A DNA stretch of 64,000 nucleotides. It comes from Terriglobia bacterium (GTDB lineage Bacteria > Acidobacteriota > Terriglobia > 20CM-2-55-15). Positions 1 to 64,000 of this stretch are shown here, in pieces. The stretch spans positions 736,001 through 800,000 of the forward strand of contig CBDAOY010000006.1 of NCBI GenBank assembly GCA_965198225.1, read 5' to 3'. The notes beneath the pieces were generated by a model. It was not told where the DNA came from and made no database searches. It was given only the letters and a program-made list of their open reading frames with translations. The first letter of the stretch is position 1. The number at the start of each line of letters is the position of its first letter. The position numbers and the translations under genes were made by a program.

Positions 1-1327
1 TCAAGTGGTGCGCAGTGATCGTGACGTTGCCATCTTGGATCGAAAACGCGCCGTCCAGCGGGACTTCCTCTACATCCGGCACTACGCCCGCAGCAGCCAG
101 GGCATCCGGACGAATGGTCGACTCCGAAGTCAAGACGTCGTCCCAGAACCCGCTCACACCGTTGCCAACGATTGCCCTCGCTCCCGCGGCTACCAGAGAT
201 CGAACGCCCGCGGCGTGGTCCTGGTGAAAATGGCTCTGCACGACATGCGAGATGGCGACGCCGGGAAACGTTGCTTCGACCGCATCGACCAGGTTACTTC
301 CATGTTTCGGCGATCCGGGTGCTTCGACCAGGAGCAGCCCTCGCTCGTATGAAACCGCGATCGAGTTGCCAGTGCTGCTCCCCAGTAGGGTCACACCCGG
401 CACGATCTCCGACGGCGTCACGGGGGACTCCTCGCCGTAGAAAAAGCCAAGGTTGAAAAATGCATCCTGCACTTGATGGGTCTGCTGGCCGAACGCGAAT
501 GCGTCGGCGTCCAGCGTCGGGTCGACGGCCTCGGGCGGAAGATCGAAGGTCCCCGCAGGAAAGTCCGGCCCGATTTCGACGGCCGTGCGTGTTTCGTCAT
601 GCACCAGAGCCCCTCCAGCATAGAGCTCAACGGCACCGGGGAACGCAAGCACCCCCTGCGCTTGCCAGTCCAGGTAGCGGACCTCAATTGAAACGTCGCG
701 AACCAGGATGTTGTTCTCGACGGTCTCGAGCTTCGAGATGATTCCCGATTCGTCATCCACGAACATGCGGATCTCGGCAACCTTTCCAGCGAAGCTGACA
801 ATCCGATGCGGCCGGCCGTCGAATTCCCCCGCTCCGCCGTCTCCGATCAGCGCCGGGTCTTGAAGCCCTTCCCGAAGGTAAAAGTGGGGGTTGAACAAGC
901 GTTGCTGAGTACGCAGCGCGGCGACGTAATGCGACGGCACGGCTCCAGGAGGGCTGAACCCCGCCTGCGCACTCAGCCCACCCACGTCCCCGTTGAGCAC
1001 AATGCTGAAGCTCGCTCGCGGAAACGACTGCAGCGCCTCGAAGAGCGGCGTGCGATCTGTGTCCGTGCGGAGGTTCTCGTTCGCGAGGTCGAACATGTAG
1101 CGCGTTGTGTAGGTGCTCACATCCATCAAACCGCCCGGTCTTGGCGTCTCGTGGTCGATTCTTCGGCTTCCGCGCGCCTCGATCTGCAGTCGCTCGAGGT
1201 CGGTGAGGGCCACCGCTCCGCCGATGGCCTCCACCGCCTGTTCAAACGGGGTCCGCCCGTCGCCCGCCCCGCAACCTCCGGAGAGAAGGCCGGCAAGAGC
1301 AATCATGAGTAAGTATCTGTTCTTCAT
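1..1327 (-). CDS. MBL-fold metallo-hydrolase lipoprotein (3' end runs off the window)
   Basis: Manual translation of the minus strand, which is absent from the ORF track: MKNRYLLMIALAGLLSGGC (lipobox) ... HVVQSHFHQDHAAG (HxHxDH). Same architecture as 15671..17149. Confidence 0.8.
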   Translation of the reverse strand, partial: MKNRYLLMIALAGLLSGGCGAGDGRTPFEQAVEAIGGAVALTDLERLQIEARGSRRIDHETPRPGGLMDVSTYTTRYMFDLANENLRTDTDRTPLFEALQSFPRASFSIVLNGDVGGLSAQAGFSPPGAVPSHYVAALRTQQRLFNPHFYLREGLQDPALIGDGGAGEFDGRPHRIVSFAGKVAEIRMFVDDESGIISKLETVENNILVRDVSIEVRYLDWQAQGVLAFPGAVELYAGGALVHDETRTAVEIGPDFPAGTFDLPPEAVDPTLDADAFAFGQQTHQVQDAFFNLGFFYGEESPVTPSEIVPGVTLLGSSTGNSIAVSYERGLLLVEAPGSPKHGSNLVDAVEATFPGVAISHVVQSHFHQDHAAGVRSLVAAGARAIVGNGVSGFWDDVLTSESTIRPDALAAAGVVPDVEEVPLDGAFSIQDGNVTITAHHL

Positions 1328-1567
1328 TCCTGGTCCTTCGCTGAGTCGGTTCGGAGAGGTCTTGTAGTCCTTCGGCGAGAGCCGCAGGCCGTGATTCCTG
1401 CCTGGCCGGCAACCCGTCGCCCTGTGGTTAAACTAGCGCAAATGATACGAAAGGGGGAAGTTGGAGGCAATCACAGAGTCACATTCCCGCAAAACCGCCT
1501 GGTCTGACATCTGAATTGGCCCATATTCATGGGGTCGCGGGAAGAATCCAACTTACCGCGATGGCGA

Positions 1568-1702
1568 CTTCTCGGGAATTGAGAATAGATCGGTAAGCAC
1601 TACGGCCTTACTCGCGAGTAATCGTCGTCGATCGCACCCTTCTCGGGAATTGAGAATAGATCGGTAAGCACCGGCCTTACTCGCGAGTAAGTGATCGCAC
1701 CC
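1568..1702. repeat. Imperfect ~70-bp tandem duplication containing the palindrome TTACTCGCGAGTAA
   Basis: CTTCTCGGGAATTGAGAATAGATCGGTAAGCAC..CGGCCTTACTCGCGAGTAA..GATCGCACCC starts at 1568 and again at 1639. Palindromes at 1608-1621 and 1677-1690. Confidence 0.85.
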
Positions 1703-1760
1703 AAGATCGTCCAGTGAAGATCCGGCGGTCATGATGAAACTTTGGCCGACAGGTAAACCA

Positions 1761-1798
1761 GCGGGGTTCGCAGTGCAGGGGGTGGCAAGCGGCACGGC
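1761..1798 (+). repeat. 38-bp direct repeat, copy 1 (copy 2 at 3528-3565)
   Basis: GCGGGGTTCGCAG(T/C)GCAGGGGG(T/C)GGCAAGCGGCACGGC, 36/38 identical. Confidence 0.85.
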
Positions 1799-2269
1799 CT
1801 TCACTACATCCACAACCGACTCAGCTCAGCGCGTGATTTGCTGAGTAAAACTATGTTTTGTTGAATCACCTTCGGGATTCTTTGCCAGCAGAAAATGTGA
1901 AAAGTTGAGCGCCCGTCGATCGTCACTCAGAAGATAACCGGTTGTTTCCACGGGGCGTGCTCCAGTAGCATCGCGCAATGGAGACGAATACCAGGGAGAT
2001 CGCTAATGGGATTTTTCGTTACTTCGTCCAGGATCCGAAACGCCATGTCGGGACCGAATACGATCAAACTTTTCGACGAGGGGGGCCGTATCTGGAAGTC
2101 TCTCCTGCTGACGAAAAGTGGTGGCACCGTTGGACGAGAGGCGCTTCAGGCGGTAGCTCAACCGCCCTTCCTGTCGGCGAGATAAACGATCGGTGGCCGG
2201 GGGCCCGAGCGCGATGTACCCGCTCGCACACGGTCTCATGCCGGCGGGCATTTCAAGGCAGGGGGGCTC

Positions 2270-3511
2270 ATGCCTAGGATCGACTGGGAAGTCTCGGGGC
2301 AGGTGCAGGTGGAGAATTGGCTCCTCTTCCGTGGAGACGGTGCGGCCAATCTTGCCCCGCTGTCAGGCGTGACCGTGGAGGTTGCAGCGTCGACGAGGTA
2401 CGACGGAGGTTGGAGGCGTTGGGGCCGGACGAAGACGGACGGCGAGGGGCGGTTTCAGCTCCCGCCCAAGAGAAAGTCCGATAAGCGTCGGCGCTTCCGC
2501 GTCCGGGTCTTTCTCGAAGACGACCGACTCCGCGTCGTGAAGTTGAAGGTCGATGGAAAGTTCGGTGTGGCGCCCATCGTCGCTCACAAGGACACCGCGC
2601 CGTACACGAGCCGGAGCTTCCGAAGCGGCCCCCTCGTCGAGTTACCATCGGCGGTTATCCGCGAAGGCGCGACCCGGGCGACCAGAAACCACGCCCGCCG
2701 GGCGAACATCTGGTACGTGCTCAAGACCGTGCAGGACGCGCTGCGGGAGCAAGACCCGTGGCTCGCCTACCTCAAGAAGCTCACCGCCGTCTATCCGACA
2801 ACGGCCACGACGTGGGCTGCGGGAAACAGCGCGAACATTGGTCCGGGGTACTACAAGGTCGGCACGGTCATCCACGAGGCGATCCACGTCTGGGACTACC
2901 AGCACAACACTGGGATGACCAACTGGGTCTGCGCATGGCTGATCGGTGGGACGCACGGACGCCGTGAGCCACCCAGCGTGGCGTTCCACGAGGGCTTCGC
3001 GAGCTGGGCCTCTCGGCAGCTCCTTCACGATCTCTGGGGCCACGGCCAGTACAAGCCCTTCAACAAGAAGCATCTGGACGACGAGCACGACATACGCTCC
3101 CTCTCCGAGCTCGAGAGGAACGACGACGGTGTGATGTCGGTGCTCCGACTTCTCACACACGAGGACCCGTACGGCCTGCTCCTCGGCACTCTGATCGAGG
3201 CGCCAACGAACGACGAATGGGCGGGGAAGATGCGCCGGACGGACCGCAAGCGGCTGGTGTGCCCGAAGGGGCCGATCCTCGACACCTGGGACCTCTTCTC
3301 CGCGTTCCGCGCGAACCGGGCGGCAGGATGGCGTACGAATCTTCAAGTGGGGAAGGACCGCTACGGAGTTCTCCGGTTCATCGAGCGCCTTTCCGACTTC
3401 TATCCGGATCGATTCGGGGATAACGTGAAGGAGGCGCTTCTGAACGTCGTCGATCCGATCCGGACCGACGAGATGTCATCGCTGTGCAGGCGCGCCCGTC
3501 GGGCGAAGTGA
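2270..3511 (+). CDS. Hypothetical zinc metalloprotease-like protein (gluzincin-type)
   Basis: VIHEAIH (HExxH) and downstream AFHEGFASW. The N-terminus looks like a beta-sandwich/carboxypeptidase-regulatory domain (PLSGVTVEV..TKTDGEGRFQL). Confidence 0.7.
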   Translation: MPRIDWEVSGQVQVENWLLFRGDGAANLAPLSGVTVEVAASTRYDGGWRRWGRTKTDGEGRFQLPPKRKSDKRRRFRVRVFLEDDRLRVVKLKVDGKFGVAPIVAHKDTAPYTSRSFRSGPLVELPSAVIREGATRATRNHARRANIWYVLKTVQDALREQDPWLAYLKKLTAVYPTTATTWAAGNSANIGPGYYKVGTVIHEAIHVWDYQHNTGMTNWVCAWLIGGTHGRREPPSVAFHEGFASWASRQLLHDLWGHGQYKPFNKKHLDDEHDIRSLSELERNDDGVMSVLRLLTHEDPYGLLLGTLIEAPTNDEWAGKMRRTDRKRLVCPKGPILDTWDLFSAFRANRAAGWRTNLQVGKDRYGVLRFIERLSDFYPDRFGDNVKEALLNVVDPIRTDEMSSLCRRARRAK

Positions 3512-3527
3512 GCCGATAAGGGAACAA

Positions 3528-3565
3528 GCGGGGTTCGCAGCGCAGGGGGCGGCAAGCGGCACGGC
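3528..3565 (+). repeat. 38-bp direct repeat, copy 2
   Basis: Matches 1761-1798 with 2 mismatches. Begins 17 bp after the stop of 2270..3511. Confidence 0.85.
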
Positions 3566-3999
3566 GGGAATGTCGGAGGTGGCGTGTTAGGAGAACCGCA
3601 TCCCAGATTCGGCAGACCCCTTGGGAGACGACGTAATCCGTTTCAGACTCGTCGTAGCTCGTCACATCGTCCAAAAGCCAGTCAAAAGGGATTTCCTGCC
3701 TCAGGAAGCACAGACGCGCGGAGGGATGGAGAGAAGCTGGACACCCGCGGGCGGTGGTAGTCACGCGCCAACTACCTGTAAAAGTGAGAACGATGCCGTG
3801 GCGAAACACCGGACTACTCCTGCCTTGTCGCCAAGGGTTTACCCATCCTGCGGAAGCGAATGGCTCTACCCTTCGGCGTTACTCGGGGGCAATCGGTGTC
3901 GACAGTTGGGTCAACGAACCTCGCCCCAAAATGACTTCTACGGTTTGCCGTGAGTGGACTGCCAATTGTCTGCTCAGGAGTCCCGAGACTCACTTCGAT

Positions 4000-4224
4000 T
4001 TATGCCTGGTTTTCTTCGAATGTGGGTTGCACGGTGGAACCGTCGATCGCGTAACGAAGCCCGGCGGCATAAGACTCCAGCCTGCCGCGGTTGATGTTCA
4101 GACGTATCTTCTCTTCGAGTGTCCGTTCAGGATTACCGATCTGATTGATGAGTTGAGCAACCCTGAGCTCGGTCTCGCGGATCTTTTCCAGAAGTTCGCC
4201 CGCGCTTGGGGAATTGTCTTTCAA
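4000..4224 (-). CDS. Small helical hypothetical protein
   Basis: 74 aa with protein-like amphipathic composition, TTG start, and a sigma-28-like promoter upstream. Confidence 0.5.
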   Translation of the reverse strand: MKDNSPSAGELLEKIRETELRVAQLINQIGNPERTLEEKIRLNINRGRLESYAAGLRYAIDGSTVQPTFEENQA

Positions 4225-4371
4225 TTCACGTCTCTCGATACTGGCCGGATTCTCAACAAGCTTCTCTGATGAAACGTCGGGACTCTTATGGAGTCCCTTC
4301 TAGTAAACCGAGTCAGCCACTCCCGACGAGCAGCCCTCGAGCCTCAAGAAAGAAACCGTCTTCTCTTTATT

Positions 4372-4399
4372 CTATCGGCGATATCCGTTCAGAAGTTTA
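4372..4399 (-). promoter_or_regulatory. Putative sigma-28 (FliA-type) promoter
   Basis: Minus strand TAAA-N16-GCCGATAG versus consensus TAAA-N15-GCCGATAA. Confidence 0.5.
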
Positions 4400-4450
4400 A
4401 GGAAAAGTTCGAGTTTCGGTCGCGGGACAAACGCTTTTCACGAAATCGAC

Positions 4451-4478
4451 TAAAGTCCTGAAGTTTCTTGTCCGATAA
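4451..4478 (+). promoter_or_regulatory. Putative sigma-28 promoter, divergent from 4372-4399
   Basis: TAAA-N16-TCCGATAA (begins TAAAGT). Confidence 0.4.
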
Positions 4479-4715
4479 GAGGAAAGAGGGGGTTTCTACC
4501 CGTACCTTCAGAATAAAGAGTTATAAGAAAAAAATGGAGAAAAGGGACCGATCAGATATTGGTGCCCCCATCGAAGCCCGCGTCCCGCGCGGCACGGAAC
4601 TGCTCCAGGTGGTACTTCCACTGTAACTGGAGGTGGATACTGCCCTGTCGACGACTTGGCCTAGCTGATAGACATCTGACTTGACATGCGGAGCGCTTAC
4701 AGGCATAGAATGCCT

Positions 4716-5045
4716 ATGCCTAGGGAAACTGGCCTACCGCCGGGAACACTCGTGATGCTTGTCCTGAAGGTCCTGGCTACCGGGCCGCTTCACGGGTACG
4801 CCATCGCCCAACGCATTCACAAGCTGTCCAGCGAAGAGTTGCGCGTGGAAGAAGGGTCGCTGTACCCGGCACTGCAAAAACTGCTGCTGAAAGGATGGGT
4901 CCAGGCAAACTGGACCGTGTCGGATTCGGGCCGCCGGGTGCGTGCCTACCGTGTCACGCCTTCGGGAAGACAACAACTCGATCTCGAACTTGCCGAATAC
5001 CGCCGCATGAACCGTGCCATAGAGGCGCTTCTGGAAAGTGCATGA
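4716..5045 (+). CDS. PadR family transcriptional regulator (acidobacterial type)
   Basis: GTLVMLVLKVL..GPLHGYAIAQRI..EEGSLYPALQKL..GWV..GRRVRAYRVTPSGRQQL. Inverted repeat AGGCAT-AGA-ATGCCT (4701-4715) just before the ATG may be an operator. TTGACA at 4681. Confidence 0.92.
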   Translation: MPRETGLPPGTLVMLVLKVLATGPLHGYAIAQRIHKLSSEELRVEEGSLYPALQKLLLKGWVQANWTVSDSGRRVRAYRVTPSGRQQLDLELAEYRRMNRAIEALLESA

Positions 5046-5055
5046 GGGAAAGATC

Positions 5056-7665
5056 ATGAGACCGCTTGGAGAGTTGTGGCGCCGCTTCTGGTACCTGTTC
5101 AACCGCAGGCGCATGGAAGCCGACCTCCGCGAAGAGATGGAATCGCACCGTGCGGAAATGGGAGAACCTGCCCGCTTCGGCAATACGCTACGGCTTCGGG
5201 AAGAGTCCCGCGACGTGTGGGGATGGAACTGGGTGGACGACACCTTCGGCGACATCCGCTACGCCTGTCGGACGATCATTGGAATGCCCGTCCTCACGAT
5301 CGTCGTGGTCTTGTCTCTCGGGGTGGGAATCGGAATCAACACGACGGTTTTCTCATGGATCCAGGCCGTTGTCCTTCAACCGATCCCGGGTGTCACGGAT
5401 CCATCCGACTTCTACCTGATCGAGCCGCGCGCCGACGCTGGAGCCTATCCAGGCGTTTCGTGGCCCGAGTACCGGGACCTCTGGGAAGGCGTCGTTTCGT
5501 TCAACGATCTGGCGGCTTTCCGGATGGTTCCCATCAACCTGAGCGAAGACGGACAAGCCGAGCGTGTGTACGGGCTTCTCGTCTCCACCAATTATTTCTC
5601 CACGCTGGGCCTCGAACCGCTTCTTGGACGTTTCGCCTGGAACGGCGACGGTTCGGACAACATGGAGGTCGTAGTCTCGCACGGCTTCTGGCAGAGGCGG
5701 TTGGACGGCTCCGGCGATGCGATGGGCAGCAGGGTGCGAGTCAATGGCCAGGAACTGACAGTGGTCGCCGTCACGCCTCCCGGGTTTCAGGGAACCGTCC
5801 TCGGCCTGGAGTTCGACCTGTGGGTTCCGGCGGGGCTGGCGCCGATCCTGTACGACGGATCGCGCGAACTGGAAGCACGGAACCAGCGAGGCTACTCGGT
5901 GATGGGCAGGCTCCTCCCGGGCACCTCCCAAGCCCTGGCCCAGGCCGACGTGGACGCCGTAGCGGCGCGAATCGAAGGGGACTTTCCCGAAGCCAACGCC
6001 GGATTCCGGAGCGAGGTCCTTCCGTTCTGGCGCGCACCCAGGGGAGCCCAACAATTCGTATTACCTGGGCTGACAGTTCTTCAGGCCGTCATGCTTCTCC
6101 TGCTGCTGGCTGTCTGCGGCAACACGGCGAATCTTGTCCTGGCGCGAGCAACCGTTCGGCAGCGTGAAGTAGCCGTGAGGCTTGCAATGGGCGCCAGCCG
6201 CTCACGCGTCGTCCGACTATTGATGACCGAAAACCTGATACTGGGGCTTGCCGGCGCCACGATGGGAGTGCTGATCGCTAGCTGGGGAACGATCGCGCTC
6301 CGCGCCGTCCGCTTCTCCACCTTGTTCCCGGTCCGGTTTGAGACCGGTGTCGATGCGATCGGCCTCTCGTTCGCGGCGGCACTCGGCGTCGTATGTGCGG
6401 TCGCCTTCGGAACGGCTCCGGCCCTGCAGTTGCTGCGAGGATCCCATCTCAGCCTTCGATCGCACAGCAGCAGGATCGAGCCAAAGAGGATGCGAAAGAC
6501 CCTGATGAGTATCGAAGCGGGGTTGGCTCTCATGGTCCTGCTGGCGGCCGGTCTCTTCCTTCAGGGTTTCCGCGAAACCCTCGATACGGATCCGGGTTTC
6601 CAGCCTGAGGGCCTTCTTCTCTCAGCCTACGATCTGTCCGGCGGCACGGCAGGGCACCTGGTATCGGGAGCCAACGTCGACAGAACGTTCGCCCGGACAT
6701 TTACCGGAAGACTCCTCGAAGACCTGAGGGCCCTACCGGAAGTGGAGTCGGCTGCGATCGCGACCTTCATACCGATCGACATTCACGGCCTCCCGCTGGG
6801 ATCGTTCAGTCTCGAAGGCCGCCCACAGACCGATCTGGCTCCAGACCGGGCACTGCTGAACGTGGTGACCCGTTCATACTTCGGGACCATGGGCATCCCA
6901 TTGGTCCGGGGAACCGATTTCACGATTCTCAGCGACTCCACGACTCCTCCACAGGTCATCGTCAACGAAGAATTCGTCCGCCGATTCCTGGCGGGCTCCG
7001 AGCCTATCGGACAACGGCTCGATGCGAGCGGACAAACCTTTACGATTACCGGCGTCGTCAGGGACTCGGTGTACGAATCGTTCGGCGAACCGCCGATCCC
7101 GTTCACCTACTACGCATACAGAAACCGCATGCCCACCGATGGTCAGATCCATCTTCGGACCCGCGCAGGCGGTGAGGCTCTCCTGGCGACGGAGGTCCGG
7201 CGGGTCGTTCGCGAACTGGATCCGGCGCTTCCCGTGTACGACGTACGAACGATGACCGAGCATGTCGAAACGAACCTCTTCCTTCGGCGGATTCCCGCGC
7301 AGATGTTCGCGGTCATCGCGCCGCTGCTGCTCCTGCTTGCGGCCATCGGGATCTACGCGGTCGTGGCCTATAATGTCACGCGCCGCACGACCGAAATCGG
7401 CATCCGTCTGGCAATGGGCGCCCGCACGCGCACGCTCGTCAGACAAATTGTGGGCGAAAGCATGGGCAGCATCGCGGTCGGGATGGCGATCGGATGGCTC
7501 CTCGCATTCGTCGTCTACACCCACCTTGTACCTGGAGACCCCCTCGACCCAGCCGTCTTCGTGGGCATGCCCTCGTTGCTGGCAATTGTAGCGATCACCT
7601 CATGCTGGATCCCGGCGCGGCGCGCAACGAGACTGGATCCGATGACGGCATTGAGAGAAGACTAG
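5056..7665 (+). CDS. ADOP-type ABC transporter permease (duplicated MacB_PCD/FtsX)
   Basis: Typical N-terminus (EEMESH..RFGN..LREESRDVWGW) and two FtsX repeats (CGNTANLVLAR..REVAVRLAMGA; RRTTEIGIRLAMGA..PARRATRLDPMTALR). Confidence 0.92.
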   Translation: MRPLGELWRRFWYLFNRRRMEADLREEMESHRAEMGEPARFGNTLRLREESRDVWGWNWVDDTFGDIRYACRTIIGMPVLTIVVVLSLGVGIGINTTVFSWIQAVVLQPIPGVTDPSDFYLIEPRADAGAYPGVSWPEYRDLWEGVVSFNDLAAFRMVPINLSEDGQAERVYGLLVSTNYFSTLGLEPLLGRFAWNGDGSDNMEVVVSHGFWQRRLDGSGDAMGSRVRVNGQELTVVAVTPPGFQGTVLGLEFDLWVPAGLAPILYDGSRELEARNQRGYSVMGRLLPGTSQALAQADVDAVAARIEGDFPEANAGFRSEVLPFWRAPRGAQQFVLPGLTVLQAVMLLLLLAVCGNTANLVLARATVRQREVAVRLAMGASRSRVVRLLMTENLILGLAGATMGVLIASWGTIALRAVRFSTLFPVRFETGVDAIGLSFAAALGVVCAVAFGTAPALQLLRGSHLSLRSHSSRIEPKRMRKTLMSIEAGLALMVLLAAGLFLQGFRETLDTDPGFQPEGLLLSAYDLSGGTAGHLVSGANVDRTFARTFTGRLLEDLRALPEVESAAIATFIPIDIHGLPLGSFSLEGRPQTDLAPDRALLNVVTRSYFGTMGIPLVRGTDFTILSDSTTPPQVIVNEEFVRRFLAGSEPIGQRLDASGQTFTITGVVRDSVYESFGEPPIPFTYYAYRNRMPTDGQIHLRTRAGGEALLATEVRRVVRELDPALPVYDVRTMTEHVETNLFLRRIPAQMFAVIAPLLLLLAAIGIYAVVAYNVTRRTTEIGIRLAMGARTRTLVRQIVGESMGSIAVGMAIGWLLAFVVYTHLVPGDPLDPAVFVGMPSLLAIVAITSCWIPARRATRLDPMTALRED

Positions 7666-7828
7666 TACACAAAACAGAAAAAAACGCACTCCGGCTCTCC
7701 CTCGAAAGATGGTCCAGTTGCGCCTCGCTGTTCGGTGCGAGACCACGAGCTTCGTTCAGTCATTTCTGGATGAAGACTCTCAGATTCATGATCCGTGTGT
7801 TGCCGTCTTTAGGGTTTAAACTCCGGAC

Positions 7829-8659
7829 ATGCCACGTCGACCGGTACTCCCCGATGAGATTGAAGACTACCGCGACGCACGCTGGCTGCGGTCGGAAACG
7901 GCGCCTGTGAACACGGCGCAACAAGCGGAGCGCTTTATTGAGCAGATCGGGTTCGCGGCCTGCATGACAGACTCGCGTCGGCCCGGCCCATCGCTTTACA
8001 TCGCCGTCTGTGGAAGGCGCGACGCCATCATGCCGCGGAACGTCCAGAAAGACCCGGAGAGCTCGCACACGTGGCGATTGAAGGACGATCTCATGCGGCG
8101 CGGCCGTGTTTACTACGCCAGGCTTTCCCGGGGTAGAGCGATGTTTCTGGCTCCGCGAATGGTCCCGTATTTCAATGCCCTCTGGGGCGTTCCGCGGCGA
8201 CAGGAGAAAATGCGTTTGAGCAGGGAGGCCCTCGCCATGCTCGCAGTGCTGCGCCGGGAGTGGGAAATGGCCACCGCCGATCTTCGTTCTGAATCTGGCG
8301 TGACGGATCGGAAAACGTTCACACGTGCCATGGATGAACTTCAGGGAGCAATGCTCGTCGTCCCCAGCGAAGCCGTCTATCGCCCCAAGTTCACCTACCT
8401 GTGGGAGCTGGCAACGGAGCGTTTTCCCGAGGAACTCTCCGTGAGAACGAATCAGGCAACCGCTGTACGGGAAGTGGCGCGATGCTTTCTCGACGGCGCG
8501 GGACTCACGGTGCCCGGTGAGCTGGCGCGTGTCACGGGTTTGTCGCGAGTCGAAGCTGGAATCGGAAACAAGGTGCTGGTCAAGGAAGGATACGCGACAG
8601 CGGTTGCGCGGGGAACATATCGCCTGACCAGTCTCAGTGAGTCACCTAGTGACCAGTAA
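7829..8659 (+). CDS. Hypothetical winged-helix protein, possibly AlkZ/YcaQ-related
   Basis: 276-aa ORF with repeated wHTH-like segments. The family guess is from general resemblance only. Confidence 0.55.
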
Positions 8660-8998
8660 CAGAGGTGTCGCCCCCGGCGTTCGGAGCGCAACGGGGCCGG
8701 ATGACTTTTTGGTCAAACCACAAGATCAACCGCGGAAAGTCGCTAAGGCGCTAGCTCATTGCGGACAGAATCCGTCAACACTTGGGCGTTACTCGCGGGT
8801 AATTCTAACGGAGGATCCCCAACGACCCGGGTCCTCCGTACGGTCTGGCGGTTTTACGGCGAAGTAGTTGCTCTGCCCAACCAACGCACGGCACAAGCCA
8901 CTGATTTAATTGGATGATCTTAGTTCGGTCACGGATCTACAACAATAGGCATTTGCGAGCAAAAGAGACTTAGTGGGCGTTGAGGATGGTCGTGCAGT

Positions 8999-9164
8999 TT
9001 GACAAGGACTCGCCACCCTGTATACTTGAGTTCGCAACACAAGTTGCTAATCCTGTTTAGGCACCTCTTGCCTCTGTTCGGAAAGTAGTTGGATCCTGTT
9101 TATCGACCCGCCTTTCCCCACAAAGCTCTCGAAGTTCCTCTACATACAAATTCAAGGAAATTAA
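8999..9164 (+). promoter_or_regulatory. sigma70 promoter plus conserved 5' leader of RRM gene
   Basis: TTGACA (8999)-N16-TATACT (9021). Leader blocks are shared with the region upstream of 42772. Confidence 0.7.
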
Positions 9165-9464
9165 ATGACTCAAAAACTATACGTTGGAAATCTGTCGTTC
9201 CAGACGACGGAAGGCGATCTGGAGACCCTGTTTGCGCAAGCCGGCGCCGTCGAATCGGTCCGGATCATTACGGACCGGGACACCGGCCGATCCCGAGGCT
9301 TCGGTTTTGTGGAGATGAGTGATGAAGATGCAAAAAAAGCGATTTCGCAGTTCAACGAAAGCGACTTGGACGGCCGCGCACTCACGGTCAACGAAGCGAA
9401 ACCTCAGGTGAAGCGCGAAGGAGGAGGCGGGTACGGACGCGGAGGCGGGCGCGACCGGTACTAA
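9165..9464 (+). CDS. RNA-binding protein (RRM/RNP-1, Gly-rich tail)
   Basis: RNP2 KLYVGNL, RNP1 RGFGFVEM, GGGGYGRGGG tail. Confidence 0.95.
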   Translation: MTQKLYVGNLSFQTTEGDLETLFAQAGAVESVRIITDRDTGRSRGFGFVEMSDEDAKKAISQFNESDLDGRALTVNEAKPQVKREGGGGYGRGGGRDRY

Positions 9465-9474
9465 AAGTTACGGA

Positions 9475-9501
9475 AGACACGGCAGTCCCGCTGCCGTGTC
9501 T
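9475..9501 (+). terminator. Stem-loop after RRM gene
   Basis: AGACACGGCAG-TCCCG-CTGCCGTGTCT, 11-bp perfect stem. Confidence 0.65.
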
Positions 9502-9901
9502 CTCTCACTCTCCGCCAAGCGATCAGATACAGAACGCGGACGACCCGGGCACTCCAGACAAGTTAGTCGTCAATTTTTGGGTGTTTGATAAGAGGCCGCG
9601 TAATGACCCGTGAGCTCGAAGCCGACGCATCGTCTGGCAAGAAGCTCGTTGCTCGGGCGGGGAACCGATCCTCATGAGGAGTCCGTCAGGGTCAACGGTC
9701 AGGGCGCCGCACGGAAAGGCCGGGCGCATGACTGCTAGCCCAAACCACTGCCGCACGCCATCAGAACCACTTGCAAATCAGGGGCCCCGGCTACTCGCAG
9801 GCGGCCAGGTGCACAACGAAATGCTGGATCAGTCGCGGAAAGTCGCCTAGCGGTTAGGAACGCTCGTTTGACCTGCTGTTGAGGCTACTTGGTCGGTTAA
9901 A

Positions 9902-10288
9902 CTAGTCAGTCTCGCCCGACGATTCCGGTGCTTGCATGAGTTCGATCCGATTCCCGAACGGGTCGGCGATGTGACCCCGTGGGCGTCCGTCCAGGGGTTG
10001 GGCCGCCGCGAACTCCACTCCTGACTCGCTCAGGTTGGAGAGGGCCTCGTCGAAGTTCTCGACCAGCAGGGCGGGATGCGCCTTTCGGGCTGGTCGAAAC
10101 CCCGGTTCGACGCCCACGTGGATTCGGATTCCATCGCTCTCGAACCAGGCGCCTCCCTTATTGGCCGATGCCGGCGGTTTGGGCACTTCAGGCAGACCCA
10201 GCAGACCGGAATAGAACGCCCGGGCCTCTTCCTCCCTCCCCGGGGGCATCGCCAGTTGGACGTGATGAATGCCGACTACCCTAACCAC
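9902..10288 (-). CDS. VOC/glyoxalase family protein
   Basis: IHHVQLAMPPGREEEARAFYSGLLGL..AHPAL..DPFGNRIEL. The GTG start overlaps the alr stop; the longer ORF start lies inside alr. Confidence 0.88.
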   Translation of the reverse strand: MVRVVGIHHVQLAMPPGREEEARAFYSGLLGLPEVPKPPASANKGGAWFESDGIRIHVGVEPGFRPARKAHPALLVENFDEALSNLSESGVEFAAAQPLDGRPRGHIADPFGNRIELMQAPESSGETD

Positions 10289-11417
10289 AGGTGCGTCGCT
10301 CCAGCAGCGGGTTGATTCGCGCGAGGACTTCATACGGGATCGTGCCGATCTTTTCGGCGAGTTCCTCGGCTGTGATTTCGGTGTCACCCTGTCGACCGAG
10401 CAGGACCACTTCGTCATCGAGAGACGGTGCGGCGTCCGTGACATCCAGTATCATCATGTTCATGGCGACACGACCGACGACCGGTACCGCCTTTCCACCA
10501 ACCAGTGCCCGGCCCGCGCTCGATAGTCGGCGGTCGTATCCTTCGTAGTAGCCAACAGGGATGACGGCCAACGTGGTCCCTCGGCCGGCCTGGAACGCCA
10601 GGCCGTACCCCACATATTCACCCGCAGCGATCGTTTTCAACTGTGCGATATTCGCCTTCCAGGTCAGGGCGGGCGACAGGTCCAGTTCCCGTCCGCGTTC
10701 GCGCGCAGCGATGCGGGTCTCGCGCGAGGGCCAGATGCCGTAGGTGCCGATGCCGAGGCGGACCATCGAGAAATGAGTCTCGGGGTAGAGCAGGATGCCG
10801 GCGGTTGCGGCGGCATGAATCTGGGTTGGTCGGATGCCAGCGCCGGCGAGTCCTTCGACTGCCTCGTTGAACCGCCCAAGCTGCATCCGGGCAAAAGAAG
10901 GATCGAGCGTGTCCTCGATGTTGGCAAAGTGGGTGTAAACGCCTTCGACCTCAACATCCGGGAGGGCGGCGACTCCTTCTCCAAAAGAGACAATTTCTGC
11001 CGGGCCGACACCCTGTCGATTCGTTCCGGTCTCGACCTTGACGTGGATCCTCGCCCGTTTACCCGACGCACCGGCGGCGTCGGAAAGCGCATGAGCCAGA
11101 TCCTGTCGGTAGATCACCTGGCGGAAGCCGTGTTCCACGATCGTCCGCGCGTCCGACTCTTTCGAGTGACCCAGGATCAGGATGGGTTTGCCCGGTGCGA
11201 CCTGCTCGACGGCCAGGGCCTCGGCCAGCGAATCGACGCCGAACCAATCGGCTTGATCGATGACGGCTCGGGATGCGGCCTCCAGTCCGTGTCCATAGGC
11301 GTTCGCCTTGACCACCACCATCAGATTCGTGCCCTCGGCCAGGACGCTCCGGAAAGTTTTCAGGTTTTGTCGAAGCCGGTCGCCGCTGACCTCGATCCAC
11401 GAACTGTTCAGACTCAA
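10281..11417 (-). CDS. alr: Alanine racemase
   Basis: VVKANAYGHG PLP-lysine motif, HVKVETG, GYYEG, GRVAM, GTIPYE. Confidence 0.96.
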   Translation of the reverse strand: MSLNSSWIEVSGDRLRQNLKTFRSVLAEGTNLMVVVKANAYGHGLEAASRAVIDQADWFGVDSLAEALAVEQVAPGKPILILGHSKESDARTIVEHGFRQVIYRQDLAHALSDAAGASGKRARIHVKVETGTNRQGVGPAEIVSFGEGVAALPDVEVEGVYTHFANIEDTLDPSFARMQLGRFNEAVEGLAGAGIRPTQIHAAATAGILLYPETHFSMVRLGIGTYGIWPSRETRIAARERGRELDLSPALTWKANIAQLKTIAAGEYVGYGLAFQAGRGTTLAVIPVGYYEGYDRRLSSAGRALVGGKAVPVVGRVAMNMMILDVTDAAPSLDDEVVLLGRQGDTEITAEELAEKIGTIPYEVLARINPLLERRTCG

Positions 11418-11469
11418 ATGACGTTCACCTCGGCTAATTGGGGCCTCAATTATACGGTATGCTTGACCG

Positions 11470-12204
11470 ATGCCAGCCGCCGCTATCGAGTTCGAAGACG
11501 CTTCCTATCTCCTCGATTCCGGTCGCAGCATCATCGACAACCTCAGCCTGTCGGTCGCCCCAGGAGAGACCGTCGTATTGCTCGGACGCAGCGGTTCGGG
11601 CAAGACGACGACGTTGAAGTTGATCAACCGTCTTCTCGAACCATCGGCGGGTCGGGTCCTTGTCGAAGGCGAGTCCACCGACGAATGGGACGCCATTCGA
11701 CTGCGGCGCCACATTGGCTATGTCATCCAGGAAATCGGTCTCTTTCCGCATTTCACGGTTCGGGAAAACGTAGCCCTGGTTCCCTCGCTGGAAGGCTGGT
11801 CACCCGAGAGGATCGGTGAACGCGTTCGCCGGATGCTCGAACTGGTGGGCCTCGATCCGGATGGCTTCGCGAGCCGCTATCCGGACGAATTGTCCGGTGG
11901 TCAGCGCCAGAGAGTCGGCGTTGCGCGGGCTCTGGCCGCCGACCCTTCGATCCTCCTGATGGACGAGCCATTCGGAGCGCTGGATCCGATCACACGAAGC
12001 GAGATCCGGTCCGAGTTCAAGGATCTCCGGCAGCGACTGGGCAAGACCATCGTCTTCGTGACGCACGATGTCGCCGAGGCCTTCGCGCTGGGCGATCGCA
12101 TCGGACTGATGAAACAAGGGAAGCTTGTGGTCCTGGCGGAACCCGAGCGGTTCAGGGAGTTCGACGACCCCGAGGCGCGAGCTTTCCTGGAATCGGCGTC
12201 ATGA
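11470..12204 (+). CDS. Osmoprotectant (OpuC/OsmV-like) ABC transporter ATP-binding subunit
   Basis: GRSGSGKTT, IGYVIQEIGLFPH, LSGGQRQRVG, LLMDEPFGALDP. Confidence 0.93.
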   Translation: MPAAAIEFEDASYLLDSGRSIIDNLSLSVAPGETVVLLGRSGSGKTTTLKLINRLLEPSAGRVLVEGESTDEWDAIRLRRHIGYVIQEIGLFPHFTVRENVALVPSLEGWSPERIGERVRRMLELVGLDPDGFASRYPDELSGGQRQRVGVARALAADPSILLMDEPFGALDPITRSEIRSEFKDLRQRLGKTIVFVTHDVAEAFALGDRIGLMKQGKLVVLAEPERFREFDDPEARAFLESAS

Positions 12205-12860
12205 GCGTCGTCCAGTACATGCTCCAGAACCGTGCCGAGGTGTTCCAATTGACGCTGGAACACATCGTGTTGGTCGGCGCTTCGACCTTGCTGGCAGTGT
12301 TGATCGGCCTTCCCCTCGGCGTTTTGATGACCCGTCGGGAAGGACTGAGTCGCCCTATCCTGACGTTTGCGAACGTGATGCAGACCGTACCGAGTCTCGC
12401 CCTGTTCGGGTTCCTGATCCCGATTCCCTTCATAGGCGGCATCGGTGCGCGGACTGCCATCGTCGCGCTGATTCTGTACTCGCTTCTGCCGATCATCCGG
12501 AACACTTACACGGGAATCACCCATGTCGACCCGGCTGTCCGTGAAGCCGCTATTGGCATGGGTATGACCGATTGGCAGTTGTTGAGGCAGGTCGAGCTTC
12601 CTCTGGCGATGGGCGTGATCTTCGCCGGTATTCGAGTCGCCACAGTGATCGCTGTTGGTCTGGCGACGATCGCGGCGGCGATTGGTGCCGGGGGGCTCGG
12701 GATGTATATCTTCCGTGGCGTGTCCATGGTGGATTCCAGGGTCATCCTGGCCGGCGCCATCCCCGCGGCGACGATGGCGCTGGTCGCCGATTTCGCGCTC
12801 GGCCGGGTGGAGCACAAGTTGAGCCGGCGGACGAAACACGATCGCGGGGGTGAGAGCTGA
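12201..12860 (+). CDS. Osmoprotectant ABC transporter permease
   Basis: QTVPSLAL, EAAIGMGM, VELPLA, IGAGGLG. Confidence 0.93.
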   Translation: MSVVQYMLQNRAEVFQLTLEHIVLVGASTLLAVLIGLPLGVLMTRREGLSRPILTFANVMQTVPSLALFGFLIPIPFIGGIGARTAIVALILYSLLPIIRNTYTGITHVDPAVREAAIGMGMTDWQLLRQVELPLAMGVIFAGIRVATVIAVGLATIAAAIGAGGLGMYIFRGVSMVDSRVILAGAIPAATMALVADFALGRVEHKLSRRTKHDRGGES

Positions 12861-13750
12861 TGCGACCGAGGGGGCATGTCGCCGGAGCCGTGATTCTCGC
12901 GTTGGCGCTGAATGTGCTGTCCGCAGGATGTTCCAGAGAGAACAGGATCGTGATCGGGTCGAAGAACTTCACCGAGCAGATCATTCTGGGTGAGCTGATC
13001 GCGCAGCATCTGGAAAGGCACACCGATCTCGAGGTGGATCGGCGTCTGAACCTGGGGGGCACTTTCGTCTGCCACGAGGGGATGATCGCCGGACAACTCG
13101 ACATTTATGTGGAATACACCGGGACCGCCCAGGCGGCGATTCTGAAAGAACCGCCGTCCAATGACCCGGAGGCGGTGCTCGCTGCGGTCCGGTCCGCCTA
13201 TCTTGATCAGTTCGGAGTCGAGTGGACCGAGCCGCTGGGCTTTAACAACACCTTCGCCATCATCGTACGCGGCGACGACGCCAGCGATCTCGGACTCGCA
13301 ACAATCTCCGACGCGGCGCCGCACACCGCCGACTGGAGTGCGGGCTTCGGCTATGAATTCATCGAGCGTGAGGACGGGTATCCGGGTCTGAGGGAAACCT
13401 ATGGTTTGCAGTTTCCGACCGCGCCGCGCGTGATGGACCTGGGCCTGACCTACCGCGCTGTAGCGGACGGCGACATCGACCTGATCGCCGGCAATTCCAC
13501 AGACGGACTGATCGATGCCCTCGGCCTGGTCATACTCGAAGACAATCTGCGATACTTCCCTCCCTACGACGCCGTTCCGCTCATCCGAACCGAAGTTGCC
13601 GAAGCCCACCCGGAAGTCCGAGAGGCCTTGAGAATTCTGGATGGACAGATCACCGAATCCGACATGCGCCGGATGAATTACCGCGTGGACGGAGAACGTG
13701 AAGACGTAAAGGTTGTCGTGCGGGAGTTTTTGGAAACTAAGGGCCTATAA
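12860..13750 (+). CDS. Glycine betaine/choline ABC substrate-binding lipoprotein
   Basis: Lipobox LSAGC, IGSKNFTEQ, YVEYTGT, LGFNNTF, REDGYPGL, FPPYDA. Confidence 0.93.
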   Translation: MRPRGHVAGAVILALALNVLSAGCSRENRIVIGSKNFTEQIILGELIAQHLERHTDLEVDRRLNLGGTFVCHEGMIAGQLDIYVEYTGTAQAAILKEPPSNDPEAVLAAVRSAYLDQFGVEWTEPLGFNNTFAIIVRGDDASDLGLATISDAAPHTADWSAGFGYEFIEREDGYPGLRETYGLQFPTAPRVMDLGLTYRAVADGDIDLIAGNSTDGLIDALGLVILEDNLRYFPPYDAVPLIRTEVAEAHPEVREALRILDGQITESDMRRMNYRVDGEREDVKVVVREFLETKGL

Positions 13751-13758
13751 CGGGGGGG

Positions 13759-14049
13759 GTGTAGGTGCGGTCTATGAGCGCACATTCTAATCGATCGAGG
13801 GGGGTGGCTGGGACCTCGTCCGACAGCTATTGCAGATTGGTCATTGGACGATTCCGCATTGGAAATTTGGAGATTGCAAATTGCTCGATTTCTTATTGGT
13901 CGGAAATCTGAAATGAAACAATTTCCAATGAGCAACCTGCAATGTGGATTCTTTCAAATATCGCAATTTGCGATAGGTGTAGGTGCGGTTTAAGACCGCA
14001 CATCTTCGCTCGTCCGCGGATTTTGTGCGCTCATAGAGCGCACCTACAC
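13759..14049. repeat. GTAG-type REP (13759-13783) and REP doublet (13977-14049) flanking an AT-rich heptamer-repeat patch
   Basis: GTGTAGGTGCG(G/C)TCTATGA(G/C)CGCAC arm and inverted arm GTGCG..CATAGA..GCACCTACAC. Confidence 0.85.
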
Positions 14050-14142
14050 GCTCTATAACTTTTCTGCTTAGTCAAGACCCGGGGACAGGGCCAGGCCCCG
14101 GTCCCCCTCACAGTGGCTCTCTCGCGGCTCGTGGAGTGTGTC

Positions 14143-15414
14143 CTAAAATTGGCCCACAACGTCCCTGATCGCCACAACCGCAAAGAAGACCAGGACCAGA
14201 ACCAATACGACGTTGGCGCCCCAACCGTTCTTTTGGAGGGGGGAATCCCACTGAATCTTGTTGTTGAGATAGAGCAGCGTTATCGCCAGGAACGGGATGA
14301 AGAAACTGCCGACGATGGTGTATGTCACCAGCAGGAAGAGCGGCCGCCCGATGAAGGCGAGGGGTATCGGTACGAACGTGATGAACAGAAGCGCGATCCG
14401 GTACGGTTTGCTCGTAACCTGGGTGATTTCGTCACGGCGTTCGCGCGAGAACTTTTTGATGATCCCGTAGAAATCCGCAAACATGTAGGGGACGCCCTGC
14501 CAGACTCCCAACAGGGATGAGAACACCGCTCCCCAGAAGCCGATCGAGTACGCAAACGACCCCAGCGGTCCGATGGTCTGACCGAGCATCTCCGCCATCT
14601 GGGGGACGACCGTGGAGCTGTTGAGCTCGACTCCGGTCACGAAGAATGCCTGGTTGGCCAGCAAGAGGACGGCAATCGCAAGGATCGCCGTGACGAAGTA
14701 AGCGACGAACAGATCGATCCGGACGTATTTAAGGAAGGCCGGGCCGCTCATCCGTTTTTCGTGCATCCAGTAGTTGTAGTTCAGGATCGTGATCGTTCCC
14801 CCCACGCCACCGATAAGCGCGAACAGTGAACCCGTACTACCGGCCGGTATCGTCGGGATAAACAGTCCGCTCAGGGTCCCCCCGATGTCGCTGAACGTCA
14901 GGGCCGCGCAGGCCACGATGCTGACTACCATCAGGGCGATCAGCACCTGCATGACTTTCTCGAAACCTTTGAAACCACCGATCCAGACGAACACACACCC
15001 GATCAGACTGTGGAGGACCGCACCCCAGGCCGTCGGAAGCACACCGCCGGTGAGATTTGACATGCCGAGTCCGCATGCGTTCGCCAGTGCCGCGCTGACC
15101 GAGACGGTCCAGAGGACCATGTAAACCCCGAAGTACACTTTGACCCATCCGGGCAGGTACTTTCCCCATCCCTCCATGACTGTCGTGTCGGTTGCCAGCT
15201 GCCACCGGGCGATGCCTTCCGTCAGCACGTATTTGAAGAAGGCACCGATGGCGATCGCCCAGATCAGGACGAGTCCGAAATTTGCGCCACCCACCGTCGC
15301 AGCCGCCAGGTCGCCTGCGCCCACGCCGGTGGCGGCGACCATCAGACCGGGGCCGATCAGTGTCGCCAGGCCGATCTTCGGAAGCGCACCCGTTTTGCCT
15401 TCATCTACGGACAT
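14143..15414 (-). CDS. Nramp family divalent metal/solute transporter
   Basis: GPGLMVAATGVGAGDL, EGIARWQLAT, about 11 hydrophobic segments. Confidence 0.85.
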   Translation of the reverse strand: MSVDEGKTGALPKIGLATLIGPGLMVAATGVGAGDLAAATVGGANFGLVLIWAIAIGAFFKYVLTEGIARWQLATDTTVMEGWGKYLPGWVKVYFGVYMVLWTVSVSAALANACGLGMSNLTGGVLPTAWGAVLHSLIGCVFVWIGGFKGFEKVMQVLIALMVVSIVACAALTFSDIGGTLSGLFIPTIPAGSTGSLFALIGGVGGTITILNYNYWMHEKRMSGPAFLKYVRIDLFVAYFVTAILAIAVLLLANQAFFVTGVELNSSTVVPQMAEMLGQTIGPLGSFAYSIGFWGAVFSSLLGVWQGVPYMFADFYGIIKKFSRERRDEITQVTSKPYRIALLFITFVPIPLAFIGRPLFLLVTYTIVGSFFIPFLAITLLYLNNKIQWDSPLQKNGWGANVVLVLVLVFFAVVAIRDVVGQF

Positions 15415-15621
15415 TTGTCTCTAGTCCTCCTCCGCCGGTCGAGTGGTGGGAAGCTAACAGATATCGTTGGAGGCGAGCAAGGGCTATTAGCGTAGGCCGT
15501 AGGCCGTTGAGGTGTTGCCTCTCGAGGGATTGCTTCTTAACTGGCGACGCATCGGAAGGCGGCCACCTCGCCAGTCAGCAATGCCTCGCCACTCACCAAT
15601 GAGTGTCGGTAAGAGAAACCA

Positions 15622-15676
15622 CAACGGCCTACGGACAACGGCCTACGCGCAACGGCCTACGGACAACGGCCTACGG
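15622..15676. repeat. Four copies of 14-bp CAACGGCCTACGGA, with an inverted copy at 15491-15509
   Basis: Read directly from the sequence. The last unit overlaps the stop codon of 15671..17149. Confidence 0.85.
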
Positions 15677-17149
15677 TTCCTGTTCCCTCTCCGCCTCCGC
15701 CTGCGCGGCTGCCCGGACCTCTGCTATCGGAACAATCCGTCCATGAATGGGCATCACCCGGTCCACACGCAGTCCGAGGTTCTCGATGTTTGCAAGCAAG
15801 TTGGCTACGAAGGGAAATCGCGGCAGGGTGACGGCGTTCGGTGCGGCCGGCGTGAAGACGTCGGCGAAAGTCAGGATGCGCTGCCCGGGAAAATAAACCA
15901 TCAGCAGTGTGCCGGCATGACGGCTTTCCTCGATCGGATACAACTCGATCGCTCGAGTGCCGTCCTCCAGGACATGCCTCCCGCTGATCGTCTCCAGCAT
16001 CAGTGGTTTCGGATTCCGCTGCAGCACATCCGGTGACAACCGGTGGGATCGTGTAGCGATGTCCTCAAACAGTGCGCGGTTCCGCTCGTGCGTGATGATC
16101 GTCAGCCCTTCCGAGATTGCCGCGCGGATTCCCCCCGAATGATCAAAATGGTGGTGGGTGTTTATGACGTGTGTCAGGGGCTTGTCTGGATTCAGCTGCC
16201 GCGCTCGTTCGATCACCGCCAGTGTCCTCGTATCGTTCTGAGGGGCCTCGATCAACACCAGGTGATCCGAGAGCTCGGCCACGACGCTGTGATGGGACTG
16301 TCCCGTCAAATACCAGATCCCGCGCGCGACCTCCTCCACCTCGACCGTTGCCCGCGGGGCCGGCACCGTTGCCGACTTTACGGAATCGGGCGAGGAGAGG
16401 TCGCCGGTGTCACTGTTCAGACTGTTTGTCAGTGTCAACTCCGCAACCATAAACCGGTCCACCATCTGCGTGAACCGTGTCGGGAGCAGGAGGCCGTCGA
16501 CCGGGTCGTAGTCCGCGAACGCCATTTCCGCGATCACATCGCCCAGGGCCGCGTGGTAGATCGTCGTCTGGATCTGCGCAGGCAATTTGGTCTGAGCGTC
16601 GACGTAGAGAGTGAACTCGCCGTCACTTGCGATGATGTCGAGGCTCTCGAACTCTCCCACCGAACGCTTGTTCAGAACCTGGCTTGCGGGATCGAGTGCG
16701 GCGCGCAGGAGCCCGATCGGGTGCATGCTGTTGAGTTGGGTCCTCCTCAAGCGACCCTCCATTTCCGACATGCGCTGGAGGCTTCCGTTTGCCGTGACGT
16801 TGAAGGCCACGCCGTTGTCCAGACCGAGAGTCTGGATGCGAGGATTCGTGTTGCCGGTCAGGTAGCGTGGTTCGCGGGTCCAGCGCAGCTGCCAGCGTCC
16901 GTTCGCGAAATCAATCGCCCTCCGGTACTCCGTGACCTCGAACATCGGGAGCTCACCATCCGGATTCGCATTCTGTCCGAGGTTGTAGCTGGATCCGCCT
17001 CCTTCGAGCACCAGGGTGTTCGCGCCACGGATTGCTTCTTCGCCCCCAACGGCCGTGACCACTTCATCGAGAAGCGCCATTTCAGGATTGGACGCAGAGC
17101 AACCCGCCAGAGCGGCGGCTATGATTGTCACGAGGAGTCGGGGTCTCAT
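15671..17149 (-). CDS. MBL-fold metallo-hydrolase lipoprotein
   Basis: Lipobox LAGC, LIEAP, NTHHHFDHSGG, C-terminal PIHG. Confidence 0.9.
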   Translation of the reverse strand: MRPRLLVTIIAAALAGCSASNPEMALLDEVVTAVGGEEAIRGANTLVLEGGGSSYNLGQNANPDGELPMFEVTEYRRAIDFANGRWQLRWTREPRYLTGNTNPRIQTLGLDNGVAFNVTANGSLQRMSEMEGRLRRTQLNSMHPIGLLRAALDPASQVLNKRSVGEFESLDIIASDGEFTLYVDAQTKLPAQIQTTIYHAALGDVIAEMAFADYDPVDGLLLPTRFTQMVDRFMVAELTLTNSLNSDTGDLSSPDSVKSATVPAPRATVEVEEVARGIWYLTGQSHHSVVAELSDHLVLIEAPQNDTRTLAVIERARQLNPDKPLTHVINTHHHFDHSGGIRAAISEGLTIITHERNRALFEDIATRSHRLSPDVLQRNPKPLMLETISGRHVLEDGTRAIELYPIEESRHAGTLLMVYFPGQRILTFADVFTPAAPNAVTLPRFPFVANLLANIENLGLRVDRVMPIHGRIVPIAEVRAAAQAEAEREQEP

Positions 17150-17260
17150 TGGACTCTCTTGCAGTGTCTGGCCCCCGGCGCGCCGGCGACCCGGAGCCGG
17201 GAAAACATCGCTGCGTATGCTAGCATGACAGGCTCCAGCAACCCGAACCCACGTTTATTG

Positions 17261-19930
17261 ATGACCATCCGTACCGAAATCAGCGGTTCCGCTGCCGAGC
17301 AACTGTCCGACACCTGGTTTCTGGAGCGCATCGCCGAGTGGGCCACAGCCGAGCCCGACAGGTTCGCCTTTGCCGTCGATCACGCCGACACGGTCGAAGA
17401 GTACACCTACGCCGACGTGATGGAGAAATCCGGCCGTATAGCGGCGGCGCTCCATGCCAGCGGCGTCCGGCCCGGAGACCGGGTCGGTATCGAGATGGAC
17501 AACAGTCCCCACTGGGTCTTCATCCTGCTGGGGGCGCTCCGCCTTGGCGGGGTAGGCGTTCCGCTTTCGGTGCTTCTTCCGGCATCTTCGATACGCCGGC
17601 TAGTCGATCACTCCGAATGCAGGCTCGTGTTTGCAGACGAATCCAACATCGAGACGGCCCTGGAGGCTTGCGACACACAGAAAGTGATCGGTGTCGGGAG
17701 CGCCGAGGGCGGCATCGGATGGGACGAATTTCTCCGACGAGGCGAGGGGGCGGACTGGGAACAGAGGGTATCTCCCGACGGAACCGCAGTTCTGATGTAT
17801 ACGTCGGGAACGACGGGCGACCCGAAAGGGGTGCGGATTTCGGCCCGTGGGCTGTCTCATGACATCCGCGGCTTGATCGAACTCCTGGAACTGACCCCCG
17901 GCCACCGGATTCTGTCGGTCCTGCCCTTTTCCCATGTCCTGCCGCTGGTAGCCAACGGGCTGGGTTCGCTGGCGTCGGGCGCTGGAGTGGTCTTCCTGTC
18001 CGTCATATCTCCGCAGGCCATCGTCGACGCATTCAAGCGCCAACGGATCAGTTTCTTTGTGTGTGTCCCACAGTTTTTCTATGCCGTGCACAAGCGAGTC
18101 TTCGCCCAGGTCGCGGAGCAGCCTTGGGTCGCCCGGAAGCTGTTCGGCCTCCTGTTCGGCTTCTCCCGCAGGATCAAGAACCAGCAGCTCAGCCGCAAAC
18201 TCTTCTCGCGAATCCACAAGGGGATCGGGCCCGACCTGACGTTGTTGATAACCGGCGGATCCCGCTTCGAGCCGCGTATTGCCAGGGATTTCCAGACGCT
18301 CGGCTACACGATGGTCCAGGCATATGGATTGACCGAGACCACCGCCGCCGCGACCGCGACGCCGGTCAGCAACAATACGGTCGGAACCGTGGGTTTGCCG
18401 GTCCGGGGCGTTTCGATACGGATCGATCGGCCGAACGAGGAAGGCATCGGCGAGGTCTGCATTGCTGGCGACATCCTGATGCAAGGCTACTATCTCAATG
18501 AAGCAGCGACTGAGGAGGCGATCCGTGACGGCTGGCTTCATACCGGGGACCTGGGCCGCCTCGATTCCGGCGGCAACCTGATGATCACGGGCCGCAGTAA
18601 GGACGTGATCGTGCTGTCGAGCGGCAAGAACATCTACCCCGAGGAGGTCGAGGAGCATTACGAAAAGTGTCCGTTCGTCAAGGAAATGTGCGTGATGGCG
18701 ATGCCCGAGGCATCCGGTCCGGGTGACACACTCCACGCCGTCGTCGTTCCCGATCTGGAGGAGTTCCGCAAGCGAAACCAGACCGCGATCGCCGAGATGA
18801 TCCGCTACGAGTTGGACAACAGGTCGAAGCAACTGGCTTCGTTCATGCGCGTGCACTCCCTGACGGTGCGGAACGAACCCCTGCCGCGGACCGTCACTCG
18901 GAAACTCAAGCGGTTCGAGATTTACGAGGAGGAGGTGAGGGGTTCCGAGACTGCGGATGCGGCCGTACAAACCGAGGACCATCCCAGGCTCCGCGAAGGC
19001 GTCGGTGCGGTCGTGGCAGAGGTCATTCACGAGGCCAAACCCGATCTGGGCGGCCTGCAGCCGGACATGAACTTCGAGCTCGACATGGGCTTTGATTCCC
19101 TCGGTAGAGTCGAACTGCTGGGCGACATCGAAGCACGACTCGACCTCGAGGTGGACGAAGAAAAGGCCAATCAGATCTTTACTCTCGAGGAATTACTCCA
19201 GGTCCTGGACCAGGCTGCAGGGACAGAGAGTTCCCAGCCCCGGAGTTGGAAAGAAAAGCTGACCGAGGACGGAGACGACGAACTTGCCTCACGGTTCATC
19301 CGTGAATCTCGTAAGAGCCTGATTTTATTCGGGTTTCCGACGATCCGACTGCTGGGCTCTATCGCGAAGATTCCGTTCCGGACGAAGGTCCGGGGACTGG
19401 AGAAGCTTCCGCGTCAAGGTCCCTACCTGATATGCCCGAACCATGTTTCTTACCTCGATCCCTTCCTGGTTTGCTCGGTACTGCCGTTTCGAGTGATCCG
19501 GGACATCTTTATCCTCGGCTACACCGACTACTTCGACGGTGCCGTGATGGGTTGGCTCGGGAGCACCGTCAACATCGTGCCGGTCGATCCGAACTCGAAC
19601 CTGACCCGCGCGATGCGGATCGCAGCGGTGGGCCTGCGGAAGCGGCGAATCCTGCTCGTCTTTCCCGAAGGAGAAAGGAGCATCGACGGCAACCTGACCG
19701 AATTCAAGAAGGGATCGGCGATCCTGTCGATCGAGTTGGGCGCCCCGCTCGTACCGATCGGGATGAGAGGTACCTTCGAAGCGTGGCCGCGGGGTGGGAG
19801 CTTGCGCCCCCATCCGGTCGAAATCGTGATCGGCGATCCGATCCTTCCGGACGCTTTCACCGAAGCGCCCGACCCCTATGAGGCGATCAATGACGCTCTG
19901 CGCGAAGCGGTCGCAGGCCTGCTGGAGTGA
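17261..19930 (+). CDS. Acyl-adenylating enzyme-ACP-acyltransferase (PlsC) fusion
   Basis: YTSGTTGDPKG, YGLTET, TGDLG, GKNIYPEEVE; carrier motif GFDSL; NHVSYLD and FPEGERS. Start is ATG 17261 or 17225. Confidence 0.9.
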   Translation: MTIRTEISGSAAEQLSDTWFLERIAEWATAEPDRFAFAVDHADTVEEYTYADVMEKSGRIAAALHASGVRPGDRVGIEMDNSPHWVFILLGALRLGGVGVPLSVLLPASSIRRLVDHSECRLVFADESNIETALEACDTQKVIGVGSAEGGIGWDEFLRRGEGADWEQRVSPDGTAVLMYTSGTTGDPKGVRISARGLSHDIRGLIELLELTPGHRILSVLPFSHVLPLVANGLGSLASGAGVVFLSVISPQAIVDAFKRQRISFFVCVPQFFYAVHKRVFAQVAEQPWVARKLFGLLFGFSRRIKNQQLSRKLFSRIHKGIGPDLTLLITGGSRFEPRIARDFQTLGYTMVQAYGLTETTAAATATPVSNNTVGTVGLPVRGVSIRIDRPNEEGIGEVCIAGDILMQGYYLNEAATEEAIRDGWLHTGDLGRLDSGGNLMITGRSKDVIVLSSGKNIYPEEVEEHYEKCPFVKEMCVMAMPEASGPGDTLHAVVVPDLEEFRKRNQTAIAEMIRYELDNRSKQLASFMRVHSLTVRNEPLPRTVTRKLKRFEIYEEEVRGSETADAAVQTEDHPRLREGVGAVVAEVIHEAKPDLGGLQPDMNFELDMGFDSLGRVELLGDIEARLDLEVDEEKANQIFTLEELLQVLDQAAGTESSQPRSWKEKLTEDGDDELASRFIRESRKSLILFGFPTIRLLGSIAKIPFRTKVRGLEKLPRQGPYLICPNHVSYLDPFLVCSVLPFRVIRDIFILGYTDYFDGAVMGWLGSTVNIVPVDPNSNLTRAMRIAAVGLRKRRILLVFPEGERSIDGNLTEFKKGSAILSIELGAPLVPIGMRGTFEAWPRGGSLRPHPVEIVIGDPILPDAFTEAPDPYEAINDALREAVAGLLE

Positions 19931-20156
19931 GGCGGCAGCGCGGGCTGGGCGCCGTCACCGGCCCCCGGGTTCCGGGTGGGGATGCGACATAAGGTTGCGC
20001 TCCAGCGCTCCCAAGTTATAATTGATAGCGACTCCACCATCCATTTTCCTTGGAGTAGTGCCCCTTTGGTGACCCTCTCATCCCTTTTGATGAACCCTGG
20101 TGGTCTTATGCTGGCCGCGTCTGCCGTGCGTTGCCACGATCGGCCCGGAGGAGATC

Positions 20157-20594
20157 ATGGGTAGGAAGTACAAGCAGGAGGGCTATCAGGACAACGGCGG
20201 CAACAGGGATAAAAAAGCAAGGCCGCAACAACAGCCGAAGAGAACCAGAGAGGGACCGCGCTCCCCGAGAATGCCCGGATTTCAGGAAGTGATGCGCTGC
20301 GCCATGTGCGGCAACATCATTTCTACCCTGGTAGAAATCCGGGGCGACAGCCAGTGTCCGAAGTGTCAGGCGGACCTGCGCACTTGCAAACAATGCCGTC
20401 ACTTCGATACTGCTGCTCAATTCGAGTGTACACAGCCGATTCCAAAGCGCATCCTGAAGGACGTCCGGAACGACTGCGAGTTCTTCGACGCGCGCACGTC
20501 GGTGGAACGGGAGACGACCTCCCCGTCGCCGTCCTCTCAGGGGAGTGCAAGTCCCAGGGACGCCCGGAGCGCTTTCGACGATCTCTTCCGCTAG
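20157..20594 (+). CDS. Cys-rich (zinc-binding) hypothetical protein
   Basis: GGAGGAG RBS; CAMC, CPKC, CKQCRHF, C, CEFF; ends AFDDLFR. Confidence 0.8.
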   Translation: MGRKYKQEGYQDNGGNRDKKARPQQQPKRTREGPRSPRMPGFQEVMRCAMCGNIISTLVEIRGDSQCPKCQADLRTCKQCRHFDTAAQFECTQPIPKRILKDVRNDCEFFDARTSVERETTSPSPSSQGSASPRDARSAFDDLFR

Positions 20595-20762
20595 CAACCT
20601 CTTCCGGCAAGGAACCTTGGTTCCGGTGCCGTCGATACTTAAGCTATTTGGTACTAGTGATTTCGCACCCAGCCCGACCCTGCGGCACCGGCCTGAAGGC
20701 CGGCGCGTCAGTAAATTGGGTCCGGCGGGCGCGCCTGTCCAGAAGGACAGAAGGGAAAGAAT

Positions 20763-22247
20763 TTGACAGAAGAAAACCTGAAGATCGCCGTATTCGTCGA
20801 CTTCGACAACATCGAAATCGGAGTCAAGAGTACGCTGAACAAGAATTTTGACATCGGCGCGGTTCTCGAGGCCATCAAAGAACGCGGCGAGATCGTGACG
20901 AAAGTTGCCTACGGAGATTGGAAACGTTCCGGGGATTACGGGCGTGCCATGGGGCAGCATGCCATCCACATGGTCCAGAGGAACCTGACGCCCGGGGGCG
21001 ACAAGAATGGGGCCGACATCAACCTGGCGCTCGACGCGTTGGAGATGGCGTTCATCCGAGACCACATCAATGCTTTTGTTATCGTCGGTGGCGACAGCGA
21101 TTTCATTACGCTGGTCGAAAAACTCAAGCAATACGACAAGAAGGTGTTCGTCGTCGGAGGTCGCGCCTTCACCAGCGCAATCCTCCAGAAGAACTGCCAC
21201 GAGTTCATCGCGTATGAGAACCTCATCCGCTCGCAGTCTTCCGGACGGAAGCAATCGCGTTCGCGAAGCGCGAGCGAAGCACCGTTGGAGAAGGCCGTTC
21301 CGCTCGTACGTCGCGCGCTGAAGATCCTGACGGATCGCGAGGTCTCCCCGCAGTTGGGCCTGCTGAAGAGCACACTGCTCCAGCTCGATTCGACGTTTTC
21401 GGAGCGGGACTATGCCGCCACGACATTTCGCGATTTCATGGAAAAGCTCGCCCGGACAGGCGTGATCAACCTGAAGCAGGTTGATCGCTCGTGGCTGGTG
21501 GAGCTCCGCGAGGAGAAATCCGACAACGGCGAACGGGATCGGACGACTCGCAGCAGGAAGGCGAAGGCGTCGTCTCGGAGGAAGCCGGAGGGTCCGGGAC
21601 CCGACAACGGCGAGGAGCCTGCCGGTGCCGAGAATGGTTCGGCCCGGCAGGAAGAGGGGGTCCAGGTGATCCGATCGGTTGTAGAGACGATCGATGCGAC
21701 CCAGAAATGGCCGATGTACCTGCGGAACGTCAAACAGCTCCTCAAGTCCGCCCGCCCCGACTTCGACGAGAAGGAATACGGATTCTCGAGTCTGCTGGAC
21801 GCCGTGCGACAGAGCCAGAGGGCCGGTGTTTTCCGGCTCGAGCGGAACCGGCAGGGTGTGCTCCGGATATTCCCGGGTGAGATGTCAAAAGCCCCGGAGC
21901 TGGCGGCCTCCGACACGCCGCGGGAAGCGGAAGCCTCTGTAGACGAGTCAGTTACGTCCAGTGAGGTTGTGCCCGAAGCCGTGGAACCCGGATTGGATCA
22001 GGCGGAGGCTGTTCCCGAGGCCGCGGCCGCCGGGAAGCCGACCCGGAAACGAAAGACCACGGCGACCAAGACTCGCAAGACGACGAAGAAAGCCGCCAAG
22101 AAGGTCACGAAAACTACCAGGAAGAAGACTACCCGGACGACGAAGAAGGCCACCAAGACAACTCGCCGCGCCGCCAAGAAGGAGCCTGCCGCAGCCGACA
22201 AGCCCGTAGAGCCCGCGGTCGCCGCGAAACTTGAGGATCAAGTGTAG
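20763..22247 (+). CDS. NYN (PIN-fold) domain protein with two LOTUS/OST-HTH domains and a Lys/Thr-rich tail
   Basis: VFVDFDN, KNGADINLALDA, GGDSDF; FSERDY..TFRDF and FDEKEYGFSSL; TKKAAKK tail. Confidence 0.88.
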   Translation: MTEENLKIAVFVDFDNIEIGVKSTLNKNFDIGAVLEAIKERGEIVTKVAYGDWKRSGDYGRAMGQHAIHMVQRNLTPGGDKNGADINLALDALEMAFIRDHINAFVIVGGDSDFITLVEKLKQYDKKVFVVGGRAFTSAILQKNCHEFIAYENLIRSQSSGRKQSRSRSASEAPLEKAVPLVRRALKILTDREVSPQLGLLKSTLLQLDSTFSERDYAATTFRDFMEKLARTGVINLKQVDRSWLVELREEKSDNGERDRTTRSRKAKASSRRKPEGPGPDNGEEPAGAENGSARQEEGVQVIRSVVETIDATQKWPMYLRNVKQLLKSARPDFDEKEYGFSSLLDAVRQSQRAGVFRLERNRQGVLRIFPGEMSKAPELAASDTPREAEASVDESVTSSEVVPEAVEPGLDQAEAVPEAAAAGKPTRKRKTTATKTRKTTKKAAKKVTKTTRKKTTRTTKKATKTTRRAAKKEPAAADKPVEPAVAAKLEDQV

Positions 22248-22495
22248 GTGCGCTCTATGAGCGCACGTCTTTCGGTTCGAACACTCTGCGGTCCTAGACC
22301 CTTGCCGTCGAAAACATCTTGAGGGAACTCTTCGGAGACAGGTTCAACCTGTTGGAATCGGTCGGCCCGCCGGCGTGCCGATGAAAAGGGTCTCGGGAAT
22401 GAAGAGGGCGAAACTTCAAGATCGGGTGTAGGTGCGCTCTATGAGCGCACATCGTTTCGGCTCGAAGAATGTGCGGTCATAGACCGCACCTACAC
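22242..22495. repeat. REP elements (22242-22300 degenerate, 22426-22495 complete doublet)
   Basis: GTGTAGGTGCGCTCTATGAGCGCAC...GTGCGGTCATAGACCGCACCTACAC. Confidence 0.9.
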
Positions 22496-22527
22496 CTCGC
22501 CAAAAATTTCCAAATTTTGGGGTAGCG

Positions 22528-23139
22528 CTAATGGACGGCGAAGTGGACCGCCTTCAGGACTTCGTCGACGATTGCGGGATCAAACTGCGTTCCCTTGCCG
22601 ATGATGAGCTGCTCGGCCGCTTCCCGCTCGGTCCGTCGCGTGCGATAAGACCGTTCGCTCGTCATTGATTCATAGGCATCCAGGACAGCGATAACCCGCG
22701 CCGCAAAGGGTATGGCGTCCCCTTCGAGACCGTCGGGATAACCCCTGCCGTCGTACCGCTCGTGGTGGTGCAGCACGACGTCGGCAATGTGGGCAAAGTC
22801 ATCGGCATGCTCCAGGGCCTCGAATCCCAGCCGGGCGTGTCCCTGCATGATGATCCGCTCATCCACGGTGAGGATGCCGGGCTTGTGGAGGATAGGGTCG
22901 GGTATGGCGATGGTTCCCAGGTCGTGCAGGTGAGCCGCCGCCTCGGCAACAGCAATTTCGTCAGCCGACAGTTCCATCCTTTGGCAGACGTCTCGCGCAA
23001 GAAGCCGCATGCGCTCGCTGTGTAGCCCGACTGTGCGGTCGCGCATCCGGACCAGGTTGGCGAACGTTCCGGTCTGCGCCTCGGCCGGGTCTTTTGTAAG
23101 CCTGTCTAGCAACGTCGACATACTGAGTTCCTCGTCCAT
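22528..23139 (-). CDS. Stand-alone HD-GYP phosphodiesterase (copy 3, divergent)
   Basis: HSERM, LHDLG, HHHERYDGRGYP, RSYR, GTQFDP. AGGAG RBS before ATG 23139. Confidence 0.92.
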   Translation of the reverse strand: MDEELSMSTLLDRLTKDPAEAQTGTFANLVRMRDRTVGLHSERMRLLARDVCQRMELSADEIAVAEAAAHLHDLGTIAIPDPILHKPGILTVDERIIMQGHARLGFEALEHADDFAHIADVVLHHHERYDGRGYPDGLEGDAIPFAARVIAVLDAYESMTSERSYRTRRTEREAAEQLIIGKGTQFDPAIVDEVLKAVHFAVH

Positions 23140-23252
23140 TCTCCTGCGCCCCGTTGGACGCCTGATGAGTGTTGAAGAGAGCCGAGAGCCCTTGTAAAAG
23201 AGTCCCCGGCGTGTGGGGCGCGACCTGCGCGGAATCCCCGCTTCACCTTTGC

Positions 23253-23280
23253 TTATCGGCCCGAACACCCCGGAGCATTA
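23253..23280 (-). promoter_or_regulatory. Putative sigma-28 promoter of HD-GYP copy 3
   Basis: TAAT-N16-GCCGATAA. Confidence 0.55.
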
Positions 23281-23293
23281 ACTTTTTTTCGGG

Positions 23294-23732
23294 TCACGGG
23301 GCCATGCTTTCATCCAGCGACATCCGAACGACTTCCCGGATCCGGGCGATCGGTTCGATTCTTCCTGTCGTTGTTTCGATGAGGAACGCCGGCAATATCC
23401 TGTAGCTCTTGAGGATCCCGACGCCCAGCTGTTCCAGTTCAGAGGCGAGGTCTTCCTTCAGTTCGGGTCGCGTGCGCACCAGGATGCGGACTGCCTGGTC
23501 GGAAGTTCCATCCTGATCCCGAATCCCTTCCACCATCTTCCGGAGCGCTTCGTCGAGTTTGTCCGTGAATGTCCCTTCGGATTCTGCTGAACCGGAGTCG
23601 GTCATTGTGTTTCCCGTTTGTGATTGTGCCGCGGCCGGGACCCAGCCCGAAAGGACCAGGCTGACCACGACCGTCCGGGACCCAGCCCGAAAGGACCAGG
23701 CTGACCACGACCGTGTAAAAAATCTTCTTCAT
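23294..23732 (-). pseudogene. Secreted subtilase-propeptide-only (I9-like) protein, frameshifted by a 40-bp duplication
   Basis: ATG 23732 MKKIFYTVVVSLVLSGWVP. Perfect tandem repeat 23635-23674/23675-23714. The downstream frame KLDEALRK..VRILVRTRP..VVRMSLD resembles the propeptides of the neighbouring S8 proteases. Confidence 0.7.
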
Positions 23733-23782
23733 GATTGTCCCATCCTGGTCAGAGCGGAGATCGCTCCAACCTTGACTGCGGT

Positions 23783-23812
23783 TTCGGAAAGCAGCCGAGG
23801 CCGCATTCCGAA
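23783..23812 (-). terminator. Stem-loop after HD-GYP copy 2
   Basis: TTCGGAAAGCAGCCGAGGCCGCATTCCGAA, homologous to 26616-26648. Confidence 0.5.
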
Positions 23813-23823
23813 GGTAAAGGTTG

Positions 23824-24426
23824 TCAGTGAAGCTGGACCCGGCAACCGATGACTTCGAGCAAAGCGTCGACGACATCGGGGTCGAACTGAGTCCCTTTTC
23901 CACCCAGCAACTCAATGCCGGCGGCCTGTATCGTCCGTCCCTTACGGTACGGACGATCCGTCGTCAGCGCGTCGTACGCATCCACTACAGCGATGACGCG
24001 CGAGCCGAACGGAATGTTGTCCCCAGCGCGATGGCTCGGATAACCCGTGCCGTCGTACCACTCGTGGTGATGGAGCACGATCGGGGCGAGATGGCTGAAC
24101 TCGTCCATCTCGCGCAGGGCTGCCGCGCCCAAGGCCGAGTGGGTCTGCATGATCTCCCACTCGTCGGCGCTGAGGCGGCCCGGTTTCCGCAGGATTTCAT
24201 CCGGGATGCCGATCTTGCCGATATCGTGCAGGTACGCAGCGGCCTCGATCGTTTGAGTGTCTGCCGGACCGAGGCCGAATTGCTCGCAGATCTTGCTTGC
24301 GAGATCCAGCACCCGGTCGCTGTGAATCCCCGTGTAGGGGTCCCGGACCCGGAGCAGGCTCAGGAACGATTTCGCCTGCCCCGCGATCTGGTCTAACTGA
24401 AGTTCTTGCATGATTACAGTCGACAT
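23824..24426 (-). CDS. Stand-alone HD-GYP phosphodiesterase (copy 2)
   Basis: RDPYTGIHSDRV, LHDIGK, HHHEWYDGTGYP, DRPYR, GTQFDP. Confidence 0.95.
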   Translation of the reverse strand: MSTVIMQELQLDQIAGQAKSFLSLLRVRDPYTGIHSDRVLDLASKICEQFGLGPADTQTIEAAAYLHDIGKIGIPDEILRKPGRLSADEWEIMQTHSALGAAALREMDEFSHLAPIVLHHHEWYDGTGYPSHRAGDNIPFGSRVIAVVDAYDALTTDRPYRKGRTIQAAGIELLGGKGTQFDPDVVDALLEVIGCRVQLH

Positions 24427-24440
24427 CGGAACCTCCTGCC

Positions 24441-26451
24441 TTAAAAGTCGTCCCAGGTAATGGTCTTACCCCAGACGATGGTTTCCGCGTCGACCTCGTC
24501 CCAGACGATGGTCTTACCCCAAACGATGGTTTCGCCTTCGACCTCTTCCCAGGTGATGGTCTTGCCCCAGACAATGGTTTGGCCGTAGGACGTCTCGTTG
24601 TAGTCGAAGTTGTCGGCTTCATAGAGGCCCTTGCCCCAAACGATGGTCTCGCTCCAAACGGCCGGATATCCGGAAATCACGTTGGAGTAGTCCAGGCCCA
24701 CGCCGTTGTTGAGGAGCCAGTAGTCTCCTTCAGCGGTCGTGGCGTCGACGTTGGCGGCCAGGTTGACCGCACCGGCAGCGTTCATGTAGCCGGCGCCCAC
24801 CGCGTACGGGTTGCCGAAGTTGCCCTCGGCCGTGTACATCAGGATGGCCTTGACCTGGTTCGGCGTCAGGTACGGGTTCTGCTCCAGCATCAATGCGACG
24901 GCGCCGGCGACGACCGGGGCCGACATGCTGGTGCCGCTGAGCCACATATAATTGTTGTCCACAACGATCTGCGGGTGGTTGGTCGCCAGAGCGTTTCCGG
25001 CGGCGCGGGCCGCAACGATCTGGGTTCCCGGAGCCGCGATGTCGGGTTTGATCAACTCTTCAAACCGCGTCGGTCCCCGAGAGCTGTAAGAGGCGACTGT
25101 ATCGTCGGACCGGGATGGCGTATCCCAGGTCGTCATCGCACCGACCGTGAGGGCCGACGCTTCGGTACCCGGGCTCGTGATCGCACCGTATTGGATCTCG
25201 CCATCCGCATTCTTACCGCCGTTGCCGGCCGACACGACGACGACGATACCGGCATCGACTGCCGCGCGAACCATCAAGGTCATCGGATCGGTGTCGGCCG
25301 ACTCGTACGGCATGTGGCCGAGCGAGAGGTTGATGACGCGGATGTTGTAGATGTCGCGATTCAAGATTGCCCATTCGAGCGCCTCGATGACGTCGCTGGT
25401 CTGGCCGCCGCCGCTGGCGCTCAAGACCTTCAAGTCGATCAGGTGGGCCCCTGGCGCCATGCCGGCGTACTGTCCGCCCGACGCCATGCCGTTACCGGCA
25501 ACGATCCCGGCCACGTGGGTGCCGTGCCCGAACTCGTCCCCGCCGGTGTTACCGCCCGTGAAATCCACCGTGTGGACCACGTTGGGCAGATCGACATGAC
25601 CGCCGATGCCGCTGTCGATGACAGCGATTCCGATGCCCGCGCCGGTGACCCCGTATGCCAGGGCCGCATCTAAGGCGCCGGTGACGGTGGCCAGCTCACC
25701 GGGCGTGCCGTTTCCGTTCTGCGACAGTTCGATATTCGCATCCAGGTGCAAGGAGGCGACGTCGTAGTTGTCGGCCAGCGTGTCGAGCAGATCGGCCGGA
25801 ACTTCGACCACGATCCCGTCAAACAGCTGGAACTTGCCGATGCCGTCCTGGATCGCGGCGCCCTGGCTGGAAAGGTTCTCCAGGCTCGCTTTGTAGCCCG
25901 GCTGTGCCCGAATGATGACCCGAACGGTTTCGACTTCCGTGTTGACGGAATCGATCTTCTCGTTTATCGCTTTTTCAAACTTCTTCCGGATCTCATTGTC
26001 GATCTTCGAGTCGATGCGGGCCAACGTCTCTGCCAGCTTCGCCTGCCGTTTGGCCTTCTCTACGGCGGCCTTGTCGGCAGCCTCATTTTTCAGCGCGGCG
26101 GCCTTGTCGGCAGCCTCATTTTGCTCAGCGGCGGTCTTATCGGCAGCCGCCATTTCCAACACGGCGGCCGTCTCCAACGTGGCGGCCGTCTCGTTAGCCA
26201 CCATTTCGAACTCGGCAGCCGCTATTTCCAACGTGGCGGCCGTCTCGTTAGCCACCATTTCGAACTCGGCGGCCTTGTCGGCAGCCTCATTTTCCAGCGC
26301 GGCGGCCTTGTCGGCAGTCTCCATTTCCAACGCGGAGGCTGTCTCGGCAGCCTGTTCCATGATTTTTGCGAGGCCGAGCTGCTGGGCGCTCGCGGTATAC
26401 GGCGCGACCAGCGTCAGGCTCAACATTAAGAGTTATAAGTAAACGCTTCAT
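24441..26451 (-). CDS. S8 subtilase with acidic N-terminal coiled coil and C-terminal TIxW repeats (copy A), +1 frameshift in the signal peptide
   Basis: VIDSG, HGTHVAG, SAGN, GTSMSAP. The RBS-linked ATG 26451 is 25 nt from ATG 26426 (24 nt in the paralog); the long frame starts at 26426. Confidence 0.88.
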
Positions 26452-26520
26452 TAAGCTCCTCCAAATGAAAGGGACGGGAAGACGGGGTCTGCAGCGCAGA
26501 CTCTCCCGCTTCATTCGTAC

Positions 26521-26547
26521 GTATCGACGGGAATAGCCAAAGGTTTA
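26521..26547 (-). promoter_or_regulatory. Putative sigma-28 promoter of S8 copy A
   Basis: TAAA-N15-GTCGATAC. Confidence 0.6.
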
Positions 26548-26615
26548 GTATTTTTTGGCAGGCGAGTGAGGATTTCGCGGAAGAACGCTCGGTTTTCTGG
26601 AAGGACAATGGAGGG

Positions 26616-26648
26616 TTCGGAAAGCGGCCAAGGCGACCGCTTTCCGAA
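26616..26648 (-). terminator. Stem-loop after HD-GYP copy 1
   Basis: TTCGGAAAGCGG-N9-CCGCTTTCCGAA, 12-bp perfect stem. Confidence 0.65.
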
Positions 26649-26659
26649 GGTTAAGGTTG

Positions 26660-27262
26660 TCAGTGAAGCTGGACCCGGTAACCGATGACCTCGAGCAGGG
26701 CGTCGACGACATCGGGATCGAACTGGGTTCCCTTGCCGGAGAGCAACTCGATGCCGGCCACCTCGATCGACTGCGCCTTGCGGTACGGACGGTCCGACGA
26801 TAGCGCGTCGTAGGCATCCAGTACGGCGATGACGCGCGAGCCGAACGGGATGTTCTCGCCGGCGCGCCGGCTCGGGTAACCCGTGCCGTCGTACCGCTCG
26901 TGGTGATGCAGCACGATCGGGGCGAGATGGCTGAACTCGTCCATCTCTCTCAGGGCTGCCGCGCCCAGGGCCGAGTGGGTCTGCATGATCTCCCACTCGT
27001 CGGCAGTGAGGCGGCCCGGTTTCCGGAGGATGTCGTCCGGGATGGCGATCTTGCCGATATCGTGCAGGTACGCACCGGCTTCAATTGTCTGGGTGTCTGC
27101 CGGACCGAGTCCGAACTGCTCGCACATCTTGCTTGCGAGATCCAGCATCCGGTCGCTGTGAACCCCCGTGTAGGGGTCCCGGACCCGGAGCAGGCTCAGG
27201 AACGACTTGGCCTGCCCCGCGATCTGGTCTAACTGAAGTTCTTGCATGATTACAGTGGACAT
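26660..27262 (-). CDS. Stand-alone HD-GYP phosphodiesterase (copy 1)
   Basis: LHDIGK, HHHERYDGTGYP; GGAGG RBS. Same length as and near-identical to 23824..24426. Confidence 0.95.
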   Translation of the reverse strand: MSTVIMQELQLDQIAGQAKSFLSLLRVRDPYTGVHSDRMLDLASKMCEQFGLGPADTQTIEAGAYLHDIGKIAIPDDILRKPGRLTADEWEIMQTHSALGAAALREMDEFSHLAPIVLHHHERYDGTGYPSRRAGENIPFGSRVIAVLDAYDALSSDRPYRKAQSIEVAGIELLSGKGTQFDPDVVDALLEVIGYRVQLH

Positions 27263-27274
27263 CGGGACCTCCAC

Positions 27275-29281
27275 CTAAAAGTCATCCCAGGTAATGGTCT
27301 TACCCCAGGTGATGGTCTCAGCGTCGACTTCATCCCAGGCGATGGTCTTGCCCCAGGTGATGGTTTCGCCTTCGACTTCGTCCCAGACGATGGTCTTGCC
27401 CCAGACGATGGTCTCGCCCTCGACTTCTTCCCAGGTGATGGTCTTGCCCCAGACGATGGTTTCGCTGTAGGACGTCTCGTTGTAGTCGAAACCGTCGACC
27501 GAGTAGAGGCCCTTGCCCCAGACGATGGTCTCCGCCCAGACAGCGGGGAAACCGGCGATCACGTTGGAGTAGTCCAGGCCCACCCCGTTATTGAGGAGCC
27601 AGTAGTCTCCCACGGCGGTCGTGGCGTCGACGTTGGCGGCCAGGTTGACCGCGCCTGCGGCGTTCATGTAGCCGGCACCCACTTCAAATGGGTTGCCCTT
27701 GCCGGCCTCGGCCGTGTACATCAGGATGGCCTTGACCTGGTTGGGCGTCAGGTAGGGGTTCTGCTCCAGCATCAACGCGACGGCGCCCGAGACTACCGGA
27801 GCCGCCATGCTGGTGCCGCTGAGCCACATGTAGTTGTCATCGACGACGACCTGCGGGTAGTTCTTCGCAAGATCGTTCTTGTCGCCCCTGGGGGCTACGA
27901 TCTGGGTTCCCGGAGCCGCGATGTCGGGCTTGATCAACTCCTCGAACCGCGTCGGTCCCCGAGAGCTGTAACCGGCGACCGTGTCATCGGCCCGGCTGGG
28001 GGTATCCCAGGTCGTCATCGCGCCGACGGTCAGCGCGGACGCTTCGGTACCGGGACTCGTGACGCCGCCGTAGACGATCTCGCCCTCGATCCTGCCGGCG
28101 TTACCGGATGAAACCACGACGACGATGCCCGCGTCGACGGCCGCGCGGACCATCAACGTCAGCGGATCGGTATCGGCCGACTCGTAAGGCATGTGGCCGA
28201 GCGAGAGGTTGAGGATGCGGATGTTGTACTGGTCGCGATTCAGTAGCGCCCATTCGATGGCTTCGATGACGTCGCTCGCGCTGCCACCACCGTTATTCTT
28301 GAGCACTTTGAGGTCGATCAGGTGGGCTCCCGGCGCCATGCCGGCGTACTGTCCCCCCGACGCCATGCCGTTACCGGCAATGATCCCGGCCACGTGGGTG
28401 CCGTGCCCGAATCCGTCGCGCCGGTTGTTCACTCCGTTCTGGCTGGCGTTGGTGGTGAAGTCCTCGGTATGGACGACGTTGGGAAGGTCGATGTGGTCGT
28501 CGTCGATGCCGCTGTCGATGACGGCGATGCCGATACCTGCGCCGGTGACCCCGTATGCCTGGGCCGCCTCTAGGGCGCCCGTGACGGTGGCCAACTCACC
28601 GGGTAGGTTACCCCCCGTAGCCGTGGATCCGTTTCCATTGTTGGACTGGCCGTTGCCCGCACCGTTTCCATTCTGCGACAGTTCGATGTCCGCATCCAGG
28701 TGCACGGAGGCGACGGCAAAATGGTCGGCCAGCGTGTCGAGCAGATCGGCCGGAACTTCGACCACGATCCCGTCGAACAGCTTGAACTTGTTGACGCCGC
28801 CCTTGATGTTAGCGCCCAAGCTGGAAAGCCTCGCCAGGTTCGATTTACTGCCTGGCTGGGGCCGAATGATGACCCGAACGGTCTCGACCTCCGCGTTGAC
28901 GGAATCGATCTTCTTGTTTTTCGCTTTCTTGAATTTCTTCAGGACCTCGTTGTCGACTTTCTTAGAGATCCGCGCCAGGGTGTCGGCCAGCTTCTGCTTG
29001 GCGGCGGCCAGGGCTGCCTGAGCCTTCGCAAGCCGCTTTTCCGCTTTGGCGTTTTGCTTGGCGTTCGCATTCTTTTTGTTGGCAGTTTTTTCAGCTTTGG
29101 CTTCGGCCCTGGCGACGCCTTTCTCCGCCTGGTTGACCTTCTTGTTAGCCTTCTTGACTTGGTTGGCCCCTTTCTTGGCCGCCTGTTCGATGATCTTAGT
29201 AAGGTTGGGTCCTTGGGCGCTGACGCCATCGGGCGCGACCAGCGTCAGGCTCAACATCATAGTTATTAGTAAACGCTTCAT
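27275..29281 (-). CDS. S8 subtilase with basic N-terminal coiled coil and C-terminal TIxW repeats (copy B)
   Basis: Signal peptide MKRLLITMML..VSA; VIDSG, HGTHVAG, SSGN, GTSMAAP; tail of four 16-aa ETIxWGKTIxW units. Confidence 0.93.
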   Translation of the reverse strand: MKRLLITMMLSLTLVAPDGVSAQGPNLTKIIEQAAKKGANQVKKANKKVNQAEKGVARAEAKAEKTANKKNANAKQNAKAEKRLAKAQAALAAAKQKLADTLARISKKVDNEVLKKFKKAKNKKIDSVNAEVETVRVIIRPQPGSKSNLARLSSLGANIKGGVNKFKLFDGIVVEVPADLLDTLADHFAVASVHLDADIELSQNGNGAGNGQSNNGNGSTATGGNLPGELATVTGALEAAQAYGVTGAGIGIAVIDSGIDDDHIDLPNVVHTEDFTTNASQNGVNNRRDGFGHGTHVAGIIAGNGMASGGQYAGMAPGAHLIDLKVLKNNGGGSASDVIEAIEWALLNRDQYNIRILNLSLGHMPYESADTDPLTLMVRAAVDAGIVVVVSSGNAGRIEGEIVYGGVTSPGTEASALTVGAMTTWDTPSRADDTVAGYSSRGPTRFEELIKPDIAAPGTQIVAPRGDKNDLAKNYPQVVVDDNYMWLSGTSMAAPVVSGAVALMLEQNPYLTPNQVKAILMYTAEAGKGNPFEVGAGYMNAAGAVNLAANVDATTAVGDYWLLNNGVGLDYSNVIAGFPAVWAETIVWGKGLYSVDGFDYNETSYSETIVWGKTITWEEVEGETIVWGKTIVWDEVEGETITWGKTIAWDEVDAETITWGKTITWDDF

Positions 29282-29352
29282 TAAGCTCCTCCGATTACAA
29301 GGGGACAGGGAGACGGCGGTCTGTCGCGCAGACTTCCCCGATTCATTCGTTC

Positions 29353-29379
29353 GTATCGGCGCGAATAGCCAAAGGTTTA
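29353..29379 (-). promoter_or_regulatory. Putative sigma-28 promoter of S8 copy B
   Basis: TAAA-N15-GCCGATAC. Confidence 0.7.
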
Positions 29380-29408
29380 GTTTTTTTGTGTCCCGGATGA
29401 GGAAAAGC

Positions 29409-29435
29409 TAAAGTCAAAGGGTTCCGGGCCGATAA
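29409..29435 (+). promoter_or_regulatory. Putative sigma-28 promoter of the HD-GYP/GGDEF gene
   Basis: Perfect TAAA-N15-GCCGATAA. Confidence 0.75.
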
Positions 29436-29463
29436 AGATGGAAACCCTTGGAGGTGGACTGCG

Positions 29464-31725
29464 TTGGGTAAGGAAAATACCTATAAGGATCTGCCGATCG
29501 GCGCCCGCATCGCGATTGCCGTGTCCGTTACGGTCGGTGTGGGACTATTCTCTATCTCGCTGATCCGTTTCGACTGGACCCAGTACTGGGCGTTTTTGTT
29601 CATCCTGGCGGTAGCCGGCGTCACGGCCAACACCACGGTTCGGCTACTGGGCGGCTCGTCGCTGTCCCTTCTGACTTCCGTTGTCTTGATGTCGTTGATT
29701 TCATTGGGTCCGGATGGGGCCGTGATGATCGCCATCTGTGGGGTGGTCTTCCAGACCGCAGTGCCGGCCCGGACGGTCTTTTCCTACACTCTGGCCTTCA
29801 ACGTCGGGATGATCGGTGCGACGGTATGGGGCGCCGGGCGCGCGTACCAATTGCTCAGCGATTACGCTTCCGCAGGCTCGCTGGTCGCACTGCTGGTGGC
29901 GTCGCTCGTCTATTATTTTGGCAACTCCGTCTTCGTTTCGATGATCGTGGGGCTGTCGAGCCGAAAGTCGCCGTTCAAGATCTGGCACGACCACTTCCTG
30001 TATACCGCTCCGGCATTCTTCATGGCCGGGGTTCTGGCCTTCGCGGCCAATGAGATCTTGAAGTCGGTCCACTTCAGTGTGCTGCTGGTGCTCGCGCCGA
30101 TCCTTTATTTCAGCTACTACTCCTACAAGGTCTACCTGGAGAACCTCCAGAGCGAGAAGAAACATGCCGAGGACATGGCCCTGCTCCACGGGTCGACGCT
30201 CGAGACTCTCGTCCTGGCGATCGACGCGAAAGATCGGAACCAGGGACACGTCGTCCGTGTCCAGAAATACGCCAGGGAACTCGCCGTAGCCATGAAGCTC
30301 GACGAAGAAGAAGTCGAAGGGATTGCTGCCGCCGCCCTGCTTCACGATATCGGGAAGCTGGCCGTGCCCGAGCATATCATTAAGAAGAAGGGCGCACTGA
30401 CCGCCGAGGAGATGGCGAAGATGAGGCTGCACCCGGAAACGGGCGCCGACATCATCGCCAATATCAAGTTCGCGTATCCGGTCTCCGACACCATCCGTCA
30501 CCACCACGAGCGCTTCGACGGCTCAGGCTATCCCGCGGGACTCAAGGGTGAAGACATCCCGCTCGGCTCGCGGGTGCTGGCTGTTGTGGACTCGTGCGAA
30601 AGCTACATGTCGCGTCACCAGGGTCGAGCCGACGATTCCATGGCGATGCTGGAGCGAGATTCAGGAACTCATTTCGACGCCACGGTCGTGGCGGCATGGA
30701 AAGAGATCTACCGCGACGTCCTTGATTCCGGAGTCGACACGACCGCGACGCCGGATCAGATGGCACCTTTCCAGGACATCGGGCGAGCAGCGTCGGAAGT
30801 CGAGACGCTCGACGAACTGGCGGAGACGGTCAACGCGATGGATTCGGTTCAAGAGATCGCGGCGACCGCGACCCGGATGCTGGAAGGGATCGTGCCCAGC
30901 ACCGCAGTTTTCTGGCTACCCAACGGTGACGAAATCGTGACCTGTGTTGAGGAGGGAGAAGACGCGCAGATGTTGCCGATCGGAGCCGGTGTGTCGGGCT
31001 GGGTGGCCGCCGAGCGCAGTTCGTGCGTGAACATGACGGCGAACTTCGGTCCATACAAGGGTTCCCGCGTCGTTGCGGTCCCGGTTCTGTTCGAAGACGA
31101 GCTTCTCGGAGTGCTGTCGGTCTACCGCGGCAACCCGGAGTTCAGCGACGACGAGGTCCGGCTCGTGACCGCTGCCGCCGACCGTATTGCGAGCAGCCTC
31201 CAGAGCGCCAGCGCGCTCGAAGTCGTGCGGCGGGACGCCACGTCGGACCGCCTGACCGGTCTGGCAAACCGCAGGGCGCTGGAGAAGGCTTTCGAAACGA
31301 TCGCGGGCGGGTTCTCTCTCGTCCTGATCGACATCAACGCGTTCAAGGCTGTCAACGACACCTTCGGTCATCAGGCTGGTGATGACGCCCTAGTACGGAT
31401 TGCCGAGCACCTGCAGACTACGTTCGATTCCTCGGACATCGTCTGTCGGCTGGGCGGGGACGAGTTCCTCGTTGCCAGTGAGGAATCTTCCTTCGCGCTG
31501 CGGAGAAAGGTCCGGGAATTCAGGAAGATGGTGGCCCAGGATCCGGTCTTCGAACGGTACCAGAGCCTCGGATTCGGCGTCAGCTGGGGCGTGGCCGCTG
31601 CCCCCGACGACGGCCCCGACCTCGAGAAGGTGACCGCCGTAGCCGACGGACGGATGTACAACCTCAAGACCCGGATCAAGCAGAAAGTTCGCCTGGCCTT
31701 TCCTATGGCCCACGCCAGCCGGTAA
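29464..31725 (+). CDS. Membrane-sensor HD-GYP-GAF-GGDEF protein (c-di-GMP metabolism)
   Basis: About 6-7 N-terminal TM segments; LHDIGK..HHERFDGSGYP; GAF-like IGAGVSGWVA..AVPV; DRLTGLANRR, FKAVNDTFGHQAGD, RLGGDEF. Confidence 0.93.
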   Translation: MGKENTYKDLPIGARIAIAVSVTVGVGLFSISLIRFDWTQYWAFLFILAVAGVTANTTVRLLGGSSLSLLTSVVLMSLISLGPDGAVMIAICGVVFQTAVPARTVFSYTLAFNVGMIGATVWGAGRAYQLLSDYASAGSLVALLVASLVYYFGNSVFVSMIVGLSSRKSPFKIWHDHFLYTAPAFFMAGVLAFAANEILKSVHFSVLLVLAPILYFSYYSYKVYLENLQSEKKHAEDMALLHGSTLETLVLAIDAKDRNQGHVVRVQKYARELAVAMKLDEEEVEGIAAAALLHDIGKLAVPEHIIKKKGALTAEEMAKMRLHPETGADIIANIKFAYPVSDTIRHHHERFDGSGYPAGLKGEDIPLGSRVLAVVDSCESYMSRHQGRADDSMAMLERDSGTHFDATVVAAWKEIYRDVLDSGVDTTATPDQMAPFQDIGRAASEVETLDELAETVNAMDSVQEIAATATRMLEGIVPSTAVFWLPNGDEIVTCVEEGEDAQMLPIGAGVSGWVAAERSSCVNMTANFGPYKGSRVVAVPVLFEDELLGVLSVYRGNPEFSDDEVRLVTAAADRIASSLQSASALEVVRRDATSDRLTGLANRRALEKAFETIAGGFSLVLIDINAFKAVNDTFGHQAGDDALVRIAEHLQTTFDSSDIVCRLGGDEFLVASEESSFALRRKVREFRKMVAQDPVFERYQSLGFGVSWGVAAAPDDGPDLEKVTAVADGRMYNLKTRIKQKVRLAFPMAHASR

Positions 31726-31766
31726 AAATCCCGAGATCTCTAATACGCCCGAAACCTCAGAATCGA

Positions 31767-31994
31767 GTGTAGGTGCGCTCTATGAGCGCACACGTTTCGG
31801 CCCGAAGAATGTGCGGTCATAGACCGCCCCTACACTTGCGTGTCGACATTGTCCGTAATGGTTACGGAATTCTTCGCCCGGGTGTAGGTGCGCTCTATGA
31901 GCGCACATCTTTTCGGTTCGAAGGATGTGTGGTCATAGACCGCCCCTACACTTGCGTGTCGACATTGCCCGTAATGTCATAGACCGCACCTACA
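31767..31994. repeat. Two REP doublets plus a partial arm (~115-bp duplication)
   Basis: Doublets at 31767-31835 and 31882-31951, each followed by TTGCGTGTCGACATTG. Confidence 0.9.
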
Positions 31995-32964
31995 TTCCCC
32001 CAAGCATCTTGCGGAGTTCGTCCGCTCGTTTCTTGATGGCGTCGTGATCGGGCGCTTCGGGAAACGCTTCGACGTAGGCGTCCAACTGTTCGAGTGCTTT
32101 CAAAGGTTGCCGACCTCGCATATAGACGTTGAAGAGTTGCAGGCGGGAAGTCCCGGCTTCCTTCGGCCAGAGCGCTACGGCGTGGACCAGGTTTGCTTCC
32201 GCTTCCGACAGCAGGCCCATCTTGTAATAGGACGACCCGATGTGGAAGTAGTCGTCGGCCGCTGCCGCGCCCATGTCGAGTCGCCGCGTGAGCGTGTCGA
32301 TGGCTTCCTGGAAACGCTCCGTCTCGAAATACAGGCGGCCGAGCCACGTGGTCGCTTCCGGAGAGGCGGGGTTCAACTCGTCGGCGATGGCGAGCGCCGC
32401 GATCGCCTCTTCTCGTCTGCCCGCCCTCTGGTGCGCGAAGCCCAGTTGAAGGTGAGCCTCGAAAAACCTCGGGGCGATCTCGAGTGCTTCTTCGAGACGA
32501 TCGATCCCTTTCTTCTCGTTGTCCTTCTGAAACTCCCCGATCGCGTCTTCCAGCTTGTCCAGCGCTTTGCGGGGGATGTCGCGCCGCAGCTCTTCGAGGC
32601 TGACGACCGGTGTGCCGTCGGCAAGGACCCGCCTCGGGTAGAGCGACAGCTCGAGGTTGATCACGGCGAAGGTCAACACATCCACTGCCAGCGGGTGCTT
32701 GACCCGTTGATAGCGTTCACTTTCGATCGCGATCCAGTACCGACCGACCTTGACGTCGTCGAAGTAGAACCCGCCGGCCGGGGTGGAAGTGGTCCTGTCC
32801 AGGACGACCGCATCGCCATCGTCCCGAAGTTCGATCTCGACGATCGCCGCCTCAGCCCCGTCTTCGAAGTGCAGCTGTCCAATCAGCGGGAAACCGTCTT
32901 TGATGCTCTGGAGCACGGTCGGGGATTGAAACAGAACAAAGGCGAGCAGAAAATGGGCCATCAT
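31990..32964 (-). CDS. TPR protein with N-terminal carboxypeptidase-regulatory-like domain
   Basis: TTSTPAGGFYFDDV..GRY; VVSLEEL..IPRKA; several TPR-like helical pairs. Confidence 0.82.
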   Translation of the reverse strand: MMAHFLLAFVLFQSPTVLQSIKDGFPLIGQLHFEDGAEAAIVEIELRDDGDAVVLDRTTSTPAGGFYFDDVKVGRYWIAIESERYQRVKHPLAVDVLTFAVINLELSLYPRRVLADGTPVVSLEELRRDIPRKALDKLEDAIGEFQKDNEKKGIDRLEEALEIAPRFFEAHLQLGFAHQRAGRREEAIAALAIADELNPASPEATTWLGRLYFETERFQEAIDTLTRRLDMGAAAADDYFHIGSSYYKMGLLSEAEANLVHAVALWPKEAGTSRLQLFNVYMRGRQPLKALEQLDAYVEAFPEAPDHDAIKKRADELRKMLGGM

Positions 32965-33074
32965 TACTACTTAGGCCCATTCTCGTGATGGGTCAACCAA
33001 ATAAGGAATAGCGCCCTCGAGGAGAAGGCAGCTTCACCGACGTGGCGGGAAGCCGGGTACCGTTCGGGTGTGTG

Positions 33075-34457
33075 CTAGTCGGGCTCTACGAACGAAAGCA
33101 GCGGGCTGCCGTCAACTTCCGCGAACGTCAGGCCCAAAAGCGTCGCGATTGTTGGCGCGATGTCGACCTGAAGGGCGCTTGGCAGGACGATGCCGTCCCG
33201 AATGCCCGCACCCGCCATGATCAGGCCGGTGCGAATTCCGGCTTCAGTCGGCAGGAACCCGTGATCGCCTCGGCTGACGCTCGGAACGACGAAACTCCCG
33301 CCACCGAGCCCGCTCCGGACGCGATAGCCTGCCGCGGGTTCGATGAAGAACGCGGCATTCGGATAGGCACCCAGCTCCCGGATTTCGTCCTCCAGCACCA
33401 GCCGGAAGACTCCACGATAGGGGTCGGCAGCCAATTCCTCGAACAGCTTTCGAAGCTCGGCCGCCAGGATGGTGTCGGCAGGATTCTTCAGGATGATCGC
33501 GCCCTCGTGCGAGATGGCTTGCCATCCGAGTATCTGTCCATCCTGGCCCGTCTCAATCAGACCTGCCCGTTTCAGTACGACATCCGGTTGCAGGGTCGAG
33601 TGAACCTCGCGAAATCCGTGGTCGCCGGTCACGATGAACGTAGCCTGCTCGACTATTCCTGCCTGCTCGGTGGCCTCGATAATCCGGCCGATGTGGTCAT
33701 CCACGACTTCGAAGGCGCGACGCGCCTCAGCGGAGTGCTTGCCGTATTGGTGCTGAGCGGAGTCTGTCTGGAAGAGATGCACCAGGACAAGGTTCGGTCT
33801 GTGAGTCCTCAGAATGTGTGTCGCCGCCAGGGTAGAGAATCGGTCCACCAGTTCGGGGGTGATCGGGGTTTCTGGATCGAAATCATCGAGTGATTCGAAG
33901 ATCGTTCGCGCCAGGCCCGGGGTGGATGCGCGATCGAGCTGATCCGGCCACCAGACGCCGGGAGGTGGAGCGCCCGTTTCCGGCAGCAGATAGTCGATTC
34001 GTGCGTCGACGGTAACCGGCCATGTCACTGCCGCCGTCTTCAGTCCCGCATCTTTCGCGATCTCCCAGATTGTCCGGACCTGGAGATAGGAACTGGATCG
34101 ATACCAGTTCTGTGTCGTTCCATCTGGGTCCAGAATCCTGTTGGCAAAGATGCCGTGCCGCGCTGGGTTCACGCCGGTGACGATCGAGGCATGGGACGGG
34201 TAAGTGTTTGAAGGGTACTGGCCGACCACTCCCTCGGCCCAACTGCCCGCTTCCAGTAGTGAACGGATGTTGGGCAGGTCGAGTCCGAAGGCCTGTGGGC
34301 GCACGTAGTACTCGGGCAGCAAACCATCGATCGATATCACTACGACGTGGTCGGCTGGCCGAGTTTCCTGACCGAGTGCCGCTGTCGGGACAGTTCCCGC
34401 AACGATTAGCAGGGCGAGGTAGACGATCAGGGTCGCGTGCAAGATAGACCGATTCAT
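33075..34457 (-). CDS. Alkaline phosphatase superfamily nucleotide pyrophosphatase/phosphodiesterase
   Basis: VISIDG, PSNTYPSHASIVTG, DSAQHQYG, TGDHG, GDHG. Confidence 0.92.
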   Translation of the reverse strand: MNRSILHATLIVYLALLIVAGTVPTAALGQETRPADHVVVISIDGLLPEYYVRPQAFGLDLPNIRSLLEAGSWAEGVVGQYPSNTYPSHASIVTGVNPARHGIFANRILDPDGTTQNWYRSSSYLQVRTIWEIAKDAGLKTAAVTWPVTVDARIDYLLPETGAPPPGVWWPDQLDRASTPGLARTIFESLDDFDPETPITPELVDRFSTLAATHILRTHRPNLVLVHLFQTDSAQHQYGKHSAEARRAFEVVDDHIGRIIEATEQAGIVEQATFIVTGDHGFREVHSTLQPDVVLKRAGLIETGQDGQILGWQAISHEGAIILKNPADTILAAELRKLFEELAADPYRGVFRLVLEDEIRELGAYPNAAFFIEPAAGYRVRSGLGGGSFVVPSVSRGDHGFLPTEAGIRTGLIMAGAGIRDGIVLPSALQVDIAPTIATLLGLTFAEVDGSPLLSFVEPD

Positions 34458-34665
34458 ACTGGCTCGGTCCCAGGATAACCGCGACCGGCTTCGGGGTCGA
34501 AAATGTTTCGAACAGTTTCCCTCCGGTTCACCTTCCCTTACGGTTTACTGAGCTATTCTGAGGGCACGATGAAAACACTGCTCAAGCAGGTTACACCTTG
34601 TCGGGGTGCGGCTGTATTTCAGATCGGTGTAAGATAAGCGGCACTCGAGCGAGGCGAGTTTACCG

Positions 34666-35913
34666 ATGCAGGACTTCATGAACCAGGTCAGCAACCTGTT
34701 GCAGCAATACCCGATAATGGCGACGGCAATCGGCGTGGTGGTCGTGCTGTTCGTGGCGTGGTTGGCCGACAAGATTTCCAAGAGAGTCCTCCTGAAATCG
34801 ATGAGCCGCCTGGCTCGGGAGACGACTTCCGAGTTTGACGATCTGCTGCTCGAGCACAACGTCTTCGGCAGGTTGGCCCACCTGGCACCGGCTATCGCGG
34901 TCTACTTCGGGATGCGCCTCGTCCCGGACATCCCCGAGGCCGTTGACGTCCTCATCGGACAATTGGCGGCGGCCGCGATGGTCCTGATTGGCGTGTCCGC
35001 CCTCGGCGCATTCCTTACCGTGGTCGGAAAGACCTATGCCACGAGCGAGATTGCCGAAGGCCGGCCCATCGAGGCGTATGTTCAGGTCGCGAAGATTGCT
35101 GTTTATGTCATCGGTGGGGTGATTTTTGTCGCCACGTTGACAGGCCGCTCTCCCCTGGTCCTGCTGAGCGGAATCGGCGCGCTCGCTGCTGTTCTGCTCC
35201 TGGTCTTTCGCGACACGATCCTCTCGTTCGTGGCCAGCCTTCAGATGGCCAGCTACGACATGGTCCGTATCGGCGACTGGATCGAAATGAAGCAGTACGG
35301 GGCGGACGGCGACGTGATGGAACTGACGCTGCACACGGTCAAGATTCAGAACTTCGACAAGACGATTACGACCATCCCGACCTCGAAGCTGACCGAACAA
35401 GCGTTCAAGAACTGGAGGGGCATGACCGAGTCGGGAGGCCGCAGGATCAAGCGGTCCTTCTACGTGGACATGAATTCGATCCGCTTCCTGGATGATGCCG
35501 ATCTCGATCGGCTGGGTCGATTCGCCATCTTGGAAGACTACGTCCGGGAGAAGCGTCGAGAGCTTGCAGAGTTCAACAAAGCCTACGAAGGAGACCCCGA
35601 TCTAGTGCTCAACGCCCGGCGCCTGACCAATGTCGGTACCCTTCGCGCCTACCTGGTGCGCTACCTGAAGCAACATTCCAAGATTCACGAAGGCATGACG
35701 TTGCTGGTCCGCCAGCTCGATCCAGGGCCGGAAGGTTTGCCGATCGAACTCTATGTCTTTACCAATGACACCGACTGGATCGCCTACGAGGACATCCAGT
35801 CCGACATCTTCGACCATATCTTCTCGATCATGCCCGATTTCGGCCTGCGTGTTTTTCAGGCGGCCTCCGGCTCTGATTTTTCGGGAGCACTTGGGTCCCG
35901 GCCGGGAGCCTGA
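34666..35913 (+). CDS. ybdG: Mechanosensitive channel, MscS family (YbdG-like)
   Basis: LLLVFRDTILSFVAS, IGDWIEM..ADGDV, KIQNFDKTITTIP, FKNWRGM..GGRRIKRS, YEDIQSDIFDH. Confidence 0.9.
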   Translation: MQDFMNQVSNLLQQYPIMATAIGVVVVLFVAWLADKISKRVLLKSMSRLARETTSEFDDLLLEHNVFGRLAHLAPAIAVYFGMRLVPDIPEAVDVLIGQLAAAAMVLIGVSALGAFLTVVGKTYATSEIAEGRPIEAYVQVAKIAVYVIGGVIFVATLTGRSPLVLLSGIGALAAVLLLVFRDTILSFVASLQMASYDMVRIGDWIEMKQYGADGDVMELTLHTVKIQNFDKTITTIPTSKLTEQAFKNWRGMTESGGRRIKRSFYVDMNSIRFLDDADLDRLGRFAILEDYVREKRRELAEFNKAYEGDPDLVLNARRLTNVGTLRAYLVRYLKQHSKIHEGMTLLVRQLDPGPEGLPIELYVFTNDTDWIAYEDIQSDIFDHIFSIMPDFGLRVFQAASGSDFSGALGSRPGA

Positions 35914-35936
35914 TTACTTCTGCAGGAACCCGCGAA

Positions 35937-36785
35937 ATGCCCGATATCCCCGATCCTATATTCATCAACGAATACACGGCCCTGAAGGAATGCCGGCATG
36001 GCTTCTTCCTCTACAACCGGAACGACACGTTTATCGGGCGCTCGCTCGACCTCTACGGGGAGTGGTGTGAGGGCGAACTCGTTGCCCTGTTCCAGATTGT
36101 TCAACCCGGCCAGGTCGTCATCGACGTTGGCGCGAACATCGGCACTCACACGGTTCCCCTGGCGAAGAAAGTGACGCAGTCGGGCCCGGCCCTGGCTTTC
36201 GAACCCCAGCGCCAGGCCTTCAACTACCTGACCGCGAACCTCGTCGTGAACAACCTGCTCCACGTTGCGGCCTACCAGAAAGCGGTGGGAGATACCGAGG
36301 GCGTGCTTCACGTACCATTGCGGGATCCCAACCTGGCGTTCAATTTCGGAGCTGTCAACCTGGAGGAAGAGACCGATGGAGAGCCGGTCGATGTGTTGAC
36401 CCTGGACCATTTCGGCCTGGAACGAGTGAATCTCATCAAGGTCGACGTCGAAGGTATGGAGCGCAAGGTTCTGGAGGGCGCGGCGGCGACCATCAAGCGT
36501 GCGCGTCCGGTTCTGTTCGTAGAGACGACGACCGTGAACCACCGGGAGGTGATCGAGATCCTGCGCGACTACCGGTACGATTCCTGGTGGCACATCGCGA
36601 CCTACTACAGCGGCGATAATTTCTTCCAGAACCCCGAGGACGTCTTCGCCGACATCCATCCCGAGAGCAACCTGTTGTGCTTTCCCCGTGAAGAGTCCGC
36701 CCGGATCGATGGCATGGAGAAGGTGGCCGGCGCTGACGACACCTGGATGAAAGCAACCGAGCGGATCCGGGCTCGCCGGACCTGA
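35937..36785 (+). CDS. FkbM family methyltransferase
   Basis: IGRSLDLYGEW, IDVGANIG, AFEPQ, IKVDVEGME. Confidence 0.92.
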   Translation: MPDIPDPIFINEYTALKECRHGFFLYNRNDTFIGRSLDLYGEWCEGELVALFQIVQPGQVVIDVGANIGTHTVPLAKKVTQSGPALAFEPQRQAFNYLTANLVVNNLLHVAAYQKAVGDTEGVLHVPLRDPNLAFNFGAVNLEEETDGEPVDVLTLDHFGLERVNLIKVDVEGMERKVLEGAAATIKRARPVLFVETTTVNHREVIEILRDYRYDSWWHIATYYSGDNFFQNPEDVFADIHPESNLLCFPREESARIDGMEKVAGADDTWMKATERIRARRT

Positions 36786-36800
36786 CGTATCATGGATAAG

Positions 36801-37085
36801 GTGTAGGTGCGCTCTATGAGCGCACGTTGTTTCGGTTCGAAGAATGTGCGGTCATAGACCGCACCCACACGAACGCATGTTGTTTCGGGTTCGAAGGATG
36901 TGCGGTCATAGACCGCACCTACACGAGCGCATGTTGTTTTCGGGTTCGAAGGATGTGCGGTCATAGACCGCACCTACACGAGCGCACGTTGTTTCGGTTC
37001 GAAGGATGTGCGGTCATAGACCGCACCTACACGAGCGCACGTTGTTTCGGTTCGAAGGATGCGCGGTCATAGACCGCACCTACAC
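36801..37085. repeat. REP cluster: five tandem 53-55-bp units
   Basis: Units at 36818, 36871, 36925, 36980 and 37033: GAGCGCACGTTGTTTCGGTTCGAAGGATGTGCGGTCATAGACCGCACCTACAC. Confidence 0.92.
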
Positions 37086-37115
37086 CTCGTTACACAACTA
37101 GAGGAGACCATTCCG

Positions 37116-37514
37116 ATGGCGACCATTCCTGAAGATTTCAATGACATCATGAACAGTAAGGCCCTGGCCAGCCTTGCGACCACCATGGCCGACGGCAGCC
37201 CGCAGGTAAGCCCCGTGTGGTTCAGCTTCGACGGGTCGCTCATCTGGGTGAACAGCGCCGAAGGCCGGGTGAAGGACAAGAACGTCCGGCGGACTCGCAA
37301 AGTTGCGCTGGCGATCGTTGACGTCAACAACCCCTATCGGCACATCGCGATCCGGGGCGACGTCGTCGACGTCACGAACGACGGCGCGGATGACCATATC
37401 GACTCGCTGGCCAAGAAGTACCTGGACGAGGACAAGTATCCGTTCCGGCAGGACGGAGAAGTCCGCGTTATCTACAAGATCCGGCCCGAGCGGGTGGCAA
37501 CGATGGGTGCGTGA
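37116..37514 (+). CDS. PPOX-class (probable F420-dependent) oxidoreductase
   Basis: LATTMADGSPQVSPVW, GRVKDKNV, NPYR, HIDSLAKKY. Confidence 0.88.
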   Translation: MATIPEDFNDIMNSKALASLATTMADGSPQVSPVWFSFDGSLIWVNSAEGRVKDKNVRRTRKVALAIVDVNNPYRHIAIRGDVVDVTNDGADDHIDSLAKKYLDEDKYPFRQDGEVRVIYKIRPERVATMGA

Positions 37515-37592
37515 CTTGCAATTCCGCCGCCGAGACATATAGACCTTCCTTGTAATCGCTCCAACACACGCAGCGAGAGAGGAGAGGGAGGA

Positions 37593-38639
37593 GTGGGCTC
37601 GTCCATCCACGCGGTCTCCAATCAGAGGAAAGGCACGATCCCGTCCACCGTGGTCCCGATGCCACCGGACGGAGAGTTGCTCGACGCTTACTCCCGAGCG
37701 GTCGTCACCGCAACCGAGTCGGTCAGCCCGTCCGTCGTCAACATCGAGGTCCGGACGCGCTCCTCCCGCACTTCCGGCGCCGGTCGGAACGGTCGCGAAG
37801 GGGCGGCGGGCAGCGGTTCGGGGTTCGTGTTTACCCCTGACGGATTCGTCCTGACGAACAGCCACGTCGTCCACGGCGCCGCCCACATCGACGTCGTGCT
37901 TTCCGATGGGCGCCGCGTCGCCGCCACACCGGTTGGCGACGACCCCAACAGCGATCTCGCCGTGATCCGCGTCAACCAGCCGGACCTGACCCCCGCCACG
38001 ATGGGCGATTCGCAATCCATCCGTGTCGGCCAACTCGCGATTGCGATCGGCAATCCCTACGGGTTTCAATACTCCGTCACTGCCGGTGTCGTCAGCGCGC
38101 TGGGGCGCAGCCTTCGGTCGCGGTCCGGACGCCTGATCGACAACGTCATCCAGACTGACGCCAGCCTCAACCCGGGAAACTCCGGGGGCCCGCTCGTGGA
38201 TTCCAGAGGACTGGTGATCGGAGTCAACACGGCCGTCATCCTGCCGGCCCAGGGCCTCTGCTTCGCGATCGGGATCAATACGGCAAAGTTCGTTGCGGGG
38301 CAGTTGATCAAGGACGGCCGGGTTCGCAGGAGCTACATCGGAGTCGGCGGTCAGGTCACGCCGATACACCGCAGAGTCGTCCGCTTCCACCGGCTTCCCC
38401 TCGAAACGGGTATTCTGGTTGTTTCCGTCGAGCCGGGCAGTCCGGCCTCAGCGGCCGGCCTCCGCGAAGGAGATATCATCGTCGCCTGCGGCGAAACTCC
38501 CGTGAGCGGCGTCGACGACCTTCATCGCTTGTTGACGGCCGATGCAGTCGGCGTGGCGGCCCAGCTGATGCTGCTCCGAAACTCTAAGAAAATCTTCCTC
38601 GACGTGATTCCCGTGGAACACCATGCGGACCCTCGTTGA
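37593..38639 (+). CDS. HtrA/S1C serine protease with PDZ domain
   Basis: GSGSGF, TNSHVV, DLAV, IQTDASLNPGNSGGPL, C-terminal PDZ. Confidence 0.93.
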   Translation: MGSSIHAVSNQRKGTIPSTVVPMPPDGELLDAYSRAVVTATESVSPSVVNIEVRTRSSRTSGAGRNGREGAAGSGSGFVFTPDGFVLTNSHVVHGAAHIDVVLSDGRRVAATPVGDDPNSDLAVIRVNQPDLTPATMGDSQSIRVGQLAIAIGNPYGFQYSVTAGVVSALGRSLRSRSGRLIDNVIQTDASLNPGNSGGPLVDSRGLVIGVNTAVILPAQGLCFAIGINTAKFVAGQLIKDGRVRRSYIGVGGQVTPIHRRVVRFHRLPLETGILVVSVEPGSPASAAGLREGDIIVACGETPVSGVDDLHRLLTADAVGVAAQLMLLRNSKKIFLDVIPVEHHADPR

Positions 38640-38650
38640 TCGGTTGAACT

Positions 38651-39514
38651 ATGGCGGATCCGAACGCGATTCTCACCGGCAACGTCGCCGGTGACTTCTT
38701 CGTCGACGACACCTGCATCGATTGCGACCTTTGCCGGCAGATCGCCCCGGAGTCTTTTGCAGCCGATAACGGATACTCCGTCGTGTCTCTCCAGCCCGAT
38801 ACTCCCGAACAGATCCTCGACGCGCGCAAGGCCCTGGTGACCTGCCCAACGGGGTCGATCGGAACCCGGCAGAAACCGGACCTGGAAGAGGCACTTCGCG
38901 CCTACCCCGATCCGATCGACGAGAGCGTCTACTTCTGTGGATACTCCTCGCGGGACTCGTTCGGGGGGTCCAGTTATCTTGTCGTCCGGCCCGAAGGAAA
39001 CGTCCTGGTCGATTCCCCCCGTTTCGCCCGTCGACTGGTCCGGCGGTTGGAAGACATGGGCGGGATCTCGATGATGTTCCTCAGCCATCGAGACGATGTG
39101 GCCGACCACGAGAAATTTCGCGCGCACTTCGGTTGCGACCGCGTCATTCATAAACACGAAGCCCGGGGAATCACTGCCGAGCGCCTGCTCGAGGGAGTCG
39201 ACCCCGTTGAACTGGCCGCCGACCTGACCGCCATCCCGACGCCGGGCCACACCAGGGGACACGTCGTGCTGCTCTACAGACAGTTCCTTTTCACCGGCGA
39301 CCACCTTGCCTGGTCCCCCAACTACAAGCACCTGATCGCCTTCCGCAGACACAACTGGTATTCCTGGCCGGCGACGATTCGTTCGATGTCGCGTCTGCTC
39401 GATTGCCGCTTCGAATGGATCCTGCCGGGTCACGGCCGTCGGGCCCATTACCCGGCCGATATCATGCGAGCGAAGGTCGCGGAATGTCTGGAATGGATGA
39501 AGCGGGTCGCATAA
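38651..39514 (+). CDS. Ferredoxin-MBL-fold hydrolase fusion
   Basis: CIDCDLC..CPTGSI, SHRDDVADH, TPGHTRG, TGDH, PGHG. Confidence 0.88.
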   Translation: MADPNAILTGNVAGDFFVDDTCIDCDLCRQIAPESFAADNGYSVVSLQPDTPEQILDARKALVTCPTGSIGTRQKPDLEEALRAYPDPIDESVYFCGYSSRDSFGGSSYLVVRPEGNVLVDSPRFARRLVRRLEDMGGISMMFLSHRDDVADHEKFRAHFGCDRVIHKHEARGITAERLLEGVDPVELAADLTAIPTPGHTRGHVVLLYRQFLFTGDHLAWSPNYKHLIAFRRHNWYSWPATIRSMSRLLDCRFEWILPGHGRRAHYPADIMRAKVAECLEWMKRVA

Positions 39515-39567
39515 AATAATTCATCCGAAAATAATCGAGTCTTTTCTGTGACTTCCGAGGTGAAACC

Positions 39568-40941
39568 ATGCTGAGACCGAAGTTTCTCCTGGTGCCTGTG
39601 CTGTCGGCGGCTCTGCTCGTCCCGCAGGCATGGGCCGCACAGAGGGGGGCCTCCGACATACCGATCGAGTCGTTCCGGCTCGAGAACGGACTAAGAGTGG
39701 TTCTTTCCGAAGACCACTCGGCGCCAACCTACTCGATTTGCGTGGTCTATAACGTCGGTTCCCGGGATGAACGGCCGGGCAAGACCGGGTTTGCCCACCT
39801 GTTCGAACACATGATGTTCCAGGGGTCCGAGAACGTCGGTAAGGGCGAGCACTTCATCCTGATTCAGAACAACGGCGGTGGAATGAACGGGACGACCAGC
39901 CCGGACCGGACGAGCTATTTTCAGACACTCCCGGCGAATCAGCTCGACCTGGGGCTGTTCCTGGAAGCAGATCGAATGCGGTCGCTCGACATTTCCGAAC
40001 TGAACCTCGAGAACCAACGCCAGGCGGTAAAGGAGGAACGGCGACTGCGGGTCGACAACGCCCCCTACGGTCGTACTTTCGAGATCGTCTCCGAAACGGC
40101 GTACGAGAACTTCGGGTACCAGCACTCGACGATTGGCTCGATGGAAGACCTGAACGCCGCGACCCTGGACGACGTACGAGACTTCTTCGAGCGTTTCTAC
40201 GCCCCGAACAACGCGGTGGTCGCGCTCGTCGGAGACTTCGATACCACCGAAGCGCTGGAGAAAGTGAAGCAGTACTTCGGCGACATCCCCTCTCAGCTCG
40301 AGAATCCCGAAATCCTGACGACCGAACCCCAGCAGCGGGCCGAGAAGCGGGCGATGGTCCGCGACCGCTTCGCCCGTGTGCCTCGACTCGACATCGCTTA
40401 CAAGGCGCCTGTGGGCAACTCGAGCGACTGGTACATCGCTGCGGTGATGATGGAAGTCCTCGGCGGAGGCCGCTCGTCACGCCTCTACCAGCGACTGGTC
40501 GAAGAGGAGCAGGCCGCCCTCAACGTCGGTGGTTTCCTCACCGAGCGGCGCGGCCCTTCACTCATTCAGATAGTCGCTACGCCGCGGCCCGGAACCGAGC
40601 TCGCCGATCTGGAGCGCATCATCTACGAGGAGATCGACAAGATGAAGGAGGAGGGCGTCGAGGACCGGGAGATGGAAAAGATCCAGATGCAGATGGAGCG
40701 CCGGCAGGCTCAAGGGATGCAAAGCACGCTCGGCCGCGCCGTCAGCATCGCGGAGAACACGCTCTTCTACAACGATCCGAACCTCATCAACACGGTGTCC
40801 GAGAAATTCAGCCGGGTGACCAAGGGTCTGGTCCAGAGTGCGGCTCAGGTCTTCCTGACAGAGAACAACCGAACCGTCGTCACGACCCTGCCGCAGGGCG
40901 GTGGTCGTGGAAGGGGCCGCAGGGGGCCAGGAGGTCAATGA
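39568..40941 (+). CDS. M16 (pitrilysin) zinc peptidase, catalytic subunit
   Basis: GFAHLFEHMMF (HxxEH), EERR, YAPNNA. Confidence 0.93.
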   Translation: MLRPKFLLVPVLSAALLVPQAWAAQRGASDIPIESFRLENGLRVVLSEDHSAPTYSICVVYNVGSRDERPGKTGFAHLFEHMMFQGSENVGKGEHFILIQNNGGGMNGTTSPDRTSYFQTLPANQLDLGLFLEADRMRSLDISELNLENQRQAVKEERRLRVDNAPYGRTFEIVSETAYENFGYQHSTIGSMEDLNAATLDDVRDFFERFYAPNNAVVALVGDFDTTEALEKVKQYFGDIPSQLENPEILTTEPQQRAEKRAMVRDRFARVPRLDIAYKAPVGNSSDWYIAAVMMEVLGGGRSSRLYQRLVEEEQAALNVGGFLTERRGPSLIQIVATPRPGTELADLERIIYEEIDKMKEEGVEDREMEKIQMQMERRQAQGMQSTLGRAVSIAENTLFYNDPNLINTVSEKFSRVTKGLVQSAAQVFLTENNRTVVTTLPQGGGRGRGRRGPGGQ

Positions 40942-42422
40942 TGATCCGGTCGAATGCCAAATGGAACTGGGCCCTTCTATGCGCCTTGACCCTTTCTGTC
41001 CCGCCGGTCTCGGCACAGGAAGGCAGCCCCACCCCCGAACGGTCGGAAGTTGTTCGTAAGAACCGGGCGCCGGTGTCGGACGAAGTCCTGCGGGTTCGAT
41101 TGCCCAGCGCCGTGGAAGCGGTCCTGGACAACGGACTGACGGTTTTGATCCTGGAAGACCACCGGCAGCCCATCGTGTCGATGCAGCTCACCCTCAGCGG
41201 TGCCGGACCGCTCTATGAGCCTCCCGAGCTTGTCGGACTGGCCGGGGTCACGGCGACGATGCTTCGCGACGGGACGACGACGCGGAGCAAGCGGGAGATT
41301 CTCGATGAGGTCGCCGGTCTGGGAGCGACGCTGTCGAGCCGATCGGGTTTCGGCTCTGCCGCCGCCTCGATCACCGCGTCCGGGTTGAGCCGCAACCTGG
41401 ACGATTGGTTCGAGGTGATGCGCGACCTTCTGCTTCATCCGAGCTTCCCCGAGGAGGAATTGGAACAGCTCCGGCGGCGCTCGAAGGTGCGTCTGCAGCA
41501 ACAGCGCACGTCCGCCGGTTTTCTGGCGCGTGAGCGCTTCAACAAGGCTGTTTTCGGAGACCACCCGGCATCTGCCGTGGCGCAGACCGAGGAATCGCTC
41601 GACCGCTTGACGACGGAGGTCATCGTCAAATGGCATCGCGACCGATACGCCCCGCAGAACGCGATACTCGGCATTGCCGGAGACGTGAAGGCCGAAGAGA
41701 TTGTGCCGAAGCTGAATGAGCTGCTCCTAGAGTGGGAACGGACCGACCTGGTCGAAGAGTTGCCGCCCGACCCGGAACCGATGGAAACGAAAAAGATTCT
41801 CCTGGTCGACCGGCCGAACTCCGCCCAGACGACCATCTTCATGGGTAACGTCGTCCTTGAACGGAAACACCCCGACTACATCCCGTTGACGGTCCTGAAC
41901 GATGTTCTCGGCGGCAGTGCGGCGGCGCGCCTCTTCATTAATCTCCGCGAGGAGAAGGGTTACACCTACGGAGCCTACAGTTCTTTCTCGGCGCTGAAGT
42001 ATCCCGGGGCCTGGAACGCCTACGCCGACGTTCGGACCGAAGTCACCGATGGCGCGATGACCGAATTCCTCAAAGAGATCCGGAGGATTCGGGAAGAAAG
42101 GGTGCCCGAAGCGGAACTGGAAGAGGTGAAGCGATCGATCGTTTCAGGATTTGCGCTGTCCCTGGAGCGACCGACCGAGCTGCTGCGCTATTCGACGATT
42201 CGCGAGATCTACGAGTTTGCGGACGACTACTGGGACCGGTATCCGGCCCAGATCATGGCTGTCACGCCCGATGATGTAGTGAGAATGGCCGAGAAGTACC
42301 TGAACCCGGACGCGCTCCAGATCATTGCCGTCGGAGACGCCAGTCGTATCAGAGAAGTGATGGAAAAGTACGGGCCGGTGGAGATGTACGATATGGAAGG
42401 AAACGTCGTGCCCAATCCATAG
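40938..42422 (+). CDS. M16 peptidase family, non-catalytic partner subunit
   Basis: Lacks HxxEH; has RLFINLREEKGYTYG. Confidence 0.9.
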   Translation: MMIRSNAKWNWALLCALTLSVPPVSAQEGSPTPERSEVVRKNRAPVSDEVLRVRLPSAVEAVLDNGLTVLILEDHRQPIVSMQLTLSGAGPLYEPPELVGLAGVTATMLRDGTTTRSKREILDEVAGLGATLSSRSGFGSAAASITASGLSRNLDDWFEVMRDLLLHPSFPEEELEQLRRRSKVRLQQQRTSAGFLARERFNKAVFGDHPASAVAQTEESLDRLTTEVIVKWHRDRYAPQNAILGIAGDVKAEEIVPKLNELLLEWERTDLVEELPPDPEPMETKKILLVDRPNSAQTTIFMGNVVLERKHPDYIPLTVLNDVLGGSAAARLFINLREEKGYTYGAYSSFSALKYPGAWNAYADVRTEVTDGAMTEFLKEIRRIREERVPEAELEEVKRSIVSGFALSLERPTELLRYSTIREIYEFADDYWDRYPAQIMAVTPDDVVRMAEKYLNPDALQIIAVGDASRIREVMEKYGPVEMYDMEGNVVPNP

Positions 42423-42434
42423 CCCACAGAAACC

Positions 42435-42460
42435 GGGCACAGCGGTGAACCGCTGTGCCC
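42435..42460. terminator. Stem-loop between convergent genes
   Basis: GGGCACAGCGG-TGAA-CCGCTGTGCCC. Confidence 0.7.
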
Positions 42461-42475
42461 AACAGCGCTAGCCTG

Positions 42476-42772
42476 CTAGTACCGGCCGTAACCGCCGCCG
42501 CGACCGCCGCCACCACCCTGCCTTGGGGTCTGGGGTCGCGCTTCATTCACCGTGAGAGCTCGTCCGTCGAGTTCAGTTCCGTTGAGCTGTTCGATCGCCT
42601 TGTCGGCTTCGTCATCACCCATTTCAACAAAGCCGAAACCCCGGGATCGACCGGTATCCCGGTCCGTGATGATCCTTACCGATTCGACGCTGCCGACCTG
42701 TCCGAACAGGCCATCGAGATCATCTTCCGTCGTCTGAAACGGGAGATTTCCAACATACAGTTTCTTCGTCAT
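42476..42772 (-). CDS. RNA-binding protein (RRM), paralog of 9165..9464
   Basis: KLYVGNL, RGFGFVEM, Gly-rich tail. Confidence 0.95.
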   Translation of the reverse strand: MTKKLYVGNLPFQTTEDDLDGLFGQVGSVESVRIITDRDTGRSRGFGFVEMGDDEADKAIEQLNGTELDGRALTVNEARPQTPRQGGGGGRGGGYGRY

Positions 42773-42946
42773 TTATCTTCCTCAGGAATTAGCTGTAGGG
42801 AACTTCGAGGGCTTTGCGGGAAAGGAAGGGCAGGAACTAACAGTCCAACTACTTTCCGGACAGAGACTAGAGGCTCCGAAACAACGGGATTTGTCGCAAC
42901 TCTTGTTGCGTCAAGTAACAGTAAAGGTTCCGGGTGATCTTGTCAA
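42773..42946 (-). promoter_or_regulatory. sigma70 promoter plus conserved 5' leader of RRM gene
   Basis: TTGACA (42946-42941)-N17-TACTGT. Leader homologous to 9027-9164. Confidence 0.7.
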
Positions 42947-42981
42947 ACCCCTTTGAATACGTTCGCTTCGGAGTCCGACAC

Positions 42982-44784
42982 TCATCGCTCGCGGGGACGG
43001 AGTCGGTGGACGCGGCGCGTTCCCGACAGACCCCTTATTTGAACATCGAACTCTTCGTGTCCGTGCGGTCGTGCCGCAAGCCGTTTCTGCGCCTCCGGGT
43101 CGTGGTAAACCTGGTCGGTCACGACGACGTCCCTGCCCCGGCTCTCCCTCTGAACCCTCGCTGCGATGTTCACGGTCGTGCCGAAGTAATCCAGGCTGTC
43201 GTTCAGGTTTACTGCAAAACATGACCCCTGGTGTATGCCGATCTTCAGGGTCAGTGGCGGTCGTCTCTCATGGTTGTCCTTCTCGATCCGGTCGTGCATG
43301 CCGAACGCTGCCTCGATCGCGGCCGGAGCATCCGGAAAAACCGCCATCACCGCGTCGCCGATCGTCTTGACGAACGTTCCATCCGAGGCGGCGACGACCT
43401 CCCGAAGAAGTTCGAAGTGTTGACGAACGCGTGCATAGGCCGAAGTTTCACCCAGTTGCTCATACATCGCGGTCGAAGCCTGGAGGTCCGTGAACATCAG
43501 GCAGACGGTCCCGGCGCGAACCTGCGTATCCGGCGACAGGACCTCCGATGAAAACAGCGTTCGGAACTCGGGCAGTGCGGTCACCAGCGCGGCGGTCGTG
43601 GCCTGCTCGGCTTCGGCGCGCCGTTCGAGCATCACGGTATGCGTCTTATCGGTGGAGTTACGGATCGTCAGTGTGAAGCTCGGGTTCAGTGTCGTTTCCC
43701 TCGGCCGCACACCAGCATCCAGGGTTACGGAGGCATCCCTTTCGCCACTTTCCGAGACGATGCGGATCGAGGATTCTCCCGGCAGCTTCAATGAACGGAG
43801 TCGGTAGGTCCATGGTTCCAGCTCAAGAGTAAGCGTGCGGGTTTCCCCTGCCGGGATCTGTTGCTGGACGACGACGTGGGGAGCGTTCATCGGACCGCCA
43901 CTGCAGTAATCGGCCACGTCCAGCCTCCGGATTCCGGCGTTCGGGCGAAAAGTGACTTCGACCGATTCGGCGAAGTCCGCCGTGTAGCGAATATTGCAGG
44001 CGTCACAGTGGGCTTCCGTGCGGAGGTCGCGCAGCTTTGACTCTCGAACCTTCGCGCCGCGGCAGCTCGGACAGATGACATCCCAGGACACGTCCAGCAG
44101 TCCCGCGCTCGCGGCATGGAGGAACAGCTTGAGGGTAAGCAGCCGATCCGCGCCCCAACGATCGGCGTACCGGAACGCGCGCATCCGATCCAGGTCTTCG
44201 TCTTCGGAGGTCTCGAGAGCTTTCAGCAGCTCGGGGAGGGATTGCACCCAGTCGGCGTCGCGCATTCGCTGTCCGAGAGTCTGAAGTCGCGTCGTCGACA
44301 GCCCTCGTCGTCGGACCCGCTGGAACGGGGTGCCGGCATCCCCTCCGAGAAACCGGTCGATCCTGCGGTAGACGCGTTCGAAGCGCCGACGCGAGTGCCA
44401 GCCGATCTCCCAGTAGATCAGCGGAGCCAGCGGCAGCCAGCGTGGCTCGACCGTGATGGATTCTTCGAGCAGCGTTCCTCCGTTTTCGGGCCGAAGGAAC
44501 ACGGCCATCTGGAACCTCCGAAGCGGGCCATTGTGGTAGGAACGGACGACTTCGTACTGGCGTCCCTCGATCCACTCGAAGGGGTGCTCGTCCCACCGCA
44601 CGCGCCAACCCATGTAGCGCAGTTCGCCCACCTGGTGCGAGCCCCCGTCGGACTCAGGGACATAGCTCAGCTTCCATTCGGGGAGTCCAGCGGCCTCGTT
44701 CAGCCGGCTGGTGTCGGCGAGGTAGCGCCACAGTCGTCCCGGCTCCGTCTTCAGGTGGACTTTCCAGAGGAACTTCAGGTTCAT
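42982..44784 (-). CDS. Class III adenylate/guanylate cyclase with SRPBCC-like and DUF5939-like domains
   Basis: MFTDLQASTAMY, FVKTIGDAVMA, KIGIH, DYFGTTVNIAAR; central CPSC..CDAC..YCSGGP; N-terminal LWRYLADT..EHPFEW. Confidence 0.88.
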   Translation of the reverse strand: MNLKFLWKVHLKTEPGRLWRYLADTSRLNEAAGLPEWKLSYVPESDGGSHQVGELRYMGWRVRWDEHPFEWIEGRQYEVVRSYHNGPLRRFQMAVFLRPENGGTLLEESITVEPRWLPLAPLIYWEIGWHSRRRFERVYRRIDRFLGGDAGTPFQRVRRRGLSTTRLQTLGQRMRDADWVQSLPELLKALETSEDEDLDRMRAFRYADRWGADRLLTLKLFLHAASAGLLDVSWDVICPSCRGAKVRESKLRDLRTEAHCDACNIRYTADFAESVEVTFRPNAGIRRLDVADYCSGGPMNAPHVVVQQQIPAGETRTLTLELEPWTYRLRSLKLPGESSIRIVSESGERDASVTLDAGVRPRETTLNPSFTLTIRNSTDKTHTVMLERRAEAEQATTAALVTALPEFRTLFSSEVLSPDTQVRAGTVCLMFTDLQASTAMYEQLGETSAYARVRQHFELLREVVAASDGTFVKTIGDAVMAVFPDAPAAIEAAFGMHDRIEKDNHERRPPLTLKIGIHQGSCFAVNLNDSLDYFGTTVNIAARVQRESRGRDVVVTDQVYHDPEAQKRLAARPHGHEEFDVQIRGLSGTRRVHRLRPRER

Positions 44785-45070
44785 AAGAGGTTGCTAACGG
44801 GAAGCCGACACGTTCGCTTGCTGCGGATCAGTTCCCTTATACCGCATTAGTGACAAGCGAGTGTAGGTGCGGTCTATGACCGCACACTCCCCAAGCCCGA
44901 ACAATGTGTAGACCGTAGGTTCATAAGAGGTTGCTAACGGGAAGCCGACACGTTCGCTTGCTGCGGATCAGTTCCCTTATACCGCATTAGTGACAAGCGA
45001 GTGTAGGTGCGGTCTATGACCGCACACTCCCCAAGCCCGAACAATGTGCGGTCACAGACCGCACCTACAC
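44777..45070. repeat. 132-bp exact tandem duplication ending in a REP
   Basis: 44777-44908 equals 44917-45048. REP arms at 44861 and 45001-45070. Confidence 0.9.
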
Positions 45071-45112
45071 CTCCGGCCCCGCCGACTCTGCGTGATAAAA
45101 TCAGATACACCC

Positions 45113-46687
45113 ATGCACTTCCTCCTCGCCGCCGTTTTATTTTCTTCCTGGGTCCAGGTGCGGTCCGACGCCTTCGTGGTCAAGTCCCCGATCGGAGTCG
45201 AGCAGGCGGCCACTGTTCTGGAAGAGCTGGAGACCTTTTACCAGATCGTGGGGGGAGAGATGTTCCGGGGTGTGCGAACGCCGGACCTCCCCCTGGAAGT
45301 CCTCGTGCTCGAGAGGGAAGAGATCGAGGGTCTCGGTTCGGCCTACATCAGCGATCCCGATGACCTCAACGGGTTCTACCAGAAAGGTATCGACCGCGAC
45401 TTCATCGTCTTGTCGGCCGACCTCACCGGAAAGGTCTCGACCCAGGTCGTCTACCATGAACTGACGCACTACCTGGCGTCGCGGGCGATGCTGCGGCCTC
45501 CGACCTGGCTGAACGAAGGGTTGGGAGAATACTTCAGCTCGGCCACCATCAGCGGCAACCGACTTCAAGTCGGAAGAGTTCTGGAGGACAAGGTCCGTCT
45601 ACTGACCTCCATTGCCCTCCTTCCGCTGGAAGAGTTGTTTGCCGTCGGTCCGGATTCGTCCTATTACAACGAACGGGACAAGGCCAACGTTTTCTACTCC
45701 CAGGCGTGGGCCCTGGTGCATTTCCTGTTCCACGGCCCATACGCGGAACCTTTTCACGAGTACCTCGGTGCGCTGCGGCGCCGCGAAGCCGATCTGATCG
45801 AGTTCTTGCCGGTCAGCCCAGATCGCTTCGAGCGGGAGTTTGCCGGCTATCTTCGGCGGACGGTTCAGACGCAGTCGCCGCGGAGGATGGAGGGTCCGGT
45901 GGAATTGGTCGATGCCGTACCCCGTACGATCGACCGCGCCGAGATTGACGCCAGCCTTGCAGAAATGCTCCTCTCCAGCGGCCGCACCGAGGAGTCTCTG
46001 CCGTACCTGGAAGCCGCTTCCCACTACGAACCAATCCGGACGCGAATCGAGTACTTCCGTGGAATTCTGGCCTGGGTGGCTGGTAAAGAGGAGGCCCGGG
46101 ACCACTTCGTCGACTCGCTTATCGACGAAGAGTTCGGCTCCCGGGCGGCGTTTCACCTGGTCCAGATGCGTGAACTGGGAATCCCGGAAGTGCGGACGAC
46201 GCTGGAGCGGGCCGCAGCCGCCGGCGCTCGGGAGCCGCTCATATACTGGGCCCTTTCCGAAATCTACCTGGCGGAGATGAAGCGGATCGAGGGGCTCGTC
46301 GAGGTCGCGGCCGCCAGGCACATACCGCCGGAGCTGCCAAGAGTCCGGCTCATGGTGGAAGGGGTGCTGGAGGCCGAACCGGTCTATCGGGAGTACGCGT
46401 CGGAGAGCCGCCAGCATATCGAGTATCGGTTGCTCACGACCGACGAAACTGGACCGCGGGTTCAGGACGTGGTCATGCCCTACTACCCCGACGATCTGAG
46501 AGACGATTCCGTCCACGGCGATGTGATCCTGGATGTTCAGGTATCCCCTGAAGGCGACGTCATCGGCGTGTGGTTGATTTCGTCGGAACCGGATGTCTTC
46601 GGCAACCTGGCAACCGGCGCCGTCCGTGACTGGAGGTTCGATCCGGTCCCGTCCAAAGTCCGCGTTTCGATTCGGTTTCTGCCATAG
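45113..46687 (+). CDS. DUF1570-like zincin domain protein with C-terminal TonB domain
   Basis: VYHELTHY..WLNEGLGEYF; C-terminal PYYP..GDVILDVQVSPEGDV..AVRDWRFDP. Confidence 0.75.
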   Translation: MHFLLAAVLFSSWVQVRSDAFVVKSPIGVEQAATVLEELETFYQIVGGEMFRGVRTPDLPLEVLVLEREEIEGLGSAYISDPDDLNGFYQKGIDRDFIVLSADLTGKVSTQVVYHELTHYLASRAMLRPPTWLNEGLGEYFSSATISGNRLQVGRVLEDKVRLLTSIALLPLEELFAVGPDSSYYNERDKANVFYSQAWALVHFLFHGPYAEPFHEYLGALRRREADLIEFLPVSPDRFEREFAGYLRRTVQTQSPRRMEGPVELVDAVPRTIDRAEIDASLAEMLLSSGRTEESLPYLEAASHYEPIRTRIEYFRGILAWVAGKEEARDHFVDSLIDEEFGSRAAFHLVQMRELGIPEVRTTLERAAAAGAREPLIYWALSEIYLAEMKRIEGLVEVAAARHIPPELPRVRLMVEGVLEAEPVYREYASESRQHIEYRLLTTDETGPRVQDVVMPYYPDDLRDDSVHGDVILDVQVSPEGDVIGVWLISSEPDVFGNLATGAVRDWRFDPVPSKVRVSIRFLP

Positions 46688-46977
46688 CAGGCCGCAACCC
46701 TTCCCTGTTTCCGAATTAAGACCAGGCTCAGCTGGTATCATGGCCTGAATACAGATCAGGCCGACGCTTAGGGGCCGACGCCGATGCTGACTGGCGTCGG
46801 TCGTAACAGTGGTGTCCGACCCAGTCGTGGAACAAGAGTTCCGAGAGACCCCAGGAAGGCCCAAGCCCCACCGATCCAACACGTTGGCATATTGACTGAA
46901 ACCGGATATCATTGTCGACCCGCCGACCCTACCGCACGGCGTCGGGATGGAATCTTTTGCGGAAGTGGGGAGCTGTA

Positions 46978-49413
46978 GTGAAACACGTCTTTTGTACCCT
47001 TCTGATCGGCCTAGGAGTGCCTGTCTTGTGCTCGCCTCTATGGGCCCAGTCGCTCGGCACCGTCGAGGGCGTCGTCACACTGCCGACCGATGCCCCGATC
47101 CACCGTGCCAGTGTGCTGTTGACCCCGTTGGGACGAATCGCGGAAACCGATGCGAACGGTCGTTTCCGCTTCGAGAACGTGCCTCCCGGAAACTATGAAC
47201 TGGCTGCTTTCCGGTGGATGCTCGCCGCTGAGGCCCCGGGGATTGCGATCACAGGCGGGGAAACGCTGCAAGTCAACATGCGACTCGGTCCGGCGCTTGT
47301 CGCGATGGAGATGAAGGTTGGAGAGTACGGCCGAAGGGCGGCTCTCGCGGGACCTGTTCCAGAATCCCCAGAACCGTCGGTCCCGTCCGCGCCGCAAGAA
47401 TCCGCCCTCGCCCCGGTTTCCGTTCTCGATGCGTCGCTGATTCCCGACGCGGTGTCCCCCACGTTGGGAGACGTGCTCGACTCCCGACTGGGCTTCGCCA
47501 GGCGCAGTTTCGGTACGGGGAACGCGCGACCCATCGTGCGAGGACTCGACAGCGACCGGGTCCTGATCCTCGAGGACGGTCTCAGAGTGGGCTCGTTGGC
47601 CTCTCAATCCGGCGACCATGTCGAACCGGTCGACGCGAGCAGCCTGGATCGCCTCGAATTCGTCAAAGGACCGTCCACGCTGCTTTACGGGAGTAACGCG
47701 ATCGGTCGCGCGATCAACGCCATCAGCAACAATCTGGATGCACGCACCGAGGCCGGTCAAGGCTTGCGTGGCAGGGTGTCTTCGGCCGTGGGAACCGTGG
47801 GAACCGGCAGCGCCTACGCCGGTGGTGGTGTGAACTTGGAATACGGGGCGCGTAACTGGCGGCTTTGGCTGGGTGGCAGTAGCCGCCGAGCAGGGGACTA
47901 CGACTCGCCTCTCGGTCCGGTCGACAACTCCAGGAACCGGATCACCAACGGATCTGCAGGATTCGGCTGGTCTGATCGTAGTACCTACCTGGGAGTCGAC
48001 TACAAGGCCGCCGAGGGGCGTTACGGAATCCCATTCGCAGACGTATTCCGTCAGCCGGACGACCCCAGCGCCGCCAACCTGGAGGCCGTGGACGTTCGGT
48101 TCCGGCGGAACAACATCCGGCTCTTCGGAGGAGTTCGCGATCTCGGCTCGGCGGTCGAGGGCTTCGAATTCACAATGAACTACGGCTACTGGAACCACGA
48201 CGAGGTGGAAGCCTTCACCGACAGTGTGTCTGCCGTTGCCAACCGTTTCGAGAACCGGGAGCTGACCTACCGGGGCGTGTTCGACCAACTCCGGCGAGGC
48301 CGGGTCGACGGCCGCTTTGGCTTTTCGGCCTCCAACCGAGAGTACCGACCCAGCGGAGAGCAGGCGTTAGCGCCGCCTGTGCGTCGGAATGCCTTCGCCG
48401 TGTTCGGGGTCGAAGAACTAGACCTCGATCCGTTCCAGCTGGAGGAGGGCGGACGCCTCGACTTTGCCGGCGACGCACTTCGGGGCGTCATTGTCCGCAG
48501 GCTCAGCCCGGAAGGGGACGAGGAAGAAGCTCCCCAACCGGCTGGCTTCGAAACGGCGTTCATTCCTCATCAGAGCTTCACCGGCGGTTCCGCCGGAATC
48601 GGCGGACGGTACGAGGTCTGGAACGGCGGGACAATCAGAGTCGATTTGACGAGTTCGTTCCGGGCTCCAGCCCTCGAGGAGCTTTACAGCTTTGGTCCGC
48701 ACGCCGGCGGCCTGACCTTCGACATCGGGGACTCGAGCCTCGGGCGCGAGCGTTCCAACGGCATCGATGTCTCGTTCCGACACCGGAGGAACACGTTTCG
48801 TGCTGGAGTGGACGTCTTCTACTACGGCCTCGACGACTACGTGTTTTTCGCGCCGAACCCACGGTTTCAGGAGGGATTGCTCGAAGCCGAGTACTTTCAG
48901 GGCGACGCCCGGTTCCGAGGGATGGAGCTGGCGATGGATTTCGCCGTGCGCCCCTCTCTCTGGCTGAACATGGGGATGGAGATGGTCCAGTCGAAACTCA
49001 AGGCGATCGGCACTCCGCCGCCGCGCATCCCACCTCTTCGAGCGACTTTTGGCCTGGACTACCATCTCAACCGCCTGCGCATCCGGCCGCAGATCGTCGT
49101 CGCCGATGCCCGCAACGACGTGTACTCGGGCGAGAATCCGACACCGGGATACGGGTTGGTCAACCTTGCGGCGTCGTACACGATTCCCCGGGAGCATTCG
49201 TCGCATCGACTTGCGTTCAACCTTTTCAACGCAGGAAATAGGCTCTACCGAAACCACGCCAGTTTGATCAAGAACCTGGTCCCCGAAATGGGGCGTGCTA
49301 TCCGGTTTTCATACGCGCTTGAGTTTGTGAGATCGCCGCGGTCTCGAGTCTCGTTTTTCGACCCCACACCCAATCAAACTGACCCGGGCCGGAAATCCGG
49401 GCCAGACCGATAA
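46978..49413 (+). CDS. TonB-dependent receptor (ZnuD-like) with carboxypeptidase-regulatory N-domain
   Basis: RPIVRGLDSDRV, KGPSTLLYGSNAIG, RAPALEELYS, NLFNAGNRLY, GRAIRFSYALEF. Confidence 0.88.
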   Translation: MKHVFCTLLIGLGVPVLCSPLWAQSLGTVEGVVTLPTDAPIHRASVLLTPLGRIAETDANGRFRFENVPPGNYELAAFRWMLAAEAPGIAITGGETLQVNMRLGPALVAMEMKVGEYGRRAALAGPVPESPEPSVPSAPQESALAPVSVLDASLIPDAVSPTLGDVLDSRLGFARRSFGTGNARPIVRGLDSDRVLILEDGLRVGSLASQSGDHVEPVDASSLDRLEFVKGPSTLLYGSNAIGRAINAISNNLDARTEAGQGLRGRVSSAVGTVGTGSAYAGGGVNLEYGARNWRLWLGGSSRRAGDYDSPLGPVDNSRNRITNGSAGFGWSDRSTYLGVDYKAAEGRYGIPFADVFRQPDDPSAANLEAVDVRFRRNNIRLFGGVRDLGSAVEGFEFTMNYGYWNHDEVEAFTDSVSAVANRFENRELTYRGVFDQLRRGRVDGRFGFSASNREYRPSGEQALAPPVRRNAFAVFGVEELDLDPFQLEEGGRLDFAGDALRGVIVRRLSPEGDEEEAPQPAGFETAFIPHQSFTGGSAGIGGRYEVWNGGTIRVDLTSSFRAPALEELYSFGPHAGGLTFDIGDSSLGRERSNGIDVSFRHRRNTFRAGVDVFYYGLDDYVFFAPNPRFQEGLLEAEYFQGDARFRGMELAMDFAVRPSLWLNMGMEMVQSKLKAIGTPPPRIPPLRATFGLDYHLNRLRIRPQIVVADARNDVYSGENPTPGYGLVNLAASYTIPREHSSHRLAFNLFNAGNRLYRNHASLIKNLVPEMGRAIRFSYALEFVRSPRSRVSFFDPTPNQTDPGRKSGPDR

Positions 49414-49433
49414 CGCCAGCTGGAGGAAATAGC

Positions 49434-51080
49434 ATGTGGAGAGCCGGTTTTGCGGCTACCGTCTTGGTTTGTGGTCACGCCTTCTTCTGTATGTCGCATT
49501 TGTTCGCTCAAGACACCTCGTCCGACGACATCGAGCTCAGAAGAGCCGCACTGGAAGGGGAGGTCCCTCTCACCCTGCGCCGATCTATCGAACTGGCGCT
49601 CGAGAACAATCCCGAACTTGTCGTCGAAAAGCTGAGGGTCGAACAGGCGCGGGCGGGAGTCCAGGAGGAGAAAGGCTTCTACGATCCGGTGTTCGACATA
49701 TCCGGTCTGGTCGGTCGCCGGGACAACGTCGTCGCAAGCCGGTTTTTCCCGACCGGGCTCTACGTGGAACAGGACGCGATATACGGAGCTCGCCTGAATG
49801 GAATTACGCATATGGGCTCCCGGTACGGCGTGGACATCAACTTCCATCGGCAACACTCGACATCGAATACACAATCCCTGAGTCCTCAATTCGCGGCGAC
49901 TCTGGGTCTGACATTCAGCCAGCCCCTCTTCAGGGATTCCGGCTCCGAGGTCGTCCTGACGCGGTTACGGGTCGCCGAGAGACAGCAGGAAATCTCTGAA
50001 GAAGACCTCGCAGTCGGGGTCTCCAACGTGATCTTCCAGGTGGTCCAGGCCTACTGGAACCTTGTTTTTCTGAGGGAGGATCTGGAGGTCCGAAGAACGA
50101 GCCTCGCGTTGGCCGAAGCGCTGCGCGAGCAGAATGAGAATCTTTTCAGCGCGGGACAGGTGCGTTCGGTCAGCCTGCATGAGGCGCGGGCGGGGGTCTT
50201 CGAGCGCGAGGAAGATGTCATCCGCTTCGAAAACGAGGTCGCAAGAGCGCAGGACCTGCTCAAGGTGCTGCTCTACGCGGATCTCTCGACGGTTACCTTG
50301 ATCCCGGGCGACGCATTGGACGACGTAACGGTCGACCTGGACCCACAACGCAGTTACGACCTCGCTGCGAGTGCGAGGCCCGAGCTTCTCCGGCTTCAGA
50401 GGGAGATCGAACTACGGGGCCATGAAAAGAATTTCGCGACCAACCAGGTCCGCCCACGCCTCGACTTGAACGTGCAATACGGCATGACCGGCCTCTCGGG
50501 AAGGCCCAACCGGACGCTCGTGAATCCCGGTTCTCCCGAGCTCGGCACCGCGGGCGACACGGTCGCCGGCTCTGTTTTTGCGGGGATCACGCGGCCGCTT
50601 GGCGCGTTCAACAGCTTCTTTACAGGGGACGGTTTCGACTACTGGAACGTCGAGCTGAGGCTGGAGCTCCCCCTCCGGAACCGGACGGCGGAAGCGCGGC
50701 TTGCCGACGCCAACCTTCGTCTGCGGGAGAGCGAGGTCACACTCGCGGCTCTTCGGGAGCGGGTCGTGCTGCAAGTCCGGGACGCCATTCGGAACATCGA
50801 GACCGCCGGACAGAGCGTCGATGCGGCCCGTGAGGCGGTCCGGTTCGTGGAAGAGCAGCTGTTGGCCACCCGGGTTCAGTTCGCGGCGGGCCTGACGACG
50901 AGCTATGAAGTCCTCCGAGTGCTGGACACTCTGGCCCAGGCCCGACGGCGCGAGCTGAGGGGGTTGATGGATCACAACATTGCTCGTGCTGCTCTGAGGG
51001 CAGCGGAAGGCACCATGCTGGATTACTACAACATCGAGGTCCGCGGATCCTCGCTTGCGGCTGATGAGGGATCGTTTTGA
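49434..51080 (+). CDS. TolC family outer membrane protein
   Basis: LTLRRSIELALENN, FSQPLF, VVQAYWNL, LELPLRNR, FAAGLTTSYEV. Confidence 0.9.
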   Translation: MWRAGFAATVLVCGHAFFCMSHLFAQDTSSDDIELRRAALEGEVPLTLRRSIELALENNPELVVEKLRVEQARAGVQEEKGFYDPVFDISGLVGRRDNVVASRFFPTGLYVEQDAIYGARLNGITHMGSRYGVDINFHRQHSTSNTQSLSPQFAATLGLTFSQPLFRDSGSEVVLTRLRVAERQQEISEEDLAVGVSNVIFQVVQAYWNLVFLREDLEVRRTSLALAEALREQNENLFSAGQVRSVSLHEARAGVFEREEDVIRFENEVARAQDLLKVLLYADLSTVTLIPGDALDDVTVDLDPQRSYDLAASARPELLRLQREIELRGHEKNFATNQVRPRLDLNVQYGMTGLSGRPNRTLVNPGSPELGTAGDTVAGSVFAGITRPLGAFNSFFTGDGFDYWNVELRLELPLRNRTAEARLADANLRLRESEVTLAALRERVVLQVRDAIRNIETAGQSVDAAREAVRFVEEQLLATRVQFAAGLTTSYEVLRVLDTLAQARRRELRGLMDHNIARAALRAAEGTMLDYYNIEVRGSSLAADEGSF

Positions 51081-51898
51081 GCATCCGTTATGCATCCCTC
51101 GGTCTTGGCTTGATCTTATCCACCGGCTTCGGTCCTGGTGCTGCCGCCGCCCAGGATACCGCGACGGGCGTGGTACGCGCCGAAGAGGCCGTGGTCGTGA
51201 GAAGCGAGGTCGCAGGAATCATCCGGAGCATCGAAGTCCGCGAGGGGCAGGAGGTTTCCAAGGGGCTGGTCCTGGTACAGATGCGAAGCGACATTCAGGA
51301 AATCGGTGTCCGGCTTGCGGACGCCGGGCTGTCGAGAGCCGAAGCCGCCGCGGCCGCGTCTCGAGTAACGCTTGAGAATGCACGACACACTCTGGCAAGG
51401 GTTGAAATCGCCGCCGAAGCCTTGACGGAGAAAGAGCGCGAAGATGTGGCCGATGAAGTGCTGCGGCTGGAGGCGTTGTTGCGGGCCCAGGAGGCGGAGG
51501 TTGCCGAGGCGCGCGTGGAGCGGGATCTCAGGCGACGCCAGCTCGATGAAACCCGCATCTCATCCCCTTTTGATGGAACGGTGACGATCATCCGGATTCA
51601 GAAGGGTGACACCGTGGCGCCACTCGACACTCCTTTACTGGTTCTGGTGAACCTGGATCGCTTGTACGTCGAGCTGGCGCTGCCGGTTGACGAGATCCCG
51701 AACGTGGCGGAGGGCCGTTCCGTCGAGGTTCAGGTGGAGGCTGGGGTCCTCGGATCCTCGGGTCATGTCGAAGGCGTGGTCAGCTACGTGAACCCGACAG
51801 TCGATCCCTCCAGCCGCACGTTCCTGGTCAAAATTGGAATTCCCAGTCCGTCGCGGAGGATTCGACCCGGCATGCGAGCCGAGGTCCGTCTGCCTTAA
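51077..51898 (+). CDS. Membrane fusion protein (RND/HlyD-type adaptor)
   Basis: EVAGIIRSIEVREGQEV, ISSPFDGTV, NPTVDPSSRTF, IRPGM. Confidence 0.9.
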   Translation: MSIRYASLGLGLILSTGFGPGAAAAQDTATGVVRAEEAVVVRSEVAGIIRSIEVREGQEVSKGLVLVQMRSDIQEIGVRLADAGLSRAEAAAAASRVTLENARHTLARVEIAAEALTEKEREDVADEVLRLEALLRAQEAEVAEARVERDLRRRQLDETRISSPFDGTVTIIRIQKGDTVAPLDTPLLVLVNLDRLYVELALPVDEIPNVAEGRSVEVQVEAGVLGSSGHVEGVVSYVNPTVDPSSRTFLVKIGIPSPSRRIRPGMRAEVRLP

Positions 51899-52089
51899 GC
51901 AGGGCCCTTAGGGCTTCGTTTTCAGTCGGCGTAAGTGTATGATTCAAGATCAGAAAGAGCAAGTCGCGGACGAGGACAATTGGGCCCGCGGCACTCAGAG
52001 CTGGGTAAGAAACCCTTGACGAGCTGTGGGCGTCAACGCTCCCTCCGTTTCCCGGGATAAGGACTCCCCGATCAGAATCTCCAGCACAG

Positions 52090-54018
52090 ATGACCGGGAC
52101 TGCGTTCCGGCGCGTTCCGACAGGATGGATCCCTGTCGGCGCGGTGGTTGTGGGCATGGAATACAGAGAGACGTACCGCGAATCCGAGACGCGCAACCTG
52201 ATCGAGGAGCTGGAACAACTGCGCCGTTTCGACGGACCTCCAGCGGAGTTCTGGCCGTCTTTTCTGGAAAAAGCAGGCCTCTTGGTCGCGGCGAGACTTG
52301 CGCTTCTACTGGCACCGGGCGATGACGATACTTCCTGGAAGCATCTCGGCCTCTGGCCCGACAGGAGCCGCGGCCTGATCAAGGTTCCCGAACTCGCAAT
52401 CCGGATCGAGGAAGTAGCCCGCGAATCACTCGCCGAACGCTCCGCGTGGACCACAAACGGGCAACTTCCCGCCGCCCTTGGCGCCGCTTCGCTGGTCGGG
52501 GTGCGCCTCGGCGTGGACGAAGGCCGCTACGCCGTGGCGGTGGTCCTCCTGGCGGATGCGTCCGAGACGCGCGCCGAGGAGGCAAGTGTCCGTCTGAATC
52601 TCATCGCCGACACACCGAGTGTGTACCAGCTCGGCCGCCTCCTAGGTCAGGCCAAGGAGGACGTCGGGAAATTCAGCGACGGTCTGGACCTGCTGGTCCT
52701 GCTCAATGAGAAAAAGAGATATGTCGCCGCCGCGATGACCTTCGCGAATGAGGTCGCGTCCAGGTACCGATGCGATCGGGTCTCGTTGGGATGGCTGAAG
52801 GGCGGTTACGTTCGGATCCAGGCCATCAGCCACATCGAGCGGTTCGAGAAAAAGATGGACGTCGTCCAGGACCTCGAGTCCGTGATGGAGGAGTCGCTGG
52901 ACCAGGACGAGGAGATCCTCTGGCCGAGGCCGGCCGAAAGCACGGCGATCACCCGCAACCATGAATCGTTCTCCAAGAGGGAGGGCTCGGGCAACCTCGT
53001 GTCGCTCCCGATCCGGCTCGACGACGCGCCGATCGGCGTGTTGACTTGCGAACGATCACGCGAGCCGTTTTCCGAATCCGCCGTTCGAAGTCTGCGATTG
53101 TTGTGTGATCTGGCAGCGCGCCGCCTCGGCGACCTGAAGGACCACGACCGCTGGGTCGGAGCCAGGATGGCCGCCGCGGCGCGCGAAGGCGCCGCCCGCC
53201 TTGTCGGCGTGGAACACACTTTCGCCAAGCTCGCCGGCATCCTCGTTGCCGGACTTCTTGCCTTCGGCATTTTTGGACGGCTGGACTACCGGGTAGAAGC
53301 TCCGTTCGTACTCAAGTCTGACGACGTCGCTTACTTGTCGGCGCCCTTCGACGGCTACATCGATCAGGTGCTCGTGGATGTCGGCGACTTCGTGGAGCCG
53401 GGAGATCTGCTCCTCAGCTTCGACACGCGCGAATTCCTTCTTGAAGAAGCAACCGCGATCGCCAATCAGATTCGCTTCGAGAGGGAAGAGGAAAGAGCCC
53501 GGGCCGAACGGGCGGTCGCGGACATGATGGTCGCCGAGGCGCTGGCCGATCAGGCCGGGGCGCAGTTGGGCCTGGTCCGGCACTATCTGGGGCAGTCCGA
53601 GGTCCGGGCGGCGTTCAGCGGCATCGTCGTCGAAGGCGACCTCAAGGAATTGCGCGGCACCCCCTCCCGAAAGGGCGACGTGTTGTTCAAAATCGCGCGC
53701 ACGGAGAACCTTTACGCCGAGCTGGAGATTGACGAGAGAGATGCCCACGAGGTGTCCGATTCGGCGAGCGGCGAGGTCAGCTTCTTGAGCCGGCCGGACC
53801 TCACATTCCCAATAACGGTAGAGCGCACCGATCCCGTCGCAGTGACCGAGGACGAACAGAACGTGTTCATCGCCCGCGCCGATTTCACCCTCGAAGCGGC
53901 CCCCTGGTGGCGGCCGGGAATGAGCGGGGTTGCCAAGGTCGATATCGGGAGGCGCAACGTGCTTTGGATATTGACGCACCGGACGATCGACTTCCTCCGC
54001 ATCTTCTTCTGGTGGTAA
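52090..54018 (+). CDS. GAF-domain HlyD-family adaptor protein
   Basis: CDRVSLG..AISH..MEESLDQ, SLPI..IGVLTCER (GAF); APFDGYI, WRPGMSGVAKV. Start may be ATG 52156. Confidence 0.85.
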   Translation: MTGTAFRRVPTGWIPVGAVVVGMEYRETYRESETRNLIEELEQLRRFDGPPAEFWPSFLEKAGLLVAARLALLLAPGDDDTSWKHLGLWPDRSRGLIKVPELAIRIEEVARESLAERSAWTTNGQLPAALGAASLVGVRLGVDEGRYAVAVVLLADASETRAEEASVRLNLIADTPSVYQLGRLLGQAKEDVGKFSDGLDLLVLLNEKKRYVAAAMTFANEVASRYRCDRVSLGWLKGGYVRIQAISHIERFEKKMDVVQDLESVMEESLDQDEEILWPRPAESTAITRNHESFSKREGSGNLVSLPIRLDDAPIGVLTCERSREPFSESAVRSLRLLCDLAARRLGDLKDHDRWVGARMAAAAREGAARLVGVEHTFAKLAGILVAGLLAFGIFGRLDYRVEAPFVLKSDDVAYLSAPFDGYIDQVLVDVGDFVEPGDLLLSFDTREFLLEEATAIANQIRFEREEERARAERAVADMMVAEALADQAGAQLGLVRHYLGQSEVRAAFSGIVVEGDLKELRGTPSRKGDVLFKIARTENLYAELEIDERDAHEVSDSASGEVSFLSRPDLTFPITVERTDPVAVTEDEQNVFIARADFTLEAAPWWRPGMSGVAKVDIGRRNVLWILTHRTIDFLRIFFWW

Positions 54019-54024
54019 CCGGAC

Positions 54025-56178
54025 ATGGCAACGGGCAAGACCTTCAGTGAGTCCTGGCACCGTGTGGCGGGGCTCGAGATCAGCCTCCGGCCGACGGTGC
54101 AGGTTCGCAAGCAGTATTTTCGCGGCGAGAAGTGGTATGTCCTGGAGGACCCTTTCAACAATCAGTTCTTCCGCCTGCGTCCGGAGGCCTACGACTTCGT
54201 GTCCCGTCTCCAGCCGGGCCGGACGGTGGAAGCGGTGTGGGAGGAGTGCCTCACCCGGCGTCCAGACGACGCCCCCGGACAGGAAGATGCGATTCGGCTG
54301 CTGAGCCAGCTCTACTTCGCGAACCTGCTCTATTTCGAGGCGCCCGGCGACAGCGAAAAGCTCTTCGAACGGTACAGTCAGCGGCGCCAGCGCGAAGTCC
54401 GGTCGAAGCTGCTCTCCATCATGTTCATCCGGCTCCCGCTCCTGGACCCGGACTACTTTCTCCGGCGACTAATGCCTCTCATCCGGCTCCTCGTCAGCCC
54501 GCTTGCCGCCCTCGTCTGGCTGAGTGTGGTCGGCGTCGCGATCAAGCTCGTCGTCGACAATTTCGACGAAGTCGTGAATCAGACCCAGGCCATCCTGGCT
54601 CCCGACAACCTGCCGTTGCTTTATCTGGGACTGGTTCTGATCAAGGCTGTTCACGAGTTCGGCCACGCCATCGTGTGCAGGCGTTTCGGTGGCGAAGTGC
54701 ACACGATGGGGGTCATGCTGCTGGTCTTTACGCCGCTCCCCTACATGGACGCCACCTCGAGTTGGTCGTTTCGGAGCCGCTGGCGCCGGGCCCTGGTGGG
54801 CGCCGCCGGGATGATCACGGAACTGTTCGTGGCGGCCCTGGCAACGTTCGTCTGGGCGAACACGGGCGCCGGGACGCTAAACAGCCTCGCCTACAACATG
54901 ATGTTCGTCGCTTCTGTCTCAACGGTCATTTTCAACGCCAACCCGCTGCTCCGTTTCGACGGTTACTACATCCTGTCCGACATCCTCGAGATCCCCAACC
55001 TGTCATCCCGGGCATTTCAGCAAATGCGCCACGTCGTCGAGCGGTATCTCTTCGGCTACCGGGGTTCCCAGAGTCCGGCTCGAACGCTGAAAGAGTCCAT
55101 ATTGCTCGCTACTTTCGGTGTCTTGAGCGGAATCTACAAACTCGTGGTTTTTGCCGGCATCGTATTGTTCGTCGCCGACAAGCTCTTCCTCGCTGGGTTG
55201 GTCATGGCCGCGGTGTGCGTCTTTGCCTGGCTGGTGGTTCCACTCGGCCGGCTCGTTACCTACGTTGCTACCGGCCCCCACCTGGCCCGCACCCGCGCTC
55301 GGGTGGCCCTCGTCTGTCTGGGGGCCGTCGGGCTTGTCGTCGGTTTTTTCGGGCTCTATCCCTTTCCCCACCGTTTTCGCGCGCCTGGCGTTCTCGAGGC
55401 GGTCGAGTACGAGCGTGTCGCCAATGACGCCGCCGGCTATGTCACCTCCGCCCTGACCCCGTCCGGTACGTGGGTTCAACCGGGTACGGCGTTGTTCCAA
55501 CTATCCAACCCGGAACTCCAGTTTGAGATGGATGCTGCACTGGCTGAGCGTCAGGAGGGCCTCGTCTTTCTGCAGCGCGCCTTGAGCCAGCAGGTGTCCG
55601 ATGTGGAGCCGATCCGAAGACGGCTGGAGACCATAGAAAAGAAGCTTGCCGACCTGGAGGAGACCCGGTCGGCCCTGCTCGTCACCTCCAACCAGGAAGG
55701 CGTATGGGTAACGCCCGAGGGGGGGCAATTGGTCGGGGCGTGGATACCGAGGGGTTCGGTCCTCGGGCAGATCGTGAATACTGAGAGTTTCCGGTTCGCC
55801 GCCGCCGTTTTGCAGGATGAGGCCTCCAATCTGTTCGCCGTGGGAATCCGCGACGCAGAGGTTCGTCTTCGAGGAGAGGGAGAGCGCAACCTGGCGGTGA
55901 CGACCTATTTGAGCATTCCGTTCGAGTACCAGCGACTGCCTTCTCCGGCCCTCGGCTGGCTTGGCGGCGGGGACGTTCCCGTAGCGCTGTCGGATGAAAC
56001 GGGCCTGATGGCCACCGAGCCATTTTTTCAGATATACGCCTACCTGGACCCCGTCCCCGACGTGACGTATCTGCACGGGCGATCCGGACAGATCCGCTTC
56101 ACCCTCGAGCCCCAGCCGCTCCTCCAACAGTGGATCCGAAAGTTCCGCCGCCTGTTGCAGAAGAGGTACCAGATCTGA
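54025..56178 (+). CDS. PqqD-like / M50 (site-2) metallopeptidase / MFP fusion
   Basis: N-terminal YVLEDP..FFRL..YDFVSRLQPGRTVEAVW; HEFGH; NANPLLRFDGY; C-terminal lipoyl/hairpin MFP region. Confidence 0.85.
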   Translation: MATGKTFSESWHRVAGLEISLRPTVQVRKQYFRGEKWYVLEDPFNNQFFRLRPEAYDFVSRLQPGRTVEAVWEECLTRRPDDAPGQEDAIRLLSQLYFANLLYFEAPGDSEKLFERYSQRRQREVRSKLLSIMFIRLPLLDPDYFLRRLMPLIRLLVSPLAALVWLSVVGVAIKLVVDNFDEVVNQTQAILAPDNLPLLYLGLVLIKAVHEFGHAIVCRRFGGEVHTMGVMLLVFTPLPYMDATSSWSFRSRWRRALVGAAGMITELFVAALATFVWANTGAGTLNSLAYNMMFVASVSTVIFNANPLLRFDGYYILSDILEIPNLSSRAFQQMRHVVERYLFGYRGSQSPARTLKESILLATFGVLSGIYKLVVFAGIVLFVADKLFLAGLVMAAVCVFAWLVVPLGRLVTYVATGPHLARTRARVALVCLGAVGLVVGFFGLYPFPHRFRAPGVLEAVEYERVANDAAGYVTSALTPSGTWVQPGTALFQLSNPELQFEMDAALAERQEGLVFLQRALSQQVSDVEPIRRRLETIEKKLADLEETRSALLVTSNQEGVWVTPEGGQLVGAWIPRGSVLGQIVNTESFRFAAAVLQDEASNLFAVGIRDAEVRLRGEGERNLAVTTYLSIPFEYQRLPSPALGWLGGGDVPVALSDETGLMATEPFFQIYAYLDPVPDVTYLHGRSGQIRFTLEPQPLLQQWIRKFRRLLQKRYQI

Positions 56179-58166
56179 TCCTTCCCACCCAGGACTACCG
56201 GAGAACGGCCGCCGTCGAGCCTCCGAAACTGCATCGCGGTTGGGATGGAGCCGCACACGGGCTCGTGGGGTACTGGAGGCGGCACTCTCGCGTTTCCGGT
56301 CGTCTCAACGCGCAGTCCAAACGAATCTACGAGGAGGCTGCCGGGCTCGGGCGGCTTTCGGACCGGTTGCTCCGAGATCGCCTGTCGGAGATGAGGAAAC
56401 TGTTCAGGCGCCGGGATGCCCGGAGCGAGGAAGTGCTTCCAACGGCGCTGGCCTGTATGGTCGAGGCGGCTGAAAGGACGTTGGGACTGCGTCCGTACCC
56501 GGTCCAGATCGTCGGTGCTCTCGCGCTGGATCAGGGGTTTCTGACAGAAATGGCAACGGGCGAGGGGAAGACCCTGACCGCTTGCCTCCCCATGACCCTG
56601 GCCGGATGGACTGGCCTGCCTGCGCATCTGGTGACCGTGAACGACTATCTGAGCGATCGCGACGCCGCCGAGATGCGGCCGTTCTACTCCTTCTGCGGAG
56701 TGTCGGTCGGGTGTGTCACCAGCGAGATGAGTCCTCAGGAACGCTATCTCAACTACCAGAAGGGGGTCGTCTACATCACCAGCAAGGAGCTGGTTGCGGA
56801 CTTTCTCCGCGACCGATTGCGTCTGGGAAAGCTGCACCAACCGACGCGCCGCCTCATCCGCAAGATGCTTCAGGGACGACCGTTCGGGCCCGACGATATC
56901 GTGATGCGCGGTCTCGACACCGCGATCGTAGACGAGGCCGACAGCGTCCTGATCGATGAAGCCGTCACGCCCCTGATCATCGCGCGCGCGCGCGAGAACG
57001 AGACGCTCAGGGAAGCGTGCCGTGTGGCGAGCGAAATTGCGGACTCACTGACAGCGGGTACGGACTACCGGGTTGATCTGAAGTATCGGGAAATCCGTCT
57101 GACGGATGCCGCGGAGCGGAAAATCGATGCGCTTTCCGAAAAACTGCCTGGGGTCTGGCAGGGAGCGCTCCGCAGGGAAGAGCTGGTGCAGCAGGCCATC
57201 ACGGCGCGGGAGTTCTACCACCGCGACAAGCAGTATGTCGTCGCGGATGATCACGTCACAATCGTCGATGAATTCACCGGCCGCCTGATGCCCAACCGAA
57301 CCTGGAGGTCCGGGCTGCACCAGGCCGTTGAAGCCAAGGAGGGGCTGGACGCGACCTCTCCCACCGAAACGCTGGCCCGCTTGAGCTTCCAGCGTTTCTT
57401 CCGTCTATTCAGGCGCCTGGGCGGAATGACGGGTACGGCCAGCGAAGCAGCGACCGAATTCTGGCACATCTACGGGTTGCCGATGCTTTCGGTTCCGACC
57501 CACAAGCCTTGTGTTAGACAGACGTATCCAGACCGGGTGTTTGCCGGCGGTACGGACAAGTTCCAGGCCATCGTCGAAGAGATCGTTCAATGGCACGCAA
57601 TCGGACGTCCCGTCCTTGTCGGAACCCGGAGCGTACAGGCGAGCGAGACGCTCGCTTCGATGCTCGGAGCGCGAGGCCTGAGCTTTAACCTTCTGAATGC
57701 CACGCGACACAGCGAGGAGGCGCGCATCGTAGCGGCCGCCGGCCAGCTCGGCAGGATTACGATCGCGACCAATATGGCGGGACGGGGGACCGACATCAAG
57801 CTGGGGCGCGGTGTCGCGGATCTGGGGGGACTGCATGTCATCGCCTCCGAGCGTCACGAATCCCGTCGCATCGACCGGCAGCTCTTCGGCAGGAGCGCGC
57901 GGCAGGGAGACCCGGGAAGCGCCCGGGCCTACGTGAGTGTCGACGACGAGTTGATCCAGCGATTCGTTCCGGCATGGCTCCGGCTCCGGCTCAAGCAAGC
58001 CGTCGACGCCGATCTGCCGGTCGCTCCCCGCCTTGCGAAACAGACGCTTTCGCATGCCCAGAGAGGGGCCGAGAAGCTTGCTTTTCGGCAGCGCAAGAGT
58101 GTGCTTCAGACCGACGACCAGCTCGAGCAGAGCCTTGGTTTTTCCGGCTCGGCCGGAGGGTTCTGA
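56130..58166 (+). CDS. secA: Accessory, C-terminally truncated SecA (DEAD motor only)
   Basis: EMATGEGKT, VDEADSVLIDEA, IVDEFTGR, GLHQAVEAKE, GMTGTA, IATNMAGRGTDI, ERHESRRIDRQLFGRSARQGDPG. Ends about 80 aa after motif VI. Start uncertain (GTG 56130 or CTG 56175). Confidence 0.88.
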   Translation: MDPKVPPPVAEEVPDLILPTQDYRRTAAVEPPKLHRGWDGAAHGLVGYWRRHSRVSGRLNAQSKRIYEEAAGLGRLSDRLLRDRLSEMRKLFRRRDARSEEVLPTALACMVEAAERTLGLRPYPVQIVGALALDQGFLTEMATGEGKTLTACLPMTLAGWTGLPAHLVTVNDYLSDRDAAEMRPFYSFCGVSVGCVTSEMSPQERYLNYQKGVVYITSKELVADFLRDRLRLGKLHQPTRRLIRKMLQGRPFGPDDIVMRGLDTAIVDEADSVLIDEAVTPLIIARARENETLREACRVASEIADSLTAGTDYRVDLKYREIRLTDAAERKIDALSEKLPGVWQGALRREELVQQAITAREFYHRDKQYVVADDHVTIVDEFTGRLMPNRTWRSGLHQAVEAKEGLDATSPTETLARLSFQRFFRLFRRLGGMTGTASEAATEFWHIYGLPMLSVPTHKPCVRQTYPDRVFAGGTDKFQAIVEEIVQWHAIGRPVLVGTRSVQASETLASMLGARGLSFNLLNATRHSEEARIVAAAGQLGRITIATNMAGRGTDIKLGRGVADLGGLHVIASERHESRRIDRQLFGRSARQGDPGSARAYVSVDDELIQRFVPAWLRLRLKQAVDADLPVAPRLAKQTLSHAQRGAEKLAFRQRKSVLQTDDQLEQSLGFSGSAGGF

Positions 58167-58172
58167 AAACCC

Positions 58173-58355
58173 TGAAGGTCCGGTCTACGACCGCACACTG
58201 TTCTGGTCAAGGATGGCGTGGGGGGACCGGACCAACTGTCTTTCTCCGCGAACCCACGCACTGCAATTCGGTCCGTGAACGTTCAGTCTTTCGTCGTGAG
58301 GGGGACGGTGGGCCCGACGCTAATAGATGGTTCCGCTCATAGAGCGCAACTACAC
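58173..58355. repeat. Degenerate REP arms
   Basis: GGTCCGGTCTACGACCGCAC ... GTTCCGCTCATAGAGCGCAACTACAC. Confidence 0.6.
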
Positions 58356-58434
58356 CCGATCCTGGAGCTTCGCTTGCCTCCGGCACCGAGACCTCTTCGC
58401 GGACTCGACGCAGCGTCTCCAACTGCAGCCGAGT

Positions 58435-58911
58435 TCAGGCTCCCGGTTGGCCTCCCGGAGCGCTGCCGGTTTGGGGGCTGACGTGGGGCAGATAGTTGAC
58501 GCGAAGAGGAAGCCTCGTCAGCAGCTCCACCTTTCCCCGGTCGTCGAGTAATATTTCAAACCAGTACACCCCGGCCATTTCGATCCTCATCTTCAGGTGG
58601 GCCACGAGGTCGCCACTCCTGTCGTCTTCTCCTTCGAAGTTCACCGCCTGACGCACCATCTCCTTCGACTCTCCGGACGGCGCTACAAGCCGGACGAGGA
58701 CCGAGTACAGCCCCCGCGTTGCGCCCGAGGTGAACTTGATCAGCAGGGCAAGCTGGTAGTCAAAAGGCGGCAGTGTCGCGGGGGCATCGGGTCCCACGCG
58801 CACATGGGTGATCCGGTCGATAATACGGACGGGCGTCTTGATGCCGTCCTTTTCCTCCAGAAGCTTCTCGCACAGCAGCGCTGTGATATACGGGCCCTGA
58901 CTATCGTTCAT
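58435..58911 (-). CDS. Hypothetical beta-rich protein (DUF6941-like)
   Basis: ALLCEKLLEEKDG..IIDRIT..GVYWFEILLD..LPLRV. Confidence 0.65.
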   Translation of the reverse strand: MNDSQGPYITALLCEKLLEEKDGIKTPVRIIDRITHVRVGPDAPATLPPFDYQLALLIKFTSGATRGLYSVLVRLVAPSGESKEMVRQAVNFEGEDDRSGDLVAHLKMRIEMAGVYWFEILLDDRGKVELLTRLPLRVNYLPHVSPQTGSAPGGQPGA

Positions 58912-59281
58912 TGATCTTTTTGCTCCGCAGCGAATTTTCGAACGTCCCTCGACGTTGAGCGATCGCCCGCCCCTCCGGAGTTTCGAGTTTTCCGGTCGGA
59001 GAGGCCGGCGACGGGCTCAACCGGACTGAACTCGGCCCCTAAGAGCAACTCGTGAGTGCCTGGCGAAGAGGGTTACTCCGGTGGCCATCTTGTCGTACGA
59101 TGAATTACACAGACGAGACACTGTAACATATTGAATGTAAATGGCTTTATGTTCCTCCGACTCTCCCCAGAAGGCCATCAGTGCCGCACGCTGATTTCCT
59201 AGGAATCCCAAGATAAACCTTGACAGGTCTCTCTTCACAGTACTAAGAGACGCATTCGTACTTGCCACCAAGTAGGACAAA

Positions 59282-62200
59282 TTGAGCCGAAAGCGAACTC
59301 ATAAGAGATACGAGCTCGAGAACCTCGAGCCGCGCATCCTTCTTTCCGGCGACCCGCTGGTCGGCGCCGTTGCAGCCCTTGCGCCCGGCGATCCGGACTC
59401 CGAAGAGTCCGCGCTCGCTTCGACCGAAGAGGTCCTCGGCTCGGAAGAGAGTAACGTCTACGATCCTCCCTCGGCCGACTCTGAATCCTACGATCCTTCC
59501 GAGCCTCTTGACGACATTTTTTCCGGTTTGACCGGTGACGATGTCTCGAGCGACGAGGCGGAGGAGCCGGCCGGAGGCGACGAAACCTACGACACAGATC
59601 GCCCGATCGGGAACAGCGAGGAAGCGCAGATTCTGCTTGGCCTGACGGAGTTGGTCCGGCTCGGCGAGCGCGTGGAGCTGTCCGAGGCGTTGGCCGCGCC
59701 GTTGCTCGGCCTGGGTGATGCCTCGCTGGGAGAACTGGTCGGCCTGGTCGAGATTCTCGATTCGCGACTTGCGAAATCGGTATATGACTACTTCGGTGAT
59801 GCGGTCGATCCTCCGACCGGTGAGGGAATCTTACAGGCTCTCAGCCAGAGCCTCAACACCCTGGGTGATCTCGGAATAAAAGTGAGTTCGCTCGAGGGTG
59901 GTTTTGTGTCTGCGGCCGGCGAACTCCGCTTCGACGTCGCTTTCACCGCCAGCCGGGAAGGGCAACTGCTTCTCGGTGATGAAGAAACAGGTTCCGACCA
60001 GCCCCATCCTGCCGACTACGTTGCGACTCTGGAGTTGGATATCAGCTTCGGCGTCGATCTCGATCGCGCGGACGGCTTCTTCCTGGCCGTTCGGTCATTC
60101 ACTCTTGGATTGACGGTTTCGACGACCGACGGCGGTGGCTCAGAGCCGCTGGCAGGCCGGGTGGACGTCGGTGTCGAGGATGCAGACGGAGACGGGCGCG
60201 TCGGCCTGGGCGAACTCCAGGCGATCAACGCCGGGAGTCCGGGCCTGGAGATCCGAACGGCAGGTTCGCTGTTTGACACCGCTGCCGAAAATATTGCGCC
60301 ATCGGTCTTGGCGACTGCAATCGAGGGGGCTGAGGCCGAAACGAGCGGCCTGGTGCTGGATGGAGGTCTCAGCGGGAACTCGGCGGCCACCACCAATCTC
60401 GCCGAACTGGATCTCGGACCCGGCTCCACAACCGTGATCGAGATCGGAGGCACCACCGCCGGAACCCAATATGACCAGATCATCGTGGCCGGCAATGCCG
60501 ATCTGGGCGGCACGCTCGACATCGATCTGACCAGCGGCTTCAGTCCGGCCGTCGGCGACATCTTCGAGGTCATCACCTACGGGTCGGCCACCGGCTCGTT
60601 CGCGAGCTTTACCGACCTGAATCTCGGAGGGGGCCTGGAATTAGTCCCGATCCAGGGGCCGGGAAGCCTGCTCCTGATCGCGGTTCCCGACATCGCCGCA
60701 GCCGCCGGCCTCCTGGTGGCGATCCAGGCGGAGCTGGACAAGTACATCAACGGAACAAACACCGGCGATCTCACGATTTCCCCGGGCTCCGTCCAGCTTG
60801 ACGGCTTCCTGCAGCTGCTCGATCTGTCGCTGATCTTCACCGGCATCACGCACAACGGTACGAATATCACGGCCGGAAGCGTGACGGTCGAAGCCGGGTC
60901 GGCCCTGCTCTTCCCCGGCCAGCCCCTCTTCATCGGTGCCAGTGACGGTGGGGATGGAGATGCCCTGGCGCTCAGCGGCACCTACGACCCCGTTGCCGAG
61001 ACCTTCTCTCTCGTCGTCGATCAGCTCGACGTAATCGTCGCGGGCGTCTTCACCGCCCATGCCGACACGGTGACGGTGACCTACGATCCCAACGACGCGG
61101 ATCCCAGCCAGACCCTGGTCACGATCGGCAGCGCGGATGTCATATTCCAGGGTCTGGCCGACACGACGGCCACCGTCAGCAACCTGACGATTCGCAAGGA
61201 CGGCTTCTCGGCGGCCAACGCGACGGTAGCGGCACCGGATATCACCTGGATCGGTGTTTTCGAGCTGACCGGCCTCACGCTCACCTTCGCGAACCTGGAT
61301 TATTCAACGGCGACGCAGGCGCTGGCCGGAACGATAACGGTTTCAGCGACGACGGTGAGCCTCTTCGAAACCGTGGGTCCGTTCAGTTCCACCGTCACCG
61401 GCTTCACCGGAAGCTACGACCTTCAGACCAAGGCCCTGAGTCTCTCGGCGACCAGCGTCGACCTGGATTTCGGCGCCACGCTCCAGGTGAACCTCCAGTC
61501 GGTAGCCTTCGATATGGATCCGGGAGCGGAGACGTTCCGGGTCTCGACAGGCCTGTCCACCGCGACGGTTGCCGGCTTCGTGGGCATTAGCGGGAACTTC
61601 GGCCTGGCTTCGGAGAGCGGCGACATCCTCGTCGTGGCCGATACCGTGACGGCGACACTGGATGCCGGGGTGTTCGAGGTCGGCGTCACCGGCGGAACGC
61701 TGGCCTTGATCGTCAAGGCGGACGAAACGGTCGCATTGCAGGCAAGCGGCGGCCTGGTCTTTTCGGGTGGCAACTTTGCCAACGCCAGCGCCACCTCCGT
61801 GACAGTCAAGTTCAACAACACTGGAGCGAACGTCGATACGACCGTGACGGTGGGAGCGGTGAGCGCGCCTTTGCAGGTCACCGACGGGACGACCGCCGTG
61901 ACAGCGGTCGGGGTGTCGGTGGATCTGGCCGGTTTCGTCACCTTCGGTGGGGACTTCGGGTTCGAGAAATCGGGCACCACGATCATTGCGTCGGCCGATC
62001 AGGCGTTTGCGACGCTGGTAGCGGGCCCGTTCGCGGTCGGCGTGACGGGCGGCAGCCTGGCACTGATCCTGAATGACGACGGGACCCTGGCCCTGCAGGC
62101 GAGTGGCGGTCTGACCTTCTCGGGCGGGAACTTCGCCAACGCGAGTGCCACCTCGGTGACGGTCAAATACAACGACACGGGAGCGGACGTAAACACGACG

Positions 62201-64000
62201 GTGGCGGTGGGAGCGGTGAGCGCGCCTTTGCAGGTCACCGATGGCACGACGAGCGTGGAGGTGGTCGGCCTGCAGGTAGACCTGGCCGGTTTCGTCACCT
62301 TCGGTGGGGACTTCGGGTTCGAGAAGTCAGGAACCACGATCCGGGCGGCGGGTGCTCAGGTGTTCGCGAGGCTGGAAGCGGGCCCGTTTGCGGTCGGTGT
62401 GACGGGTGGGAGCCTGGCACTGATCCTGAATGACGACGGGACCCTGGCCCTGCAGGCGGGCGGCACCCTGGTATTCAGCGGCGGGAACTTCGCCAGTCCC
62501 AGCGCGACGTCGGTAACAGTCCGGTTCAACGACACGGGAACGAACGTCGACACGACGGTGGTGGTGGGAGCGGTGAGTGCGCCGCTGCAGGTCACCGACG
62601 GGACGACGAGCGTGGAAATCGTGGGCCTGCAGGTAGACCTGGCCGGTTTCGTCACCTTCGGTGGGGACTTCGGGTTCGAGAAGTCGGGCACCACGATAGT
62701 AGCGGCCGCCGATCAGGTGTCTGCGACGATGGTCGCGGGCCCGTTCTCGGTGGGTGTGACCGGCGGGACGCTGGCGCTGATCCTGAATGACGACGGAACG
62801 CTGGCCCTGCAGGCCGGCGGAAGCCTGACATTCACGGGCGGGAACTTCGCCAATGCGAGCGCGACGTCGGTGACGGTGAAGTTCAACGACACGGGAGCGA
62901 ACGTCGACACGACGGTGGTGGTGGGAGCGGTGAGTGCGCCGCTGCAGGTCACCGACGGGACGACGAGCGTGGAAATCGTGGGCCTGCAGGTAGACCTGGC
63001 CGGTTTCGTCACCTTCGGTGGGGACTTCGGGTTCGAGAAGTCGGGCACCACGATAGTAGCGGCCGCCGACCAGGTGTCCGCGACGCTGGCGGCGGGCCCG
63101 TTCGCGGTCGGCGTGACGGGCGGGACGCTGGCGCTGATCCTGAACGACGGAGGCACGCTGGCACTGCAAGCCAGTGGTGGTTTGGCCTTCTCGGGTGGCA
63201 ACTTCGCCAACGCCAGCGCAACGTCGGTAACGGTGAAGTTCAACGACACGGGAGCGAACGTCGACACGACGGTGACGGTGGGAGCGGTGAGTGCGCCGTT
63301 GCAGGTGACCAACGGCACGACGACCGTGACAGCGGTCGGGGTGTCGGTGGATCTGGCCGGTTTCGTCACCTTCGGTGGGGACTTCGGGTTCGAGAAGTCG
63401 GGCAGCACGATCACTGCGGCGGCCGATCAGGTGTTTGCGACGCTGGGAGCGGGTCCGTTTGCGGTCGGTGTGACGGGCGGGACGCTGACGACGGAACGCT
63501 GGCACTGCAGGCCGGCGGAAGCCTGACATTCACGGGCGGGAACTTTGCCAACGCGAGCGCGACATCGGTGACGGTGAAGTTCAACGACACGGGAGCGAAC
63601 GTCGACACGAGTGTGACGGTGGGAGCGGTGACGGCGCCGTTGCAGGTGACGGACGGGACGACGAGCGTGGAGGTGATCGGCCTGCAGGTGGATCTGGCGG
63701 GTTTTGTCACCTTCGGCGGGGATTTCGGGTTCGAGAAGTCGGGCACGACGATCCGGGCGGCGGCCGATCAAGTGTTTGCGACGCTGGGAGCGGGCCCGTT
63801 TGCGGTGGGAGTGACGGGCGGGGCCCTGGCGCTGATCCTGAATGACGACGGAACGCTGGCACTGCAGGCCGGCGGAAGCCTGACGTTCACGGGCGGGAGC
63901 TTCGCTAACGCGAGCGCGACGTCGGTGACGGTGCGGTTCAACGACACGGGAGCGAACGTCGACACGACGGTGGCGGTAGGAGCGGTAAGTGCGCCGCTGC
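59282..64000 (+). CDS. Giant LEPR-xLL leader extracellular repeat protein; 16-nt deletion frameshift at ~63487; runs off the window
   Basis: MSRKRTHKRYELENLEPRILLSGD leader; DADGDGRVGLGEL EF-hand-like motif; passenger-like GTQYDQI..GGTLDI. The shifted frame from 63487 stays open to 64000. Confidence 0.85.
61571..64000 (+). repeat. 357-bp (119-aa) tandem repeat, at least 6.8 units
   Basis: AGFV anchors at 61571, 61928, 62285, 62642, 62999, 63356 and 63697. The last interval is 341 bp. Confidence 0.95.

Follow-up and report, generated by a model that had tools for sequence, protein, structure and literature searches.

The locus analysed here is read, at about even confidence, as a flagellar-regulon module that would couple a secreted protease to c-di-GMP turnover, with the protease carrying a structural repeat tail. 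It lies in a 64,000-nucleotide stretch of DNA (the window) from an acidobacterium of soil type. The core of the module would be an Acidobacteriota-wide pair, an AprX-like S8 subtilase with a hexapeptide-repeat C-terminus and a MASE9-like membrane HD-GYP(-GAF-GGDEF) protein, to which a translationally coupled stand-alone HD-GYP phosphodiesterase was probably added in this lineage. The resulting subtilase and HD-GYP two-gene unit was then duplicated in tandem, long ago. Beside the duplicated units and accompanied by a third HD-GYP gene, PRO_C probably encodes a secreted protein that inhibits the subtilases or helps them fold. Putative FliA (sigma-28) promoters would drive S8A-HDGYP_A, S8B-HDGYP_B, HDGYP_C and the sensor, so that the cluster would be made together with flagellin after completion of the hook-basal body. 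The phosphodiesterases may hold c-di-GMP low during the motile phase, and the secreted subtilase may remodel surface, matrix or exported proteins in the same phase. The tail would be a structural beta-repeat for stability, oligomerisation, binding or export, and not a signal-peptide array.

Table 1. Features of the locus, in window positions.
Feature	Position	Strand	Evidence
HDGYP_C, stand-alone HD-GYP phosphodiesterase gene	22528..23139	-	HD_5 E=3e-38; HDLG and HHERYDGRGYP
Sigma-28-like promoter of HDGYP_C	23253..23280	-	TAAT-N16-GCCGATAA; genome-scan site C6:759280(-), 1 mismatch
PRO_C, small secreted subtilase-propeptide homologue	23294..23731	-	Direct sequence reading and hhalign
HDGYP_B, second gene of the S8B unit, stand-alone HD-GYP	23824..24426	-	HD_5 E=4.2e-37
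S8B, subtilase paralogue, 661 aa	24441..26426	-	Pfam Peptidase_S8 E=3.6e-51
Sigma-28-like promoter of S8B	26521..26547	-	TAAA-N15-GTCGATAC; 2 mismatches
HDGYP_A, second gene of the S8A operon, stand-alone HD-GYP	26660..27262	-	HD_5 E=2e-36
S8A, intact secreted subtilase, 668 aa	27275..29281	-	Pfam Peptidase_S8 E=1.3e-54
Sigma-28 promoter of the S8A-HDGYP_A operon	29353..29379	-	TAAA-N15-GCCGATAC; 1 mismatch
Sigma-28 promoter of the sensor	29409..29435	+	Perfect consensus, 0 mismatches
Sensor, MASE9-like membrane domain, HD-GYP, GAF and GGDEF	29464..31725	+	Pfam

A tandemly duplicated protease and HD-GYP unit

Both subtilases contain the S8 triad motifs (DSG/HGTH/GTSM) that an earlier, sequence-only reading of this DNA had reported as intact, and the motifs are invariant in all 16 aligned sequences. 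The catalytic region of the S8A AlphaFold model has pLDDT values of 75-95, against 26-41 in the tail; the N-terminal helical region of S8B is acidic and repeat-rich. The two S8 and HD-GYP units are copies of a 2.83-kb tandem duplication that includes the promoter (83-90% nucleotide identity, dS ~0.56). This single old event makes the units one invention and rules out treating them as two independent cases. The subtilases and their HD-GYPs are under purifying selection, with dN/dS between S8A and S8B of 0.28 overall, 0.19 in the catalytic domain and a strongly constrained 0.07 in the tail, and of 0.15 between HDGYP_A and HDGYP_B. Counting against the favored reading, S8B lacks a proper start and signal peptide: an extra base that S8A does not have shifts the frame of its Shine-Dalgarno-linked ATG (26451-26449), so the long open reading frame begins inside the signal peptide. 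The start-region sequence is identical in contigs of two public runs (X1 and X2).

As had been described, an HD-GYP gene lies close 3' of each protease, starting 12 nt (HDGYP_A) and 14 nt (HDGYP_B) past the S8 stop codons, with GGAGG preceding the ATG of both. The sensor and each of the three stand-alone HD-GYPs match HD_5 (E<=2e-36), and the HD and HHExxDGxGYP motifs are retained in all four proteins. At a syntenic locus (L003), the HD-GYP 3' of the subtilase is 72% identical to HDGYP_A and the second HD-GYP is 64% identical to HDGYP_C. The latter likely starts at MDEEL (23139), 113 nt 3' of its promoter site; a longer GTG-initiated open reading frame (up to 23268) would overlap this promoter.

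The reported association of a propeptide-only gene with the third HD-GYP stands in that both genes are present, but the propeptide reading frame is frameshifted in this assembly by a 40-bp tandem duplication (23632-23711, repeat family D12). The duplication is absent from the run X1 contig, which skips exactly 40 nt, and from intact homologues of 132-133 aa; the break is confined to this assembly. PRO_C gave no Pfam or BLAST signal, and in profile-profile comparison (hhalign) it aligns with the S8-family propeptide region (probability 95.4%, E=1.7e-8).

Flagellar-type promoters and a conserved subtilase-sensor pair

Four sigma-28-like sites, scored against the consensus TAAA-N15-GCCGATAA, lie before both proteases, the third HD-GYP and the sensor, as first noticed, and those of the sensor and S8A stand back to back. 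The window holds 8 consensus matches against 1.75 expected, a number reached in 0 of 100 shuffles. Genome-wide, 38 sites with at most one mismatch were found against ~34 expected from base composition, so only site position and clustering carry weight. Three of these 38 fall inside 6183 nt at this locus (Poisson P=8e-6), and the sensor promoter is among only four perfect sites of the 6.4-Mb genome. The same motif is found 5' of flagellin, fliD and flgM (FliD, FlgM and flagellin were Pfam-verified) and of other c-di-GMP genes (one GGDEF, one GAF-HD-GYP), in a genome that encodes FliA (TIGR02479, 262.6 bits; cut-off 189.6). At L003 the promoter before the subtilase is kept and the 5' UTR has diverged; the S8B promoter aligns with both this promoter and that of S8A. 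Comparable sites occur just 5' of the sensor at loci L087 (1 mismatch), L006 and L011 (2 mismatches each); L004, L009 and L019 have none at up to two mismatches. These motif matches suggest that the locus depends on FliA.

The divergent membrane gene matches HD_5, GAF and GGDEF, in agreement with the architecture first assigned to it. Its membrane domain (residues 1-230) has ~8 hydrophobic segments with very short loops, and Asn113 and Asn154 are invariant in the alignment of sensor membrane domains. The MASE9 match of this domain is sub-threshold (18.0-19.7 bits; Pfam cut-off 24.3), and 8 of 12 S8-linked orthologous membrane domains match MASE9 at E<=0.01 (best 9.9e-8).

Genomic linkage of Trp-tailed subtilases to such sensors, which the sequence-only reading had set as a test of its proposal, was found and is conserved far beyond this genome. 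The subtilase/MASE9-HD-GYP pair is present in at least 29 of 87 sampled subtilase-bearing Acidobacteriota genomes, with the subtilase mostly upstream on the same strand. The sensor adjoins the subtilase in six of the seven genome-contig loci having DNA beyond the subtilase, and in at least 12 of the best 29 subtilase loci from 300 genomes of the phylum. FliA is encoded in 38/88 subtilase-bearing genomes and 64/213 others (OR 1.8, with non-independence among relatives). A total of 21 pairs with the subtilase upstream on the same strand occur in 19 genomes, of which only 9 encode FliA. The pair thus occurs without any tie to flagella, and co-regulation alone leaves the placement of the subtilase directly upstream of the sensor in many lineages unexplained.

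These observations bear on a protease-coupled sensing mechanism, in which subtilase and sensor would make up a single signalling device, the subtilase acting outside the cytoplasm as an arm of the MASE9-like enzyme, and the FliA wiring would be a local add-on. The subtilase might cut environmental or cell-surface proteins to yield a peptide ligand for the membrane domain, or the sensor might hold and release the subtilase, as in LapD-LapG or YfiR-YfiN. All 21 cross-listed pairs run subtilase-then-sensor on one strand (gaps of 56-300 nt where open reading frames were read), the pairing persists in the 10 of 19 genomes without FliA, and it spans tail types, including the Trp-less L084 and L101. 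Sensor-adjacent subtilases are also spread across the subtilase tree, where two clades, of 7 and 3 rows, consist entirely of linked members, and the invariant triad argues that proteolysis matters. MASE9 has no known ligand, and binding is thought to occur within the membrane (bioRxiv 10.1101/2021.11.05.467447). Nonetheless, a subtilase is found at only 5 of the best 29 sensor loci, while sigma-54 activators occupy 6 of the others, NPP-type phosphodiesterases 2, and unknown genes the rest; no subtilase-HD-GYP fusion occurs among the 120 best longer relatives; and the very short membrane-domain loops also speak against it. Protease-coupled sensing is considered unlikely.

The repeat tail

Both subtilases end in TIxW arrays with acidic spacers (EEVEG/DEVEG/DEVDA), as originally read, with nine motifs in S8A and seven in S8B. 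The S8A units are 16 residues long (6+6+4), and the DNA repeats with a period of 48 nt. Most relatives have contiguous hexapeptide tails without acidic spacers (DTIIWG, NIVWGE, DQALWG x about 30), repeat number varies from ~3 to >30 units, and the motif [DEN]-x-[IVA]-[IVL]-W-[GSTA] is common to distant species. Trp-less tails (DGVLVS and similar) all fall in a single clade (SH-aLRT 99) that branches from within the Trp-type tails.

Among proteins of solved structure, a Trp-less tail matches left-handed beta-helices (E=1.7e-6; 128 chains at E<=1), and it has a sub-threshold Pfam Hexapep match. Matches of a DGALWG tail are marginal (best E=0.015), with beta-helix proteins making up 10 of 12, and the S8A tail has no match in Pfam, PDB or NCBIfam. 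Trp would be hard to accommodate at the inward-pointing position of a left-handed beta-helix. AlphaFold gave no confident fold for either the S8A tail or a pure NTIVWG tail (mean pLDDT 41.9); low pLDDT cannot be taken as a sign of disorder where the underlying alignment is shallow.

The sequence-only reading had taken the tail for a multi-copy pheromone precursor, in which the subtilase would cut its own tail to Trp peptides (ETIVWG/KTITW type) that the MASE9-like domain would sense to set c-di-GMP in a quorum-like circuit. Near-identical short units with acidic spacers in this lineage, strong purifying selection on the tail, conserved linkage to a membrane sensor and the missing confident fold are all compatible with such a circuit, and subtilases process signal peptides elsewhere (e.g. 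Epr and Vpr, giving CSF; PMC8767453). However, spacers or an obvious cleavage context are missing in most relatives, Trp-less tails of the same family resemble an ordinary left-handed beta-helix, a motif common to distant species would provide no species-specific signal, sensors pair with Trp and Trp-less tails alike, and the low pLDDT does not show disorder. Given also the ordinary roles of subtilase extensions, the pheromone proposal found no support and is judged very improbable. The tail bears more resemblance to a structural repeat than to a pheromone string.

The tail might instead be an aqualysin-type C-terminal pro-sequence, serving export or folding across the Gram-negative envelope and then cut off, with no signalling. 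Subtilase C-terminal extensions contribute to stability, to substrate binding or to secretion; that of aqualysin is needed for secretion and later removed (PMC3158780). The strong conservation between paralogues fits such a role, as do the C-terminal aromatic residue that ends close relatives and the restriction of the tail to subtilases (44 matches among 1.84 billion representatives, 31 with S8 sequence and 0 in another context). The range in repeat number among relatives would be unusual for a dedicated export domain, and in sequence the tail resembles no characterised pro-sequence. We consider this role distinctly unlikely and retain the structural beta-repeat as the preferred reading of the tail.

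Comparison with known systems

In the LapD-LapG and YfiB-YfiN-YfiR systems, a membrane c-di-GMP protein shares an operon with a partner that is periplasmic or secreted. The partner LapG is a protease of the cysteine type; LapD itself combines degenerate enzyme domains with a large domain in the periplasm. The present locus likewise combines a membrane c-di-GMP protein with an extracytoplasmic partner that, like LapG, is a protease; unlike LapD, the sensor has almost no loops and intact enzyme motifs, and the protease is of the S8 and not the cysteine type.

PdeH of E. coli is a class-3 flagellar gene. FliA-controlled c-di-GMP phosphodiesterases are known (PMC5300878, PMC4866697), and the proposed module resembles E. 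coli PdeH/YhjH and Pseudomonas putida BifA, late-flagellar phosphodiesterases that keep c-di-GMP low during swimming. Those enzymes are EAL-type, whereas here there are three stand-alone HD-GYPs and a bifunctional membrane enzyme, with predicted co-transcription with the protease.

[quoted passage not shown] The MASE9 section of that work makes no mention of a protease partner.

The tail shares a six-residue period with left-handed beta-helix proteins, which the Trp-less family tails match, but that of S8A is built of 16-residue units and carries Trp in place of the aliphatic residue expected in the core. As in aqualysin I, the extension sits at the C-terminus of a secreted Gram-negative subtilase; the account of the aqualysin pro-sequence in PMC3158780 describes no such repeat structure, and there is no sequence similarity.

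Bacillus subtilis Epr has a Lys-rich tail of 44-residue repeats rather than Trp hexapeptides, no adjacent c-di-GMP enzyme and a Gram-positive host. Nonetheless, Epr is, like the protease proposed here, an S8 subtilase under the flagellar sigma factor (SigD regulon) with a repeat-rich C-terminus, the likeness being drawn at the level of the S8 domain. This minor extracellular protease is linked to motility, degrades secreted FlgM, can process signal peptides and does not need its C-terminal region for activity (PMC8767453).

Domain content and history of the locus

Every component of the locus belongs to a known family. The minus-strand block (see table) carries two S8 subtilases, S8A (668 aa) and S8B (661 aa), which score 185.9 and 174.6 bits against Peptidase S8 (Pfam PF00082; cut-off 21.8). 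The triad motifs of S8A are DSG256, HGTH293 and GTSM489, in the order D, H, S, with equivalents in S8B; D256, H293, N394 (the oxyanion Asn) and S491 are invariant in 16/16 aligned subtilase-family sequences. The stand-alone HD-GYP genes HDGYP_A and HDGYP_B (200 aa each) start 12 and 14 nt past the subtilase stop codons, each with GGAGG upstream, and a third, HDGYP_C, encodes about 203 aa. The divergent gene encodes the 753-aa sensor. All four HD-GYP domains, three stand-alone and one in the sensor, match the HD_5 profile at E ≤ 2e-36 with intact HD and HHExxDGxGYP motifs, and on profile and motifs these proteins are assigned to the HD-GYP c-di-GMP phosphodiesterase family. The sensor GGDEF domain (PF00990) scores 105.7 bits and has an intact GGDEF motif at residue 664; read by eye, it lacks an RxxD inhibitory site five residues upstream. 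Pfam families, motifs and gene spacing confirm the architecture described in the sequence-only reading, namely two intact subtilases with TIxW tails, each closely followed by an HD-GYP gene, and a divergent membrane HD-GYP-GAF-GGDEF gene.

The sensor membrane domain has about 8 hydrophobic segments, read from the sequence, with short loops and the HD-GYP domain next. Against MASE9 (PF20972) it scores 18.0 bits in the whole protein and 19.7 as the domain alone, below the cut-off of 24.3. Eight of the 12 subtilase-linked orthologous membrane domains match MASE9 at E ≤ 0.01 (best 9.9e-8), and an alignment of 12 sequences shows F112, N113 and N154 conserved. On these profile matches we class the domain as MASE9-like, and the accessible part of the published MASE9 description (bioRxiv 10.1101/2021.11.05.467447) fits it. 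The same genome encodes a second full-length MASE9-like HD-GYP-GAF-GGDEF paralogue (27% identity) and a separate gene matching the sensor membrane domain only (37% over residues 3-192).

PRO_C, a small gene preceding HDGYP_C, is frameshifted in the window assembly by a 40-bp tandem duplication. A contig from one public sequencing run (X1) omits exactly these 40 nt, that of another (X2) falls 41 nt short of the window at this place, and in close relatives the gene is intact, encoding 132-133 aa that include a signal peptide. PRO_C had no Pfam match, BLAST against S8A was also empty, and Inhibitor_I9 matched neither PRO_C nor S8A's own propeptide stretch at E ≤ 10. In hhalign, PRO_C residues 42-130 aligned with S8A residues 105-199 (probability 95.4%, E=1.7e-8); the match to the Tk-subtilisin propeptide chain 2z57_B was weak (E=0.44). 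By profile comparison PRO_C shares homology with the neighbouring subtilase family's propeptide, and the propeptide-only gene proposed earlier therefore stands, though frameshifted in this assembly.

The S8A-HDGYP_A and S8B-HDGYP_B units arose by a single tandem duplication of 2.83 kb that took in the promoter (83-90% nucleotide identity), and are therefore counted once, not twice. With a dS of 0.56 between copies and dN/dS values of 0.19 for the catalytic domain, 0.07 for the tail (47 codons) and 0.15 for the HD-GYPs, the duplication is an old one, and purifying selection has acted on both copies. Compared with S8A, S8B has one extra base that puts the ATG behind its ribosome-binding site out of frame, so the long ORF starts within the signal peptide; contigs of two public runs read this region as the window does. 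Protein P0006, an S8B-type orthologue, has an intact signal peptide and a tail moved into another frame, so the B copy looks to have been damaged differently in each of two lineages. The N-terminal regions, modelled by AlphaFold with long helices, are oppositely charged (S8A residues 25-130, net +21; S8B residues 17-145, net -15). That of S8B is made up of 33-nt repeats, and S8B shows a 39-nt length variant in contigs of two runs.

The genome is 6.4 Mb in 9 contigs, and the closest public relatives of the window are Acidobacteriota MAGs. Around the locus, an NYN-LOTUS (OST-HTH) gene whose product has a long Lys/Thr-rich C-terminal tail, as well as zinc-ribbon, acyl-CoA synthetase-like and TPR genes, are syntenic with L003, a homologous MAG locus. 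The locus is flanked on both sides by an element of 75-95 nt whose terminal inverted repeats (GTGTAGG...CCTACAC) are imperfect; it looks like a REP or MITE-like repeat. Hundreds of copies are spread over the genome (blastn with a 300-nt query that includes two of them gave 1111 hits), and metagenome contig depth jumps about 30-fold at the element. An anti-phage defence reading (IetS-like S8) was rejected, as only generic S8 and HD domain matches and no partner genes were found.

Features of the locus and of related genes (window positions unless a contig, C, of the window's own genome, G000, or a homologous locus, L, is named)
Feature	Position	Strand	Remark
Minus-strand gene block	29281 down to 22528	-	six genes: S8A, HDGYP_A, S8B, HDGYP_B, PRO_C, HDGYP_C
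S8A	27275-29281	-	
S8B	24441-26426	-	
PRO_C	23294-23731	-	
HDGYP_C	22528-23139	-	
Sensor	29464-31725	+	start 29464
Sensor promoter	29409-29435	+	perfect consensus, 28 nt upstream of sensor start
S8A promoter	29379-29353	-	1 mismatch
S8B promoter	26547-26521	-	2 mismatches
HDGYP_C promoter	23280-23253	-	16-nt spacer
5'-UTR hairpins of subtilase genes	29300-29345; 26470-26515	-	by eye
N-terminal helical regions compared	S8B 26031-26378; S8A 28900-29200		
Length variant in S8B	26171-26211		39 nt
Repeat element copies	22421-22495; 31767-31860; 31882-31976		
NYN-LOTUS protein	20763-22247		
232-aa GGDEF protein	G000 C9:1018009-1018707		perfect sigma-28-type site
GAF-HD-GYP protein	G000 C6:168993-170723		behind sigma-28-type site; copy on C1
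Unrelated 889-aa subtilase	G000 C8:978394-981063		behind sigma-28-type site
PAS protein	G000 C6:872304-872678		behind sigma-28-type site
Sensor paralogue	G000 C9:382400-384763		
Membrane-domain-only gene	G000 C8:160460-161041		
TPR-sigma-54 activators	L009:11579-14278; L011:11805-14495		after subtilase-sensor pair

The Trp-repeat tail

The tails contain nine TIxW motifs in S8A and seven in S8B, in 16-residue units such as ETIVWGKTITWEEVEG. Repeat number varies between assemblies, protein P0002 being S8A less one such unit. A tail search among proteins of similar length returned 11 proteins, all S8, and an exhaustive search of 1.84 billion representatives gave 44 matches, 31 with subtilase sequence. 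None placed the tail on a non-subtilase protein, the 13/44 matches without S8 being short fragments or unrelated repeat ORFs, and a full-text literature search found nothing on a Trp-hexapeptide tail. It is an undescribed repeat module limited to one subtilase family.

The tails of relatives consist of contiguous hexapeptides, e.g. DTIIWG, NIVWGE, DQALWG (about 30 times), DGALWG and EAVLWS, and five relatives carry Trp-less repeats (DGVLVS, DGVITG, DGVIAG). In a tree of 42 catalytic domains, from which loci L019 and L065 were omitted for shortness, the proteins with Trp-less tails group in a single clade (SH-aLRT 99) that sits within the Trp-type proteins. These comparisons bear on the pheromone circuit put forward in the sequence-only reading, in which the protease would release Trp peptides from its own tail. 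Core peptides with conserved processing sites kept in relatives, as in a multi-copy pheromone precursor, were not found in the tail; the acidic spacers between motifs are confined to close relatives of the window, most others have contiguous hexapeptides, and some lack Trp. The precursor claim is not supported, and we regard the model as highly improbable.

We infer instead that the tail is a beta-repeat module akin to hexapeptide solenoids. The Trp-less tail finds matches among solved left-handed beta-helix proteins, the best at E=1.7e-6, and a sub-threshold one to Hexapep; it aligns also to DGALWG tails, which give marginal beta-helix matches only (E=0.015). S8A's own tail had no Pfam match, Hexapep included, no NCBIfam match and no PDB match beyond chance. 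AlphaFold modelled the catalytic domain, propeptide and long N-terminal helical region of S8A, and gave residues 555-668 a pLDDT of 26-41, placing a short strand at every TIxW; for a pure NTIVWG tail modelled on its own the mean pLDDT was 41.9, again with short strands only. An autotransporter barrel, considered on the grounds that close relatives end in Phe, was rejected by argument, the strands having only 4-6 residues and the tail about 100. A role of the tail as an export pro-sequence, for which the accessible part of PMC3158780 offers a basis, seems to us quite unlikely.

Subtilase-sensor pairing across the phylum

A homologue search of genome contigs from the subtilase side gave 24 loci, 11 of them acidobacterial-type relatives; four of these were dropped because the DNA ends at or within the subtilase. 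A sensor homologue adjoins the subtilase in six of the seven kept, divergently in L003 and downstream on the same strand in L004, L006, L009, L011 and L019, and in L008 an SNF2 gene takes its place. Of 300 genomes sampled from the phylum, 87 besides the window's own encode a close subtilase. A sensor lies within the 1.5-kb flank in 9 of the best 29 subtilase loci, and three more added by cross-listing bring this to at least 12/29. Among the matches listed, cross-listing sensor and subtilase gave 21 pairs in 19 genomes; in all 21 the subtilase lies upstream of the sensor on the same strand, and in two of them 1.9-2.3 kb separate the matched parts. Together with locus-only pairs, the pair occurs in at least 29 of the 87 subtilase-bearing genomes. 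Unpublished genomes are included in these sets: G049 and G152 count among the 87, the former giving one of the 21 pairs, and G024 belongs only to the 276 genomes with some HD-GYP match. The proposed linkage of W-tail subtilases to membrane HD-GYP/GGDEF sensors is borne out by these counts.

Seen from the sensor side, a subtilase stands at only 5 of the best 29 loci, a sigma-54 activator at 6 (4/6 checked by Pfam), an NPP-type phosphodiesterase at 2 and an unknown gene at 3. Behind the pair, L009 and L011 carry a TPR-sigma-54 activator. Sigma-54 enhancer-binding proteins recur beside MASE9-HD-GYP genes, at loci including L044, L050, L051 and L056, a hint that the c-di-GMP signal is read by a FleQ-like protein. 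A search for subtilase-HD-GYP fusions (Rosetta stone) found an HD or GGDEF family in 0 of the best 120 longer relatives, a weak negative. A full-text literature search returned nothing relevant on the pairing, the MASE9 paper's supplementary Figure S5 (a possible neighbour list) lying outside that search. Both the conserved pairing and the Trp-hexapeptide tail count as undescribed variants.

Candidate sigma-28 promoters and possible roles

The sigma-28 consensus, TAAA-N15/16-GCCGATAA, derives from work on E. coli and enteric bacteria and on B. subtilis. The form TAAA-N15-GCCGATAA has 8 matches in the window versus 1.75 expected, and every shuffle stayed below 8. Sites of this type were found at all four positions named in the earlier reading, before both proteases, the third HD-GYP and the sensor. 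The genome encodes FliA (above the curated cut-off), and the same motif precedes the flagellin, FliD and FlgM genes (Pfam-verified). Other genes behind such sites encode GGDEF, GAF-HD-GYP and PAS proteins and an unrelated subtilase, and c-di-GMP enzymes seem abundant in the predicted FliA regulon. Genome-wide, 38 sites with at most one mismatch were found versus about 34 predicted from base composition by our own arithmetic, so the promoter evidence lies in position and clustering; three such sites fall within 6183 nt at the locus (Poisson P=8e-6). Motif, spacing, FliA presence and flagellar use place the locus genes in the predicted FliA (sigma-28) regulon.

In L003 the promoter elements before the subtilase are conserved and the 5' UTR has diverged. 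Weaker sigma-28-like sites lie directly upstream of the sensor gene in L087, L006 and L011, and none was found in the scanned loci L004, L009 and L019. Sigma-70 promoters and terminators were not above shuffles, and no riboswitch or other RNA family came close to any gathering score upstream of the subtilases. A search among RNA runs turned up none that contains the locus. By eye, both subtilase genes have a short 5'-UTR hairpin, GTCTGCGCGACAGAC versus GTCTGCGCTGCAGAC, whose differences preserve pairing, and 10-bp hairpins without a T-run lie downstream of HDGYP_A and HDGYP_B.

FliA was found in 102/301 genomes (38/88 with the subtilase versus 64/213 without) and in only 9/19 genomes with cross-listed pairs, and the pair therefore predates its flagellar wiring and is more widespread. 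We give roughly even chances to a motile-phase module, in which FliA would switch on three phosphodiesterases, a bifunctional membrane enzyme and a secreted subtilase together. This leaves the tight subtilase-to-sensor order without FliA unexplained, and rivals are therefore retained. The same order, present also in lineages without FliA, speaks for protease-coupled sensing by the pair, which we nonetheless consider unlikely. Its specific form, in which short hydrophobic peptides made by the subtilase, possibly its own Trp-hexapeptides, would enter the membrane as the MASE-type ligand, with c-di-GMP then set by extracellular proteolysis or cell density, is in our estimate decidedly unlikely. 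A complex prediction of the sensor membrane domain with S8A tail residues 551-668 scored 0.00 and bears neither way on binding.

To our knowledge MASE9 has no known ligand or partner, MASE-type membrane domains in general have few, and signalling in Acidobacteria is almost unstudied. A protease gene directly upstream of MASE9-HD-GYP genes across the phylum offers a concrete candidate partner. The motile-phase module, for its part, would parallel the FliA-controlled phosphodiesterases described in the accessible parts of PMC5300878 and PMC4866697, and the SigD-dependent subtilase Epr in that of PMC8767453. That flagellar sigma factors turn on c-di-GMP phosphodiesterases is a known rule, which the locus, as a predicted FliA target, would extend to Acidobacteria and to enzymes of the HD-GYP type.

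Follow-up and report, generated by a model that had tools for sequence, protein, structure and literature searches.

The closest described relative of the locus considered here is the secondary SecA_DEAD/type I secretion system (T1SS)-related module, of which a bioinformatic description was given by Kamneva, Poudel and Ward (PLoS One 2015, PMC4452313). As set out in the main text of that paper, the gene set comprises a GAF-HlyD protein, an M50-like/HlyD protein, a SecA_DEAD protein without wing and scaffold, an HlyD/biotin-lipoyl protein and sometimes an OEP, with no ABC protein; its authors proposed that SecA is the ATPase and that the membrane unit is M50. In exponential-phase Methylobacterium extorquens AM1, the module's GAF gene alone was expressed (PMC4452313). 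The words 'Acidobacteria', 'giant', 'PqqD' and 'cargo' do not occur in the main text, and its single 'substrate' concerns T1SSs in general. The cluster found in the present 64,000-nt stretch of DNA (the window) has the same gene set and the same proposed division of labour, and is another member of this module. A preceding sequence-only reading had described this literature accurately; the idea of a SecA motor working with an M50 membrane unit is already published in that paper and is not new. The present analysis adds the recurrence of a LEPR-XLL neighbour, the RRE-like domain and a much larger number of lineages.

Several other export systems share parts of this arrangement. The classical T1SS (HlyB-HlyD-TolC) has in common with it the MFP and TolC conduit and an acidic, Cys-free repeat cargo. 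In the bacteriocin/PCAT branch, an N-terminal leader is recognised and cut by a protease (the C39 peptidase domain) within the inner-membrane unit, and a similar pairing of leader and inner-membrane protease is proposed here for the window cluster. Both T1SS and PCAT differ from this cluster, which has no ABC protein and uses a soluble SecA-like ATPase; they have one MFP, whereas three different MFP-bearing proteins are encoded here, and the C39 peptidase of PCATs contrasts with an M50 intramembrane metalloprotease carrying an RRE domain. Accessory Sec systems (SecA2 alone or SecA2-SecY2-Asp, known from the giant serine-rich adhesins of Gram-positive bacteria) resemble it in their large surface cargo, unusual N-terminal signals and second SecA. 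However, SecA2 keeps its scaffold and works at the SecY channel, unlike the shortened protein of the window, and the SecY2/Asp genes have no equivalent near the cluster, where the partners are the MFP and TolC proteins of a diderm envelope. Scaffold-less SecA has also been tied to giant proteins of Omnitrophota and Actinobacteriota, whose built-in SecA_DEAD and preprotein-binding domains without scaffold or wing were proposed to serve their own export (bioRxiv 10.1101/2023.11.21.568195); as described there, SecA lies inside the giant protein, which has T2SS/T4P-like neighbours, whereas the window encodes a separate protein of 660-680 aa in an MFP/TolC operon.

ORF calls, Pfam and NCBIfam place five co-oriented genes on the plus strand at 49434-58166, and every component named by the sequence-only reading (TolC, MFP, GAF-MFP, M50/MFP and SecA) was located among them. 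The first encodes a TolC-family outer-membrane factor of 548 aa (49434-51080; Pfam OEP in two stretches, E 3.9e-46) with an N-terminal signal-like hydrophobic stretch, scoring 97 bits against TIGR01844 type_I_sec_TolC (NCBIfam), below the cutoff of 225. It is overlapped by 4 nt by the gene of a short MFP, a periplasmic adaptor of 273 aa (51077-51898; HlyD_D23 E 1.2e-23, HlyD_3 E 1.5e-17) with a signal-peptide-like N-terminus and 128.5 bits against TIGR01730 RND_mfp (NCBIfam), above the cutoff of 94.9. The GAF-MFP that follows (52090-54018; 642 aa; Pfam GAF 36 bits, HlyD_3 and HlyD_D23) is laid out, according to Pfam and hydropathy, as a cytoplasmic region (residues 1-215), a GAF domain (216-346), one TM helix (about 378-396) and a periplasmic MFP domain (405-623); an atlas lead suggests that residues 1-215 possibly form a second GAF-like domain.

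The last gene of the cluster (56130-58166, plus strand) encodes a SecA-like ATPase consisting of NBD1, PPXD and NBD2 (SecA_DEAD E 1.2e-90, SecA_PP_bind E 2e-26, P-loop_SecA E 2.7e-58). In alignment with Bacillus subtilis SecA it covers residues 22-593 only, stopping where the scaffold helix begins; Walker A, DEAD and TNMAGRGTDI are kept, and scaffold, wing and two-helix finger are missing. Pfam SecA_SW found no match in this protein, which together with the alignment bears out the earlier claim of a SecA lacking its C-terminal scaffold and wing. The same end point was seen in 58/58 aligned members of the SecA-like family, and the truncation is therefore a family trait. The start codon is uncertain; taken from the GTG at 56130, the gene shares 49 nt with that of M50-MFP. 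Across 57 loci the median distance from the M50 stop to the SecA-like stop is 1991 nt.

The central protein (54025-56178, plus strand) is a fusion of an RRE/PqqD-like domain (residues ~19-98), an M50 metalloprotease (~150-445) and an MFP (446-717), as delineated by Pfam, AF2 and Foldseek. Peptidase_M50 is matched with 33.1 bits (cutoff 27.2), and the C-terminal half has the MFP fold (Foldseek match to MexA, E 4.7e-13). The protease carries a HEFGH zinc-binding motif (residues 210-214, 54652-54666) and an NPLLRFDG motif (residues 306-313, 54940-54963), both on the plus strand, with H210, E211, H214, N306, P307, D312 and G313 invariant in 34/34 aligned homologs. We take the latter to be the NxxPxxxxDG motif, the second M50 signature, its Asp presumably providing the third metal ligand. 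Relatives with E<=1e-10 numbered 6697 among 8000 scored, and the protein is unusually constrained, with 61-89% identity and a length of nearly always 718 aa among 120 listed relatives.

The label 'PqqD-like' given by the sequence-only reading has no Pfam support in the window protein (E 0.19) but is backed by fold and by homology. The corresponding region of the homolog P0245, which is collinear with the window protein (35% identity over 627 aa, E 3e-116), scores 31.2 bits against Pfam PqqD, above the cutoff of 23.4. The model of the N-terminal domain (AF2, pLDDT 80.4) resembles, with target-normalised TM scores of 0.66-0.70, both RiPP enzymes that contain an RRE and RRE/PqqD structures solved on their own, the best Foldseek E being 0.011 and none reaching E<=0.001. 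Residues ~19-98 thus resemble leader-binding domains in fold, while residues 21-405 resemble HExxH RiPP leader peptidases, with NF041824 daptide_HExxH as best curated match (E 3.1e-52; 178 bits, cutoff 300) and YydH/LiaK NF058609 as the next (31.6 bits, cutoff 225). The M50-MFP differs from these peptidases by falling below both family cutoffs, by its MFP fusion and secretion-type operon, and by a putative substrate of thousands of residues. Taken together, the RRE-like domain, the HExxH/NPLLxxDG site and the match to RiPP leader proteases point to the M50 unit as a leader peptidase instead of a channel; this fold and kinship suggest that, during SecA-driven export, the unit recognises a leader at the N-terminus and cuts it off. 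A protein-conducting channel is not known from any M50 protease.

The module is widespread and rigid in gene order. At least 587 module stretches were matched in species-representative genomes, and the order TolC, MFP, GAF-MFP, M50-MFP, SecA-like is kept across related loci, which excludes chance. Where the available sequence left room, GAF-MFP lay directly upstream of M50-MFP in 59/61 loci and the SecA-like gene directly after it in 55/62 (the remaining 7/62 had no adjoining SecA-like gene); a short MFP gene was found in 46 of 51 loci, and a TolC homolog within 7 kb in 29/51. Since 80 loci span at least 11 phylum-level groups, the extension of range to an acidobacterium put forward earlier carries little weight; that the window comes from an acidobacterium is plausible. 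No ABC_tran domain was detected by Pfam at 44-64 kb of the window, in agreement with the initial report of no HlyB-type ABC ATPase; the sole ABC ATPase of the window is a lone NBD of 244 aa at 11470-12204, 38 kb upstream of the cluster. That a dedicated ABC ATPase might be encoded past the window edge had been named as a refutation, and the relatives speak against it: within 10 kb of the module, no T1SS-type (HlyB-type) ABC was present in 80 loci (1.17 Mb), where the 2 ABC-domain ORFs are one ABC-F protein and one small NBD unfused to a membrane domain.

Downstream of the cluster lies the first reading frame of a giant LEPR-XLL repeat protein (59282-63526, plus strand; 1414 codons; NF012209 30.8 bits, cutoff 17). 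Its N-terminal motif, YELENLEPRILLSGD (residues 12-32, 59315-59377, plus strand; NF012209), is preceded by a basic stretch, and E13, L15, E16, R18 and L21 are invariant in 11/11 aligned N-termini. The protein matches no Pfam family, is acidic (pI 4.05; 165 D+E against 37 K+R) and contains no Cys. Tandem Repeats Finder delineated at least 6.6 copies of a 357-nt (119-aa) tandem repeat with 83% matches from 61672 to 64000 on the plus strand, running past the window end. Three-frame translation and pairwise alignment of neighbouring copies revealed, at 63487-63488, a deletion of 13 nt compared with the copy before it, which shifts the frame; beyond this site the repeat stays open to base 64000 in the frame of 63301. 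The protein is therefore at least as long as the 1414 aa seen within the window, and its gene carries either a frameshift or an assembly error. The very large acidic repeat protein of the sequence-only reading is accordingly present and of the LEPR-XLL type, with its ORF broken near 63487. In two relatives, P0364 and P0365, the C-terminus is likewise an odd tail rich in Cys and Arg. Relatives of the window protein reach 6519 aa, and 66 of the 150 best carry a LEPR-like motif within their first 120 residues (lengths up to 6145 aa). RTX repeats (HemolysinCabind) were absent from 6/6 close or long relatives scanned, some of which may be fragments.

The LEPR-XLL neighbour gained real support from other loci. 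Among 46 with at least 1.2 kb of room, 8 have a LEPR-XLL gene above the NCBIfam cutoff after the SecA-like gene on the same strand, starting 65-277 nt past its stop; a ninth was matched by regex only, and three further loci have such a gene elsewhere in the flank. These loci are spread over several separate clades of the M50-MFP tree and several phyla, and they point to a likely cargo: the neighbouring giant LEPR-XLL repeat protein is probably what the exporter carries. In the remaining 37/46 loci, no LEPR-like gene follows the SecA-like gene. A Vibrio LEPR-XLL protein described in PMC10868602 has C-terminal RTX and serralysin-type domains, so some LEPR-XLL proteins may exit by a classical T1SS.

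The reading preferred here, held at roughly even confidence, is that of a dedicated ABC-independent exporter across both membranes, with a cargo that includes proteins bearing an N-terminal LEPR-XLL leader, here the giant acidic neighbour. The cytoplasmic RRE/PqqD-like domain of M50-MFP would bind the leader (basic stretch and FELEALEPRxLLS). The shortened SecA, in which motifs are conserved and the two nucleotide-binding domains are retained along with the preprotein cross-linking domain while the SecY docking and insertion parts are gone, could then drive ATP-powered threading of the unfolded chain from N to C, a direction that an N-terminal signal would suit. The inner membrane may be crossed at the multi-pass M50 domain together with the single GAF-MFP TM helix, which is the weakest step. 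The leader would be removed by the HExxH/NPLLxxDG site, much as by the C39 peptidase domain of bacteriocin exporters. The MFP domains of short MFP, GAF-MFP and M50-MFP, whose folds were recognised, might assemble into a periplasmic duct onto the TolC-like channel, and the cytoplasmic GAF region may gate activity by binding a small ligand. Several points stand against this exporter: no candidate inner-membrane protein-conducting channel is found among the cluster parts; the aligned SecA-like protein has neither the two-helix finger nor the scaffold, with which canonical SecA works at SecY; 37 loci have no LEPR-like gene after the SecA-like gene, and the cargo may be a different one or be encoded in another place; and the window LEPR gene is frame-broken and lies 1.1 kb away from the operon, with an opposite-strand ORF in between. 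The weak RRE evidence for the window protein, the Vibrio LEPR-XLL protein with its RTX and serralysin-type domains, the expression of the GAF gene alone in M. extorquens AM1 and the seven loci with no adjoining SecA-like gene also count against it.

A two-step route, in which the SecA-like protein, as an accessory SecA2, assists the housekeeping SecYEG in delivering LEPR-XLL proteins to the periplasm and MFP-TolC then exports them, is unlikely. MacAB-TolC, on which the second step would be patterned, is thought to take some peptides from the periplasm. The homology to SecA, which is strong and extends to the preprotein cross-linking domain, and matches to NCBIfam accessory SecA2 models (below their cutoffs) fit such a route, as does a leader whose N-region is basic and gives way to a hydrophobic stretch, but this core is short and broken by charges. 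Nor was a SecY2-like or Asp-like gene seen within the window, and none of the 58 aligned members has the parts with which SecA contacts or enters SecY (scaffold helix, wing and two-helix finger). A precedent is offered by the SecA2 systems that serve giant adhesins (PMC4452313).

We also consider it improbable that the module is a processing or retention device, with the cargo leaving by an ABC T1SS encoded elsewhere via a C-terminal signal and the GAF-controlled M50 cutting the LEPR-XLL element for surface release or anchoring, like LapG/LapD acting on LapA. The conserved protease site and sensor domain would suit this role, as would the Vibrio protein reported with RTX and serralysin-type domains (PMC10868602), and the C-terminus of the window protein, lying beyond the window, leaves room for such a signal. 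However, mere processing would call for neither a TolC of its own nor three MFP domains, nor for an ATPase that carries a preprotein-binding domain, and both the lack of a nearby HlyB-type ABC in 80 loci and that of HemolysinCabind in the six relatives scanned, some perhaps fragments, argue against it.

Kinship of the M50 unit with RiPP leader proteases and its N-terminal RRE fold would fit a small-peptide (RiPP/bacteriocin-like) maturation and efflux system, where RRE and M50 process a short peptide bearing a leader, MFP-TolC then expels it, and the giant neighbour plays no part. This is quite improbable: ORFs and Pfam revealed no RiPP-modifying enzyme or short precursor gene in the operon, small peptides would not need a SecA motor with a preprotein clamp, and LEPR-XLL adjacency recurs across phyla. 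Finally, the frameshift near 63487, the 1.1-kb gap with its minus-strand ORF (58435-58911) and the 37 loci without such a neighbour might suggest an accidental adjacency to a decaying pseudogene, but this is very unlikely given that adjacency and orientation match in 8/46 loci of different clades and that the tails of P0364 and P0365 suggest frame errors to be common in assemblies of these repeats.

Five genes lie head to tail on the plus strand of the window, as ORF calls, Pfam and NCBIfam show. The cluster opens with a TolC-family protein (49434-51080, Pfam OEP E 3.9e-46) and a short membrane-fusion protein (MFP) of 273 aa (51077-51898), whose gene shares 4 nt with that of the TolC protein and whose N-terminus resembles a signal peptide. 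These are followed by GAF-MFP (52090-54018, 642 aa), comprising a GAF domain, one hydrophobic helix at about residues 378-396 and an MFP domain; by M50-MFP (54025-56178, 717 aa), in which Peptidase_M50 scores 33.1 bits against a cutoff of 27.2; and by a SecA homolog (56130-58166, referred to as SecA-like) with SecA_DEAD, SecA_PP_bind and P-loop_SecA present and SecA_SW absent. The sequence-only reading had described five such co-oriented genes beside a LEPR-XLL ORF, and all six were found. No NCBIfam release 20 model for a dedicated family passed for any of the five proteins. The gene content corresponds to the module of Kamneva et al. (2015, PMC4452313): SecA_DEAD occurs without SecA_SW, its neighbors are M50-like plus HlyD, GAF plus HlyD and HlyD/biotin-lipoyl proteins, an OEP protein is an optional member, and no ABC gene lies in the locus. 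Those authors remarked that the wing-scaffold domain is lost and that there is no ABC homolog; in their proposal SecA_DEAD acts as the ATPase and the M50 protein may be the pore, and they stressed that the role of the module was unknown. Genes META1p2399-2402 of Methylobacterium extorquens AM1, a carrier of the module, are named there. The words "Acidobacteria", "giant", "PqqD" and "cargo" do not occur in the main text of that paper.

Residues 1-215 of GAF-MFP (52090-52734), ahead of the recognized GAF domain, have no Pfam match and were placed beside GAF-domain clusters by a protein-atlas feature search (scores 0.93-0.97), so this protein may hold two GAF-like domains, which is taken as a lead only. 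Across 49000-64000, Rfam contained no RNA family at E<=1. A scan of 58000-59400 gave no promoters and two terminator-like sites against 1.3 expected, an uninformative result.

Relatives of M50-MFP are abundant, with 6697 at E<=1e-10 among 8000 candidates scored; among the 120 matches listed, identities run from 61 to 100%, the top match being the window's own protein, and almost all are 718 aa long. A pattern scan with one genome per species returned at least 590 stretches, at least 587 of them confirmed, from which 80 loci (L numbers below) were kept for comparison. Their labels cover Thermodesulfobacteriota, Nitrospirota, Verrucomicrobiota, Lentisphaerota, Kiritimatiellota, Planctomycetota, Spirochaetota, Elusimicrobiota, Chloroflexota, Chlorobiota and one Bacteroidota bin; none of the 80 kept from those 590 or more stretches is labeled Acidobacteriota, which says little. 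The 80 loci contain 4042 ORFs of 80 aa or more, all of which were searched by phmmer with the window proteins, and the gene order proved to be conserved. SecA-like directly follows M50-MFP in 55 of the 62 loci that leave 2.2 kb or more for it, and GAF-MFP directly precedes M50-MFP in 59 of 61; a short MFP and a TolC gene lie within 7 kb in 46/51 and 29/51 loci, respectively. Seven loci with room lack the adjacent SecA-like gene (L016, L032, L034, L039, L066, L075 and L076). In phylogenetic trees the window M50-MFP groups with proteins of Thermodesulfobacteriota, Nitrospirota and one Bacteroidota-labeled bin (10 rows with SH-like support 97 in FastTree; 13 rows with SH-aLRT 100 in IQ-TREE). Lateral spread of the module, as proposed by Kamneva et al. 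(PMC4452313), fits this picture.

Comparison with solved structures aligned residues 75-668 of SecA-like to residues 22-593 of B. subtilis SecA (E 2.7e-133). The parts of a canonical SecA motor, NBD1, PPXD and NBD2, are present with intact ATPase motifs: Walker A (MATGEGKT), a DEAD-type box (DEADSVLIDEA) and TNMAGRGTDI are all kept. The C-terminus falls about 10 residues past the start of the long scaffold helix, so that the protein has neither the remainder of the scaffold nor the wing, the two-helix finger or the C-terminal tail. The cutoff of the full-length model TIGR00963 is not reached (606.7 bits against a cutoff of 800, the best stretch being profile positions 9-473 of 787), nor are the NCBIfam SecA2 models (401-512 bits against cutoffs of 725-1100). 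The same end point is shared by the window protein and 57 complete homologs from the related loci, and all 58 aligned proteins have in common an N-terminal extension matching window residues 21-80. Judged from this alignment, the truncation is a family trait and not local damage, because the end point is common to all aligned homologs. Between the stop codons of M50-MFP and SecA-like lies a median of 1991 nt (range 1941-2481, 57 loci). The start codon is uncertain: the GTG at 56130 lies inside the upstream gene, and residues 1-20 show little conservation.

An AlphaFold2 model of M50-MFP built from 34 homologs (mean pLDDT 72.5) revealed three parts. Residues 19-98 form three strands and three helices, residues ~150-445 form a helical membrane part (hydropathy places several hydrophobic helices over 155-445), and residues 446-717 have an MFP fold that matches MexA, AcrA and MacA in Foldseek (best E 4.7e-13). 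Besides its Pfam score, the protein has the HExxH motif of peptidase family M50 and a second motif with an Asp ligand. The protease site looks intact, because both motifs, HEFGH (210-214) and NPLLRFDG (306-313), are invariant in 34/34 aligned homologs. A search of PDB sequences with the family profile gave only weak MFP/lipoyl matches (best E 0.021) and none for the N-terminal or M50 part.

The N-terminal 136 residues of M50-MFP, modeled alone from 33 sequences (pLDDT 80.4), adopt a beta-beta-beta-alpha-alpha-alpha topology. Foldseek returned no match to this model at E<=0.001, and its list was dominated by RiPP enzymes with leader-recognition elements (TigE, ThcOx, LynD/TruD, MibB and MadB) together with isolated elements. 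Among the latter, TM-to-target scores were 0.67 for PqqD, 0.66 for TbiB1 with leader, 0.70 for lasso B1 with leader and 0.55 for the PbtF RRE, at E values of 0.056-0.11. The window protein falls below the cutoff of Pfam PqqD (PF05402; E 0.19, 12.5 bits vs 23.4), and the same region of a collinear database homolog, P0245 (35% identity over 627 residues, E 3e-116), passes it with 31.2 bits. The label "PqqD-like" given in the sequence-only reading is supported at the level of fold, by the model and this homolog, and fails the Pfam cutoff in the window protein itself. A PqqD/RRE-like fold of the N-terminal domain is supported by the modeling, and the corresponding function is putative.

Four database proteins of 1373-1506 aa join parts of the module in one chain: P0242, P0243 and P0245 (1373-1405 aa) fuse M50-MFP to SecA-like, and P0246 fuses HlyD parts to SecA-like. 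The length of P0242 is about the sum of the two genes, and therefore no extra membrane helix is present. These fusions were set aside as Rosetta-stone evidence, since a cytoplasmic ATPase would follow a periplasmic MFP domain; a likely cause is a frame error where the two genes overlap, the alternative being an odd topology. A further entry, P0244, is a 3364-aa "eukprot" gene model that contains SecA, M50 and unrelated transporter domains, is 48% identical to SecA-like and seems to be bacterial DNA, merged into one gene model, within a eukaryote data set.

After a gap of 1.1 kb behind the SecA-like gene, a large ORF opens at 59282 and runs off the window. Its residues 12-32 pass the NCBIfam LEPR-XLL model NF012209 (30.8 bits, cutoff 17). 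The gap itself holds a minus-strand ORF of 158 aa (58435-58911) with a marginal DUF6941 score (26.6 bits vs 27) and no homolog in the 80 related loci. The giant protein is acidic, with a pI of 4.05, 165 acidic vs 37 basic residues and no Cys in the 1402 residues that precede a break in the reading frame. A 357-nt repeat occurs in at least 6.6 copies from 61672 to the window end; at ~63487 one copy is 13 nt shorter than the preceding copy and the frame shifts, after which a different frame carries the repeat, without a stop, as far as base 64000. P0364 and P0365, the closest relatives in the database, have odd ends too: their tails are rich in Cys and Arg, and the remainder of each sequence is Cys-free. 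Together with the break in the window, these tails hint at frequent frame errors or real slippage in the repeat arrays; the frame errors may be assembly artefacts. Among 1.84 billion representative proteins, all scanned with residues 1-1200, 4547 match at E<=0.001; of these, 484 also reach E<=1e-10 and 89 reach E<=1e-30, and the matches are up to 6519 aa long. A regular expression found a LEPR-like motif within the first 120 residues in 66 of the 150 best relatives.

The motif recurs beside the module elsewhere. The first 150 residues of all 97 non-module ORFs of at least 500 aa in the related loci, and of a second set of eight shorter or regex-picked ORFs, were scanned with NCBIfam. A LEPR-XLL gene above cutoff directly follows SecA-like in 8 of the 46 loci that contain SecA-like in full and extend 1.2 kb or more beyond it (L002, L006, L011, L015, L022, L023, L047 and L064), always on the same strand and starting 65-277 nt past the SecA-like stop. 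L011 (14312-21203) has two such genes in tandem, one encoding 264 aa (34.8 bits) and the other more than 1969 aa (24.5 bits), and the motif is therefore not restricted to giant proteins. One more locus, L043, matches by regular expression alone, and the genes downstream of SecA-like in the other 37 loci with room are unrelated. The LEPR-XLL gene lies upstream on the opposite strand in L013 and L028 and upstream on the same strand in L075. The positive loci fall into separate clades of the M50-MFP tree (Desulfobacterota-type, several Verrucomicrobiota and Kiritimatiellota). Aligned leaders combine a basic start with FELEALEPRxLLS(A/G)D, in which E13, L15, E16, R18 and L21 are invariant in 11/11. 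In two Planctomycetota loci without an adjacent SecA-like gene, L075 (13807-14997) and L076 (5720-6988), LEPR-like proteins of ~400 aa scoring 15.7 and 16.3 bits vs 17 directly precede the TolC and MFP genes. A connection between the LEPR-XLL motif and the SecA-like/M50 module was not found in the literature searched; the motif also appears in a lake metatranscriptome hit list.

It is possible, and rather less than probable, that the module is a distinct and widespread class of double-membrane secretion system, in which the RRE recognizes the LEPR-XLL leader, giant proteins are threaded unfolded, N-terminus first, by the scaffold-less SecA through an M50/MFP inner-membrane assembly into TolC, and the M50 protease cuts the leader. 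In the most likely way of working, the RRE-like domain would bind the leader, and SecA-like would feed the unfolded chain forward from its N-terminus. M50-MFP and GAF-MFP might together provide the site of inner-membrane passage, the M50 site would remove the leader, three kinds of MFP domain with TolC would form the outer duct, and the GAF region may gate the machine. The closest analogy is a peptidase-containing bacteriocin exporter, with a SecA motor here in place of the ABC cassette. A preprint on giant genes describes giant proteins of Omnitrophota and Actinobacteriota with built-in SecA_DEAD and preprotein-binding domains that lack scaffold and wing; a role of these domains in the export of the proteins that carry them is proposed there (bioRxiv 10.1101/2023.11.21.568195).

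The inner-membrane crossing is the weakest step of the proposed route, no channel-forming part being evident. One rival explanation is a two-step route, in which the cargo would pass SecYEG. SecA-like keeps the canonical motor domains; it lacks the two-helix finger, and no SecY-like gene was found by Pfam among the window ORFs scanned.

A second explanation holds that the module is a processing device of the LapG/LapD kind and that the cargo leaves by a distant ABC-type type I system. It is favored by a Vibrio genome encoding a protein of ~8000 aa with an N-terminal LEPR-XLL and C-terminal RTX and serralysin-type domains (PMC10868602). No RTX Pfam domain was found in the 1414 aa of the giant protein present in the window (its C-terminus lies beyond), and six relatives scanned contained neither RTX nor any other informative Pfam domain above cutoff, save PKD and Malectin in P0378. 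As regards the transporter, the window up to base 64000 has the MFP and TolC-family components of a classical type I system and no HlyB-type ABC protein. Among 33 further window ORFs searched with Pfam, the one ABC_tran match is a lone 244-aa ATPase at 11470-12204, and there is none at 44-64 kb; this ATPase was rejected as a partner of the cluster, being 38 kb away and having no counterpart in the related loci. None of the 80 loci has a HlyB-type gene. The two ABC-domain ORFs they contain are an ABC-F translation factor by NCBIfam (L050) and a small ATPase domain that shares its apparent N-terminal region with a genuine M28 peptidase gene (L032); a scan for motifs in 1372 ORFs of 200 aa or longer recovered L050 alone. 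The sequence-only reading had named a dedicated ABC ATPase past the window edge as a finding that would speak against it; the relatives lend this no support, because just two ORFs in 80 loci, neither HlyB-type, match an ABC ATPase.

Alternatively, the module could be a RiPP-type efflux system for small peptides. The best curated match of M50-MFP is the daptide RiPP intramembrane metalloprotease NF041824 (E 3.1e-52, 178 bits vs a cutoff of 300), followed by YydH/LiaK, and by these scores M50-MFP appears related to, and not a member of, the daptide protease family. Lastly, the adjacency of LEPR-XLL genes to the module might be accidental; it is taken as non-random because the motif is rare and its position and strand are the same each time.

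Should the secretion reading be true, the module would be a SecA-powered counterpart of peptidase-containing ABC exporters, would explain how LEPR-XLL proteins of thousands of residues are exported in many phyla, and would give a function to a motif that NCBI annotates on very large proteins. As an exporter it would constitute a secretion route outside the standard type I-XI lists, with a SecA paralog working away from SecY. The module is found in hundreds of bacterial species from soil, sediment and water and, described in 2015, has stayed an orphan from then on; with LEPR-XLL proteins as the candidate class of cargo and the RRE as the candidate domain for recognition, it becomes directly testable.

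Several neighboring genes, namely the TonB-dependent receptor, the DUF1570/TonB_C protein, the DUF6941-like ORF and a cyclase, were excluded as module parts because they recur in 0/80 related loci. The first two occupy 45044-49413 on the plus strand, the receptor carrying a CarboxypepD_reg domain; they end 20 nt before the TolC gene and are probably outside the module, since they are absent from the 80 loci. Elsewhere in the window, 4686-7665 (plus strand) encodes a pair made up of a PadR regulator and an ADOP duplicated permease, which passes TIGR03433 (126.6 bits vs 101.8) and TIGR03434 (682.7 vs 622.3), both NCBIfam models built on Acidobacteria. The window's alanine racemase has, among the 120 matches listed, a relative with 60% identity in a Terriglobia bacterium. 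That the host is an acidobacterium is plausible. A 1295-aa protein at 16043-19930 (plus strand) combines AMP-binding, phosphopantetheine-binding and acyltransferase domains. Finally, 22528-31725 is densely packed with genes of the cyclic-di-GMP type: three short HD_5 (HD-GYP-type) proteins (22528-23268, 23824-24426 and 26660-27274), two of them adjoined by S8 subtilases (24441-26426 and 27275-29281), and an HD_5, GAF and GGDEF protein (29464-31725).
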